From Amphiscolops sp. MND2022 (Eukaryota): a stretch of DNA of 64,000 bases. The notes beneath the pieces were generated by a model. The model saw only the letters and a program-made list of their open reading frames with translations, did no database searches and was not told the origin of the DNA. Positions 1 through 64,000 of this stretch are shown here, piece by piece (positions within the stretch are counted from its first letter, which is position 1; each line of letters begins with the position of its first letter). Position numbers and translations under genes: made by a program. The stretch spans positions 32,986,001-33,050,000 of the forward strand of contig OZ076409.1 in the NCBI GenBank assembly GCA_964187785.1. Reading direction: 5' to 3'.

Positions 1-1270
1 GGTCATTGGTAGTCTGGGTCATCGATAATTGCATGTCTGTTGAAAAGTTCTTCTCAGGTTCTCTTACAGCATGTTCAAGATCCCAGTTGTTGTCTTCTTG
101 AGCTACGATTTTTGGACATGTCCCATCTTGACATTATGCACGCTTTTCACCCCGACATAGCGTCCCCAATTTTTTGCGGGGACTTCCAGGATGGACGGGT
201 GTAGGTCTGTTTTGGAGTCGATCTCGCGTTCTTCCATCGGCATTGGGGCGTATTGTTCGAGGCCCGTTGGGGCTGACGATGGTCCGGGCATAGTATGTTG
301 TTGGGCCGGTGTTGGTCGATCCATTTCACAAAAGGAGTGTGGAAGCCTCCGCTGAGTTGGGGACCGATTTTCTGTCGTAGGTCACCTTGTTCTCGGCCTC
401 GAATATTTTGTAATCTTTCTTCGGTTACTCCTCTTTCGTTTTTCAGAAAGTTCGGTTCGTGGTATTTTTCCACTTTCCGCAATGAATACCGGGCTTCACA
501 ATTTCCTTCCATCTTTGGATCATTTCTGTAGTTTCTACAGATGAATCCACAGCTGCGAGACTGTCAATTGTTTTAGCATCCATTTTATGATTGGTTCTTT
601 TTCATGATTTGCAATTTTGAAGAGTTGCGTGTGAATGTTGTGTTGTTAAGGCAATCAATTGCGGCTTTGACGGTTTGCTTGCGCGCGCCTTGTGACCGTG
701 GTTTGTTGTTTGCTTTGCGTTCGTTTTTGTCCTTTGTCCGTTTCGCTCTCTGATTGGTTGACGTGGTTGCTAAGGCAACAGTGTTTGGAAATGAACTTGT
801 AATGCGGTAACATGTTGTTGATGACATATTCTTCTTCGTACGCATCGTCCGTTTGCGACGGCAATGACGGATTCCTGATCAATACGTGAAGGCTAAATGT
901 TTGGCTGCGATATGGTTTACATCAATAATGAAATGTGCTAATCGGTCCAGCCATCTTGTTAGCCGTGCGCTATATTATTTATTAGATCGGTTTCTTTTAA
1001 TATCTGGTTCTAAAGCGTGATTGTCCGAGAGTAGTTTAATCGGTTTACCGTTCAGCTTGCGAAACCGATTGGTTTTACTGATTGTTGCACCGAGGCCTTT
1101 CATACTGGCGTCAGTTGTTGTCACGTTCAGCTTATTTGAATTGTGGTGAGCCAGTCACGGTATCTCCGTCATCTCCTGTATGAGATTATCAAATGCTTGT
1201 GTATGTTCTTCCGTCCATAGCCATTACTTGTCCTTCTTTAAGAGGTGCCTTGGGCTGTCCGTTTGTCGGA
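1..1270 (-). pseudogene. pol: Ty3/Gypsy pol fragment (RT connection, RNase H and downstream region), degenerate
   Basis: Minus-strand translation gives WLWTEEHTQAF, LAHHNSNKLNVTTTDASMKGLGA (RNase H TDAS motif) and KIYSARLTRWLDRLAHF, with stops and frameshifts. It runs off the window edge. Confidence 0.75.
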
Positions 1271-1378
1271 TTTGTAATGAATCTAATCCGGAGTGTAAAA
1301 TCTTTTTTGCACAAACGGATCCTTTTTAGTAAAAGCTAAAACTCTTACCGAAGGAGCTGCGCTTGCAAAGCGTGCAAA

Positions 1379-2322
1379 CTAACTGAAGGAGCTTGTATTA
1401 CCTAAAGTGCTCTGCAAGTTTTGATGTTGATTTGTTGTAATGCATTCATATTCCAAGAGCTTATTTGTAATTGCCACAATTTGTTCACTAAGCATAGGAT
1501 TATCATTACCTCCTACTTTTTCAAAATAAAGTGTTTTTAATTGATCTACAAGCTCATCTGGATCTGATGGTAGGGAAACAAACAGTTTTAATCTACTTCC
1601 TACTTGGGGTTGAAGTAAGTGTTTAATGAAATTATGTCTATTTGATTTTTTATCTCCATAGTTTAAATCGTAATTCATATCACGTAAAAGATTATATTTC
1701 ATACCTATGTTTTTAGTGATATCGTGTTGTGTATTAGTTATGAAATTTGAAAGATCCGGATCATTTAATTTATACATGTTGTTATTGCTTACGGAAGTTA
1801 GTGTTGAACCTTTAATTAGTACTTGTTGGGGATTATGGGGGTTAATTATGAATAAATTTGGATTACCTTCACCAAATTTAGTAACAGGTTCTAAACTAAA
1901 TTGACTTTTTTTATCATTAAGCAAATTAGAAACTGTCTTAACGATACTAGAATCAACTTGGTTGGAATTAACAAGACTCGCAAGAAGCTGAACATTACGA
2001 TTCTTAATTTCATCATAATCTTGTAGTTCCTGTTTGATGGACTTTTGTAAATTTTTCTAAAATCATCGCTGGATTGTTGTATTGCTCTTGTCTGATTTTC
2101 AATAGTTTGGGTCTGTTGGCCAATGGCTTATAATTGTTTTTCAGATAAATGTTTCTGGTTTTTAGTAGCTTCAGCCTGTTTTACAGTAACACGTTTAAAA
2201 TCTTCCTCCATGTCGTAATGAAAGTCTTGCCGCCCAAGTTTCTCTTTTAATCTTTCAGCTTTTGTTAAAGATTTTGATACTTCCAACTTTTCTAAATCAT
2301 CTCGATTATGAACTGAAATCAT
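1379..2322 (-). pseudogene. Conserved Polinton/adintovirus hypothetical protein (disrupted, ORFs 2128-2322 and 1379-1924)
   Basis: The C-terminal LPSDPDELVDQLKTL...GGNDNPMLSEQIVAITNKLLE matches the D-P-x-E-L-V-x-R-L...G-N...E-I-x-x-I motif typical of Polinton ORFs. The N-terminus is coiled-coil-like. Confidence 0.6.
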
Positions 2323-2356
2323 AATTTATTAATTATAATAATTTTGAATTTATATT

Positions 2357-2740
2357 TCAATAATGAATTTTACCCAGGTACAAGCCTTTTCCTTGATGAA
2401 CAATTTTTGTATTATCAGGGGCAGATGCAGCTATCATTCGAGGATTTTTACTTGCTGCTGCAGTTCCAAGATTAGTTGCGAGTTCTAGTGCTCTACCAGG
2501 ATTAATTAATATTTTCTTTCCAACAAGTTTTGCAGCTCTGCCAATCTGTTTAAAGAAGTCACCCAATCCTTCCGAGTGCACAGTTTGATCTCATACTATA
2601 AGGGTTTATTTCTTTTACAAGTTGAACAAGTACCACCTAATAATTTTACGGGTAATCCTGTTTTCTTTGTTTTGAGTAATATCTCCCCGAATATTTGTGG
2701 TAGCGGAGTAATGTTTTCCACCAACACAAAACGAATTATT
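2357..2740 (-). pseudogene. Polinton/adintovirus small membrane-active core-like protein (Cys-containing N-terminus plus amphipathic helix)
   Basis: Motifs GTCSTCKR, EGLGDFFKQIGRAAKLVGKKIL (amphipathic helix) and C-terminal GKGLYLG (adenain-type cleavage-like site). Confidence 0.5.
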
Positions 2741-2839
2741 TTTAAATTTACTAAAACTCAATTATTTAAAAGAAAAAATAATTTTTTTCTTCGCTTCGCA
2801 CAAACGTTTGGTTTGCACAGCGTTGCTGTGGGTTTATAT

Positions 2840-3905
2840 TAAATCTTAATGATTTGAATTGTAAAAGTTAATTAAAATCTATTGGGTTATGGTTACTATC
2901 CTCAAAGAAAAACTGGATCTAGTCTTACCTTGTTTTTTATACAAAATAATATTGGGTTTTTTTAATAATTTTATATCCTGGAGGAGCACTAAAATTAAAA
3001 CTAAACAAGATTTGTTCTCTAATCCCACTAACAAATGAACCAACTACGCAGTCGCACTTCAGATGAATTTTGTCTGCACTCGAGACCATACTGGTTTTTT
3101 TTTGATATATGAGTTCCTGCTGGGTAGCCCTTGTTTGTAAATCCTAAAAGGATGTTAAGTTCAGAAACAAATTATATGAGGTTGTTAAAACTGATGTCAT
3201 TAATATTGTATCTGCTTCTATGTTGAACTTAAACTCATGATTACAAGAATTAAGAAGTTCTTGTTGGATGGCATTATTTATTTCGAATAATTCATATGCT
3301 GCTGGTGGTATTTCTATTGTATCTGCTTCTATGTTGAATAAAACTTCATGATTACAAGAATTAATAAGTTCTTGTTGGATGGCATTACTTAATTCGAATA
3401 ATTCATATGCTCCTGGTGGTAATTCTGTTTCCAAGCAATCAGATATAGATCCAACTTGATCAAGAACAATATTATTTGTTTATCTTTAATATTGTGAATA
3501 ATTTGATCAAATATTTTTTTTAAATCGTCAAAATAATTTTAGAAAGATTGATCTCTTCAAAACTAAAATCGTTTATGAGTTTTTTACTTTCTTCTATATT
3601 AGAGGTTTCATATAAATGTTTTGTCTTTGACATAAATTCAGTGGCAGCGTTATATTCCTTCAACATTTTTTCCGTAATAAAAAGTTTAAATTTGTTATTC
3701 TTTTCAGTAATGTTACATACAGTATTATATACTTCTAAACTTGTTACTCCCATCATCCATTGTTCAGGTAATTCCAAGGGAACGTCGAATGAAAAAGGTT
3801 CTTTCTGCTTATTCATTTTAAATTCTAAAGTTTCCTGAGGTTTAGAATGTGTGTTTTCAACAATATACTAATTAGATTTTGTAATACTCAACAAAAAATG
3901 TTCTT
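2840..3905 (-). pseudogene. Polinton minor capsid (penton-like) protein, frameshifted
   Basis: Motifs FSFDVPLEL..WMMGVTSLEVYN, LPPGAYE, DKIHLKCDCVVGS..SGIREQ, APPGYKII and NHNPIDFN...IQIIKI across frames. There is an internal ~111-bp (37-aa) tandem duplication at ~3207-3430. Confidence 0.65.
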
Positions 3906-4262
3906 TTTATTATAAACTACAAAATTTGATAGATCTATTTATTAGGAAAAACAAATCTTTTTTTCTAAGCTTTGCTCATAAATTAATATGTTTGAATCCA
4001 CTTGCAGATATGTTTTTTTTATAAATTCTTGGTTTTGTTTTGATAGTGCTTTCTTAGTAGCTTTCGCCTGTTTACCGAATGCGCTTTGCGTACAGAAGGT
4101 GCTTTGCATAGCGAAGGTGCTTTGCAAACCGAAGGCGCTTTGCGTGTTTGAATTTCGACTTGGATTTTTAGGACACACAATTTTAAATTGAGCTGAATAT
4201 TTTTCAGCTTTTTTCATTCCTTAAGTTTAAAAGTCTGATAGTATTAATTTGAAACTGCATTT

Positions 4263-4835
4263 TTAAAGCCTATAACTTGTGTAAGATATAATACATACAA
4301 ACAATATGCTGCACAAAACTGTCGTCCTTCTGAATTCGATATTCTGAATAAACAACTCCATTGATTTGTTTTGTTTTATTTTTGTTATACTTACTGGTGG
4401 TGGGCATCCATAAGAATCAAAATAAACCTCGTCAACAAACATAACCCAGTGTGTTCCTTTAGTTGGATGTAAGTTATCTATATCTGATGTGGTAGTAAAT
4501 TGANNNNNNNNNNNNNNNNNNNNNNNNNNNNNNNNNNNNNNNNNNNNNNNNNNNNNNNNNNNNNNNNNNNNNNNNNNNNNNNNNNNNNNNNNNNNNNNNN
4601 NNNNNNNNNNNNNNNNNNNNNNNNNNNNNNNNNNNNNNNNNNNNNNNNNNNNNNNNNNNNNNNNNNNNNNNNNNNNNNNNNNNNNNNNNNNNNNNNNNNN
4701 NNNCCCGGTTGAGTTTAATTTGAGTATACCGAAGGCGCTTAGCGTGTCTAGGATTTCTTTTATTTTCAAATTAGAAGTTGTATCATTTTTCATTCTATAT
4801 TTATCAACAAATTCTTTAAATGACGAATAATTCAT
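4263..4835 (-). pseudogene. Adenain-like cysteine protease (Polinton PRO), interrupted by an assembly gap
   Basis: NLHPTKGTHWVMF...YFDSYGCPPP matches the adenoviral-protease GxHW and YFDSxG motifs. Confidence 0.8.
4504..4703. other. Assembly gap (200 N)
   Basis: Run of N. Confidence 1.
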
Positions 4836-5239
4836 TTATTAGTTATTTTTTCCAACACTTGTACTGGAGACACCGGCGGCGCTTGACGTGCATTGCTAGC
4901 GGAACTCCTTCGGTGTGTCACCACTTGAATGTTGCTTTCATTCCAAAAACTTTTGCTTCACAAGTTTTCTCTAGAACTATACAGCAGAGCTGGCTTTGCA
5001 TACCGATTGTGTGATGGAGGTTAGTGATTTTTTCATTATGACAAAAGTTTCCACTGGAAAAATTTGTTATTTGATTTTTATTTTGTTAATTCTTCGGTTG
5101 CGAAAAACGCTATTTTTAGATGATTTATCTTGAAATAGTAGGTGAAAAATACCTATATTGGCTAGTAAAACGATTAAAAGTATGCATTTTCAAGGTAAAT
5201 AGTTTTGATGATTATAGTGTTCTATGTCGGTAATTTGCA

Positions 5240-5422
<183 letters not shown>

Positions 5423-5941
5423 AACTACAACTGGCGGTTTAACATTTGATACCTAGAGCGAAATTCAGAGCTTCATTTCCAATTATAGTTGATCAAGTGG
5501 CTGGAGCTCTGATGTAGTAGCTTCTTTTGCTGAGATGATTTTGGGAAAAATAATTTTTTCAAAGTCAAAAATGAGCTAATATCTGACCTCGCGTATTTCG
5601 CTATTTTTTAGTCGTTGCCTTTTCCCTTATTTTGTTTTGTTTTGGCAACAGCATTTGATTTGAATTTGCATTTCTTTGAAAACGTACAATGATACTGGTA
5701 TCCACAGAGTTTAACAACAAAACATTATGGAACTTAGCGTGTTCTTGATTTAAGTACGTTTGCTTTCAAATTGCGATAAGATGATCGAAAAATGTCAGTT
5801 TTTTATATTTTCAAAATTCGCATTTTCATAGTTTACTGGCTACACTCCAGCCTTGAAATTACGTCGCTGCTAGAACATTATGGGCGGAACGTCTCCCGTT
5901 GGTGAGCCGGCGTCTTGTGAATTGGGTTCGAACTCTTACAA

Positions 5942-8647
5942 TGTAACGTCAACCAGTTGGCACCAAAAATTTCATGAAAAGTCAAAAGGAGTGCGATTCA
6001 AAATGGCCGACCTGGCAGATCCCTGAAAACAAAAAAGACGCAAGAAGACCGCAAAATAATTTCCCCTGAACCCGTGAGAGCACAAAAAAGACAGACACAG
6101 AAACCAGAAAAGCTGAAGAGTGACTAGAAAACGTAGTGTTGTGCCGTCTAACCCCAAGAAATGTCTGAAAAGACTCAGAAGAAAGAAACAACCTTTCGCC
6201 CGGAAGACCTAGTGGACTTTGTGAGAAAGCTGGAATTACTGATTTTGATCATTTTTGTTTCGTTTTGAAGGTTATTTAGCAGACTTGTGATAGTATCGGA
6301 TCTACTAGATCCTAATTTTGTCATTTTAGATACTATTCGTCTAATAGAATGAGCTTTTGCTAGAAACCTGTTTTCGGACCTCGGGAGTATCACACGTCTT
6401 TTGTCAGTCTACGTGCCAGTGAGAGCCCACGCGACCTCCTTAGTATACTCGGAACCCCTCGCATATCCTGCTGAATCTCTTTGATTTGTGCTTAACCGAC
6501 CCTAAGATCTTGGGTCTCAAAGAAAACCGTCTACGAGACTAAATCGAAATTCGTCTCCTGGCTGCCACCAAAGTCACCTGAGTGCAAATTATTCGTTGTG
6601 AACAAGCATGCTTGGTGCCCTAAGTACCCTGTGGGTCCTAGAGCTCGTTTATAGGCACTTTTAGAGGTTCAGACTCTCAAAACAACAATTACAGTAGTGA
6701 CTACCTCAGTTGAAAAAGAACGCCTTTACTATCGTAAGGCAAGAAATCACTTCGAATTCAGTGTCCTTCCTCCTAATCACCTCCAAGGCCTATTGCCAGT
6801 CCTTGAAAACACTTACGTCCTTACTTGTGCTCTCCAGAAACAGGGCAGCACGAGTGACAAACAGACTTTTCACACAATCTAGCAACTGTAGCCAAGCAGG
6901 CTTCTCAAAAAATCAGTGTTCATTGTTCGATTCATGCCTAAAGTGTACCTGGGTTCTCGGTACCGAAGTTGTGGGAACCATATTGATGTGAAAACACCGG
7001 ACAAGTGATTGGCGTGGGGAGTATCTGTACTCTTCTGAGAGAAATCAACACCAAGCATGATAAAACAGCTGGAGCTTCGAAGCTCTGAGAACTGCTTGGC
7101 CAGCGTCCGTGCTTTTAAAACTCAAGTGATTGCTTTGGAACTTGTTTGAATGCAAAAGACTGTTTTCATGATCTATCATGCCTGAATTTGATTTTTATTG
7201 GATCTGCTCTATCATCGCTATCGACATAATCATCCTCTTGAGAAGCAGTTTAATTCCATCTCTTACATATACACTGGTGCCTATACAACCTAGACGATAC
7301 CTTTGTCTGAGCGTACACTGCTAACATAATAAACTGATTGGGTCCTCACGTTTGGTGATTTTCTTGAATTTTTGAGCTCTGTTTTCCCATTGGTGCTATT
7401 TATTGTGCAGTGTCTGTTGGCCATGAACTACGACACTTTCGCAAGACCACAGCTGTTACTTTTATTTATCGCTTTTCAAGTGCAATCGTGCATTTTGTAA
7501 AACCTAATCTATCAGGTGGGCTCCCTTTTATATTTATACAGATTCGGTAACAAAAAGTGCTAGTAATTTTGGTGCGAAATAAAAAGTTTGAAAACGTTTT
7601 CAATGCAATGCTAAGTGTCTAAAGTTGCTAATACTTCCAGTGCAAGAACCCATTGTAGGCGTGGAATCCGAGGAAGCCTGTTAGACTGGCAAAAACTCAT
7701 GTTTTTGGGCAGTAACATGTTTTTGGGCAGTAACAAGTTTTTGGGCAGCTACTTTTGTTCGAGTTTCTGAAATGGCATATTGCTGAAACAGTACCCTGGA
7801 TGATGACAACCAAGACGTCAACGTTCACTCTCGTTTGTCGAGGACGACAAACTACGGCCCGGGTTCGATGTAACTTCAGGCAGTCGATGTTACAAAATTT
7901 GGCTGAAAACTTCGAAATGTGGGATATCAAATAAGCACATTCAAGATGGCCGACCGGGCAGGTACGAAAAATGTAGAAGAACCAAAAAAGTGTAAAAACA
8001 GATCACCCCCAGTCCCCGACACCCGAAGGCACCCGGGAGACGCTGAAAAGAGAGCGAAACCTAGTGTGGTGCCATAGCATCCAGGGAAATGTCGGAAGAG
8101 ACCCTCCAGAATCAAGGTGCAACCTCTCAGTGGATTTTTGCAAGAACTGCGGAATCTTGTCGAAGATGCCCGAGGAACTCTTAGTAGTTATTTTCATTGT
8201 TATTAATGTTTTTAGCGAATTCGTGATGAAATTGGGTCTATCAGATCCCAATTTTGCTGATTTTAGATCTAATTCTGCAAATATAATGCACTTTTGCTGA
8301 ATCCTCTTTTTGGACCTCGGAGGTATGTAGAGGTCGCGGGAACACGTGAGGAACCTTAGGATTCGTTTTTACAGACTTGTGGGACGTGTTCGGACTTTGA
8401 GAGTGCCGGCGCGTCGCCTCGGAGCTGTAACGGAGGAGCCTCCCTTGACGTCAGATTAGTCCCCATGGGAGACCATTTTGGGAGAAAAACTAGTGCCTAG
8501 GGCTGTAGTAAGACAACAGTCTCCTGTTTAAGCACCCTGGGCACTGTCCCACTTCCTTGATGTGCGCTGCCAGCCGACGTTACACCTGTTTAAGCACCCT
8601 CTGCATTATCCCACTTCTATGATGTACGCTGCTAGCTGGACGTTACC
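5942..8647 (+). mobile_element. Non-coding LTR retrotransposon deletion derivative of the B/C Gypsy family (partial 5' LTR ~5942-6385, internal remnant, 3' LTR ~7869-8647)
   Basis: Starts TGTAACGTCAACCAGTT (reverse complement of the LTR end at 46030/51057) and ends GCTAGCTGGACGTTAC. It contains the leader motif AACCGACCCTAAGATCTTGGGTC (~6494) and the pre-LTR motif GAGGACGACAAACTACGGCCCGG (~7840) shared with element C. Flanks ACAA/CCAA are at best a degraded TSD. Confidence 0.7.
7698..7751 (+). repeat. 18-bp tandem repeat x3 (CATGTTTTTGGGCAGTAA)
   Basis: Read directly. Confidence 0.85.
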
Positions 8648-8701
8648 CCAATAAATACAGATTACCAAGTGGCTGTAAGTAGCCCAATAGAAAAATGCTT
8701 C

Positions 8702-10441
8702 TGTCATGAACATTATGACTAGGTAAATCACCATTTCGGTGGCCTTCGTCTTGTTCATTTCTCGGATTGTTCCTTGTATTTAAATTCCGCTGAACTTCAG
8801 GATTCGTTTCCGGTCTCTTAGCCGGAACGTCCTGTCTTTTTCTAGTCACACGTCCTGATCCCGCCAAACTGACATTTTGAATCTGGGGTAATACCTGATT
8901 ACTTATAGCGTCATTTATGGCTCTTTGGATCTGAATACTGACTGAAATCATCATCTCATCCATTTCTCTAGATATTCGAGAGTTCAGTTCACTTGACAAT
9001 TTATTCATCTCAGCCTGAGAACACATATCAGCTGAATCGGCATTTGTCCTGACATTAGAATTTATTTGATTGGAATATGAGCTTTCACCTTCATTTTCTA
9101 GATTGTTGCTCGCAACATATTCATGTCTTCTGATAGAAGTGCTATCTAAGCTTTCATTCCTTTCAGTCCCATTGAAATGGTTTCACCTAACATAATGTCA
9201 CGATTTTCAATGTCTGAGCGGATTTCTAAACCTCTTGATTTCCTTGCTCTCTTCTGGTTCCTGGTAGTAGGCATCAAGAAAAAACCGGATTAAATATTCA
9301 ATTATTTAGGACCGGAAAACTAACAGAGTAATTGTTTTTAAAAGCGTCTTCACTAGATCGAGTAAAAAGGAAATAGTGGCCCTCCTTGGCAAGATATCTC
9401 AATATATACTCCCAGGAGAGTGACACTCACATTTTTTTCATTCACTAGTTAAGAAATGAAATCACATGATACACGACTTCTAAGGAATTATCCCGATATC
9501 TACATGTTTCGGGAGTTTCAATCAACAACCTTCGAAAGGTATTTAATCAGACTAATTACATCGAACAATTCATCAGTGAAAGTATTATCGCGGAAGTGTC
9601 AACAAATACCACTAGTCACAATCTTCACAACCGAACGTGGTGAAGGCACGTGCCGACACACGCTTATTGCTAAGAGCATCAAGAAATAAAGAAATAAAAT
9701 ACACTGATACATGTAGAGGTTTAATACAAACCAATTTCTAATATTGGCATCTATATAGTACATTTTCATATTATGGCCGGAATTGTCCAAAACCATAAAG
9801 TGGAACAATACAACAAAGGGATTTGGGGAAATGGCCTTAATTGTCCATTACTCTTGATCAGGTTTGTTTGGTCATTAGTACAGCACACAAGCATCTATTT
9901 AGTGTAATCGCACAAACATATCAACACCGGTTAAATACAGGCTTATTAAGCGCCAAAACGTCATAATGCACAAATTAGCCGGGAACGGCCATTTGACCAA
10001 GGTATCAACAAAGGCAAGTTAAATTAGGTCATAAGGCCCTATTCGGCCAGAACTGAATAAAAGCACCAAGACAATAAATGAAGCGATCTGATTGGTTATT
10101 AACTGCACCGCGAGCTTTAACGCCGAGAAAGGACGTTTCCGCATTTGAACACCATTCCTTCTCGCAATTGAATTGTTTACTGCCTTTCATTTCAATTTGT
10201 GTCTCCATTTTACATCTTTACAAGTTTCATCAACAATCTGATTTGGATATTCCCAAATCGTAATTTTTAACAGACTAATAAGATAATTAGCAACGTATGA
10301 GATAAGATGCTGGTAGGTAAATTAAACGCAATTGTCAAATGTGAGTTTCAAAATTCAAAGGTTAACAGTCTAAAACATAGGCAATGTACCAGGCATAATT
10401 TCCTGACCTGTAGCTGATGTGGTTATCGTCGTGCCGTCACA
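8702..10441 (-). repeat. Element A 3' LTR (lacks the first 17 nt of the 5' LTR)
   Basis: Colinear with 23170-24914, roughly 90% identical by eye. Confidence 0.9.
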
Positions 10442-11160
10442 CTGCGGGTTTTATAAAAAGGAACGCGCCAGCATTTAATCCATTTTCGTAAGCTTCTCTT
10501 CTCATTCTGGTTATGTATTTGGGTTCTCCTCTGGGTTTTGATCTTGTCACATACCAGTCTACTTTCTCCCTTTTGGTTGCGTCTGCTGATCGCCCACAGA
10601 CCATACATCCTGAGTAAAGCACCTCGCTGACGTTTTCATAGGCCCTCGTATTTTGGAAGTGGTAAGATGCGTGAAAGTCTCCAATGACCGGCTGAACTAA
10701 TGGAGTGTCCAGACTGGGCCCTCTTTCATGCTCCGGTGGTGACATCGGTGACTCCGGCACGAGCAGGATGGTATTGCAGAGTTTTAATCGAGACTTTCCC
10801 GGTTTCTTTGGCGGAGCGTAGCACATCTCTCTGTCAAAGTATTTTTGTTCTAGTTTTGGTGTCAAATCTGCTTGCATTTGGGACGAATTCGGCTCTGCTT
10901 CCGATCCGCCTTCTTCGGGATCGTCCATCGTCATGATACGGCCGCCGATCAAAATGGGGCTAGAGGTAACATCCGTCTCAATGCGGGCTATTAACTGCTC
11001 TGTGTCCGTTGAGCAGTCGTATTCCCAATCTCTTGCAGATTCGTCTTCGCTGCTAGATATATAAATCACTGATCTGTCAGATTCGCCGGAGTCTGATTCT
11101 TCTAAGTCGAACAGTTTTCTAGCGAGATTAAATTTGCTCTTTATGAGTTTTTTAGCTATT
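10437..11160 (-). CDS. Element A accessory sense ORF of unknown function (acidic N-terminus, CxxC), running into the 3' LTR
   Basis: Open for 210+ aa (10437-11069, extendable to ~11160), with SSSEDESARDWEYD and GCMVCG. The stop falls in the first bases of the LTR. Confidence 0.6.
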
Positions 11161-12186
11161 TTTGAAGCCAGCAGAGGAAACTGGTCAGTAACAAGATTTG
11201 AGGTAGAATGAATTTATCAAACTAAAGAATTTAGCTTAGTCGGGCCTTACCCCGGCAATCCGTTTTTGGCGGTCGAGTCTTCGGTAAGACATCCCAATCC
11301 GACATAAACAATCCTGAATGGAATTCCTTAATTAGTCGGCAGTCTTTGATAATTTGATGTTTACCCCTCATCAATATCATCACTAGAAGAGGTGTGAATG
11401 ACGCTCGAGTTGCTAATATCAACTTCACCTATTTAAGTGGGTAATTAACGGGCCGCTTGAAGGTAATTAACGGCACGCGTCACCAAACCTTCTTAAAATG
11501 GCTTCAGCCAATCAGAATTGAGTTTTGATGAATCGAAAAATGAATATTAAAATGGCGTAAAATAATAATTCTAAATACTTCAAAATGGCAAAAATTTTAG
11601 CTAAGGATAACAGGGATAACGGAACAAAACGGTAAAGCGAAACAAGGCAAACGGCTATAGACGGCCACTAACTAAATAAGCTGTAAATGATGAAGGAATC
11701 CTCGTACATTTCGCTGGCAGACTCCATGTACAGTTTTAAACATGTAGATTATCATATAATATTAGTCTGGTCATCTTCTTCAGCCACGAACTCCAACTTT
11801 CAATTCTATTATAATTTATTCCTTTCCAATTCCATTTATTCTCCTTTTGCTTCATTTACTTGAATTCATCTGGTCAATACTCGTCCCTCTCCGTCTTCAA
11901 CTCTGTGGCTGACTCTTCCCTTTGGAGCACTCCGGATCTCCTCCTTCCAGCCGGACGAGGCCAGTTTCCTCATAACCAGACTTCTTCACCTGGACTATTT
12001 TTTTGGATTAGCCTTCTTCATCCAGAATGTCAAACTCAGGTTGGTTTGGTTTTTTATAATTTCTCTCAAACAAACTCAGTTTGATCAGGACTGAAATTTG
12101 TTCACAACTGCTTCCATCGTTGAACACGTTAACACACGTTTCTTTCAAATTTGAAAAGAGTTCCGGAAGATTTCTAACGCGGCAAA

Positions 12187-15100
12187 TGGAGAACTATCAA
12201 GGAAGCGTACCGCTAGGTTTCATTCCCTTCTGTTTAGAGAATCATGATACACCAACCTCATCCCAAATTATCGAGTCTGAAAAAATAGTGGCTGCTGACA
12301 ATAGGTCAGGGAAAACAGTTGCTGCGGGCAATACACCTGCACCACCACTTCTCCCAGATTTCTCTCCTTGTAGGATAGTGAGCAGGACGTCACTGCTTAT
12401 GCCGAGTCCGTTGTTGAGAAGATCGAGCAAGCCGAACAAGCAAGCCGAACAAGCAAGCCGAACAAGCAAGCCGACTCACCGCAGAGTTGCCATCGAGTGA
12501 TGTTCCTGATCGTAGCCTTCCGGATCCAATAATTGCAGACTTTAACCAGGGCTTTGAGCGGTCTAGTACCTATACCAGTCCCTGGATGTGGGAATACTGT
12601 AGCCAATTTATCCGGATTAGAATCTGTTCTGGACGTTGCCACTACTTCTAGTTCACTGCTACCAGAACTACGTTTAGTATCACACTCGGCACTACAAACC
12701 CAGGAACAAGCCCCAGGCCCAGCAGACGAGGACACCACCTAATCGGTCCAGGATGCTCCAGCCTTACCCAGCGGGCAACCAAAAGCGCGCTTCCCACTGA
12801 GCCAAAGTGGAATAGACAGTTCTGCTGAGAATACATCTCACTTTGACGTCTTTGAACTGTAGGGTCAAAAGCCAGTAGACATGGAATCAGGGACTGATTG
12901 GGGGATATGAGTCAGGCTTTTGTACCTGTCGACAGGGACTAGAGGAGACCAGAATCCCTGCCATCCCAGTAGAGGCGTATGGACTTCCTCAGCTGTCAGG
13001 ACGAAGCAGAGCTTTGCTCAAAAGACATTCCGAAGAAGCCGACGCATTCAGATTGCCAGTTGGACACCCCACTATAGCATTCACGGAGTCCCAGGTATAC
13101 AACCTTCTCAGAGGGGTTACAGACGAGACTTTGAGGATGTCGTGCTCGACAATGGAGCGGATGGTCCTGGACGCTGTTAGAGGAACCCCCACTATCGCTC
13201 CTTCGAAGACAGACCAATTTCGGACTAGAGGCCGGGCTCAGACTCCTGCACGAGGGCATGAAGAGGACTCAAGTATGAGTGAGACAGACAGTGATCCAAA
13301 TGCTCAAACTGGGGTCGACAGTTCTGATGGGATGCGTGAGTCTTCTTTTTTGGGCGAAAGCGACAGCGATATAGAGATGGCCTTGATTTCTGAGACCTTC
13401 AAACAGGCCCCAACGTTGCCCAAATTTGCTTCTTCCACAAGTGTTCCCCTAACCGACAACAAACTGAAGAAGCTGAAGTCAGTGGGATCAGCAGTCATCT
13501 GGTCTGGTGCCATATGTGCAAGAAAAATTTCTCCTTCGAAACAAAAGGAGGCTTCGAAATACTTCGCCATCATCGCTCGGAAAGACATCTCCGGTGTGAT
13601 CAGCGGTGGCGGTATGAGCACTTAAAAAGTACCGATCCAGTCAGCGGGAAGACTCAACACCGTGTCCGAGGACGGAACAGTAAAATATTGACGAAGATGG
13701 AATTGGCAAAAGAACTCCCCAAATTCATCCATGTGGAGTTAGTTGACGTTGGTGAGCGGTTCCCATTTCATGAAGATTTCATAAACGGAACAACTACTGC
13801 CGTGGTAACCCCAGAATCCCGTACACGAAGACAGTTTTGCTTGATTGGGGATTTCATCCACACGCACGGTGACCTATCAGTCTTGCGGAATTCGTGGGCT
13901 AGAGTGGGCTCTTACAGCAACCACCAAGCTGCTTTTTGCGATTTCGATTGGGGAGAAGAACGTCTGTGCGTAAGTATTGTCACCTAGGGTACCTCTTCGA
14001 GGATTAAACTACTTGAGATAACCCTAATTTGTCCCTTTTAGGCAATTTTCCAACATATCTTCAACTCTGCCTTGGGAGACGTCGCTGAACAGATAATGGC
14101 CCAACAGTGTTTCGGCATTGAGTTCGAAAATGACGGAGTCTACCACTACCTGTCTGCACTATTCTGGAAAGGCACAGAACTATGCCGCATTTACATCTAC
14201 AGAAGCTCTCTTCCCTCTTCAGATCTGGCTGGAGAGATGCGGTCCTTGTCCAGACTTCGTTCCGTGGCATCTACCCATTGGGAGATTGTAGCCTGTTCTG
14301 GATGTCCTGCTGACTTGATTCGAGTCATTGATTGCTCTGAGTTCTTCACTCGCGGAGTACAGAGGCACCTACGGTACCTGATGCACAAGTCCAGCTACAG
14401 TGTCTTCGGACATATAGATTTCTTCTCTGTGCTCCAGGCTCTGCTTGTGTCTATAGGCGGGTCCCTCAATGAGGAATGGGCATTGCGCAGTCCAGAACTC
14501 TCCAAGGTAAACAATTTCCCATATGTATTCTTATGATCTGTTGTATGATGCAAAAAAGGGGAAGAGGTAGGAATAAGGACAAGCCTCTTCATCGACTCTT
14601 GTATCTTTTCATGTTTAGGCCCTTGCTTCTTGCAAACTGGAACTTCTGACGCTCCCCACATTATGCCGAGAACTCATAGCTGAATGGAAATCAGTGGCTC
14701 GGTATTTGTCCGTCTATGCACCTAGACAAGAAGGACAGGGTTCACGCAATAAAGTTAGTTGTTTTCATACACACTCCGTCATTTGGACCAATTAGGCGGA
14801 TGTTTCATTCTAGGACACTACAGGGGAGGCGACTTTAGAATTCATTCCCTAATTTCGTTTTAGGTGCAAAGTTTCGAATGGTCCCTCATCTGCGATGAGT
14901 TTTTTGTTGTCAAACTGGAACTCTTCTACAAACTCATTGGAGATTGTTAGTATCTATAGATAATGAGTTAAGCCTTGTCAGTAGGCCTTTTATGGCCAAC
15001 GTTGATTTGTGTTCACAGATGTGTCCAGTTTCGAAGTAAATCTCCAGTATAGACGGGATGTCTCTTTCTTCCTCTGCGGGGAAACAATCCGGTTTCTCTA

Positions 15101-16160
15101 CAAACTGTTTTCTCGCTGTTACACTCCCGACACTGCCCCGTTGGAAAATGCTTGGTTCTTGCTGCTAAAGTTCCACACGAGTGAAGCAACCTTCATGGCT
15201 GGTGATGAACTCCTGTTGCGACTCAAACTTACTAACAGAGTGACTACTTCCAATAAAGCAAGGGCTGAGGGGCTCCACTTTGACAAGAAGTCTGAACAGA
15301 CTGCTATTCAGAAGTCCGCAACAACCGTGAAGACTGGATTTATTGATGATGCACTTCACTATTTTCAATATTTGATCAACTCGGTACTACGCCAAACTGG
15401 TCTTAGCTCGGATATCATCAAGGGTCTCGCTGCTTTTGATCCCTTCATTATGTTCAAAAGGCCGACAGAAGTGGCCCTTCGCCATTTCGATCTTCTATAT
15501 AGTACCTTTTGTCTCCGTTCTTGGGTCACCAAAGCTAATGAGTCAGCCTGTCGAGACCAGTATACTGAGTTGCTTGACCATTTGAGGATTTGTTGAGACC
15601 CAGACTACGACCTGCCCAATTCGTCCTCAGATCTGATTGATTTCCTGCTTGGTCTTGAATTCCACCAATCTCGAGATCATCTGTTATACCTCTTCAATTT
15701 ATGCTGCCTGTGTGCTACTACACCCAGTCCAGACTACCCAGAAGTCATCGTAGGGAAGATTTCGACCGTTGGGCAACACAGTAGATTCACTGACGTCATC
15801 CTCCCTTGCCAGAGTTACATGGCTAGTTTGTCCGGTTCTTCAACACTTTGCAGCGACGACTCAAATTTGGCAAGATTTTCCTTGCTCAGCGCGTCCTTTG
15901 GTCAGTCAGCCTTCTCTTCCACCTGTGATCCATGGACTTATGTTGAAAAATTCGGAAGATCCAAAATTTACAAACCCTTATCGTCCTCCTATCGTGCCGT
16001 GCTAGCTGGCCCAGAGGAGGTTCTTGCCCGAAGTGTGGTAGATGATTCCGTTGCCGATGAGAGTGCATTGAAACCCCCTAGTAGTAACAAACACAGGAGA
16101 CGTGAGAAGAGTGGATCCCGTTCCTCTACTTCCTCTGTACCAGGAACTTCTAATTCTTAA
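12187..16160 (+). pseudogene. Antisense, intron-containing gene inside element A: BED-like Zn finger plus hAT-transposase-like body
   Basis: WCHMCKKNF...EILRHHRSERH finger at ~13505-13590. GT-AG introns at 13970-14041, 14507-14618, 14754-14863 and 14946-15018 join the ORFs in frame through to the stop at 16160, with one in-frame TGA at 15594-15596. The 5' part is frameshifted and the start is uncertain. Confidence 0.75.
12424..12473 (+). repeat. 13-bp tandem repeat (GAACAAGCAAGCC) about x4
   Basis: Read directly. Confidence 0.8.
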
Positions 16161-16223
16161 GTGTACATTTGTACATTTGTACACTTTCAGACTGTAAACT
16201 TTGTTCATTTTTGTTGTTGTTAT

Positions 16224-19200
16224 CTATCTCCGTTTTGTTTCTTTGATCCCGTATTTATTAGGCCTGAGATTATATTTCCCTCCTCTAGGGCTCAGACTTT
16301 CATTTCTAGCATCATCTTCCGATATTCGGGCACGATAATATCATCCCCCCTGTTTGGAGAATTTCGTGCATCATTTTTATTCGTTGAAAATCTTTCTGAA
16401 AAAAATTCATCGTTTTTCAGTCCATCTGCCGTATTCGGCAAAAAATTTTTTTGATTTTTTGGGTAAACGGCCGGATTCGGCCAATCAGATTCTTCATTTC
16501 TAGACGCTTCACTAGCTTCATTTCTTTTAGTGACGTCATCATTTAATCTTTCATTCCGGCTATGCGCCGCACGGTCAGCGTAATTTGTTTCGTCTCTCGT
16601 GATTATGTAATCCGTTTCATTCTCGTGTGCGTCACTTGAATTCGTTTCTGCCGCATTCGGCCGTTCGCCATTCGGCAAGCTAGTCGGAATAGGTTCGTTA
16701 GCTTGCTGTTCACCAAAGTCTGTTTCCCACGTTATGGTATATAAGTCGTCTTGCGGAATGACAATTTCTTCATCAGGATGTAATCGCTGTTCTCGGAAAT
16801 TGTCCTCAAGCGGTTGATTAGGAACAATTTTTTAACGGCGAATCCAATGCAATGTTTGAGTCTTGTTGGTATTGATCCTTCGTACAATGTAAATTTCATT
16901 AGGTAAGATTTTTTGGACTATAAATGGTCCAACCCATCGATAATCTCGAAATGGAATTTTTGATCCTTGATGATCCGCTTTCGGCTGTAATACGAAACAG
17001 TATTAATTCTCCTTTAATGGAGCGGCTTTTACTTTGCGGTCATAGTATTCTTTGTACTTCATATACGACTGCATGATGTTTTGTTTCGTTTTGTCAATCA
17101 AGATTTTGTCCTGTTTTTGATTTCCTCAGCAAATTCGGTTGTTGGGTTGTTGGGTCGGCATGCATTCTCCACATGCCATTTTGAGGTTTGTTTTCAATGA
17201 GGCATGAGTCCGCTCCAATTTCCCAATTGGTTTCAGAAGTTTTGTCGTTGCGCATTTGAGTGTAATGCATTTGCGTAATTTCCGCAATATTTGTAGAAGT
17301 GAATGCAGTTCATTCGTCGTTGGTAGGTAAGAATGCTTGGTCATGATATCAATGGGTGCTTTTTCCCAGAAAGTTCTGTTTCTGGGGTTTGACGCCTTGT
17401 GGGGAAATTTTTCGTCCGAGAAATTCAATTTCGGTGGAACCAAAGTGACATTTGTGCATTGTCAACTTAAGGCCAGCTTCCTGAATGCGTTTGAAGGTTG
17501 CTCTCAGTTTGGCAATGAAGTGATCAGCATCATTGGCTGCGATGCCGATATCGGGCACACTGATCCGCTTTGATAATTTTATCAAGGAATTCCCTCATTA
17601 AACTCGAAAATGCGGACAGTGCCCGACTATTAGGTCTTGCGCCAAACGTCTGTAGGCAAATGTGAGACTGGCAAAATTGAAGGCCATCATTTCAATCGAT
17701 CGTTAGTTGGCCATCTGCAGGCAATGATATGCCTGTGAGCAATCTAATTTGCAAAAGAGTTTCTTGCCTGCCATATGTTGGGCAGCATCGACTAGAGTAC
17801 TAACAGGGTGATTATTGTTTATATAATCGTCCGAGATTAGGTTGTTGATTTTTCTCAAGTCAACCAGGAGTCGGAGTTTCCCGTTTGGTTTGTTTTGGGC
17901 AAATATTGGGCTGGCATATTTTGAAAACAGTAGTGTGGTGATGATGCCATATTTGTGTAGCATGGCTAGTTCGACAAGAATGTCCTCTTCAAATTTATTG
18001 GTGCTGGGAGGCTCCGGCTATAGGCTGGCGAATCGTCCTTAGGGGTCAGTTTCACCTTGAATTCCTCGTTCATGCCTATGTCGAATCTGTGTCTGGCGAA
18101 TATGTCGTGAAATTCCACTAAGAATTCCTCAATTTTTCCTTTTTCATCAGCCGATAGAGTAGAATCTTTCCAATCAAAGTTTTCCAGGAACTTTGCCCTA
18201 GATTCCTCATCTTTGGTGGGGCCGAGGGTTTCCAGGTCTTGTAGGGCCTGTAGTTCTCGTAGTATCCGTTTATGGATAGGTGTATGTTCGACTGGGTTTC
18301 CTGGGTTTTCTGGAGTTGGGAACCAAAAATTTTCAAAGTTTTGCGGGTTTTTTGTTAGTCATGTTAGACTACTGACGTAATGAGCTGTTTGTTCTTGGTC
18401 ATTTTGCAGAAAGTGCCAAGTTGATGCCGGATCCACCGGTTTGACGTCTTTCATCTGTTCAGGTGTCATTACCGAGGAATTGGCAATATGTCCCATTTTG
18501 AGTTTATAAGGGTGGTCTGTGAAATTGTTCACAGGTATCGATATACTGACATCATTCAGAGTGACCAAAGCTGAGCAAAAGGTGATGTCACCTTCTTCGT
18601 GTAGAAGGTCACTAGGTTGTAATATTCCAGTAACAGCATTCTTGGGATAAAGTTGGGAGTTGGTCCTAATTAAGATTCTGTCGTTTGGCGGAGTAGTGAC
18701 TTCTATTGGGTTATTTATTGGTTCTAGCACGTTGGAATATCGATGATCAGCTGTTTTGAGCTGCATCGAGAAGTATGGGAAGTTCAAAATTCTTTGTCTC
18801 ATGTCCAGAACTGTATGGTTTCGCTGAAGGAACATTAATCCAATGATTGGTCCCGTTAGGTTCTCCATCATGATGAAGATTTCGTGGAACTCGATATCAC
18901 CAACCTCAAATTTGAGCTCTATGGTACTCTTGGGAGTTTCCAATTGCCCATTTGCGACCATTATTTGAAAGTTCGGAGGCGGACCTTCACGGATAACAGA
19001 CTGTGGTGATAAAATTCGGATTTTCCGTAGGTCCATTCCAGGGATTGCACTGGATAATGCTCCAGTGTCGATTAGGCCGTCTATGGTCAATTCCCCAAAG
19101 TCCATCGGGAAATATAGCATTTGCTTCTTGCATTTGAGGTTGATTATGGTCGAAAGCGGTATACAATCTGGTTCACCCTCCCTGATTATAAGGACAGTTT

Positions 19201-22040
19201 GGAATTGTTTCTCGTCCTACAATGATTGTGGAATTACATCATTGGTAGTTCCAGGGTTCTCGGTTCCCAGAGGGTTTGGGAACACTAGATGGTTGGTACC
19301 GTCTTTCATATGCCAATTTTTGATCAGCGCTCTTGTTTTCTTGTTATGGGTTATTGGAGGGTTTTCGTGGACTGTTGTCTTATAGTGCTCGATATCGTCT
19401 AGGGCATATTGGAATTGTGATAGGTCCTGGTTATAGAGCTCGGTGTCCCAATAGGGATCTCTGCCATAGTCTGGGTCAATATATGTTGGAATGTAGTCGT
19501 CAATTAAGGGAATGGGCCTGAACCGGGTAATAAAGGTGGTTGTGTAATCAGGATCCCAAACAGAAATTGGTTTTTGGAACAAATGGGTATTGTTATAAGT
19601 ATTAATGATAGCATTTTCCATCTGTTGCTGCTAGACAACAGAGGGATAACCCATCAATTGTTGTTGATATTCGTGGAATGTTTTTGTTGAAGGATCCGAC
19701 ATGATTTTTTGTCGGACTGATACTAGGTGGTTGCATTGGAGTCGTGGCGAAGCTAGTTTTTTGACTCGACATTGGAAGATGAGGATTGAAAATTGGACGA
19801 TGTTGGCTTATTCTGAGGTTTTTGAGCATTGGAATTCGGTTTATTATCGTTTGAATCCTCAGATCTGGTGCGCCTGGGTTTAAGGTGTGCTCCTGCGCTA
19901 TGCCAACATCTTTCTTCCGGATGGTTCTTCTTGCCACAAGTCCCACACTCAGGACCCATAAAACTCGAAAATGCGGACAGTGCCCGACTATAAGGTCTTG
20001 TGCCAAACGTCTGTAGGCAAATGTGAGACTGGCAAAATTGAAGGCCAACTATTCAATCGATCGTTGGTTGGCCATCTGCAGGCAATGATATGCCTGTGAG
20101 CAATCTAATTTGCAAAAGAGTTTCTTGCCTGCCATATGTTGGGCAGCATCGACTAGAGTACTAACAGGGTGATTATTGTTTATATAATCATCCGAGATTA
20201 GGTTGTTGATTTTTCTCAAGTCAACCAGGAGTCGGAGTTTCCCGTTTGGTTTCTTTTGGGCAAATATTGGGCTGGCATATTTTGAAAACGGTAGTGTGGT
20301 GATGATGCCATATTTGTGTAGCATGGCTAGTTCGACAAGAATGTCCTCTTGAAATTTATTGATGCTGGGAGGCTCTGGCAATAGGCTGGCGAATAGGGGT
20401 CAGTTTCACCTTGAATTCCTCGTTCATGCCTATGTCGAATCTGTGTCTGGCGAATATGTCGTGAAATTCCACTAAGAAATCCTCAATTTTTCCTTTTCAT
20501 CAGCCGATAGAGTAGAATCTTTCCAATCAAAGTTTTCCAGGAACTTTGCCCTAGATTCCTCATCTTTGGTGGGGCCGAGAGTTTCCAGGTCTTGTAGGGC
20601 CTGTAGTTCTCGTAGTATCCGTTTATGGATAGGTGTATGTTTTACTGGGTTTCCTGGGTTTTCTGGAGTTGGGAACCAAAAATTTTCAAAGTTTTGCGGG
20701 TTTTTTGTTAGTCATGTTAGACTACTGACGTAATGAGCTGTTTGTTCTTGGTCATTTTGCAGAAAGTGCCAAGTTGATGCCGGATCCACCGGTTTGACGT
20801 CTTTCATCTGTTCAGGTGTCATTACCGAGGAATTGGCAATATGTCCCATTTTGAGTTTATAAGGGTGGTCTGTGAAATTGTTCACAGGTATCGATATACT
20901 GACATCATTCAGAGTGACCAAAGCTGAGCAAAAGGTGATGTCACCTTCTTCGTGTAGAAGGTCACTAGGTTGTAATATTCCAGTAACAGCATTCTTGGGA
21001 TAAAGTTGGGAGTTGGTCCTAATTAAGATTCTGTCGTTTGGCGGAGTAGTGACTTCTATTGGGTTATTTATTGGTTCTAGCACGTTGGAATATCGATGAT
21101 CAGCTGTTTTGAGCTGCATCGAGAAGTATGGGAAGTTCAAAATTCTTTTTCTCATGTCCAGAACTGTATGGTTTCGCTGAAGGAACATTAATCCAATGAT
21201 TGGTCCCGTTAGGTTCTCCATCATGATGAAGATTTCGTGGAACTCGATATCACCAACCTCAAATTTGAGCTCTATGGTACTCTTGGGAATTTCCAATTGC
21301 CCATTTGCGACCATTATTTGAAAGTTCGGAGGCGGACCTTCACGGATAACAGACTGTGGGGATAAAAGTCGGATTTTCCGTAGGTCCATTCCAGGGATTG
21401 CACTGGATAATGCTCCAGTGTCGATTAGGCCGTCTATGGTCAATTCCCCAAAGTCCATCGGGAAATATAGCATTTGCTTCTTGCATTTGAGGTTGATTCT
21501 GGTCGAAAGCGGTATACAATCTGGATCACCCTCCCTGATTATAAGGACAGTTTGGAATTGTTCTCGTCCTACAATGATTGTGGAATTACATCATTGGTAG
21601 TTCCAGGGTTCTCGGTTCCCAGAGGGTTTGGGAACACTAGATGGTTGGTACCGTCTTTCATATGCCAATTTTTGATCTGCGCTCTTGTTTTCTTGTTATG
21701 GGTTATTGGAGGGTTTTCGTGGACTGTTGTATTATAGTGCTCGATATCGTCTAGGACATATTGGAATTGTGATAGGTCCTGGCTATAGAGCTCGGTGTCC
21801 CAATAGGGATCTCTGCCATAGTCTGGGTCAATATATGTTGGAATGTAGTCGTCAATTAAGGGAATGGGCCTGAACCGGGTAATAAAGGTGGTTGTGTAAT
21901 CAGGATCCCAAACAGGAATTGGTTTTTGGAACAAATGGGTATTGTTATAAGTATTAATGATAGCATTTTCCATCTGTTGCTGCTAGACAACAGAGGGATA
22001 ACCCATCAATTGTTGTTGATATTCGTGGAATGTTTTTGTT
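16224..22040 (-). pseudogene. pol: Element A pol (PR, RT, IN C-terminus), inactivated, with a 2.3-kb internal duplication
   Basis: Protease LIDTGA in ORFs 18359-19120 and 20712-21473. RT ASPIFAQ.KPNGKLRLLVDLRKIN and KLDCSQAYH. The YxDD motif is deleted at ~17555 (DQCA..DIGIAA), and RNase H plus the IN core are deleted at ~17345. IN C-terminal WVGPF and terminal GGKYNLRPN are present. Confidence 0.9.
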
Positions 22041-22042
22041 GG

Positions 22043-23755
22043 CTAGTTTTGTGACACGACATTGGAAGATGAGGATTGAAAATTGGACGATGTTTGCTTA
22101 TTCTGAGGTTTTTGTGCATTGGAATTCGGTTTATTATCGTTTGAATCCTCAGATCTGGTGCGCCTGGGTTTAAGGTGTGCTCCTGCGCTATGCCAACATC
22201 TTTCTTCCGGATGGTTCTTCTTGCCACAAGTCCCACACTCAGGATAGGTTTTCTTCTGAGTCGATTTGCCTTGTTGGGCATCTTTCTCTTTTTTCTTTTT
22301 CAACTTTTCGCAGTCCTTGACCATATGACCCTTTTCCTTGCAGTAATTGCAAGTTATGTTTGACATTTGCCCAGTGGAAAGAGGAGTTTTGGGCATAGAG
22401 GATGAGGAAGTCATTGTTTCCATGGGTAGGTCATCTGACTCCTCGAGGGCATTAAGCTCTAGTTCTCTCTCCAACTGAGCAACTATTTCGTCGTTTGAGC
22501 CGTTTTCTAATCTGGCCATATTGACTGATCATTTGAGTTTAGGAGGCTGTTTTGCGTACAGGAGACTGTCAATCATTTTCTGTACATGGTCTCCAAACGC
22601 CTTTTCTACGCCTTGATTCAATTCTTCAAGGAAGTCTGGTAACTTCATTGTGTTTGGGTTAAAGACCAAACGGTGCCACTTATGTTTGGCGGTCGCCTGC
22701 TACTCAGGCTTGACGTATTTACGTCGAAAAATGATTAATACGTCCTCGAGAGTTCGTCTATTTGCTGAGCTGATGTTTCTGAACGTCTGAAGAGAATTTT
22801 TCCTCAGTAGGGAGTGAAAATGGTTTATTTTCATCTGTTCCGTCATTTCTGGCTCCATCTTGATCATGGTATGAAAACCATCTTCGAACAACTCAAAGTT
22901 CTCAATTTCGCTGTCAAAGGTCATAGTATTAGAATTGACCGGGTGTATGGTGAGTTGTTGGGCTGTTGGTCGATTCTGCATATTTGTCAAGACCTCTGCC
23001 GATGTGCTAATTGGGTCGGGATCGAGAGCCGTGGCAATTCTCTCTTGTGCTGGGATCGTCGTGTAAAGGTTGTTGTCCTTATAGGACTGATCGAGATGAT
23101 TTCGAGATGGTATACGTCCCGTGAGAAACCCAGGAACTGGATTTGGAGGTTCGTTTTCTCCTGCCATCATGTCATGAACATTATGACTAGATAAATCACC
23201 ATTTTGGTGGCCTTCGTCTTGTTCATTTCGCTGATTGTTCCTTGTATTAAAATTCCGCTGCACTTCGGGATTCGTTTCCGGTCTCTCAGCCGGAACGTCC
23301 CATCCTTTGCTAGTCACACGTCTTGATCCGGCCAAAATGACATTTTAAATCTGGGGTAAAACCTGATTACTTATAGCGTCATTTATGGCTCTTGGGATCT
23401 GAACACTGAAAGAATTCATCATCTCATCCATTTCTCTAGATATTCTAGAGTTCAGTTCACTCGACAATTTATTGATCTCAACCTGAGAACTCATATCAGC
23501 TGAATTTTGGCCGCAATCGGCAATTGTCCTGACATTAGAATTTCTATGATTAGAATATGAAGTTTCACCTTCATTTTCTAGATTGTTGCTCGCAACACTT
23601 TCATGTCTTCTGATAGAAGTGCTATCTAAGCTTTCATCCCTTTCAGTTCCATTGAAATGGTTTTCACCTAACATAATGTCAAGATTTTCAATGTCTGAGA
23701 GGATTTCTTAACCTCTTGATTTCCTTGCTTTCTTCTGCTTCCTGGTAGTAGGCAT
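22043..23755 (-). pseudogene. gag: Element A gag, disrupted, initiating inside the 5' LTR
   Basis: ATG at 23755 (MPTTRKQKKARKSRG), capsid-like FELFED.FHTMIKM...KINHFHSLLR, and two zinc knuckles CNYCKEKGHMVKDC and CGTCGKKNHPEERC. Confidence 0.85.
23158..23169 (-). promoter_or_regulatory. Putative degenerate primer-binding site of element A (tRNA-Leu-like)
   Basis: TGATGGCAGGAG immediately follows the LTR end (...CATGACA) and resembles TGGTGTCAGGAG/TGGTGGCAG, the complements of tRNA-Leu 3' ends. Confidence 0.4.
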
Positions 23756-24931
23756 GAAGACAAAACCGGATTCATTTATTTGAGACCGGAAAACTAACTG
23801 AGTTACTGTTTTTAAAAGCATCTTTACTAGATCGAGTAAAAAGGAAATAGTGGTCCTCCTAGGCAAGATATCTCAATATATACTCCCAGGAGAGTGACAC
23901 TCACATTTTTTTTGTTCACTAGTTAAGAATTGAAATCACATGATACATGACTTCTAAGGAAATATCCTGATATCTACATATTTCGGCAGTTTCAATCAAC
24001 AACCTTCGAAAGGTATCTTATCAGACTAATAACATCAAACAAATCATCAGTGAAAGTATTATCGCCGAAGTGTCAACAAATACCACTAGTCACATTCTTC
24101 ACAACGGAATGTGGTGAAGGCACGTGCTGACACACGCTTACTGCTAAGAGCATCAAGAAATAAAATACACTGATACATTTGGAGGTTTAATACAACCCAT
24201 TTTCTAATATTAGCATCTAAATAGTACATTTTCATATTATGGCCGGTTTGTCCAAAACCATAAGGTGGAACAATACATCAAAGGGGTATGGGGAAATGAC
24301 CTTAATTGTCCATTACTCTTGATCTGGTTTATTTGGTTATTAGTACAGCACACAAGCATCTATTTAGTGTAAAAGCACAAACATATCAACTCCGGTTAAA
24401 TACAGGCTTAACTAGCGCCAAAACGTCATAATACACAAATTAGCCGGAACCGGCCATTTGACCAAGGAATCAACAAAGGCAAGTTAAATTAAGTCAAAAG
24501 GCCTTGTTCGGCCAGAATTGAAAAAAAGCACCAATACAATAAATGAAGCGATCTGATTGGTTAATAACTGCACCGCGAGCTTTAACGCCGAGAAAGGACG
24601 TTTCCGCATTTGAACTCGTTTCCTTCTCGCAATTGAATTGTTTACTGCCTACTATTGTATCATTTCAATTTGCGTCTCGATTTTACATCTTTACAAATTT
24701 CATCAACAATCTGATTTGGATAATCCCAAATCGTAATTTTTAACAGACTAATAACATAATTAGCAACGTTCGAGATATTATGCTGGTAGGTAAAATAAAC
24801 GCAATTGTCAAATGTGAGTTTCAAAATTCAAAGGCTTACAGTCTAAATTGTAGGTAATTTACCTGGCATATTTTCCTGTCCTGTAGCTGATGTGGTTATC
24901 GTCGTGCCGTCACAGGCGGCAGCCTGTGACA
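23170..24931 (-). repeat. Element A 5' LTR
   Basis: On the minus strand it begins TGTCACAGGCTGCCGCCTGTGACGG and ends GTTCATGACA; it abuts the TSD GCTTC. Confidence 0.9.
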
Positions 24932-25604
24932 GCTTCTTGTTTTTTTTTCGCGAAATGCAATTAGTGGGTTAATATTCTTTGGTTGATGCAGAGAATTTTC
25001 CGTTTTACGCATAAAATTGCTGTTTTTCCAAGTTATAAAATTGCTTGAAATGTATCACTTCCATATTTTACAGTATAATAATTGGTTAATACCGAGAATA
25101 ATGAATAATACCTATAATAATGAGAAAATAGTGTCTTTGATCTGCTTCTGCCAACAAAATGCTACGCGGAGGTGAAAAGTGATTTTTTGTTTTTTTTTCT
25201 GGCATTTTTTACGATTTCGCTTGATTCGTGGCCCTTCTGTTGTCAAAGTGCAAAAAAATGACATCTGGTAAAAACTTGTTCCAGATGAAAAACTTTGTGA
25301 TTGAACTTTTATAGGACCTTGTCTGGTCGAAATTGAACAGGTCGAAACTCCTAAATTGTTCTGTCGGGTATAAGCAGTTTCGAGAATTTTTCAAAAGGTC
25401 TCACAGGGATCATGCTCTTTCATGCTCGAAATTTTTCAGCTGGGTTGCTACTTGTTTAATTTAGTACAAAATTTATGTACTTCTCAGACGGATAGCATCA
25501 ATGAAAGTGATGAAAATGCGTTTGGAGAAGGACAAACGAATGATTGGTACACATCAGCCTTGGATGAGAAAAACCTGACATTTTATTGTGCATAGAAGGC
25601 ATAC

Positions 25605-28600
25605 ATTTATTTTTGTACTTTTTGTTAAAACTTTTCTATTTAAAAAAAACTTTTTCAGTTTTTTGAAAACAATGGATGCTGATCCAATGGTTTTTCATAT
25701 TCAAATTAAATTGTAACGTCCAAATAGCAGCGTACATCTTGGAAGTGGGACAATGCCTAGATTGCTTGTACAGGAGACCAGTGTCTTACAACAACTTAGA
25801 CATTAGTTTTTATTGCCAAAAATAGTCTCCTGAGGGGACTTTTCATACGTCTAAAGAGACTCCTCTGTTAGAGCTCCGAGGCGACGCGCCGGCACTCTCA
25901 AAGTCCGGACACGTCCCACAAGCCGGTAAAAACGAACATCAGGGTTTCTGCGACCTCCTACAGACTCCGGAGGTCCGAAAACAGATATGTAGCAAAGGCA
26001 CATTCTATTAGATGAACAGTATCTAAAATAATGAAAAAAAGGATCTAATAGATCCGGTACGATCATCAACCTGTTAAATAACATACAAAATAACAAAATT
26101 AATCGAAATCAGTACTTTCAGCATTCTCATGAAGTTTCCAGGGTTTTTAGAGCAAACCTTCGAAGGGTTACTTCGTTCTGCTGGGTTTTTTGGACATCTT
26201 CCTGGGTTAGACGGCACAACACTGTGTCTGTCCGTCCATTTTCAGCTTTTTCCGGGTTCAGTTTCTTTGTCTTCTGTGCTTTCTAGGGTCCCGGACAGTT
26301 CTTTGCGTTCTTCTTGCGCCTCTTTTTGATTTCAGGGACCTGCCAGCTCGGCCATTTTGAATCGCACTCGTTTTGACCTTTCATCGAATTCTGTTATCAA
26401 CTGGTTGCCGGTACATCCTCTCGGGGCCGTAGATTGTCGTCCTCGGCAAACGAGAGAGGATGCAAAACACATACCCAGTTGGTTTTAGCAGCGTCATTAC
26501 AGCTTATAGCTTTCTTTGATTCGTACAAAAAAAATCAAAATAAATTATTAATCAGAATTGTTCAAAATTTTCTTGTTTTGATGGTTCTTTCGAGCTCATG
26601 TATTGAATTTTTTTTGTTGATTTTTTCAAATTTGGTTTGAATAAATTTTGACTAAAACTTTTCTACTTAAACAAAACTTTTTCATTTTTTTGAAAACAAT
26701 GGATGCTGATCCAATGGTTTTTCATATTCAAATTAAATTGTAACGTCCAAATAGCAGCGTAGATCTTGGAAGTGGGACAATGCCTAGATTGCTTATACAG
26801 GAGACCAGTGTCTTACAACAACTTAGACATTAGTTTTTATTGCCAAAAATAGTCTCCTGGGGGGCTTTTCATACGTCTAAAGAGACTCCTCTGTTAGAGC
26901 TCCGAGGCGACTCGCCGGCACTCTCAAAGTCCGGACACGTCCCACAAGCCGGTAAAAACGAACATCAGGATTCCTGCGACCTCCTACAGACTCCGGAGGT
27001 CCGAAAACAGATATGTAGCAAAGGCACATTCTATTAGATGAACAGTATCTAAAATAATGAAAAAAGGATCTAATAGATCCGGTACGATCATCAACCTGTT
27101 AAATAACATACAAAATAACAAAATTAATCGAAATCAGTACTTTCAGCATTCTCATGAAGTTTCCAGGGTTTTTAGAGCAAACCTTCGAAGGGTTACTTCG
27201 TTCTGCTAGGTTTTTTGGACATCTTCCTGGGTTAGACGGCACAACACTGTGTCTGTCCGTCCATTTTCAGCTTTTTCCGTGTTCAGTTTCTTTGTCTTCT
27301 GTGCTTTCTAGGGTCCCGGACAGTTCTTTGCGTTCTTCTTGCGCCTCTTTTTGATTTCAGGGACCTGCCAGCTCGGCCATTTTGAATCGCACTCGTTTTG
27401 ACCTTTCATCGAATTCTGTTATCAACTGGTTGCCGGTACATCCTCTCCGGGCCGTAGATTGTCGTCCTCGGCAAACGAGAGAGGATGCAAAACACATACC
27501 CAGTTGGTTTTAGCAGCGTCATTACAGCTTATAGCTTTCTTTGATTCGTACAAAAAAAATCAAAATAAATTATTAATCAGAATTGTTCAAAATTTTCTTG
27601 TTTTGATGGTTCTTTCGAGCTCATGTATTGAATTTTTTTTGTTGATTTTTTCAAATTTGGTTTGAATAAATTTTGACTAAAACTTTTCTACTTAAAAAAA
27701 ACTTTTCCATTTTTTTGAAAACAATGGATTCTGATCCAATGGTTTTTCATATTCAAATTAAATTGTAACGTCCAAATAGCAGCGTAGATCTTGGAAGTGG
27801 GACAATGCCTAGATTGCTTGTACAGGAGACCAGTGTCTTACAACAATTTAGACATTAGTTTTTATTGCCAAAAATAGTCTCCTGGGGGGACTTTTCATAC
27901 GTCTAAAGAGACTCCTCTGTTAGAGCTCCGAGGCGACTCGCCGGCACTCTCAAAGTCCGGACACGTCCCACAAGCCGGTAAAAACGAACATCAGGATTCC
28001 TGCGACCTCCTACAGACTCCGGAGGTCCGAAAACAGATATGTAGCAAAGGCACATTCTATTAGATGAACAGTATCTAAAATAATGAAAAAAGGATCTAAT
28101 AGATCCGGTACGATCATCAACCTGTTAAATAACATACAAAATAACAAAATTAATCGAAATCAGTACTTTCAGCATTCTCATGAAGTTTTCAGGGTTTTTA
28201 GAGCAAACCCTCGAAGGGTTACTTCGTTCTGCTGGGTTTTTTGGACATCTTCCTGGGTTAGACGGCACAACACTGTTTCCTTCCGTCAATTTTCAGCTTT
28301 TTCCGGGTTCAATTTCTTTGTCTTCTGTGCTTTCTAGGGTCCGGGACAGTTCTTTGCGTTCTCCATGCGCCTATTTTTGATTTCAGGGACCTGCCAGCTC
28401 GGCCATTTTGAATCGCACTCGTTTTGACCTTTCATCGAATTTTGTTATCAACTGGTTGCCGGTACATCCTCTCCGGGCCGTAGATTGTCTTCCTCGGCAA
28501 ACGAGAGAGGATGCAAAACACATACCCAGTTGGTTTTAGCAGCGTCATTACAGTTTATAGCTTTCTTTGATTCGTACAAAAAAAATCAAAATAAATTATT

Positions 28601-28715
28601 AATCAGAATTGTTCAAAATTCTCTTGTTTTGATGGTTCTTTCGAGCACATGTATTGAATTTTTTTTTTGATTTTTTCAAATTTGGTTTGAATAAAATTTG
28701 ATTAAAACTTTTCAG
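25605..28715. repeat. Tandem array of 3 x ~1026-bp units, each a B/C-family 3' LTR plus PPT-side stub plus AT-rich flank
   Basis: TGTAACGTCCAAATAGC recurs at 25712, 26739 and 27764. The LTR ends ...CCGGTACA (26415), followed by TCCTCTC(G/C)GGGCCGTAG homologous to 54351-54380. Confidence 0.9.
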
Positions 28716-29400
28716 TTTTCATTCATTTCAGTTCTGGTTAAATTAATTTGTAGCGGTGGTACCTCGCGCGGAACTTACAAAAACTACAATAACGTGGTAA
28801 AACTTTTTAATTTTTGAATTCGAGCAGTGATGCTCCAAGTTGGGACCTACCTACTATGCAGTACCTAGATCACTTAACAATTGAGCAACAATGTGTTCTA
28901 TAGCTAAAACCAAAATAGCACCAAGAACTAATTTACATTGTTCCATAGCACCACAACGAAAATTGCACTTAGTAAGGCACTAGTTTTGAGTTTCTTGGGT
29001 GTCTTAGTTTACACAAATAGCTGATACCATTATTCAACTCCACTGATTAAGTATCTTGTGGGTTCTGAGAGGTATCCGTTGTCGCCGGTGGCTCAGGATT
29101 TAAATGTGAAGGGAGTGCGCTCGGTTGTCCCGTACTTGGAAGGTCTTTTAGCTCCGATTCTTTGACTATCGCCTCCATTTGCAAAATTTTTCCGGATGGT
29201 TCATCCCTCAAGGGCGTAGCATTACCTGATGAGGCGAAGGGTCACTGACCGCTGACTCATCCAGGGGAACCTCTTTACTCTGTTGGCAGCTGAGTCGAAT
29301 CTGTTTGGCTTGAGTCTACGATTGACTGGTAGGAACTGCCAGCTACAGCTCTTTCCTTCTCATTGTTATCATTGGTTATGATTACAAATGACAATTCGGG

Positions 29401-29997
29401 TTGGTTATTAGCAAGTTGGTTAGCAAGTTGGTTGTTACCGCAATACCAGGTCTCAGTTTCTGTCACAACTCGAGACTGAAAAATTTGCAGCATCTTCTAT
29501 CTCAAGGAAAACTGAAATATCAACATAACCTGCTCCTCTGGCACGACCTGATAAATAATACCTTATCCCCACATTCAAGCAACAATCATAAACCCTGGAC
29601 CCCTCAGCAACTAGTTACGGCATTAAAACATCAAAGTCATCTAGTAACTGCAGTCATTTACTGCAGAAGATTTGGGACTGCAGATATCTTTAACCAATTA
29701 CTGGCTACTGATATCCTTATAATCCGGGCTTATAAACACCTTCTATCTCACAGAAAGAGGAACAATCATTGGAGTAAAACGCAACTTGCAGAAGTGCATC
29801 CCTGCGTCCGCATTGAACTGAACTTGCTACACACGGTTTCACAGCGGAGCAAAAAGCTACAGTCAATAGTTATTCAAAACCACTCCAGAACCAGAAAACG
29901 TGAATCCAAGAAAAGATCCACTTCCGCGAAAAGGAGGAACAAAAAAGCGAAACAGGAATCTCTAACTGGCCCGGGGCGAGTAACCTGCTTGCTTTGA
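29401..29997 (+). CDS. LINE ORF0, possible SGNH/GDSL-esterase-like protein with a basic tail
   Basis: Open 198 aa with AIPGLS, LLLWHDLINN and AVIYC in an alpha/beta pattern. It ends 7 nt before the ORF1 ATG. Confidence 0.4.
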   Translation: MVISKLVSKLVVTAIPGLSFCHNSRLKNLQHLLSQGKLKYQHNLLLWHDLINNTLSPHSSNNHKPWTPQQLVTALKHQSHLVTAVIYCRRFGTADIFNQLLATDILIIRAYKHLLSHRKRNNHWSKTQLAEVHPCVRIELNLLHTVSQRSKKLQSIVIQNHSRTRKRESKKRSTSAKRRNKKAKQESLTGPGRVTCLL

Positions 29998-30004
29998 ATC
30001 AAAA

Positions 30005-31194
30005 ATGACTGGCACACGCAGTAGAAATCAATCCACCTCGGACGAAAAATGTCCGCTGTGCAAAAGTAAGGTAGCTGAAAAAGAAAAGAACTCAATTCTT
30101 TGCAACGGTTGTTTTGAATGGTGGCACGGGACATGTGGAGGAATAGAAGTGAAAGATTTGGCAATTTTGGCGAAGTACTCGGCTGTGCACTGGTACTGTC
30201 CCAAATGTGAAAACGACACTTTGCAAAAACAAGGTATGACCATCATGAAGTCCTTAAAAACGTTAAATCAATGGTATAAAAATGAAACTAAAATTCGCAA
30301 ACAGGAAATTGATCTCTTGATGTCAATTAAAACTGATATCGAAATCATCAAGGAAAAACCCCCTCAAGAAACACCTATGCCGAGAAAGCTAAAATCGCCC
30401 GAAAACCTTCGCCCTCTACGAGACAACAAATACCTCGAAACAAAGAGAAAGACTTGAGTACCATATTGATTGTCAGTGGCAATCAAAAGTATCGAGATAG
30501 CATTGAAACTAAAAGGGCATTTTCAAAAATTTTTCCTATGAAAAAATTGATTGTAGCATTCACTACAGCTCGGGGAAACATTCATTTAGAATTCTTGAAC
30601 TCTCAAGAGGCTGACGAGGTGTTCTCCAACTGGAAAGCTGATTATCTTGGAACGAAAACCAGTATACGAAAAGCTAGCGCTAGAGGTGAGCAGAGAAACG
30701 CTGTCATAAAAGGTGTTCCGAAAGACATAGAAGAGATTCATATTACTGAACTTCTCCAGAAGAAGTATCCTGGGATCTATGTGAAAAGATTCGTAAAAGC
30801 GGATGGAACAATTCTGCAGACAGTGAAACTGACCTTCCAGTCAGAGCTTCAATACAACAATGCACTATATGAGGGACTCTTTTTGGATTCCATTTACTAT
30901 CAGCCATATGCATTTGTTCAGAGAGGCATAAGAATCATTCGATGTTACAACTGCCAAAATTTCGGTCACTTTAGCGGAAACTGCCACTCCAAAACAGCCT
31001 GTAAACACTGCAGTGAAGATCACATAATTGAAGACTGTCCGAATAAAGAATTAGAAAGCAAATGTATGAATTGCAAAGGGCCTCACGATGCGGATTCACT
31101 TGTGTGCCCAACTTACCTTAAACAAAAACAAGTGGTTTATGAGGCTCGGGGGCTAACTGATGAAAATCATGATGGATGGCATGATGGCTCCTGA
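30005..31194 (+). pseudogene. LINE ORF1: PHD finger, coiled coil, RRM-like region and three CCHC knuckles (frameshift near 30400)
   Basis: CPLC...CNGCFEWWHGTC...WYCPKC (PHD); CYNCQNFGHFSGNC, CKHCSEDHIIEDC and CMNCKGPHDADSLVC. Confidence 0.85.
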
Positions 31195-34137
31195 TAGGAG
31201 AACATCATTCTTACAGATCAACCTTTGCGGCTTGAGTAATCACAGTAAAATTGCAATTGATGCATATCTTGAAAAACATAAACCAGATGTGGTTTTCTCG
31301 AAAGAAACCAAACAACAAATTCCTGATAATGCCTTTACCAAATATACAACTCTCAGTAGTACCCCAAAGAAATCGACAGGCGGGGTTGCGTTGTTGTTTC
31401 GATGTGGTTTTCTCGAATGAAACCAAACAACAAATTCCTGATAATGCCTTTACCAAATATACAACTCTCAGTAGTACCCCAAAGAAATCGACAGGCGGGG
31501 TTGCCTAAAATTACTAACTACGACTGCGTATGTAAAACTTGATGACAAAGGTGAACTACTAGAACTCATAAAAAGACTTGAAGCATGTAAAATCTACGCA
31601 GATACAAATCACATGGAAGGTGTCCTTTTCTTTGGCGACTGCAACGCCAGACACTTATATTGGGGTGATCAGAAGTGCAATGCACTTGGAAATGAGTTAA
31701 TCAGCCTCGTACCAACTTATACTGTTTTGAACTATGGCCAACCTACTTTCCTCTCAATCAACGGCCAAATGCTCGCTTACAACTGATGAAGATTTGGAAC
31801 TGTTCACTGGAGCACCCTCCAGGGGCCACCTGCCTGTGCTAGTTTCTCTTGTCGAGTCGAAAAGTGGTTATTTCAAGGAGAAGCCGTGGATTGAGAAAGC
31901 AATGTGGGATGACTGGAGTTAACTATACCCAGTAAAGAGCTCAGGCAGCTGCGTCGGAACTTCCGATACAAGTCCAACCATGCAAATTTAGAAAAACTAG
32001 CAGAAGCGAAAGAATTATTCAAACGACTACTCAGTGAAAAGGCGTCTGCCTGGATGAAAGACTACTTGAAGGCACTGGGACACAAACGAGGCAATGAATT
32101 TTAGGTATCGTACTAGAAACTGTTCGCTGGAAGCAGTTCCCAAGTGGATCTCATCAAGAATAAACACGGAAAACTGCTGCTCTCAAAAAAAAGATATTGC
32201 TCAAGAATTCCAAGAGACCTTCTTCGAAGGAAAACATCTGGAAACTCTCAACTTCGACGAGTCAATGTCAAGGACAGTCTCAAGTTATCTGGACTCGTTT
32301 GATGATGTTTCCGAGCATGTTTCGGAAGTTTTTCATGAACCTTTCACAATGGAAGAACTAAACGAAGCAATGAAACAATCTTCTGATACAAACTCCTTCG
32401 ACCCTGACGGGTTCCACGTCAAATTGATCAAAAACTTGGGAGTTAATGCGAAAACTCTTCTCTTGGAGATTTTTAATACATGTTGGGAACATGCTGTATG
32501 GCCCTGGTCTTTATAACGAATTGTGTTTATCAGGAAGCCTAACAAAGACAGGTAGGACGACTGTTCCAGCTATCGACCGCTATCTATCTCTAGTCATTTT
32601 GGAAAGGTTTTTGAGCATATGCTGTGCAATAGATTAAATTATTTCACGGGAATCGAGAAGATTCTGGCGGACGAACAAGATGGTTTCAGAAGTAAAAGAA
32701 ACACAGTCAGATCTCTGTACAGGCTACATCTTAATCTGGAAAATTCTAAATTAATGAAAACACCGACCGCTCTACTCAACATTGACCTCGAAAAGGCCTT
32801 TGACAGCGTGTGGATAGATGGCCTACTTTACAAACTCAGACATTACAAAACAAACGGTAAAATGTTCCGCATTTTACGAACCTTTTTGAAGTACCGAGAA
32901 GCATTCATTGTGTTATCTGACTTCCGTTCATCTGTCTTCAAAATAGACATTGGTGTCCTTCAGGGCAGTGTCTTGTCACACTTTTGTTTGTATATTTTCT
33001 TGAACAATTTTCTGAGTGAGGAACCGTGCCACTACAAGTTCGCTGACGACAGTGCAATTTTAATTCAAGGCTGCAATGAAATTGATATCTCCCAAAAACT
33101 CGAACAGTCTAGCAGGGGGATAGAACAGTGGTGCCGCAAATGGAGAATGGGAGTGAATGGCTCCAAGACAGAATTGATAGTTTTCAATGTGGAAAGAAAC
33201 AACATAACTGCGCCGAGCCTGAACAATGAAGCGTGCGCTATCACAAAAACTACAAAATCTCTCAGTCTCCTGATTGATGATAACCTGTGTTACAAAGATC
33301 ACGCCGAAAAAATCTGTAACAAAGCTAAACGCAGCTGGGATAACGCTTCTAGAATTTTGAGATGCAAATGGAGCTTGTCAGTTCCAACGTTATTTTTCCT
33401 CTGCACTACTATCATTGTACCGCAGCTCTTATACGTATCAGTATTATGGTTTGAAAGAAATAGAAGCTCAGTCATGAGAGTCCAGAATCATATCAACAAA
33501 CCAATCTTTCGACATAGTTTTACTCCTACCATTAGCATCTGCGAAACGCTGCTAGGACCACCTCCTCTGGACATTTACAATGATGCCATAGAATCAAATT
33601 TGTCATCAAAGTCAAAAGAGCCAATGACTTGGTGAGTAATACCCACTCTCTTTTCATCTCCAACCGAAGTAAAGCTGAAGCAATAGAAAGTAAGTTAAGT
33701 AACTTCAAAAAGTTCCTTGATGACGATACTCGGACATAATACAACAAGCACGAAATAGATGAACTCACAGAACAAAGTTGGATAAAGAGATGGAAGAAAA
33801 CCCAAAATAAAGGCCTCTTGCAACATCTCCCTAACACGCAACCACAGCTAAACACCTGTTGTCCGTTAACTATTGGAGACCCTTATGTTGTCAATAAATC
33901 TGCGAATTAGTAATTGGGAATTCCTTTGCTTTAGCCGAATATGCCTGGAACATGTGGAAGTGTGAATCACCAATGTGCATATGTGGAAAGTCAGAAGACA
34001 ATCCCTATCACTATTTCTTCTGCTGTCCGCACTATAACGAGATACGCCCAGATGTACAGAGCCTAAATTTAATGGAAGCGACTGATTGTCAAAAACTCCG
34101 AGATTTCATAATTAATACAAATAAACTAAACTTATAG
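31178..34137 (+). pseudogene. LINE ORF2: AP endonuclease plus reverse transcriptase, disrupted
   Basis: FLQINLCGL and FGDCNARH (APE); YRPLS, QDGFR, DLEKAFDSV, GVLQGSVL and KFADD (RT); CICG...PYHYFFCC. There is a ~104-bp internal duplication at 31286-31389/31401-31504. Confidence 0.9.
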
Positions 34138-34174
34138 ACTATTGACCTATCATTAACATCTTCCCGCAAATAGG

Positions 34175-34374
34175 NNNNNNNNNNNNNNNNNNNNNNNNNN
34201 NNNNNNNNNNNNNNNNNNNNNNNNNNNNNNNNNNNNNNNNNNNNNNNNNNNNNNNNNNNNNNNNNNNNNNNNNNNNNNNNNNNNNNNNNNNNNNNNNNNN
34301 NNNNNNNNNNNNNNNNNNNNNNNNNNNNNNNNNNNNNNNNNNNNNNNNNNNNNNNNNNNNNNNNNNNNNNNNNN
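34175..34374. other. Assembly gap (200 N)
   Basis: Run of N. Confidence 1.
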
Positions 34375-36510
34375 TCCATACCGCACAAACCAATCTTTGT
34401 ATGCCTTATTTGCTTTGGCGTTGCCCTCGTCCACTGGATTTCTGCGCTCTCGTTGTCGACCTAATAAATACAGAAAAATTTCCAGAGCCAACTTGGGTTC
34501 GCTTGGGATATCTTTGCTCATTTGCAAGGTTCTAATAGTAGGCTGTTGTACTACCAAAGGCGTAGCTGTTTTCAGTTTCTGATACTGATGATGAATGACT
34601 TGATCTACTAGCTCTGGTTTTGTCCAGTAGGTGGTTTTTCTCAATATGGTGGCAGCATTGACACGGGGTCCCGCCCTCGCGCAGTACATCCTTGATGCGT
34701 GGCATGTGTGAGGATAATGCAGCCCACTGGACGCCTCTCCGCGTACTCTGCCGCCTAGTCGCTGGATCGCTGCTGTTAGAATTCACAGGATCGCAGTAAC
34801 ACCCCATTCAGGAAAATTGTCTACTGCACCCGTTTCTGGGTCGAGAGGAATATGCAACCACCAGACTGGATGATGTTCTAAGGGCATGGATAGAGCGCAC
34901 CGCGCTCGTGCTCGTATCACAGTCGAGTAATTATGTTCTACTTGCTTTCTGCCTTTAATGACTGTGTAGGCCATTGGAGGCCGCAAGTTAGCGAAGTTCC
35001 GAACTATGGACTGATACGTATGTGCTCGTCTTGAGTTGCCAGAACTTACTAATTGCACAATTGTGAAAATTGGGGTATTGGCAGCAACCTTCAAATGTTG
35101 TGTGGGGTATCTGGGAGCCATCACGGAACCAATTATGGGCAAAACTATTGGAGCAATCAGCGAGAGCAGGTCCTCTGTCTCCAGTAGCATGAGACTGGTC
35201 AACTGGGAGGGTAACAAGGAGCCTGGGAAATCCGTTGCTTCACGTGGTATCACTGTGGGATCATTAAAAGGATGCAATTTTCCCGAAACATTGACCCATG
35301 TAAAATAAATTCACATGAGCAAGGCTTCTATATTATTGTCTCACTGAATTTCCAATGGCATGTAGAAATTAGGCTCGTGAGTTTTTTCGTCCAGCGTAGA
35401 ATAGTCTCTTTTTCGTACCAGTGGTTGTCAAGCATATTCTCTTTCTCCGCTGCAGTTGGATCACTGACTTGGTGAACTACATTCTCATCCAAAGTTCCGT
35501 GAGCGGTTTGCATTCTAAAGTCAAATGCAGTAGCTTCATTACCTAGCATTTGGGAGTTGCCCTTGTTTCCTGTGTAGGCCTGCAAGGCCTTCGAGAGTTC
35601 TGCCAAGAATGCTGGATTAGATGCTTTGCGGGGACGCCACGAATTTGCGCTAATCCTGAGGTTTGGCGCAACTATGTGAAAGCATAGGTCGCTAGCAAGG
35701 TACAAGAACTGTTGCAGCGACCTGGGCAAGAATATTTGACAGGGTGGGGATACAAAAATTACTACCGCCGTTGCCCTCTTGTTCTTGACAGAACGTGCTA
35801 CGTTTTTCATAGCTTCGATATAATTTGTCAATTCATCTGTCATAAATTTTCAGTCAGTCTCGTGTGACCAGGCTCAAAATATCTCAATGTGCCACGCAGT
35901 GAGAGGTAGTCTATCGTATTGCAGAAGAGTAGGAATGTGGGGAAAGTAATGGCCTCGGCTACTGCAGGACCGAAAATCTTGCACGTCACTTCAGTCATGT
36001 CTTCCAGCGGAAAACAAGGCTAATCCATCTCACGCACGTCCATTTGAAAATCAAGGGGGATGGCGTTGTTAATGGTTGCATCCTCAGAGACCGTTTTTGT
36101 TCCATGAGAGGTCTAGTAGGCTCGCTATAGGTTGAACGTGATCTAGGATCAGCAATACTATGTGTTAGATTGTAACTGTGCCAGACTCCATCTTGGAAAC
36201 TTGCGGCACGTACGAGCGATCCAATACCACTGAACACTGTAAGAACCAAATCTTGGTAATCTGTCTGCGCTTGCAGTTGTGCTATGGAAATGGCAATGCC
36301 AGCTACTAAAGTAGGTGTAGCTCTATTCTGAAGGGTACTTTGCACAAGCGCCAATTGAACGACTCTGCCAGTTATTTCTCCAAGAGATGTTGTGGCAGAT
36401 GAGGTTCCATGCTCAGGTAGCTGCCGACGATTGTTATTCCGATTGGAAGTTGCGAAAATGCGTTGGCGGGACGAATTATCCATGTTCGATAGTAGCACCG
36501 ATGGTAGCAC
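34375..36510 (-). pseudogene. Element B large accessory ORF remnants (possible SGNH-like domain ~35330-36000, unknown conserved domain 34375-35330)
   Basis: FPTFLLFCNTIDYL...YIEAMKNV...VVIFVSPP. The segment 34783-35277 is clearly homologous (about half identical by eye) to ORF 54925-56289. Confidence 0.65.
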
Positions 36511-36690
36511 TTGTGGCGATTGATTATGACAGTTTTGCGCGAAGGGAGTGCAAAAGGACTTAACTGAAAAGTAGGCTGCATTGGAGTTTTAAAACTTTTT
36601 TGCACGGGCAGATTTGAAGAAAATGGAACTGACACTAGGGATACGATATTATGATAGGTGAACTCAGGTATGGATGAAAAGAGTAATTAA

Positions 36691-37461
36691 TCACATTATG
36701 GATAAAAAATGGAGTTCAAAAGAGAGGCCAATGGCCTCGCAAGGAGCTTGAATTGGTTGTATCTGGTACCTACCATGTGTCCTTGTTGCTGATGCTATTG
36801 ATACGTAGACGCGGTCGTGAAGCACTATTTCGATTTTTGATTCTTTGAAATGACCTCTAAGCATTGCGTACCAAGTTGGAAGTATGTTGAGTTGGGGATC
36901 GTAAATGAGAAAGTGGACTTGTGTAATGCACTTTTGATTGAGTTGGCGTATCAGATCGATTAAACATAGATGTAAAACCTCATGTAACAAGGGATTTTTG
37001 ATATAAGTTCTCGTGAAAAATAGGAAAACCTCGTTATTCCAAGGTGCAGATGATGATTTCGATAGTTGGACGGCTTTTCCTATGAATGGGCAGAGCTGAC
37101 AAATCTCCTCTTGTTCAAATTCTCGGAATACATAGCGCGTGATTGCCGAGTAACATACAAGGACCGCAGGACAACACATTACTAGCGTGGCAAGTGCCTG
37201 TATTATGTCTGTGTCGGCATAAGATATCCAAGGCAAGTAGTTTGGTCTAGTCTTGGGTTGTGTGATCAAACATTTACCTGTGGTGTAGCTGGAGTTGTCG
37301 GCTGATGGTGGTGCTAAGTGCTCAAACATTGCTGTGCGGTCCTGCCACACAGTACGTTGCAAGGGTCGATCGATCCTGTTGGTGTAGGACCAATCATGAA
37401 CTATGGAGAGTGCTTCAAGCACCGTTATTGGCTTCTCTAGTGTGTAGGTGTGGTGATCCAA
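36691..37461 (-). CDS. Element B accessory ORF with a TARG1/OARD1(Poa1p)-like macrodomain
   Basis: ISYADTDII..LVMCC...AITRYVFREF...IGKAV...VFLFFTR...LHLCL..L...ITQVHF...WYAML..HFKESKIEIVLH parallels the TARG1-class macrodomain motif and secondary-structure order. Confidence 0.55.
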   Translation of the reverse strand: MDHHTYTLEKPITVLEALSIVHDWSYTNRIDRPLQRTVWQDRTAMFEHLAPPSADNSSYTTGKCLITQPKTRPNYLPWISYADTDIIQALATLVMCCPAVLVCYSAITRYVFREFEQEEICQLCPFIGKAVQLSKSSSAPWNNEVFLFFTRTYIKNPLLHEVLHLCLIDLIRQLNQKCITQVHFLIYDPQLNILPTWYAMLRGHFKESKIEIVLHDRVYVSIASATRTHGRYQIQPIQAPCEAIGLSFELHFLSIM

Positions 37462-37854
37462 GATGCGTACTCTCGCTTGTCGGCAGAAAATACTCGCTAT
37501 TAATTGAAGCCAATGTTGGTGAAATCAAGAGTGGTGTTGAATTCTACCAAAGTGCGCAAGTTTTCCAGACCAATCAACAGCGTGGTCGGTAAGATAGGTG
37601 ATACTTCATCCAAGGACGAGACTAGTAGCCACCAACCGTTTGTAGGCTGGAATACGTCTCCTGGGATAAGTTTTTTTTCTTATAAAAAGATATTATTTCC
37701 ACAGTTGGTGTGCAGTGATGCAAGGAACCATTTCTATCTCCCCGTACTCTAGATCGATTTTTCCAAACACCATTTAGGTAGTGGAGGTAGGACAGCGGGT
37801 AATGTGAACTCGAGACCTTCCCGGTCTTTTCGCGTCCATTTTTTAAAACGGTAG

Positions 37855-40800
37855 CTAGGACAATTGACGGGTGAAGTGTTGTGCATCGTTTTCAGTGTGG
37901 TTTCTAGTAGAGGTACCACTCCTGGTTCTATGCTTGCGTACGTTTTCTTTACGGTTATCATCACAACATGATGTACTGATGGGGGAACAATTTTGTCGTC
38001 TCGGCCGAACTGCTAGGATTGCATGTTGCGGGAGGTAGTGTCCAGATGCTCGCGTAGTTACGAGTTCGCAGGCAAGAACTTTCACTCTCCGGGCCAATCG
38101 GTAGTCCAACGTTTCTCTCATGACTAGATTGACACATCTGCAGTCACGGGAACCGCAGGTTCCGCACCTATATCGTGGAGCTCTGTTTTTCCTCAGCTGA
38201 TAACGTTGTATTTGCGATAGGGTAGCCTGTTCAGCATCTAGCTGGGTTGATGATTGGTTCTCTGGAATGTTGCGTGAGGTCATGGCTCGTTCCAGAGTTC
38301 TTGACGGAGCTCTGGTGCTGCTTGAGTTCTCGGCCTCTGCTTGACCTGGCGACTGGTCCTCTCGAGGTTGCGGTGGTCTTACTTGAGGAAGTGCTACTTC
38401 CACTTTTGGGATCTGGTGGCCGGCGTCTTGGTTGACCTCTCCTGTGTGTTGCTCTGTCTGATGTCGGAGCTTGTATCGGGTTGGTATCTGGGACTTTTCT
38501 TCTTCGTTAAATTCTTCCTGGGGTTCGTTCTCTCTAGTGGGCTCTGGATATGGATCCAGCTTGGGAACTCAAGCGTGGGAACTAAGAGAGTCGGTTAGTG
38601 ATGGGTTTGACAGCAGTGGAGCGGATATTCATGTGGGTGATGGCATTAGGTTTCGGATGGGTTCTTTTGGCAGATTTTCTTGCTGATCTGAGAATAGTAG
38701 TTCGAGGTCGTCCAATTCAGGGAAGAATTTTTTGTTGGCCTGAATCTGGGTTTGGTTGTTCGGCTGACTACGAGTCGGAGGGGTCTCCGTAATGATTGAA
38801 TCTCGGTTGAGGTATCCCTTGTTCGAGAGCTGCCTGCATGCGTGTTTGGAAGATGCGCGGGAGAAACGGTCTGGTTGGTTCTAGTTCGAGCGATGTTTCC
38901 TGCAGCTGTTGCGGTAGGAGGGATTCTCGTGAAATGTCAGACGCTATTCCTTCATGACTCATTTTTACATATGGATAAGCTAAAAGGGATATTTTCTGAT
39001 CCGGCTCAAAGGGCCGATGAGCTGCCCAGTCCCAGGGCGCGGGGACATGCTCTTGTAATTACTCAAAATGGACCTTTTGGCCTGTGTCCAACACATAAAG
39101 GCGTCCGTCTTGTAGAACTTCGATGACTTGGTGGGTTCCGCGCCAAGCGCGAATTAGTTGCCGGGTGCCACATTTTGATATCATGTGGCAAAATACACAA
39201 TTTGCATCGCCTACGGCAAGCGCTTTCGCTTTTAGATGTTTATCAATTTCTTGCTTTTGCCTCAACTGTGCCCGATGTGTGTTTCTAGAACAACTCGTGA
39301 ATTTCTTGCTGTCTGACTAATAGATGCGCTACGAACTCAGGGTATATGAACGATAACGGAATCGACTTTTAAGCCCAATGTTGGAGCATATAGGGCAAAA
39401 ACCCTGTAGTTGCATTTCGGGATGTAGGCGCCCAAAACTCCATCTATATGCTCGTCCCAATCTTGAATCATGCGCTATGTATAGACTCGAAGCAAGGCGA
39501 GGAGTGTTCAATTTTGGGTCAGTAGGGGTGGATGTGATCTTGGTGAATTGCGTTGCCTTCATTAGTTCTTGTGCTATTTCTGCTGTAAAGTTGGTCGCGT
39601 TGTCAGATTGCATTCTAGCCGGAGTGCCATGCTTGACAAACAATTTGTTCAGGATGATCTTCGACGTTGTCTGTGCGTCATGTTCATTGTGGACACACAG
39701 AATTGCTCCAGCAAACTTCGTGAAGTGATCAATGATGACTAGTCGTCCTGTGTTTCCTGAGTCGGTCTTGCAAAGCATCAGGTGTTCGAACTATACTAAA
39801 TCGTTGCAGTTACTGCTGTTGATGTTTTGTAGAGGATAGCAGGGACTCCCGACTGGGTGCTTGGTTAGTTGGCACCTTAAACAATGCCTAATATGATTTA
39901 CCACATCACGTTTGATGCCTGGCCAGGTGTGTTTCTCCTGTATTCTCGCTAGCACTTTCCCTACGCCTTGATGTCCAGACTCGTCGTGCGCTCTATATAA
40001 GAATTCACGTTGGTATAGTTACGGCATGACGATCATGCATGGTCGCACGTGCAGCGCACGCTGTTACAGACGTAATTAAGGCATAGTATGTTATCTGGAT
40101 TCAAGAAAATAAATTCTTTCTTTTGATGATAATACCGTTTCGCGAATTCTTGTACATCCTCTGGAAAAACTGTGTCTTCTAAGGTTTTGCTGTTCATTGA
40201 CTTTTTAGTGCCAGAAGGTGAACATCTCGGCTCTGAGCTAGGTTTATGTCTTTCAGACCTCGCTTGGTCAGCTGGTGTTCGTGTACCTCAGTTCCTACCA
40301 TTCTGAGGACATCTGCTTAATCTTGGCATGCTTGGGGAAATCGGCGCAACATTGGAATGCGTTCCGCCGTGTCCAGGCATTGGAAGTATTAATGAGATTG
40401 CGATCGTTTAGTCTGTCGTCTTCGTTAAGCGTCGGAGTCATGTCCCCCATGTACGTTTGGATTCCATGGAATGGTATCGTTAGATTGATTGTCGGTTGGT
40501 GTTTGGTTTGATTTTTTCCGCAAAATGTACAGTACTGGAAATTGGACTCGAGCTGCTATTGCGAGGTCTGGATGATTTGGTTTTATTCGTCCAGGTTTAT
40601 TGAAGTCAAGTACCGTGGGAAGCTCTTCATTATCTTTTTGTGTCATGAAGCTGAAACCCTTGCTCACTTCTGGTAACGTCTCAATGTTTTTTCCCGGTGC
40701 ACAATGTTCTTTTCCTGTCGTTAAACCTTCTACTAAAGCCGTCTGCGTTTCTATACTGTGTTTGAGTCGATGGACTGTCTTGAAGTGGTAATGGTCGAAA

Positions 40801-42060
40801 ACGCGCAATCCAGTGTCCATACATGGCTTGGTTCGTAAAGTAGGTTTTTAACCACGAAAGGGCCTGATTATCCACGGAGAGCGTGAATTCCGGACATGCT
40901 AGGTATGAATGGAAACTCTCAGTGAAAAAAAATACCGCGTTTCGGTATGAAAAATTCCAGTTTCGGAGCACCATAATTTAATTACGTGCGTGTGAGTGAC
41001 TTTCTGCCATAAACGATGGGCCGCAGGTCGGTTTTTCTGTTATGCTCTTGCTCTCGGTGTAAGATTCCGCTATAGCTACTGCACTGGCATCTGTATCCAA
41101 AACGAAACTTCCTTCTTCGTTCGGCGCAGCCAAAGTAGTGGCCTCAGCTAGTGCTTGCGTCACTGAATCAAACACTTCTTGATGCTTCTGATTCCAGTAG
41201 ACATGCTGATTCTTTTTGAGTAGTTCCTGCATAAGTTGTACCATGGCAACGTGGAAGGAAATGAAGTGCTGGCAGAAATTGGCAAACCCCAAAATGCTCT
41301 GTAGCTCCTCCTTTTTTCTTGGGAGGCAGCCACTGTTGGATCTTGCCCACTGCTTCTGGATCTGGCTTGATACCTTCAGCTGAAACTTTTTGTCCCAGGT
41401 ATTTGATCTCAGTGCGTGAAGTCGCATTTTTCGGCCCGCATCTTGAAACCTGCCGCCCTGAGTCATTGGAACACTTCTGTTATCCTTACTATACGAACTT
41501 CAATTGTTTCGGTAGCGATGACGATGTCGTCAATGTAGGCCATGACGACGCTCCCGTGTCGCTCTTTGACCTTTTGTAAAGCTCTTGTGATGGATCGCTG
41601 GAATGTTGCAGATGCATTGCATCGCCCAGAGGGCATTCGTCGCCATTCAAATAAACCTAACTCGCAGGCAAATAAAGTTCTCCTTCGATCGCACTCTCTC
41701 GAATGGGTTTCGCCAAAATGTCCATGCTAAGTCATTGCTCGAGAAGATTCTCACATTGCCAATCCTCGAAAAGCTTCCATCTATCCTGGCATTGTAAACG
41801 TATTCTTCACGGTCACATCGTTTAACGACCGGAAGGCACAGCAAAAGCGATGTTCGCCGGATTTTTTTCTCCATGACCATTCCACCGGCCCATGGCCACT
41901 AAGAGGGTTGGGTCAGATCTAGGATTAGTAAGTCATGTACTTTTTGGTTTGCTTTACCTACCTTTTCGGGAGACATGCGTCTTGCCCCTACTTTGAGAGG
42001 TAGTCTCTGGGTCTAGTTCGATGCGGCGCTTTGCATTTTTGCATCCCCCTATGTCATCCC
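37855..42060 (-). pseudogene. pol: Element B pol (RT, RNase H, integrase, long C-terminal tail), many lesions
   Basis: DLAWTFW, AYIDDIV (41521-41540), VLDTDASAVAI, DNQALSWL, HDESGHQG...CLRC, IIDHFTKF, MQSDNATNF, WRGTHQVIE and RYQLRK. Confidence 0.9.
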
Positions 42061-42091
42061 TATGTTTCTTATATAAGTCCTCGTACTCACT

Positions 42092-43385
42092 TTAAACGCT
42101 TGCTAGTTGGTCCCTTGCCTCTTTCCCCCAGATAGAAAAACGGAAGAGAGGTTTGGCACAAGAATTGCTCTTAGCAACTGAGGATCTGTTCTCGCGCGTG
42201 TTTCCGCTCCGTTCTGTTCTCGCTCCGTTCTCTAGAAACTCAATTGTTGTCCTAGCTTTATCGAGAAGGGTTGCTTTGACATGTGACATTTCTAGGTGCC
42301 ACTTCATCAACATCATCCAGCCATCGGCATTTCCGTCTCGGGTTCCTCTATACTTCGTTGGCTTGTTCTTTGTCTCTTTGGCCGCTAGTAGCGGTTCTAG
42401 ACCATTAGACATGGACTTTAAAATTGCTTCTGCTATTGCTTGTCGTTGCATGGTTCTAGGTGTACCTGGAATGTTGTCTTTGGTTTCTACCCTGTCTACT
42501 GTATCGTCCTGGCTCAGGGCAAAGTTCCTTTCGCATTGACTTTCCGCTGTGTGCTAGAGGCCACTGGCCGCAAAGGGTTTTCCTCGAATGACAATTTTGG
42601 AGGGTTGGTGTTTGCACTAGCTGATAATGCTGTGTGGTAGTCTAATTTTTGTGTGATCGGATCGCTCGACGCTGAGTAATAGTCTCCTGTCGTTGATGCA
42701 CTGCGTGCAACTGGGTCAAAAAAGGAGAAGTCATTGGGTCGGTTCTCGTTTTGCACGATTTAACATGCATTACTCTTGCCATCTTGTTCGCCTTGGTAGG
42801 CTCCCTTTTGTAAGTTGCAGGCGGTATCAGCTTGGGTCGCTTGGCCTGTTCTCCACTGGGCTGACCTATTTTCCTGTATGTGGTTTGCACTGGGGGAGGT
42901 ACTGCGCTGGTAAAGGGTATGTTCATCGAATTCTGTGCTACCGGTATTGGTGAAGCCGGACTTGTTCTCTTAAGCGAGCCGCGATTGCACCTGTGTAAGC
43001 TTGTCCAGGCTTCGTCTGAAACCCTCTCTTATTGTATTAATTATTTACTATTAAATGTGATGGTCAAGTCCGTGGCCGTCGCGCTACCAATTCTAGAACC
43101 CAGGGTGTGGTCCAACCGTTCGGTATTTGCTAGGCGGATACTAAGGACTGCCACCGTCGTCGGTGATCGAAACGTGAACCGTAGTAGAAAGTCTTCCACT
43201 GGGGTTTTCAGCTTTTTTGCCGGCCCACCTGAAGGAATCCGCGCAAAAACGAGTTTTGTCTTCACTGCTAGTTGACGCGTGGGAAATTGATGGGTCCCTT
43301 TGCGTTGTCGCTTTTGGGAGCGCCTCCTCAGGGATTGCGCTCGCACTAGTTTGCAGTATCCACTCATTTGTTGTAATTTGTTCAT
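42092..43385 (-). pseudogene. gag: Element B gag remnant (gag C-terminus and protease deleted at ~42220)
   Basis: KPTKYRGTRDGNADGWMMLMK is homologous to ORFs 58491-59009 and 46591-47202. Confidence 0.75.
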
Positions 43386-45282
43386 TCGCCAGCCTTTTAG
43401 ACGAAGGCAGAGATGAGTGTGGAGGGAAAGACTGAGTTTTGTATGGTTTTTCCTGGTAAGGTACCGAGTTGTTTGGAACGACTGGTTGTTCTAGAGGTAA
43501 GAGTTGCTACTGAACTTGTCCTAGTATCTCGAAAAGTACTGCGTGCTAAGTCTTCGTTGCTTTGGTGGCTAGAAAGTACACACTTATGATCGTGAGGGAG
43601 GCTAGGCACTGTGTGTGCAGATATGGGGAACAAGTGGTTCTCAAGTTTCTCACTAGTACGTCTCGTTGACTGTTTTCTCAGGGACCCAAGATCTTAGGGT
43701 CGGTTCAGTTCTTCTAAAAGTATCTCACTAGGACAGGCCACTAGGACGGAACAATTTTTTTGCCAAGATGCACGTCTGGGAAAAGTAAAAATTACTTCTA
43801 GCGCTGCTAGCGACTTGAAAATTTCACACCGTATACTACACCGGACAAATCGTGGGGGATTACCCTCCAATTGCGCTAAAATTGATTATATGTGAAATTC
43901 GGTCGCTTGACAATATTGGTAGAAATTTCGACTAAGATGTCAAATTCGAAAAAAAATTGTCGAACTCGCCTCCCAGGAGTCCTCGCTACCTGAAATTTTG
44001 TATGCAAGCGTAAAAGACCCACACATAACAGGAACACAGAATAGCGAGGTGCCCCCCGGGCAATATTCAGGAATCAGAGTTGAGAAAACTATGATGTATC
44101 TTTGGTACAACATTTTCGGGTCTAGTTTCACAAAAAATTCAATTTCCCCAAGTTGGACTGTAGCAAGCCGCTCAAATTGCACAAATAGTGGGAATTTAGT
44201 GCCTGGTGAGTTCCAAATAAACTCAGTCCAAAAATATACAGGTCACAATTTTTGCACTCTCGGTACAGTACTGAAATAACATAATTTCACCACGAATTTT
44301 TTTCTCAGTACACAGACGCTCCGAATTGTTTTAACAGTATCGTAAGAAGTTGTTACAATATTATTTAGGGGACTGTAGTTATTTCAGACATGTTTTTTGA
44401 TGTTATACTTCTCAGGTCTATGGCGTCCACTACTCAGGTCTATTTATAGCAAAAGAAAGACACTGAAAATGCTTCAATTTCCATTGAAGAAAATTGAAAA
44501 ACGTCTTGGCAGTAGTATTTTGTACTACCAAGCACAAAATAAGGGTTTTGGGCTTTTGTGAAGTCTCAAGTGAAAGTGCCTGAAGCTTTGCTCTCGTCAT
44601 ATTTGGTCCAAAAGGCCAAATTTGCTTCTTTTTGACCAAATTTTGCTAAATTTTTTGGTGTTTTCCCAATTTAACCAAAAAACATTTTTTGTTCCTGAGC
44701 TGGTAGGTCTGATGAAACGTTTTCATTGTATTCCCATTGATCGTACCTTCTTCTGAAACAGTTTGGCTTTTAAAAGTGACAAATTGAGCTATGTTAGGTA
44801 TTATGTCTAGCTCGCTAAAATCGAAAACAATCGGAATACCCTCTGGGTATTTTTTCTGAGTTTTTACTCAAAGTAACTAAGAGGATTTTGGCTGCGTGAG
44901 ATAAGGGGGTGGAGGGAGGTGTTGTTTCGAAGGACGTCACCACCCCATCAGGACCTTCACTATGAGTCCTCACAGTTCTCATACCTTGCCAAAAAACTGA
45001 CATGAAACTTGAAAACCCTTTAAAACAAAATCCGGTGAAGCCGGATGAATATTTCCGAAGGGTACAAAAAGCAAAACAGAGGTAATCTCCTATAAATTTT
45101 TAATTTTTCGTTTCAGACCTCGGAAATACGGAGGAAACGCAGGAATTCCGTCAGAAGAAAGCCTACAAGGCTTGAATACCTCAATAAAAACAAACTAGGA
45201 GTATTCAATAATTTTTTCTATATCCGGATCTAACAGGATCTGAAAGCAGGAAAAACTCCTAGTATTACACAAAAATGAAAAT

Positions 45283-45300
45283 ATCCCTCTGTGGTTGCCA
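45283..45300 (-). promoter_or_regulatory. Primer-binding site, tRNA-Arg-like (element B)
   Basis: TGGCAACCACAGAGGGAT resembles the complement of the metazoan tRNA-Arg 3' end (...TCCCTTCGTGGTCG-CCA). Confidence 0.65.
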
Positions 45301-45316
45301 TAAAAACTGCTCTTGA

Positions 45317-46030
45317 TGTAACGTCCAGCTAGCAGCGTATGTCTTCTAAGAAGTGGTAAAAAGCCTAGATGACTTGAACAGGAGACCAGTGTCTTACTAC
45401 AACCTAGACATTAGTTTTCAATCCCAAAATGGTCTCCTAAGGGGACTTTTCATACGTCTATGGAGGCTCCTCAGTTACAGCTCCTAGGCAACGTGCCGGC
45501 ACTCTCAAAGTCCGGACACGCCCCACAAGCCTGTAAAAACGAATCTTAAAGTTGCTAACGTTCCTGCGACCTCCTACACACCCGAGGTCTGGAAACAGAT
45601 GTATAGCAAAGGCATATTTAATTAGTTGAATAGTATCTAAAATAATGAAAATGAGGATCTAGTAGATCAGGTACCATCATCAATCTGTCAAACAACATTC
45701 AAAAAAACAAAATATTTTGAAATCCTTACTTTCAACAAACTCATGAAGTTTTCAGGAATTTTAGAGCAAACCTTCGAAGGGTTACTCCGTTCTTCTGGAT
45801 CTTTTTGGACATCTTCCTGGGTTAGACGGCACAACACCGTGTTTTTCCGTCAGTTTTCAGCCTTTTCTGGGTTCTGTCTCCATTCTTCTGTGCTTTCTAG
45901 GGTTCGGGACGGTTCTTTGCGTTCTTCTTGCGTCTCTTTTTGATTTCAGGGACCTGGCAGTTCCGCCATTTTGAATTGCACACTTTTTGAACTTTCATCG
46001 AATTTTTGTTATCAACTGGTTGATGTTACA
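45317..46030 (-). repeat. Element B 5' LTR
   Basis: TGTAAC...GTTACA inverted termini; homologous to the other LTR copies. Confidence 0.9.
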
Positions 46031-46590
46031 AATGGTTCTCATATCGAGTCAGGGTTTTGCTTTGTAAAGCTTTTTGTTTCTGCTTTTTGTTACTTGTACG
46101 ACTTTACTACATTCTTTCTGTATTAAAATCCATTTTCGATGGATGGAAATCAAAAATCTCAAATTCTTTCCTTTTTGTTTTGTTTTGTTTCAGTTGTCTA
46201 GATCAGATGGCCACTGGGGAAAGGGCAGTCAGAAGTCGTGGATTGGGATAAAGATTAGTCCTAAAATTCTGATCTTTCGTCTTTGTTGTGAGAATTGGGT
46301 ACTTGCGGCTTTAGAATGACGCCGACTTTCCATCGGCGTTGTTGTTTGTTTCAGACGTTTTCAAATTTTGGTTTCCATCACTTATCAGGTCTGGTCCAGG
46401 TCTGGCCAGGTGTAAAAGTGTTCATTGTCATCGGTGGAGTAGGAGTGTGACTGTCATGGAATCGTAGTACGGGTTTTGTATTACAACGATTCGAAAGCAG
46501 GGTGTTTTCATTGACTCTGTTTTTAGATTTTTGCGAAAATGATAAGTTTATACGTCTGTAAAACTTTCCATTAGTTTCGTGGTTTATTCT

Positions 46591-49500
46591 TCAGCAACGC
46601 TCGGTATAATGGTCTGATTCATGCTGAACTCTGAAACGAAGCGCTTCCGCTGCTGGCGGTGCCTCTACGTATTTTTCCTGTGCAAACATTGGTGCTAGGG
46701 TTCGTTTCAGTTCGTTGTTCCGCACTCCTTCAACGAACTTTTGCATTATCTCGTAAGGTCTCACCGCTACCTCTTCTTTCGGGAAACCTTGACTACGTAA
46801 GGACTCGTGGGCATCGACGTATTGCATGTAATTCTTGTCACTATTCTGGTTTCGCGTACGGAATTGCTGTTGAATGCGGATCCAGGTTGATTCAGTGCTG
46901 AACCTTCGTGCGTGTAATGCGAATACTTTCTCATCGGTGTCCGTTTCAGCCTCAGACTTGCTGATGATGTCATCTCTCGCTCCGTTCTCTAGAAACTCAA
47001 TTATTGTCCTAGTTTTATCGAGAAGGCTTGCTGTGGCATGTGACAATTCTATGTGCCACTTCATCAACACCATCCAGCCTTCGGCATTTTCGTCTCGGGT
47101 GCCTCTATACTCGTTTCGGGCGGTATCAGCGGATGGTATCAGCTTTGGTTGCTGGGCCAATTTTCCAATGGGCTGAGCTACTTTCCTGTAAATGGTTTGC
47201 ACTGGGGGGGGGAACAGCGCTGGTAGAATTCTCTGCCAGCGCTGTCTCTGCTACCGGTATTGGTGAAGGGTGTGTTTGCGCAGCAGCGGTTTGAGTCACC
47301 ACCTCTTTTACCCCTATGGTTATGTCTTCCATGGTCGCCATCAGCTCCATCATACGGTTGTTGATCTCAGAATCCCTGGGATTCCGTTGGGCCTTTTTGC
47401 GTTGTTGCTTTTGGGAGCGCTTCCTCAGGGACTGCGAATGCACTAGTTTGCTATATCCACTCATTGGTTGTAATTTGTTCATTCGCCAGCTATCATTGGA
47501 GTTTGGCTAATTATCGAGACTGTGGTTCGTGACCTCCAGGGCAGACCAGGCGTTGCTTTGGCTCGTTGCCTCAGCGCCATCCACTGGATTTGTGCTGTCG
47601 GGGAAGCTCGCGATGGTTCGGGGTGGCTCGCTGAAGCCATCTCCGCGAATTGATCGGCATTGGATACGTTGTCTGACATGATCTCCAAAAATATGTTCGC
47701 AATGATGGCATCCGCTGCATCTTCAGTACGAGCGTTCGAACTGGAAACTGTCTCTACATTCCCTTCGAATGGATTGGTGGCATGGAGGCCACTGGGTTCC
47801 CTATAAGACTCATTTATGGGTTGTAGGTATCCCCACTCACTCACGTCTATGTTCAATAGCAATTTTTGGTGGGTATTGTTTAGACTATTGCACCTGTGGA
47901 GCTTGGTTTTCGCTTTCTTTTGTCTTGCTTACTCCTTCTCACGTAAAATTTGAGCTGAAAACAAATGAAGGTTAGAACTAATATCTATGATCTTGTTAGA
48001 CCTGTAACTCAAGACAAATGGTAATGGGAATGTTGAGCTTGAAGCTCACAATGGCCTTCTAGTTTCTGGATGGAAAACAGTTGGCTTGTGGGCTACGGTT
48101 GGCAGTCTTACGACTAGCCAGATGGAGACCAAGTACTACGAAGAAGAACAAAATATTTCTTTCCCTACTGGTTAACAAAAAAGTTTTTTTGAAGTACTAG
48201 TTGAAAAGGTAACTAAGGTAATCTAAACACTAATCTACTGTTTACCCAGCCGCCGGCTGTGCAACAGGTAAGAACAAAAAGTTTTGGCGTTGAAACTGGG
48301 TTAGGGTGGTTACTAGAATAATGAAAATTCAATCGCGCCTCATGCATGTCTTTCTTCGCTGGTGTTGTTTTTTTTGAGCACGAGATGAGAAAAAACGGTC
48401 AAATTGGGACAAAGGCAGACCTTGGAGATGAGTGTGGAGGAGAAGACTAAGTTTTGTATGGTTTTTCTTGGTAAAGTACCAAGATGCTTGGAACGACTGG
48501 TTGTCCTAGGTGTAACAGTTACTATTGAATTTGTCCTAGTATCCCGAAACGTACTGCGCCCACGATTTGGCTAGTGTAGTATACGGTGTGAAAATTTCAG
48601 ATCGCTAGCAGCGTTAGAAGTAATTTTCACTTTTCCCAGACGTGCAACTTGACGAAAAAAAATGTTCCGTCCTAGTGGCTTGTCCTAGTGAGGTACTTTT
48701 TGAAGAACCTAACCGACCCTAAGATCTTGGGTCCCTGAGAAAACAGTCAACGAGACGTACTAGTGAGAAACTTGAGAACCACTTGTTCCCCATATCTGCA
48801 CACCCAGTGCCTAGCCTCCCTCACGATCATCAGTGTGTACTTTCTAGCTCCCAAAGCAACGAAGACGTAGCAGGTTAACCTCCGATTGCGCTAAAATTGA
48901 ATATATGTGAAATGCGGTCGGTTGACAATATTGGTAGAAACTTCGACTAAGTTGTGAATTTCGAAAAAAGTTGTCAAACTCGCCTCCTAGGTGTCCTAGC
49001 TACCTGAAGTTTTGTATGCAAGCGTGAAAGACCCACACATAACAGGAACACAAACTAGCGAGGTGCCCAGGGCAAAATTCGGTATTCAGAGTCGACAAAA
49101 CTATGATGTATCTTTGGTACAACATTTTCGGGTCTAGTTTCACAAAAAATTCAATTTCCCCAAGTTGGACTGTAGCAAGCCGCTCTTGCACAAATAGTGC
49201 CTGGAGGGTTCCAAATAAACTCAGTTCAAAAATTTACAGGTCACACTTTTTACATTCTCGGTACAGTACTGAAATAACGTAATTTCACCACGAAGTTTTT
49301 TTTCTCAGTACCCAGACGCTCCGAATTGTTTTAACAGTATCGTAAGAAGGTGTTACAATATTATTTAGGGGACTGGGGTTATTTCAGACATGTGTTTTGA
49401 TGTTATACTTCTCAGGTCTAAGGCGTCCACTACTCAGGTCTATTTATAGCAAAAGAAAGACACTGAAAATGCTTCAATTTCCATTGAAGAAAATTGAAAA

Positions 49501-51057
49501 AACGTCTTGGCAGTAGTATTTTGTACTACCAAGCACAAAATAAGGGTTTTGGGCTTTTGTGAAGTCTCAAGTGAAAGTGCCTGAAGCTTTGCTCTCGTCA
49601 TATTTGGTCCAAAAGGCCAAATTTGCTTCTTTTTGACCAAATTTTGCTAAATTTTTTGGTGTTTTCGCAATTTAGCCAAACCCACATTTTCTGTTCCTGA
49701 CCTGATAGGTCTAATGAAACGTTTTTATCGTATTTCCACTGATCGTACCTTCTTCTGAAAGTTTTGGCTTTTGAAAGTCACAAACTGAGCGAGTGTTAGG
49801 TGTTAAAACATTGTTTAACATTGTTAGGTGTTAAATCTAGCTCGCTAGAATTTTTCGGAAAACTATCGGAATACCTTCTGATTTTTTTTCTGAGTTTCTA
49901 CCAAAGAGGGTACGCCTGGGAAAAAGCCTTAAGAGCTGCCAAACAAAACTTGAACAAAGTAACCAAGAGGATTTTGGGTGCGTGAGATCGGCAATAAGGG
50001 GGTGGAGGGAGGTGTTGTTTGGAAGGACGTCACCACCTCATCACAGCTAGTGTAGACCTTCACTATGAGTCCTCACAGTTCTCATACCTTGCCAAAAAGC
50101 TGACATGAGATTTGAAAACCTTTTAAAACAAAATCCGGTTAAGCCGGATGAATATTTCCGAAGGGTACAAAAAGCAAAAAAGAGGTACTCTTCTATAAAC
50201 TCTTCTCGTTTCAGACCTCGGAAATACGCAGGAAACGCAGGAATTTTGTCAGACGAAAACCTACAAGGCTTGAATACCTCAATAAAAACAAACTAGGAAT
50301 ATCCAATAATTTTGCCTCGATCTAACAGGACCTGAAAGCAGGAAAAACTCCCAGTATGACACAAAAATGAAAAAAAAATCCCTCTGTGGTCGCCATAAAA
50401 GGTGCTTTTGATGTAACGTCCAGCTAGCAGCGTACATCAAAGAAGTGGTACAAAGCCTAGATTGCTTGAACAGGCGACTAGTATCTTACTACAAGCTAGA
50501 CATTAGTTTTTAATTCCAAAATGGCACTCTCAAAGTCCGGACACGCCCCACAAGCCTGTAAAAACTAATCCTAAGGTTCCTAACATTCCTGCGACCTCCT
50601 ACACACTCCGTAGGACCGAAAACAGATGTCTAGCAAAGGCACGTTTTATTAGTTGAATAGTATCTAAATAATGAAAATGGGGATCTACTAGATCAGGTAC
50701 CACCATCAATCTTTTAAACAACATTCAAAATAACAAAATAATTTGAAATCAGTACTTCCAACATTCTCATGAAATTTTCAGGGTTTTTAGTGCAAACCTT
50801 CGAAGGGTTACTTCGTTCTTCTGGGTGTTTTTGGACATCTTCCTGGGTTAGACGGCACAACACCGTGTTTTTCCGTCAGTTTTCAGCCTTTTCTGGGTTC
50901 TGTCTCCATGTCTTCTGTGCTTTCTAGGGTCCGGGACGGTTCTTTGCGTTCTTCTTGCGTCTCTTTTTGATTTCAGGGACCTGCCCGTTCGACCATTTTG
51001 AATCGCACACTTTTTGAACTTTCATCGAATTTTTGTTATCAACTGGTTGACGTTACA
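46591..51057 (-). mobile_element. Element B' (duplicated 5' half of B: LTR 50412-51057, PBS 50378-50395, leader, gag to 46591)
   Basis: 43400-46622 is colinear with 48420-51720, including the same ~600-bp flank outside the LTR. Gag ORFs at 47479-47862, 47126-47482 and 46591-47202. Confidence 0.85.
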
Positions 51058-51611
51058 AATGGTTCTCATATCGAGTCAGGGTTTTGCTTTGTAAAGCTTT
51101 TGGTTTTTGCTTTTTGTTACTTGTACGACTATACTACATTCTTTCTGTATTAAAATCCATTTTCTATGGATGGAATTCAAAAATCTCAAATTCTTTCCTT
51201 TTTGTTTTGTTTTGTTTCCGTTGTCTAGATCAGATGGCCACTGGGGAAAGGACAGTCAGGAGTCGTGGATTGGGATAAAGATTAGTCCTAAATTTTTTGA
51301 TCTTTCGTCTTTGTTGTGAGAATTGGGTACTTGAGGCTTTAGAATGACGCCGACTTTCCATCGGCGTTGTTGTTTGTTTCAGACGTTTTTCAAAAAAAAG
51401 TTTTCAAATTATGGTTTCCATCACTAACCAGGGCTGGTCCAGGGCTGGCCAGGTCTAAAAGTGTTCACTGCCAACGGTGGAGTATGAGTGTAACTGTCAT
51501 GGAATCGTAGTACGGGTTTTTTTAGTATATCGATTCGAAAGCATGGTGTTTTCATTGACTCTGTGTTCAGATTTTTGTGACGATGATAAGTTTAGACATC
51601 TGTAAAACTTT

Positions 51612-51695
51612 CCATTAGTTTCGTGGTTCATTCTTTAGCCATTAGTTTCGTGGTTCATTCTTTAGCCATTAGTTTCGTGGTTCATTCTTTAGCCA
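51612..51695 (+). repeat. 27-bp tandem repeat x3 (CCATTAGTTTCGTGGTTCATTCTTTAG)
   Basis: Read directly; present as a single copy in the paralogous flank at ~46568. Confidence 0.9.
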
Positions 51696-52541
51696 CGCTC
51701 GGTGTATGGGTCTGATTCATATGGCGTGCAATTAATGTGAATTACCCGTTCGTAAAAGTTAATTCTCAGTACTCGCATGTTAACAAGTGTAGATTCTTGT
51801 TTCGGAAGCGAGTCCACTTTGAACAGGGTTTGCAGCACGCCAGTAGAATTTTGTGCCCTGTGTTATAAAAAGTGTAATCAAATGTCATTTTTTTTCTTTT
51901 TTCGTCAATTTTAGACTGCATTTTGCAAATTGCAAATGATGCTTAAAATCTTTTTATTGACACCGCAGGCTCTTTTTCACCCCTGATTTTTTGCTAGCCG
52001 AGTTTGCACCCCACCGCGACAATTGAAGAAGCTTTGAAAGCAAATCGATGAAAACCTTTACGCTAGAAAATTCAATTTGTAGTCATGTAGTCAGTCATAA
52101 AAAAATGCATCCACTGGATATATTTGTGTCTCGTGTCTTGTCATACATCATATGGTTACCCCTTAGGAAAAGTGTTACTCCCGTGGACTTATTACCGTAA
52201 CAATTTAATCACGGCCTGCTTCCGTTTCTCCGGTTCCGAGTTAATCAGAAAATCATTAATTTTGCCTCCTCTGAGGGACAGAAAACAGCGCTCTAATTCT
52301 GCTGAATACGGCCAGGTGAGACAACGACACTATATTTCACAGCTACTTATAGTATTTCAACCCTATTTTTTTGGTTTTCTTCCTAACCAGTTTGTTAACT
52401 TGCTTTGATTTTGATTGTACGCGTTAGATTGAATCACAGTTTTCTTCCTTTTTTTCTTTGAGTTGACTTTCAGATTTCTTTTACTCTTTTTGTGCAATCA
52501 ACGAAACCGTGCATTTGTTAGACTGATGTAAGTATACTTAT

Positions 52542-52617
52542 GCTTTCTTCAAAATGACTTCGGCATAAAATCAAGCTTATAAGCTTGATTTTTTGCCGAA
52601 GTCAATTTGGAGAAAGC
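52542..52617. repeat. 76-bp loopless palindrome
   Basis: 38-nt arms with 3 mismatches, centre ...AAGCTTA|TAAGCTT... Confidence 0.9.
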
Positions 52618-53403
52618 CCCTTGTAACAAGAAGCCACGTGATCTGGCTAAGGAAAACTGCTTTTCTTGCAAGCATCTTGCATGCATCTATCTAGCAAAAT
52701 AATGCATTTTTCAAATTTCTCTAAAGAATATTGCAACAGAATCTTGAAAGAATTGTTATCTATAATGAATTGCTGGCAACCTCGTTGCTAGCAATGCAAT
52801 TCTGTAAACTTTCTAGTAAGACTCTTGTATAAAAATACACGAGCTTGGTGCCGAAACATAAGAAAAGCAAAGAAATCAACGCAATACGGTAATTACTTTG
52901 CTGAAGCAAAAAGAACACAATTTCCGGAAACTTGGGGCTAACCCTCCCGAAAAGACAAATTAGTTGGTCTCAAAACACCAGCTGAGACCAACCAAGGAAT
53001 ACCAAACGATCCAGATGTAACGAAAATCAACACAATTTTCTACTATTCGAGCTTATAATGGTCGGAGTGCTCAACTGGCCTATAATTCGGAGTGCTCAAC
53101 ATGGGTACTCAGCCTGTGTAAACTCTATGAAACTTCATTGTTTAAAAGAATGTTCAATTGTTTCAAAAAAGGCTTTTTACACCACTGAAGCACGAATTTT
53201 CGCAAAAGCACTGCAATGTACGTGCAATAGCCGCTGTAACAGTTTACATACACTATGGAATTGAAAAATATTTGTGAACAAACTTGTATCATTGACCTAA
53301 GAAAGGTTTCATTTCCTTAAATCAATCAATTTTTATTATTCATGTTGAAATAAATGACCAGAGGTCCGCGGTTCACAACATCATGAATATATTCATGAAT
53401 ATA

Positions 53404-53547
53404 CAGCTGAAATGTATTGTTAACTTACTTTCCCAATTCTTTGACATAGATTGATATCTTTCCTCTAGATAACTATAGTTATCTAGAGGAAAGATATCAA
53501 TCTATGTCAAAGAATTTGGGATGTATATTAACAATACATTTCAGCTG
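53404..53547. repeat. ~144-bp loopless palindrome
   Basis: Perfect 41-nt arms at 53435-53475/53476-53516, with imperfect extension to the CAGCTG ends. Confidence 0.95.
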
Positions 53548-53738
53548 GGGTTACTCTAGGTTCAACATTAGGTCCTTTCGTTCCTTTGATTTACATGAAT
53601 GATCTCCTCAAAAGTGTTCAAATCAACGGAACAAACGGCGTTGTTGAACAAAAATATCAGAAGCAAAAACACATGTAAGTGTTTGGGACTATATATAAAT
53701 AGTAAAATGATATTCAGAGAAGGTATTGTACATATTGT

Positions 53739-54350
53739 TATAACGACCGGCTAGCGACGCACATCTAGGAAGAGGGACAATGCCTAGGTTGCTTAAACAG
53801 GAGACCGTTGTCTTACTACATACCTAGACACTAGTTTTTAATCCCAAAATGGTCTCCTGTAACAACGTTCCCTAATATTTCCAATGCGTTCCTACGACTT
53901 CCTACATACTTCCGAGGTCCAAAAAGGTGTTTAACTGAAATACATTATATTGAGTGAATAAGGACTAAAATGGAGACCTACTAGGTCTAACATTATCCAA
54001 ATACTCAGAAAATAGCAATAAACACGGGGATAAGCCCCAATTACTTTACAGTTTATCGTCGTCCGTCGATTTTCTGCCTCTGGGATCATTCTTCATCATC
54101 GGGCACTTTTCCGGAGAGATGGCACAACACTCCGATCTGCTCGTTCGTTCTTTTCTTCTGATCGCTTTCAATTTTCCCTCGCATTCTTCTTGTTTTTATA
54201 TTTTTCCACGTGCTCTCTTCTTTGCTCTGTCTTCGCGTGGCTTCCTTTTTTATTCATGTACTCGTACCTGCCATTTTGATTGTTCCATTTTGATATCGCA
54301 CATTTTGAATTTTTCATCGAAATTTTGTCATGCCGGTGGCAGACGTTACT
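53739..54350 (-). repeat. Element C 3' LTR
   Basis: Direct repeat of 63199-63817. Confidence 0.9.
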
Positions 54351-54358
54351 TCCCCCCC
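54351..54358 (-). promoter_or_regulatory. Polypurine tract of element C
   Basis: GGGGGGGA immediately before the 3' LTR on the minus strand. Confidence 0.75.
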
Positions 54359-54924
54359 GGGCCGTAGTTTGTCGTCCTCGGCGAACGAAAGGGTGTTTAT
54401 ACCCAGAGGGTAATTGCGATAACGGGAATCGGCTGAATAGCCAGACAAAATTTTATCGTTTTTGTTTCATTTTCTTTTGGTTTTTCTACTTTATCCTCTT
54501 GCACTAGTGCCAATAAATTTTAACCAGCTCAAAGGTACTGAAGAAAATCACAAGTAAGACAGTTGATATAAAAATCTACTTGCAGTCTAGGTTAAAATCC
54601 TTTTTTAAAAGATGCTCTTGCATGGCGTGAGTAATAATAACTGATTCTTGGTAGTAACCTCGAATTACTAAGCTTAAGAGGAAAGGGCCCTGGCTCAGGG
54701 CTCATCCACATGATACAAATCAACTAAAAATTCAAGCAAATTATAGAATGTATTCTATGAAGCACCGAACTAAAATGAGCGGCAATGCGCGGTGAATCCG
54801 GCAAGGTTGCCAAAACAAAAATTGGCTTATGTACTATAGTAAGTAGTTGGCATTTTGTTTGTTTTCTTGTTTCTGCTTAGTTAGCATGAGTTGTACTTTT
54901 TCCTTGTATTGCGGGGGCTGTAGA

Positions 54925-56940
54925 TCAGGGTTCGATGTGAGCCGCTGGCTCCAGGTTTGTGGAGTGCTCCGCCACGAAGGGAGGGTATCGGCTAGAGTCA
55001 TCGATTGTTAGCAAGTTGTTCAATTCCGACTCTATGTCAGCCGCGTCCATTTGAAACATTACCATGTCAGGTTCATCTTGAGCTGGAGTGACTGCACCAG
55101 ATAAGGTAAAATTGTCGTCGGTCATGGCTTCAACAGGGGGAACCGCAGTGATCGAAGATTTTTCTTGATCAATTTCCATTCGCGCTTCAATTCTATTTGG
55201 AGGTGGCATTTCGGGCGGCAACTGTTGCGAACTGCCAGGGGCAGCTATACTTATTTGGTTGTTTCCACTGGTTATGCATCCCAGTGGGAGTTCGGGCAGA
55301 TTGTCGGCTAATTCTTGGCGGCCATACTGTATGAATAGCTTCTTGAAGATCTGGATGCCTCGTGCGTGTTCTTCACCAACTGATTGTCCTCGTTCGTTCA
55401 GTCTGCTATGCAGACTCAGGAATATCTCCAGCGCAGCGCGCGGATTGCTGGGGACTTCGGTGCTAACTGGCAGAAATCTTTTGCTTGGCTCTCGGGCTAC
55501 AGAGGGTATCGTGGCTTTCATGTGCAGATATTGTTGGTGGACAGCTGAATCAACTAACTCTGGTTTTGACCAGCATGTCATTGCGTCCAGGATGCGTGCG
55601 GTGTGTACGCGTGCGTTGGTTCGGTCACAATATATTCGCGAGGTGTCGTAAACATAGGGATAGCGCAACCCAGTGTGTGCTTCGCCTCGGTTCCTGCCTT
55701 CTAATCTCTGGATTTTTGTTGCCAAGACTCTCAGGACCACTTCCGTGTTCCAGTCTGCGAAAGAGTCTGCAGCGCCCGTTTCTTGGTTCAGGGGGATATG
55801 TAACCATGCGACCGGAAGAAACTCCATAGGCATTGAGAGAGCACATCGCGCACGTCCTCGGATAATCGATGTGAAATTGTTTTCCACCTGTTTCTTTTCT
55901 TTGATGATCGTATATGCAATGGGTGGTCGCAGTGATGTGAAACTCCTGACTGCTGTCTGATAGGTTGGGCCCCAGTGGGATCCGTCTGATGTCACAAAGT
56001 GCAAAATGGATAGGGTGGGGGCAAGTGCTGCCAATCGTAGGGTTTGCGTAGGATATCGCAACGCCATAACTGCTCCGAAGATTGGCCAGACTATGGGGGC
56101 GATTAAGGGCATTAGATCTTCCGTCTCTACTAGCATGAAGGTGGCGATCTGGGAAGGGAAGAGTAAACCTGGTAGTTGGTTGGGCTTTCTGTTGACTGCA
56201 GGGTTTTCATCCAGTGGATGCATGATCCCCGCTCCGTTTACCCACGTAGAATAAATCGATGCGAGGAGGGCTTCAGTTTTAAGTTCCAATTGTTACTTTA
56301 ATTGCAAGGGACCTGCAGGGTCCAGTGCGGGTAGAATTGCATTTATCCAGTTCTTTTGATTCTGGGAATACACCCAGATGCTGGAGAGACATAACCCTCC
56401 TTGTCGAATATCAGTTTTGCAGCAGGCCGGTAGGTCCTTTGTACACTGTGTGTAGACCAACTGCCATTGTGGATGCCAAGATTTCACTCATTGTTGCTTC
56501 TTGCATTGCTTCTACATACAAGGGTGTCTGCTGGTCATCTAATTTGTATTGTGCTTGCACGAAGTTAGGAAACCAGAATGAGAAAATGTTACATAAAAGC
56601 ACTGGAAACGGGATTTCTAGTCGCACTGCGACTTGATTTAGTGTTTCGCGCAAGGATTGGTGCCACGTCTGATACGTCTGTCGGGGCTCAGCTTTGTTCT
56701 GTTCGGCTAGGTTTTGCGCCATCACTACCAATAACGTCAAAGTGGGCGATGCCATTCCAGGTTGCGCGTCCAAAGCTACTGTAGCTGTTGGGAATACGGT
56801 TGTGTTGGTTCTCTCTGTTTTAATCGATTCTGTCACTTTAAATAGAGCTAGTACCATGAATTATCCACTAGGTGTTCACGATCTCTTTCGTTAGGATCAA
56901 TTACTTGACGGATACCCTGCTCGTTCAAGGATCGATTTAA
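54925..56940 (-). CDS. Element C accessory protein of unknown function (454-aa open C-terminal part, upstream part disrupted)
   Basis: ORFs 54925-56289, 56293-56487 and 56411-56857 read as one coding region homologous to element B 34375-35520. Confidence 0.7.
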
Positions 56941-59900
56941 TCCCAATTCGCAGGCGAATGCAGTTTTTCGTCTGTCGCATTTTTTAGGTGGTATTTGCCA
57001 GAAGGCCCACGCTAAGTCAATACTTGTGAAGGTTTTTGCATAAAGGTTGTTTTAAACATAAAGGTTGTCGGCTGTGCTTTTTCGAGGACAGTCTCACCAT
57101 GAAGTATCAAGTTTTCATTGGGTGTCCGGTTTCTCACGGCTAAGAACACTGTGCCGTCTTCTCCTACCGAAATTAGGGTGTTTTTTGAAACAAATGGACA
57201 TCAATTGTGCACACCGCTGGGGTGTATCATTACGTTGCGGTGAAGGTATTCGTTCGGATTTTGGGTTATGATTTGGGCCCTGACTGATGTGCGTTCAAAT
57301 GGACCTAGTACAAATTCGGTGGAAATTACTAAGGATGGTTCATGGTCACTAACCTCATGGACTGGTTTGAATTGGCGAGGAGTCTTGGGGTCGCGTATGG
57401 TGACCCTCATTGCGGTTAGGTCCACGAGGACGTTGTAGGTGCCCAGGAAAATGCGGCCTTGCAGGACGTCTTCAGCTCCCAAATGGTCTGCGATGACTAT
57501 GAAATTTGTCTTCAGCGTATGACCACCTAGTTGGAAGTTTACATTCTCGGCTATGCCAATGGTGTTTATGGTCTTGCCGTTGGCTGCGTACAGCTGGATT
57601 TCATATGGTAGAAGTCTTTTGGTATGCGGAAGATGAAAGGATAGAGACTCCAGAACATGTGTATATCATGCCATACAAAAGAATGGGCTCTTGGAGGGTG
57701 CTGCCAAAGGCAACTACCAGAGATGCTCTTTCGTCTATCCTAGCTTCCCCCTGAGTGTCTTGCACGCGAATATTATAGCATCGAAATTCTTGGCGGCCTA
57801 AGTACAATCCCTGTAGGGCGTGTCCTTCTAGGTCTACTATTGCGTCGAATCTCATGTCAACGCCATCTATGTTGATAGCAACAGGAACCGGAGAAAATGT
57901 TTTTACTTTTTGGATAGGTGCTAGTTTAGTTTCATCTTCCCTAGCGAAGTGTGACAATGGTCGAGCGGCAATTGTGTATTTGGTATTCCTACACAACTCT
58001 TCTTTCAATTGAGCTAGCGTCAGTTCAGGGCGCGACTTTTGTTCGGCCGAAGGGAGCAGATGTATAGAAATGAGGGTTTCGTTGCACTTCGGTGCTGGCT
58101 CTTCTAACGTGGTGAGTACCTGTTTTTCGCCGCAGTTGACGATAATGGGGCGTGAGGGGCCTCGGGCCTCCGCGACCGAAATTACTCGGACTTGATCGTC
58201 CTGTGTGACACCGTCGAACTGGTTGGGCTGATGGGTATACCATGCCACTCTAATTTGTTTTTCTTGTCTCGGGTGTTCTGGAGTCATACACTCGAATGCT
58301 GAATGTTCGGTGCAGCCACAATTCACGCAAAAGGCGACGGTTTCCTGGATTGGTAGTGATGCTGGGTAGATCTCGTTATTCAACCCGTGTGGCTGTGATG
58401 GACAAGTCCATCTTCCGGTTGGGTTCGTATGACAAGAGTTTACTTGTTGTTGTACTGGCTTTCGTGCGCGATCTTTCAGTGGACAATCTATTACGAAGTG
58501 TGATGGATCGCCACTATTGAAACATGCTCTTTGAGGTTGTTGTCGGTAGGGTGCCGGCTGTTGAGGCTTTGGCTACGCAAGCCTTCAAGGGCGTCTAGGT
58601 ACTGCATGTAGTCTTCTTCATTGTTTTGGTTTCGGGTTCTAAATTGTTGTTGGATGTGGATCTTACTTGACCCAGTTCCAAATCGACGTGCCAATAATGC
58701 GAAGACTTTTTCGTCTGTGTCCCTTTCCGCCTCAGATTTGTTTGTGATATAATCTCCTGCCTCGTGCTCGAGGCATTCAATTATTGTCCAGCCTTTGTCA
58801 ATATGAGTTGCCCTGGCATGTGCTTTTTCATAATGGGGCTTCATTAACTTCATCCATCTATCAGTATTGCTATCTTTCGTTCCTCCTCGAAATTTCGTGG
58901 GTTTGTTTTTTGATTCTTTTGTCGCTAGCACTTGCCAGCGCTTGTCGTTGACTCGTCCTCGGAGTATCGGGGGTTGCTTTCGAATCTTCTGAAGTTTCTC
59001 CCATTTCACTTTGATCTTGTTCCAATACTCGTTTGGTTGTAAGTTTGCGCTGCGTGCTAGTGACCACCGGCCGGGGGACTAGGTCTACGTATGTTTGCCT
59101 GGGTTGATTGGTACTTGTGTTGGTTCGCGCAGTGTAATAGTTTGATTCTCTGGTAGTCATTTCGCTCGCAGGCGAATAATAGTCTCCCGTTGTCGATGCA
59201 CCATGGGCGTAAGGATCGAATGAGACGCTAGTCAATGTGTCTGTACCAGCGTCACGTGGTTCGGTTTGGATGACCCTTGCCATTTTGTTGGTTTTTTGGG
59301 GGTCCCTTTTATATGTTGCGGGCGGTATTAGTTTTAAGGGTTTGTCTTGCTCGATGTTGGGTGGCGCCACTTTCCGATAGGTGGCTTGGGTTGGTAGTTG
59401 GGCTCCGCTGGTAGAAGGTAAATCGCTCGGGTGGGGTACCATAGGCGACACTGGCGCTGCCCTTGCTTGCACAGCGGCTGTTTGAGACGCTAAGGCTCTC
59501 TTTCCCAACGTTAGATCTTTCATTGTAGTCATTAGGTCTATCATGCGTGTTTCCCTGCGCTGCATGAGATCAGACATTAGCTTCATTCGTTCGTCGGCTT
59601 GACGATCTCTTTCTTTCATCACGGCTGACATTTCAGCCATGCGAGTATCGGATAAATTTTCCCGCTGTTTGATTAGGTCGTTCAGGGAGGCCATAAACGC
59701 TTCGAGTCTTCCTCGGTTCTGACGTCCTTCTGCTTGTATTTCTAGGAGGCCTTTTCTCATTTCGTCCATGTCTCTCATGATCACATCGGCGCGCATTACG
59801 TGTTTGCCGTTTTCTCGTGCTAATCGTGAATGTACTTGGGAGAGTTGGGCGAGACTTTTTTGGAAATCTTCCCTGGCCGCCTGCGATTCCTTTCGGATCT

Positions 59901-60586
59901 TCGTGATGGTCGAACCTGGGGCTGTTTCTGCACTGGCTCTCGAGTTAGGCGTATGGTTTGATCGTTCAATATTTTCTGGGTAGATGTTCAGATTTCTTGA
60001 TGGAGGCGTTCTGAAGACATACCGCAGTGGGTTATCTTCAATTTGGGTTGATTGATTTTCGTTTGGTTTGTTCGATCCCTTGGATGTGTTTCCTGGTTGC
60101 GTGTATCCAATCAGAAAAGGATTTCGGTCTGCGCAGTTGGTCAGCGTGTGGGAACCCGATGGGTTTCTGTGGATTGATGGTGTGCGGGGAGCCGCAACGG
60201 AGTTGTGACATTACTGTCTTGCGATGCTGCTTCTTCGGTGGTATCTATTCCGCACAATGGTCTGTTGTTTGAATTCGGCCATTCCCTTAAACTGTAGTCA
60301 GTGACCTTCGAGGAGGCTATGTATTATTTTGCGTGGCGGTTTCAACACCATCCACTGGATCGAAACTATCGGGGGAAGCTGGCGACGAACCGGGTTGTTC
60401 GGCAGCAGCTGTTGTTTCTGCACTTTGTTTCGAATTGGGGATGTAGTCGGACATGATCTCTGAAAACATATCTGCAATGGTGGATTCAAGGAGATCTTCG
60501 GTGAAAGTATCCCATCTGGTCATGGTTTCTATTTCGTTGCCGAATGGATTTGTGGCATGGAAAGTTCCGAAATCATTCTCATCCAT
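56941..60586 (-). pseudogene. gag: Element C gag-protease plus a short RT stub
   Basis: Coiled-coil gag (58870-59796), capsid-like 58491-59009, knuckle CVNCGCTEHSAFEC, degenerate protease GMIYTCSGVSIL...IFLG, and RT stub FTSIDLAWAFWQIP...KTAFACELGL at 56941-57030. Confidence 0.85.
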
Positions 60587-63164
60587 TTCATTAATTTAGT
60601 TGTGTGCGAATTGATTGTAATTGGAGTTCTTGCTTTTGTTTGTGGTGGGGTTACTTACTCTACCCTCCCCCCCCGCTGAAATGGAAGCTGGTGGGTATGG
60701 TGGGGAGTTCATCGCTTTTGGAGTCACTTATTTTCCAGAGATGACTAAGCCTGAGTGATGATAATTCACTTTGGCCGATTTAGTTCTTCAGGATGGTGGT
60801 CAACTAAGGGAATGGTAGTGTTTTTACTAGGTTAATTAAATTAATGCTATGCTACATGCAAAGATTACCAAAAAGTTTTAATTGCGTCTTCCGCAAAGTA
60901 AAGTGGGTTTATTCTGAACAAAAATTTTGAAGTTTTTTTTGTGTGTCTAGGATGATGGTTTTTGGGTTATTATGCAGCGATTCTTTACAGGGACAATCGT
61001 GAGTAGAGATTGATTTTTGACGGGAGTTTTGAGTGGCTATTTAAATTTGGTAGTGATTATCGAGACGCTGTCAGCGCAGTGCGCTTGTTTCACTAGTGGT
61101 TTTCATTATGCTTTTCTAACTAATGATTTCGAGCGCAGTGGGTTAAATGGAAATGGAGGTGGGTTTTGGGAGTTAGTATGGAGGGGGGTACTGAGGTTGG
61201 AGGTATGGTTCGTACCGTGGTGGTAGTACTATGCTTTTAAGCATTCACCGTTCAAACGTGTTAAATTATTGGTTTTCTACTTTTGTATCTCACGGAACAT
61301 GTAACGGGGGGTTCTTGATATTGGAAACGCTTGGAAGGTAGTACGACCAGTTCAATGGGATGCGTTGGGGATGTTTCTTGCGCGAATGGGGTAATTGCGG
61401 TTTTCGTAGGCTTGTTTTGGGGTGTAAAATGCCGCGATTTCTTGTTCGAGATTCGCTAAATCGAATATTTCATCGAATTGCACGTCTGGAAAACTATGCT
61501 TTGCTACAAAACTATGTTGTACCCGAGGTACCACTTTTATGGGTCAAAATTCACAAAAATGTCCATTTCTCAGCTTTGGATTGCCACTGGCTGCTCAAAT
61601 TGCACAAATCATCGGGATCTAATGCCGTGTGTACGAAAATGGAAGAATTTTTGTGTTGGGATACCTGCAAGGTATTGCACTATGCTCAACTAAAATTTGA
61701 TTTTTTCTACAATTTTGTACACTTTTTGGGCAAATTTGCGGCTAAGTTTTCTATGTCACTAGTATTGCTACCGCAATGAAAATTACACCACTAGCGTAAC
61801 GTGTTGTGGTCTACACGAAAGTGCAATCCGTTTTGGGCTGCTCCTACCAGAAGAGATTTCGACCTGCTCTGGGAGCACTATACCAAAGTCCCGATATTGT
61901 CACTAAAATAGCACGTTTTTGGCTATTTCTTGGCAACCACTGGTTGGAATCAATCGCGGTTTTCTGCGTTAGCAATGTTATGCTTTGTATTAACAGAAAA
62001 CATGCGGGCGAAACCTGGTAGGTTCCAAATAAGGTCTTCAAAAATTTTTATTTAAGTTGCGCTTTTTACACTCTCAGGACAGTACAAAAATCGTTTGTTT
62101 TCGCCAAGAATTCGGTACTTCTCGGTTTTCTAATGTTCCGAATGGTTTTGTCAGCAGTGGATAGAAGTATAACAAGTTTATTCAGGGGCTTGGGTTTGTT
62201 CCAATAATTAGTTTAGTTTCAATAACACTCAGGTCTTTGGTGTCCCTCTGCTCAGGCCTGTATGTAACAAAAGAAAGGGATTGATAAAGTTTTAATTTAT
62301 ATTGGGGAAAGCAAAATAACCGTCGTGGCACTAGTGTTACTTGTCGCCAAGCTCGATAACAAAATTTTTGGGCCTCTTCAATGGCTTGGGAGTTGTCGCC
62401 CAAGGCTTTGCCCCTGTCAAATTGTGTCAAAATGGCCGAATTTGACAATTTTTGAAAAGGTTTTGCAAAATTTTTCGTTTTTTTCGAAAAACTGGCCCAG
62501 CAACATTTTTTGTTCCTGACCCGGTGGGTCTATTGGAATGTTTTTCTAGTATTCCCACTGGCCGTACTTTGTTTAACAACATTTTGGTCTTAAAAATTAA
62601 AAATTTCGGTATTCGAGCCAAAAATAGCTTTATTTTCTAGGTTTTCGAGCTCAAATTTTTTAACAGCTAGTTCAAACACCCTCTGGGTTTTTGTCTCAGT
62701 TAGTTATTGTGGAAATAGGCCTGGAAATACTCTTTTTGGGTCGTTAAAAGCGATAGGAATGAAATAACCCAGCTGTCTTCGTAGATTCGGCAGTTGCAGG
62801 GGAGGTGGAGGTCACAGCGTGAAGTGTCTGACGCCTTGTACTCAGGTGGTTGGGGCGTTCACAAATTGTCCTCTCGGTCCCTGTACAATGCCAATTAGCT
62901 GAGAATAATTTGAAACAGGTTCCGGATAGGCCGGAATTGCTTTTTTATTAGGTACAAGTAAGGTTAAAGGCGGTACACCGTTAGAAACTGTTAATTTCTC
63001 GTGGTAGACCTCAGAAACATACAGGAAACGCCGGAACAACAATAGTACAAAGCCCAGAGGGCTAGAAAAAGATTATAAAAACAATCTAGGACCCTCCCTC
63101 AAGCTTTTCCTAGATCAGGACCGGAAAGCAGAAGTTGCTCCTACTTGTACGCAAACTGAAAAAT

Positions 63165-63182
63165 ATCCCTCTGTGGTCGCCA
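63165..63182 (-). promoter_or_regulatory. Primer-binding site, tRNA-Arg-like (element C)
   Basis: TGGCGACCACAGAGGGAT. Confidence 0.7.
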
Positions 63183-63198
63183 TAAAAACTATTCCAGA

Positions 63199-63817
63199 TG
63201 TAACGACCGGCTAGCGACGCACATCTAGGAAGACGGACAAAGCCTAGGATGCTCAAACAGGAGACCGTTGTCTTACTACATACCTAGACACTAGTTTTTG
63301 ATCCCAAAATGGTCTCCTGTAAAAACGTTCCCTAATATTTCCAATGCGTTCCAACAACTTCCTACATACTTCCGAGGTCCAAAAAGGTGTTTAACTAAAA
63401 TACATTATATTGAGTGAATAAGGACTAAAATGGAGACCTACTAGGTCTAACATTATCCAAATACTCAGAAAATAGCAATAAACACGGGGATAAGAACCAA
63501 TTCTTTTACAGTTCATCGTCGTCCGTCGAATTTCTGCCTCTGACATCATTCTTCATCATCGGGCACTTTTTCGGAGAGATGGCACAACACTCCGATCTGC
63601 TCGTTCTTTTCTTCTGATCTCTTTCAATTTTCCCTCGCATTCTTCTTTTTTTTTGGTATTTTTCCACGTGCTCTCTTCTTTGCTCTGTCATCGCGTGGCT
63701 TCCTTTTTCGTTCATGTACTCGTACCTGCCAGGTCGGCCCTTTTGATTGTTCCTTATTCATATCGCACATTTCGAATTTTTCATCGAAATTTTGTCATGC
63801 CGGTGGCAGACGTTACA
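63199..63817 (-). repeat. Element C 5' LTR
   Basis: TGTAACG...CGTTACA inverted termini. Confidence 0.92.
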
Positions 63818-64000
63818 TGTCAAGAATGAGCAATATTTGTGGGTTGATATTTAAAATTGGACATATGAATTCGACTCACTGTCTTCTTTTGTTATATAAT
63901 TTTCATGCTAAATCGATCATACTGTAAGGACTCCTGTTATGTGGACGATTAACCTATCTCGGAAAGTCTGTATAGTTAACAATTGTATTTTCCACAATCT

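Follow-up and report, generated by a model that had tools for sequence, protein, structure and literature searches.

A gene with four introns, lying antisense between pol and the 3′ LTR, marks a whole clade of Ty3/gypsy retrotransposons across many element families. Its protein very probably derives from a hAT transposase, an assignment based on predicted structure and language-model neighbors, not on sequence-profile matches. We describe the gene from the copy at 12187..16160 (+) in the window, the whole 64,000-nt stretch of Amphiscolops sp. DNA analyzed here. We tentatively favor one ancient capture of a hAT transposase that is now noncatalytic and kept as a DNA-binding accessory protein benefiting the element.

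The window element is a Ty3/gypsy-type LTR retrotransposon on the minus strand. As originally predicted, the plus-strand gene lies within a pair of LTRs flanked by GCTTC target-site duplications (TSDs; 8697..8701 and 24932..24936). The 3′ LTR (8702..10441, −), which lacks the first 17 nt present in the 5′ LTR (23170..24931, −), is 90.5% identical to it across 1761 nt; both are of the TG..CA form, and the duplication falls within the 4–6 bp typical of Ty3/gypsy. Sister copies, including L039, L041, L043, L049, L127, L135, and L139, also have 5-bp TSDs. The gag gene (22091..23767, −) encodes a CCHC knuckle, and its reading frame starts within the 5′ LTR. It is followed by a decayed protease–RT region (17373..21852, −) containing a 2.36-kb tandem duplication, and by the C-terminal integrase part of pol (16224..17209, −), which converges on the antisense gene; the RNase H and N-terminal integrase region is absent from this copy. 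Pfam searches of sisters L132 and L131 recovered protease, RVT_1, RT_RNaseH, Integrase_H2C2, and rve, and the CCHC-bearing gag together with the pol order PR-RT-RH-IN identifies the elements as Ty3/gypsy. A second accessory ORF lies on the element's sense strand (10437..11213, −), head-to-head with the antisense gene; it encodes ~240–300 aa in sister copies and has no Pfam match.

The antisense gene comprises five exons. Conserved noncoding blocks at 12036..12169 (+) precede the ATG (TCAGGTTGG, TGATCAGG, and TTCCGGAAG) and may be promoter or 5′ UTR elements. The ATG at 12187 agrees with the gene start in sister copies. Exon 1 (12187..13969) encodes a long N-terminus of low complexity whose central block is conserved; a basic stretch, a C-x2-C-x16-H-x5-H zinc finger (13508–13588), and a helical region follow in that order. 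After intron 1 (13970..14041, phase 0), exon 2 (14042..14506) encodes an RNase H-like fold equivalent to Hermes 149–265, as modeled on the homolog L131. Intron 2 (14507..14618, phase 0), exon 3 (14619..14753; 45 codons), intron 3 (14754..14863, phase 0), exon 4 (14864..14945; 82 nt), and intron 4 (14946..15018, phase 1) lead to exon 5 (15019..16160), which is all-helical, aligns weakly with Hermes 367–609, and ends in a basic tail. Exon sizes imply a full protein of ~1,250–1,400 aa.

The window copy itself is a pseudogene. Stops and frame changes break its exon 1 upstream of ~13500, its exon 2 has 21 nt fewer than that of its sisters, and an in-frame TGA at 15594–15596 interrupts exon 5. The intron phases do give the joins proposed to splice separate ORFs into one frame, but the frame is not intact in this copy. 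Likewise, the reported distance of ~63 nt between the gene and pol stops is real here and is not a feature of the clade: ~155 nt found in sisters is missing from this interval, and the gap spans ~150–220 nt in intact copies. CCAAT and AAAATGG motifs in the spacer are not retained in distant families. The original prediction recognized neither that this copy is dead nor that the gene spans many element families.

All four introns begin with GT and end with AG in the window copy, and their predicted coordinates, phases, and joins agree with the sequence. We scored splice-site conservation across 18 aligned copies, using those with intron-length sequence. Both dinucleotides were retained in 15/17, 13/16, 15/18, and 15/17 copies for introns 1–4, respectively, compared with retention of arbitrary GT/AG at 0.60 in exons and 0.45 in introns. 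Intron sequence also diverges faster than exon sequence, and in one natural copy, L131, introns 2 and 4 are missing, with the edges falling precisely on the predicted joins. Judged from these sequence patterns, the gene is very likely expressed as a spliced antisense mRNA. In the element's sense genomic RNA the introns would not be recognized as such, which would explain their persistence.

The position of the gene is fixed relative to integrase. Its place and orientation are always the same in the other copies: Integrase converges on the gene in 47/50, 9/9, and 10/10 loci, the last set being distant-family copies, and the loci examined include families with only 32–34% exon 5 identity. An integrase-tail query returned 40 copies, 23 of which extend into the gene at the DNA level; among the other 17, 10 were retrieved and all contain it. 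The gene is therefore present in 33/33 integrase-anchored copies open to judgement, and no empty site was seen. This distribution is that of the aORF-3R class of LTR elements, most copies of which have an antisense accessory ORF that follows pol, precedes the 3′ LTR, and is as conserved as gag–pol. Trees of exon 5 and integrase (29 loci) share a deep 17/12 split at 100/100, and the two distance matrices correlate at 0.78, a value reached in 0/2000 permutations. None of the loci examined contained a free form bounded by TIRs, and these congruent trees uphold the view of stably captured cargo rather than a recent nested insertion. A metagenome scan yielded a single 1.2-kb contig (L163), too short to show context. 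A host gene hit by an inserting element is ruled out, as many copies have the gene enclosed by two LTRs.

Purifying selection maintains the protein at a level resembling that on pol. The proposed comparison across copies gave dN/dS mostly of 0.03–0.2: 0.03–0.20 for the finger region, mostly 0.06–0.32 for exon 2, and 0.04–0.18 for exon 5 (near clade), with integrase at 0.07–0.15. Chance antisense ORFs are ruled out by these values and by splice-site conservation. Between distant families, the antisense protein is 32–54% identical whereas RT is 82–85% identical, a disparity that fits a family-specific factor.

The gene travels only with its element, and selection on it matches that on pol in strength; for these reasons it probably makes the element itself more successful. 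The protein, retaining a zinc finger and the transposase scaffold, would most likely be nuclear, noncutting, and DNA-binding; it may recognize its own element family and promote that family's expression or shield it from silencing. We regard such a self-promoting role as plausible but provisional. Two functional analogs are TE-encoded accessory proteins that also diverge between families and are proposed to act on their own family: VANC of VANDAL transposons, as described in PMC6719617, and the retrotransposon-borne Plant Mobile Domain proteins, as outlined in bioRxiv 10.1101/2024.09.27.615353. Their folds are unrelated to that of the present protein, and any analogy would be functional only. 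VANC is described as relying on a short motif that its own element contains in many copies (PMC6719617). Unlike in VANC elements, no such motif was clearly over-represented in the LTR and spacer of eight copies, where the top 7- and 8-mers stood ≤1 count above shuffle maxima.

A protein of the same origin could instead act at integration, tethering or escorting the intasome to certain chromatin or aiding nuclear import. The retained zinc finger, basic stretches, and transposase scaffold would suit this task, and transport of the preintegration complex is among the roles suggested for plant antisense ORFs in the 2020 review (PMC7264820). Against it, the TSDs seen are unrelated 5-mers (ATATG, TTTAC, CAGAT, CTGCG, and CCGTC) and each of the 13 large contigs has copies, a pattern in which targeting by sequence is not obvious. 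A tight integrase partner is also hard to reconcile with the deep branch, along which the antisense protein diverges ~5× faster than integrase, or with copies 89–93% identical to the query in integrase-tail DNA, whose exon 5 protein identity is only 58–64%. We consider an integration role unlikely.

Self-restraint, in which the protein or a convergent antisense transcript limits the element's activity or confines it to certain cells, appears improbable. Since the gene converges on pol and is antisense to the genomic RNA along its entire length, its transcript would be complementary to that RNA; the same review takes up antisense control in plant and fly elements (PMC7264820). Control by RNA alone, however, leaves the pol-like dN/dS unexplained, and copies that had deleted a brake should spread, yet every integrase-anchored copy that could be judged retains the gene.

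The proposed self-promoting role, like both of these alternatives, presupposes hAT ancestry, which the structural comparisons favor as the original prediction had it. The model of exons 2–3 adopts an RNase H-like fold (helix, three strands, helix, strand 4, helix). Its five best Foldseek matches are all Hermes (E 0.0017–0.0071, probability 0.87–0.97), with no match as good as E 0.001. By VIA, model residues 1–110 align with Hermes 149–264 over 103 residues (Z 6.5, rmsd 2.9). The helical insertion and C-terminal part are matched more weakly than the core fold: Exon 5 residues 1–311 align colinearly with Hermes 367–609 over 160 residues (Z 5.0, rmsd 5.2), the longest alignment among the matches listed, and Foldseek returned no match for the exon 5 model. 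Atlas neighbors of exons 2–3, with scores <0.9, and of exon 5 are hAT families. The C2H2 finger originally described as BED-like is intact in 22/30 copies, including all 10 distant ones. It has no Pfam zf-BED match, and its hhalign pairing with fingers from genomic hATs reaches E 0.088 only.

A genuine accessory gene whose RNase H-like fold came from another family, the Hermes matches reflecting a common fold, would account for the blank sequence-profile tests. Pfam found no hAT family in exons or alignments; of two PDB sequence searches, one gave a single chance match and the other none; and HMM and hhalign comparisons with hAT ORFs at 43 loci in this genome were not significant and pointed to no donor hAT. 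Spliced homologs of greater length (925–2640 aa) were sought and none was found, which is weak evidence; a DUF4371 genome search matched nothing, controls included, and is uninformative. Z values of 5–7 lie in the common-fold range, and by this score sugar kinases and actin-like folds equal or outscore Hermes. Hermes alone, however, aligns from model residue 1 over ~100 residues with rmsd near 3; two separately folded pieces choose it in colinear order; both Atlas searches point to hAT families; and a C2H2 finger precedes the fold, as is described for hAT transposases (PMC6027215). We therefore judge a non-hAT origin quite improbable.

The predicted alteration of the catalytic motifs holds in part. 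Strand 4 ends, where the second aspartate (Hermes D248) would be expected, in T, S, L, or R (position 86) followed by G (position 87) in 70/70 rows, with no acidic residue among the common residues at model positions 82–90. Strand 1 has a conserved acidic residue at position 27 (E in 64/70 rows, D in 3/70) that may correspond to the first aspartate (Hermes D180), with the register placed by eye from secondary structure. R318–W319 and E572 are listed among the catalytic residues of active hAT transposases (PMC6027215). No RW motif was found, a near-invariant W153 being preceded by an acidic residue rather than R, and no column of exon-5 positions 204–258, a stretch with pLDDT <50, is ≥70% acidic. 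On the aligned rows, the second catalytic aspartate is lost and the cutting site partly gone. As originally reported, neither TIRs nor an 8-bp TSD flank the gene in the four copies tested, which contain only scattered matches of 10–14 nt whose locations are unrelated. That the gene is a hAT transposon still able to cut, with the conserved strand-1 acidic residue as a possible first aspartate, or one nested recently, is very improbable and largely refuted, and recent nesting is rejected, given the missing second aspartate and transposon ends, the gene tree that follows the integrase tree, and the lack of any empty site seen.

Under the favored ancient-capture reading, a hAT DNA transposon would have entered an ancestor of the Ty3/gypsy clade a single time, in antisense orientation, after pol and ahead of the 3′ LTR. 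The insertion would then have lost its transposon ends and at least one catalytic residue, persisting as an accessory gene of fixed position that is expressed from a separate, spliced antisense mRNA. The gene shares with Hermes and other hAT transposases the order of C2H2 finger, RNase H-like core, helical insertion, and C-terminal region, but lacks the second catalytic aspartate, TIRs, and 8-bp TSD, adds the long low-complexity N-terminus, and shows no detectable sequence similarity. Unlike hAT transposons, it moves only inside the LTR element. Atlas matches also named the domesticated hAT families ZBED, FAM200, GTF2IRD2, and ZMYM1-like, which are host genes at fixed loci. These proteins likewise retain the transposase scaffold after loss of transposon ends, whereas the present gene is maintained, in a great many copies, by a class I element that is itself mobile.

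The closest parallels in position and orientation are antisense ORFs of plant Ty3/gypsy elements—maize Grande gene23, rice RIRE2, and Retand TRP28—described in PMC7264820 and PMC11963269. As portrayed there, they too occur in nearly all copies, are conserved like gag–pol, and are suspected of a nuclear DNA-binding role. The 2020 review treats plant antisense ORFs as lacking similarity to other TEs and of unknown origin, with TRP28 a Pfam domain that has no assigned role; it considers a nested-TE origin unsupported for want of such similarity and calls for a search for antisense spliced transcripts (PMC7264820). The word "intron" is absent from the text of the Retand survey (PMC11963269). Unlike these ORFs, the present gene has four introns, a predicted product of ~1,250–1,400 aa, and colinearity with a hAT transposase. 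Antisense accessory ORFs are already known in plants, but searches of open-access main texts turned up none in LTR elements that is both spliced and hAT-derived.

These observations suggest that one kind of mobile element tamed the enzyme of another as a helper protein. A further, more speculative proposal, which we consider rather less likely than not, is that the disarmed hAT protein became a family-specific DNA-binding factor for anti-silencing or trans-activation, a module exchanged between subfamilies that helped the clade reach thousands of copies. The clade combines an origin that can be traced with conserved introns and with many families, both young and old, for comparison, making TE-to-TE domestication and possible counter-silencing by retrotransposons directly testable. 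If the reading is true, a class I clade that domesticated a class II transposase would be the retrotransposon counterpart of retroviral accessory genes.

The accessory gene is real, occurs clade-wide and is under selection. In the window (G000:C1:32986001–33050000, within a 1.07-Gb genome), it runs on the plus strand from an ATG at 12187, which agrees with the start in sister copies, to 16160, and is split by four GT..AG introns at 13970–14041, 14507–14618, 14754–14863 (each phase 0), and 14946–15018 (phase 1), just as the original prediction placed them. This copy is itself dead: stops and shifts of frame interrupt exon 1, 21 nt are missing from exon 2, a TGA (15594–15596) stands in exon 5, and pol of the host element is partly duplicated and partly deleted. 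No second match to the gene was found elsewhere in the window; three tandem 1.03-kb repeats (25626–28713), related to repeats at 45.3–46.0 kb and 50.5–51.1 kb, are other repeats, as is an inverted pair of 314 nt (43544 and 48872).

Self-comparison of the window delimits the host element by two LTRs (8702–10441 and 23170–24931; 90.5% identical) with the predicted target-site duplication GCTTC on both sides, and what remains of its gag and pol is encoded on the minus strand. We assign the element to the Ty3/gypsy type because an intact relative shows, by Pfam, the order protease, RT, RNase H, integrase. The 63-nt gap between the converging stops of pol and the gene, part of the original prediction, holds in the window only: ~155 nt are missing here, and the gap in sisters is ~150–220 nt. 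In families both near and distant, the gag frame opens ~200 codons deep in the LTR (window 23170–23767 and 8703–9286), so the 3′ LTR carries the same ORF too. The polypurine tract before that LTR is atypical, CACACCCGCAG or CCCGGGGGGAG (window 10442–10460; copies L037 and L131), and the primer site in sisters is TGGTGACAGGAG. In one further copy (L132:3–3860, minus strand, residues 354–438), a stretch between protease and RT weakly resembles a dUTPase (E 0.0014, short of the curated cut-off).

The capture proposed originally turned on whether the gene keeps its position and orientation in other copies, and in nearly all loci it does. An exon 5 DNA search gave at least 41 matches (40 of 611 candidates scored), 67–91% identical excluding the window itself; protein-level searches started from distant homologs returned between 5,565 and 9,156 candidates at first look, figures that should not be read as copy numbers. 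Convergence of the integrase tail on the gene is seen at 47 of 50 loci, window counted; of the three exceptions, one is a tandem copy that has been rearranged and two lack an integrase match within 1.5 kb. The same convergence is seen at 9/9 further loci. In 18 of 20 copies of the near clade, LTR-type repeats join both sides, and 5-bp target-site duplications are clear in several. Distant-family copies, with exon 5 about 32–34% identical, share the layout in 10/10 cases, eight of them with an LTR pair at 97–100% identity. Searching from the integrase side, with a query that held ~200 nt of the gene and is therefore biased towards carriers, 23 of 40 matches extended into the gene at the DNA level; 10 of the other 17 were fetched, and all 10 (L164–L173) contain exon 5. 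Their integrase tails are 89–93% DNA-identical to the query, yet exon 5 is only 58–64% protein-identical, which suggests that the accessory module was swapped between subfamilies. The protein family is probably present in other species, because two database homologs lack a close match in this genome (best 29–31% and 38–40%) and one of the two matches a metagenome contig at 61% identity.

For pairs of copies, dN/dS in the antisense frame was computed only where dS was not saturated; the pairs share one reference and hence are not independent. Values were 0.03–0.20 for the finger region, 0.06–0.32 for exon 2 (0.81 in one near-identical pair), 0.04–0.18 for near-clade comparisons of exon 5 and 0.24–0.31 to distant families, and 0.12–0.36 for the low-complexity N-terminus (close to 1 or higher in two near-identical pairs), compared with 0.07–0.15 for integrase and 0.05–0.30 for RT. 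Trees of exon 5 and integrase, built from 29 of 30 chosen loci (one dropped for low coverage), have a 17/12 split in common (support 100/100), on a branch of 1.25 changes per site in exon 5 and 0.24 in integrase; their distances correlate (0.78), and most other integrase nodes are poorly supported. Because the gene moves only inside element RNA and is under selection as strong as that on pol, it would benefit the element.

Splice-site conservation, on which the original gene model depended, is evident. Among 18 aligned copies, counting those with intron-length sequence, both dinucleotides are kept in 15/17, 13/16, 15/18, and 15/17 for introns 1–4; for other GT/AG sites the kept fraction is 0.60 in exons and 0.45 in introns. 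Divergence is greater in introns than in exons (e.g., 48–61% vs. 71–83% identity in copy L051), and donors or acceptors stand at the same positions in 5/6 distant-family loci read through. The distant homolog L131 lacks introns 2 and 4, missing exactly at the predicted joins; five copies in the small family of L131 give matches spanning the intron 2 join, and the predicted proteins P0127, P0075, and P0167 also cross the exon 4–5 or exon 3–4 joins. Such loss probably reflects recombination with a cDNA copied from the antisense mRNA; a spliced antisense transcript would therefore exist, and we infer that the gene is expressed. Introns antisense to element RNA stay in during retrotransposition. 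In one family (L159–L162), intron 4 is AT-rich and ~450 nt long, vs. ~70 nt in the near clade.

Three short noncoding blocks immediately 5′ of the ATG are kept across families, the rest of the spacers being unalignable; the first occurs in 7/7 copies scanned and nowhere else on that strand. Together with TGTACA repeats downstream of the gene stop, these blocks suggest a dedicated promoter or 5′ UTR plus a 3′ end signal. The first two (window 12037–12089) resemble a splice donor and acceptor (CAG|GTTGG ... TGATCAG|G) ~40–50 nt apart, possibly a short 5′ UTR intron; the third we take to be a palindromic ETS-like site. Head-to-head with the gene, ~0.9–1.9 kb away, the sense strand carries another accessory ORF (window 10437–11213, minus; L037:2793–3512), acidic then basic, with dN/dS mostly 0.14–0.5, no Pfam match, and detection in 8/10 distant-family copies; the two may share one bidirectional promoter.

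The hAT resemblance proposed originally drew moderate support from structure, whereas Pfam, PDB-sequence, HMM, and hhalign tests all gave no link. The natural exon 2–3 frame of L131 folds (pLDDT 69) as helix, three strands, helix, strand, helix, and its five best Foldseek matches among 350,542 chains are all Hermes transposase (E 0.0017–0.0071). VIA aligns its residues 1–110 with Hermes 149–264 (Z 6.5, rmsd 2.9, 103 residues); kinase and actin-like folds score equally. Exon 5 (pLDDT 68) has no Foldseek match; of the alignments listed for it by a wide VIA search, the longest is to Hermes 367–609 (Z 5.0, rmsd 5.2, 160 residues, rank 18), so both pieces map in order onto one protein. Atlas searches, both from one tool, place exon 5 beside FAM200/GTF2IRD2 and Dimer_Tnp_hAT clusters (0.91) and exons 2–3 beside DUF4371, FAM200-ZBED5 RNase-like, and DUF659 clusters (0.81–0.86). 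The predicted finger, C-x2-C-x16-H-x5-H, is intact in 22/30 copies, including 10/10 distant ones. On these models hAT ancestry appears very likely, the gene probably descending from a hAT transposon. It now sits outside active hAT transposons. As anticipated, no TIR or 8-bp target-site duplication surrounds it in four copies. Several long hAT transposase ORFs whose catalytic motifs are recognizable occur in this genome (L141, L142, L143, L112, L114, L145), and none has detectable sequence similarity to the gene. Active hATs need D180, D248, R318, W319, and E572 (PMC6027215). With registers judged visually on the secondary structure, the residues closing strand 4 are T/S/L/R and then an invariant G, and the second aspartate is judged lost because no acidic residue is present; a conserved E of strand 1 may stand for the first. 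RW and E572 equivalents have no secure placement.

Having no ends of its own, the gene is carried only inside element RNA, its antisense introns retained. The combination of a finger and basic stretches with a disarmed transposase scaffold and an extended low-complexity N-terminus suits a DNA-binding adaptor acting in the nucleus; rapid divergence among families, along with similar integrase tails paired with dissimilar exon 5, suits family-specific recognition or host conflict. Among possible roles we tentatively favor self-activation or anti-silencing of the element, at somewhat under even odds; that no repeated target motif stood out in the LTR plus spacer counts against it. Integration targeting by the protein is unlikely, and self-restraint of the element by the gene improbable.

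Likeness to VANC (PMC6719617) and to retrotransposon-borne PMD proteins (bioRxiv 10.1101/2024.09.27.615353) is functional analogy only. Grande, RIRE2, Retand, and others have antisense ORFs located between pol and the 3′ LTR. A review calls their origin mostly unknown and a nested-TE origin unsupported, and urges a hunt for antisense spliced transcripts (PMC7264820). The available passages of a Retand survey describe TRP28 ORFs and do not contain the word “intron” (PMC11963269), and those of one animal genome paper do not mention such a gene (PMC9911081). Searches of open-access text turned up no LTR element with an accessory gene that is both spliced and hAT-derived. The gene works like a known antisense accessory ORF.

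Follow-up and report, generated by a model that had tools for sequence, protein, structure and literature searches.

The locus and its two element copies

The window analysed here is a 64,000-nucleotide stretch of the genome of Amphiscolops sp. MND2022, in which two diverged LTR retrotransposon copies, elements B and C, lie on the minus strand. Element C spans positions 63816–53741 and its LTRs are 93% identical. It starts with a 5′ LTR (63201–63816), preceded by a flank that ends in ACA and followed by the PBS-like motif TGGCGACC, continues with remnants of gag, zinc knuckle and protease (57051–60703; 3.65 kb interrupted by five frame changes and three stops) and a short reverse transcriptase (RT) fragment with the deletion junction at which RT is joined to the middle of a second gene, ORF2 (56933–57039), and ends with a 3′ LTR (53741–54349) that is preceded by a purine tract and followed by a flank beginning with ACA, i.e., a 3-bp duplication. 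ORF2 carries two frameshifts and one stop within 2 kb, all in a broken upstream part for the end of a predicted SGNH domain and a helical domain (56293–56961), and continues in an open frame at 54925–56292 (455 aa between stops, 432 aa from the first Met) that encodes a conserved domain and an acidic disordered tail. Two near-perfect palindromes (52542–52617, 76 nt; 53404–53547, 144 nt) lie just outside the element.

Among the 35 ORFs of ≥150 aa in the window, the open frame ranks first in length, as a preliminary description of the locus had stated, the runner-up (446 aa) being a gag remnant that is also part of element C. The frame is not a stand-alone unit. Ty3/Gypsy-type retrotransposons of ~19 kb encode a conserved second protein of ~1,400 aa, of which the frame represents the C-terminal third, and it corresponds to approximately residues 880–1367 of a 1,382-aa intact ORF2 protein (68%). 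The adjoining stretch 56293–56961 belongs to the same gene.

Element B, read in the same direction, retains the 5′ part of ORF2. A decayed pol gene for RT, RNase H, integrase and a long tail with macrodomain-like repeats (36784–42228) is followed by a splice-acceptor-like site (pyrimidine tract and CAG, 36556–36571) ~80 nt before the ORF2 ATG, the start codon with a small N-terminal domain (36037–36483), a frameshifted region to which the SGNH fold was assigned from the model of an intact relative (35409–36043) and the C-terminal domain with stops (34375–35385), which ends at an assembly gap (N, 34175–34374). The acidic tail (29110–29418, E 2e-5) is separated from it by the gap and by an inserted non-LTR element. 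ATG and acceptor are kept in a copy that has two internal deletions, frameshifts and stops. The inserted element (29420–34170, plus strand) encodes a PHD finger, a CCHC knuckle and an RT and adjoins the gap. Elsewhere in the window, 25626–28713 consists of three tandem copies of ~1,026 bp (97–98% identical), each with an LTR of the ORF2-element family, and 17596–22244 is a 2.35-kb tandem duplication (98%) of the protease region of a different Gypsy element.

A colinear protein common to elements C and B had been described, and the alignment agrees: the frame of element C aligns without gaps to 35328–34375 of element B, with 163 of 318 residues identical (~51%, E 4e-105) and two stops in B, and both motif pairs cited earlier, including RGRARCALSMP versus RARARCALSMP, are present in it. 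Identity at codon positions 1, 2 and 3 is 63, 74 and 36%, with pN 0.30 and a saturated pS of 0.79. Conservation at the protein level is therefore real, with divergence concentrated at third positions; the statement that the DNA is much more diverged holds for these positions, but overall DNA identity (58%) is not below protein identity (52%).

Full-length ORF2 and the ~19-kb elements

The 1.07-Gb genome was surveyed with the ORF of element C as query, which gave 2,900 candidates, and all of the 150 that were scored matched, 28 of them within frames that stay open for exactly 1,403 codons. Queries from further subfamilies recovered frames of 1,432–1,451 codons, so that the proposed genome-wide collection of copies yielded intact full-length ORF2 in several subfamilies. 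Ten regions surrounding such matches were read for element structure. The least damaged elements, from several subfamilies, measure ~19 kb and have LTRs of ~710 bp that are 95–100% identical within pairs. According to Pfam searches on intact copies, their gag-pol is a frame of ~3,300 codons with knuckles, protease, RT, RNase H plus integrase, and ORF2 follows downstream at a spacing of ~340 nt. From its ATG, ORF2 encodes 1,364–1,450 aa across intact copies (~4.1 kb), arranged as a small N-terminal domain, a disordered linker rich in P, S, T and Q, a predicted SGNH/GDSL fold and a helical region without a fold match; in one natural copy (P0088) the C-terminal half is duplicated in tandem and in frame.

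An acceptor-like site (pyrimidine tract and AG) lies ~80–110 nt 5′ of the ORF2 ATG in all seven correctly placed rows of an eight-row DNA alignment, which represent five subfamilies; the eighth row (L048) was misplaced inside the ORF and was left out of the count. As judged from this recurrent site, a subgenomic RNA produced by splicing is the likely template for the protein.

Several other features of these elements were noted. A leader of ~3 kb separates the 5′ LTR from the first gag-pol Met (L041:1058–4036), portions of which are conserved between subfamilies (67–78%), and the PBS-like motif begins 16 nt past the LTR end. The pol tail after the integrase contains two conserved units of ~150 aa (L042:2610–3677; window 36790–37254), which we take to resemble TARG1-type macrodomains. 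An ESM Atlas cluster for the tail has PF01661 Macro on 14% of its members (score 0.89), and Pfam, PHROGs and PDB sequences gave no match for a macrodomain; this identity is a lead only.

Selection on ORF2 and decay of the window copies

With our own Nei–Gojobori-type script, dN/dS between intact copies was 0.07, 0.10, 0.17, 0.27 and 0.29 in five unsaturated pairs, the more distant intact pairs being near or at saturation, and 0.09–0.13 between element C and subfamily F2. Selection on ORF2 is thus purifying and not near neutrality, and the earlier description stands in so far as it saw in the env position an accessory ORF that is conserved by selection on the protein. In the ORF2 tree, element C groups with subfamily F2 (99/93), element B forms a separate branch and five remote homologs are placed on long branches. 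ORF2 is a genuine accessory gene, of old age and under strong selection.

The element C frame had also been said to survive in an element that lost RT and integrase. It is indeed open, but the first ~660 codons of ORF2 were lost as well, and retention by selection is unsupported. A deletion fuses the start of RT to approximately codon 660 of ORF2. The lost part comprises most of RT, then RNase H and integrase, the tail of pol, the acceptor and ATG of ORF2 and the larger portion of the SGNH domain. The deletion junction is spanned by no other of 40 scored candidates, i.e., the deletion is unique among the scored copies, and dN/dS of element C is 0.54–0.56 to its nearest relative versus 0.06–0.34 to more distant ones. 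Taken together with the frameshifts and stops, this makes element C a decaying remnant, and because start, acceptor and most of the SGNH domain are gone, the deletion is unshared and dN/dS is ~0.55, survival of the frame is no evidence of selection; we reject selective retention of ORF2 in this element. The two ORF2 copies of the window are dead remnants.

The relaxed constraint on element C relative to its nearest relative is what would be expected if ORF2 were a captured host gene or a neutral passenger, a reading that we hold to be very improbable. Against it stand values of 0.07–0.17 between lineages, intact frames in several subfamilies and the result that searches of Pfam, NCBIfam, PHROGs and PDB sequences matched neither the flagged ORF nor full ORF2. 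For the family this reading is largely refuted; it holds only for the two copies in the window, from the time they inserted.

Target-site duplication and classification

Element ends were read in L031–L046, L130–L149 and L180–L187 with L121–L128. Among the 22 copies with both ends read, a count that leaves out three further pairs with an end outside the stretch or unread, the target-site duplication is 3 bp in 19 and 4 bp in two, and one has none; element C has ACA on both flanks (window 53738–53740 and 63817–63819). The LTR termini are TGTAAC..GTTACA, i.e., TG..CA, and a PBS and a purine tract are present. The domain order gag-PR-RT-RH-IN, established with Pfam on intact copies, is that of Ty3/Gypsy elements (Metaviridae), and among solved structures RT-RNase H is closest to Ty3 RT (E 4e-74), followed by a caulimovirus-type polyprotein (1e-47). 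The duplication departs from the 4–6 bp of Ty3/Gypsy elements, as 3 bp predominates.

According to the accessible text of Kojima (PMC12440569), a 3-bp duplication is peculiar to Troyka elements, with 4–6 bp elsewhere, and Troyka elements have CG..CG ends, a CX2CX8-10HX4C knuckle, no GPF/Y motif, LTRs of 100–400 bp, an internal part below 7.7 kb and no env. The ORF2 elements share with Troyka, as portrayed there, the 3-bp duplication with rare 4-bp cases and the single gag-pol frame. They differ in having TG..CA ends, two CX2CX4HX4C knuckles, a WRGPH (GPH) motif after the integrase, LTRs of ~710 bp, an internal part of ~17.6 kb and the large ORF2. We reject Troyka membership because termini, knuckle and GP motif differ; the size features fail as well. 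Judged by abstracts, none of the papers listed in a literature search for further 3-bp cases deals with the subject. The 3-bp duplication together with TG..CA ends implies that Troyka elements are not alone in this trait, a point that matters for classification and for the question of how an integrase sets the stagger.

A predicted SGNH fold upstream of the flagged domain

For one natural ORF2 copy, a core of 862 aa was folded with AF2 from 134 sequences (mean pLDDT 70). Residues ~60–260 form an alpha/beta domain with pLDDT mostly >85 and residues ~366–538 a confident helical domain; the flagged region, which starts near core residue 518, is mostly of low confidence, with pLDDT <50 over much of it. 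In a VIA comparison of the alpha/beta domain with 48,161 chains, platelet-activating factor (PAF) acetylhydrolase 1bwp ranked first (Z 11.4, rmsd 3.5, 185 aligned), and the rows after it are SGNH/GDSL-type hydrolases or proteins that carry such a domain. High-probability Foldseek rows (PDB, BFVD) are likewise mostly SGNH/GDSL proteins, none at E ≤ 0.001. ORF2 is thus predicted to carry an SGNH/GDSL alpha/beta fold. The proposed check with AlphaFold and Foldseek gave this model-based match upstream of the flagged domain and no credible one for the domain itself, so that the label "unknown" continues to apply to the C-terminal part and not to the full protein.

The catalytic residues are only partly in place. 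The block-I Ser is kept in 25 of 26 sequences; block I also keeps the Asp before it and has Val, Met or Ile where Gly would be expected. The block-III Asn is kept in 34 of 38, followed by an Asp-His motif (Asp 29/38, His 28/36). Just before the last helix of the SGNH domain, where DxxH is expected, Arg is found in 31 of 35 sequences and His in two; ORF2 has Arg-Pro where active esterases have His-Pro, in a column that was assigned to the catalytic His from motif and secondary structure. A profile comparison with active esterases of the same genome lacked significance (probability 0.5%), covered blocks I–II alone and placed the Ser one residue out of the register that we read from the motif; in this alignment the block-II Gly column is Cys or Leu. 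The residue pattern suggests that the SGNH domain is probably non-catalytic. Canonical SGNH esterases (GDS, GxND, DxxH) do occur in other repeats of the genome (L155–L162, L166; L163–L164; L165; L167–L178), in two of which (L161 and L166) the esterase is in frame downstream of an integrase.

Two alternatives start from this domain. ORF2 could be an active hydrolase or acyltransferase of non-canonical type that uses the kept Ser and the Asp-His after block III, with the C-terminal domain as a substrate-binding lid. Retention of these residues (25/26, 29/38 and 28/36) across homologs of about 25–35% identity would fit, but the canonical block-V His and probably the block-II Gly are absent and the His of the Asp-His motif is replaced by Asp or Tyr in some remote homologs; we consider such activity decidedly improbable. 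Alternatively, ORF2 could be a scaffold similar to Oskar, in which a dead SGNH domain would bind RNA and condensates would form through the disordered linker and tail, so that element RNA is brought to germ-line granules or shielded from silencing. The small N-terminal domain, the long P/S/T/Q-rich linker and the Arg at the His position of the SGNH fold recall Oskar, whose SGNH-like domain binds RNA and sits behind a disordered linker in the part of the literature available to us (PMC12005264). This reading, which does not account for the C-terminal 500 aa or for the hydrophobic segment conserved there, is in our view rather unlikely; that no Oskar chain is among the best 50 VIA rows weighs slightly against it.

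The flagged C-terminal domain

Folded alone (500 aa, 90 sequences), the C-terminal region reached a mean pLDDT of 63; no Foldseek match fell under E 0.8 and the best VIA match (Z 5.6) covered the last three helices only, which does not establish a new fold. Two apparent sequence-level leads were discarded: a match to a designed PPR repeat (E 1e-4) is the sum of four weak repeats, and an ESM Atlas assignment to Fungal_trans (0.92, 133 shared features) was taken as chance. In the best-conserved stretch, GF(L/F)xP is followed by an acidic patch, then by a hydrophobic 19-mer that contains PIFG and finally by RYP. The proline-kinked 19-mer (56059–56115, minus strand, between acidic patch and RYP) has a mean Kyte-Doolittle hydropathy of 1.6–2.2 in all nine proteins examined, five of which are remote homologs. 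No internal membrane feature had been remarked in the preliminary description, even though this conserved segment sits inside one of the motifs it quoted.

The view that ORF2 is not a classical Env is well founded, since no Env features were found by hydropathy and motif scans: all four full-length proteins lack a hydrophobic N-terminus of signal-peptide type and a C-terminal transmembrane anchor, R-x-K/R-R occurs in one of the four, i.e., there is no conserved furin site, and Cys residues are few. Errantivirus Env, which is encoded after pol, has a signal peptide, a furin site and a C-terminal anchor according to the consulted sections of PMC5408684, and MDG1-group sORF2 is a short transmembrane protein (10.1101/2025.03.14.642691, as available in part). 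ORF2 might nevertheless replace an envelope in a novel manner, namely as a protein of the cytosol that uses its hydrophobic segment to make particles bud, to penetrate membranes or to pass particles from cell to cell. Its env position, an acceptor-like site as in spliced env messages, its retention in all subfamilies sampled and the proline kink of the segment are compatible with such a role, and in Drosophila a small membrane protein is known to bring about transfer without Env, according to the accessible part of the latter source. We judge the idea improbable in view of the absent Env features, a size more than ten times that expected of a short sORF2-type protein and the Foldseek and VIA rows listed, among which no fusogen appears for a flagged domain that is modelled at low confidence.

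Relatives in other datasets

Word-based protein searches returned three sets (82, 11 and 3 proteins), each drawn wholly from ENA. When 1.84 billion representatives were searched with a profile, 451 matches reached E ≤ 0.001. From the best 150 of these, 144 were compared and 12 are <35% identical to Amphiscolops proteins. Three long remote homologs (P0382, P0393 and P0398; 1,140–1,541 aa) are 23–32% identical over the core and keep the domain order, and the hydrophobic segment and the Ser/Asp-His pattern recur in homologs of about 25–35% identity. A scan of metagenome contigs gave 575 pattern matches, none of which was confirmed. One remote homolog (P0335, MEO1519123.1) is on an 816-bp contig filed under a Bacteroidota MAG, which likely reflects host contamination.

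Proposed function and comparison with known systems

The reading that we favour, at a probability of roughly 0.45, is that ORF2 is a cytosolic membrane-binding adaptor. A spliced subgenomic RNA would yield the protein, the pocket of the probably non-catalytic SGNH domain may hold a lipid or acyl group, the conserved hydrophobic segment of the flagged domain, if exposed and not buried in a protein core, would insert into a membrane, and ORF2 would thereby place element RNA or particles at the membrane for assembly, transport or germ-line passage. We base this adaptor on the analogy with the ZfL2-1 esterase, whose liposome binding persists with a mutated active site in the accessible account (PMC3905857). 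A bolder version would combine an undescribed giant Ty3/Gypsy-type lineage that has a 3-bp-stagger integrase independent of Troyka with an ORF2 acting as envelope substitute, in which a lipid-gripping pseudo-esterase and a membrane-inserting domain of new fold move particles between cells or into the germ line; we regard this combination as a long shot. No description of the ORF2-element family was found among the matches listed in literature searches on SGNH domains in Gypsy/LTR elements, extra GDSL ORFs and retrotransposon macrodomains, which left most subscription journals and Repbase uncovered.

As far as the partial sources go, ORF2 resembles several known proteins in part. ZfL2-1 ORF1p is also a retroelement-borne SGNH protein (structure 4c1b, a weak Foldseek match of probability 0.35) and binds liposomes independently of catalysis, but it comes from a non-LTR element, is encoded upstream of pol, is catalytically active and small and has no C-terminal domain of the flagged type; its membrane face is basic, whereas the net charge of the flagged domain is not strongly so, which counts against the adaptor reading, as does the low confidence of the model for that domain. 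The OSK domain of Oskar is similar in that an SGNH-like fold behind a disordered linker is reused for binding; Oskar is an insect host germ-plasm protein to which no sequence or specific structural link is shown. Errantivirus Env and MDG1-group sORF2 are extra ORFs that serve transmission, Env from a position after pol, but neither feature pattern is found in ORF2.

The capture of ORFs after pol is a known phenomenon according to the review text available (PMC6431247), and the closest parallel comes from the Vesta LTR elements of bdelloid rotifers, described in the consulted sections of PMC5408684 as carrying a GDSL ORF3 of ~1.3 kb after pol with intact S-G-N-H and neutral within-genome variation, for which the authors proposed lipase-type substitutes for Env. 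Like Vesta ORF3, ORF2 follows pol as an ORF of its own within an LTR element of Gypsy-like type, with an SGNH fold (predicted in ORF2) and no Env features; unlike it, ORF2 is ~4.1 kb long, has Arg at the likely His position, is extended by an N-terminal domain and by 500 aa on the C-terminal side, and evolves under purifying selection. It is thus an esterase-bearing extra ORF with an added large domain that has no sequence or fold match in the searches made here, and the lineage that carries it is unusual in its target-site length. The role of large non-Env genes in the env position is an open question for which the rotifer examples, as far as described, are small and neutrally varying, and the ORF2 family adds a multi-domain case that is old and under strong selection. 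As it has distant homologs and many copies that are both young and intact, binding and localisation are directly testable in it.
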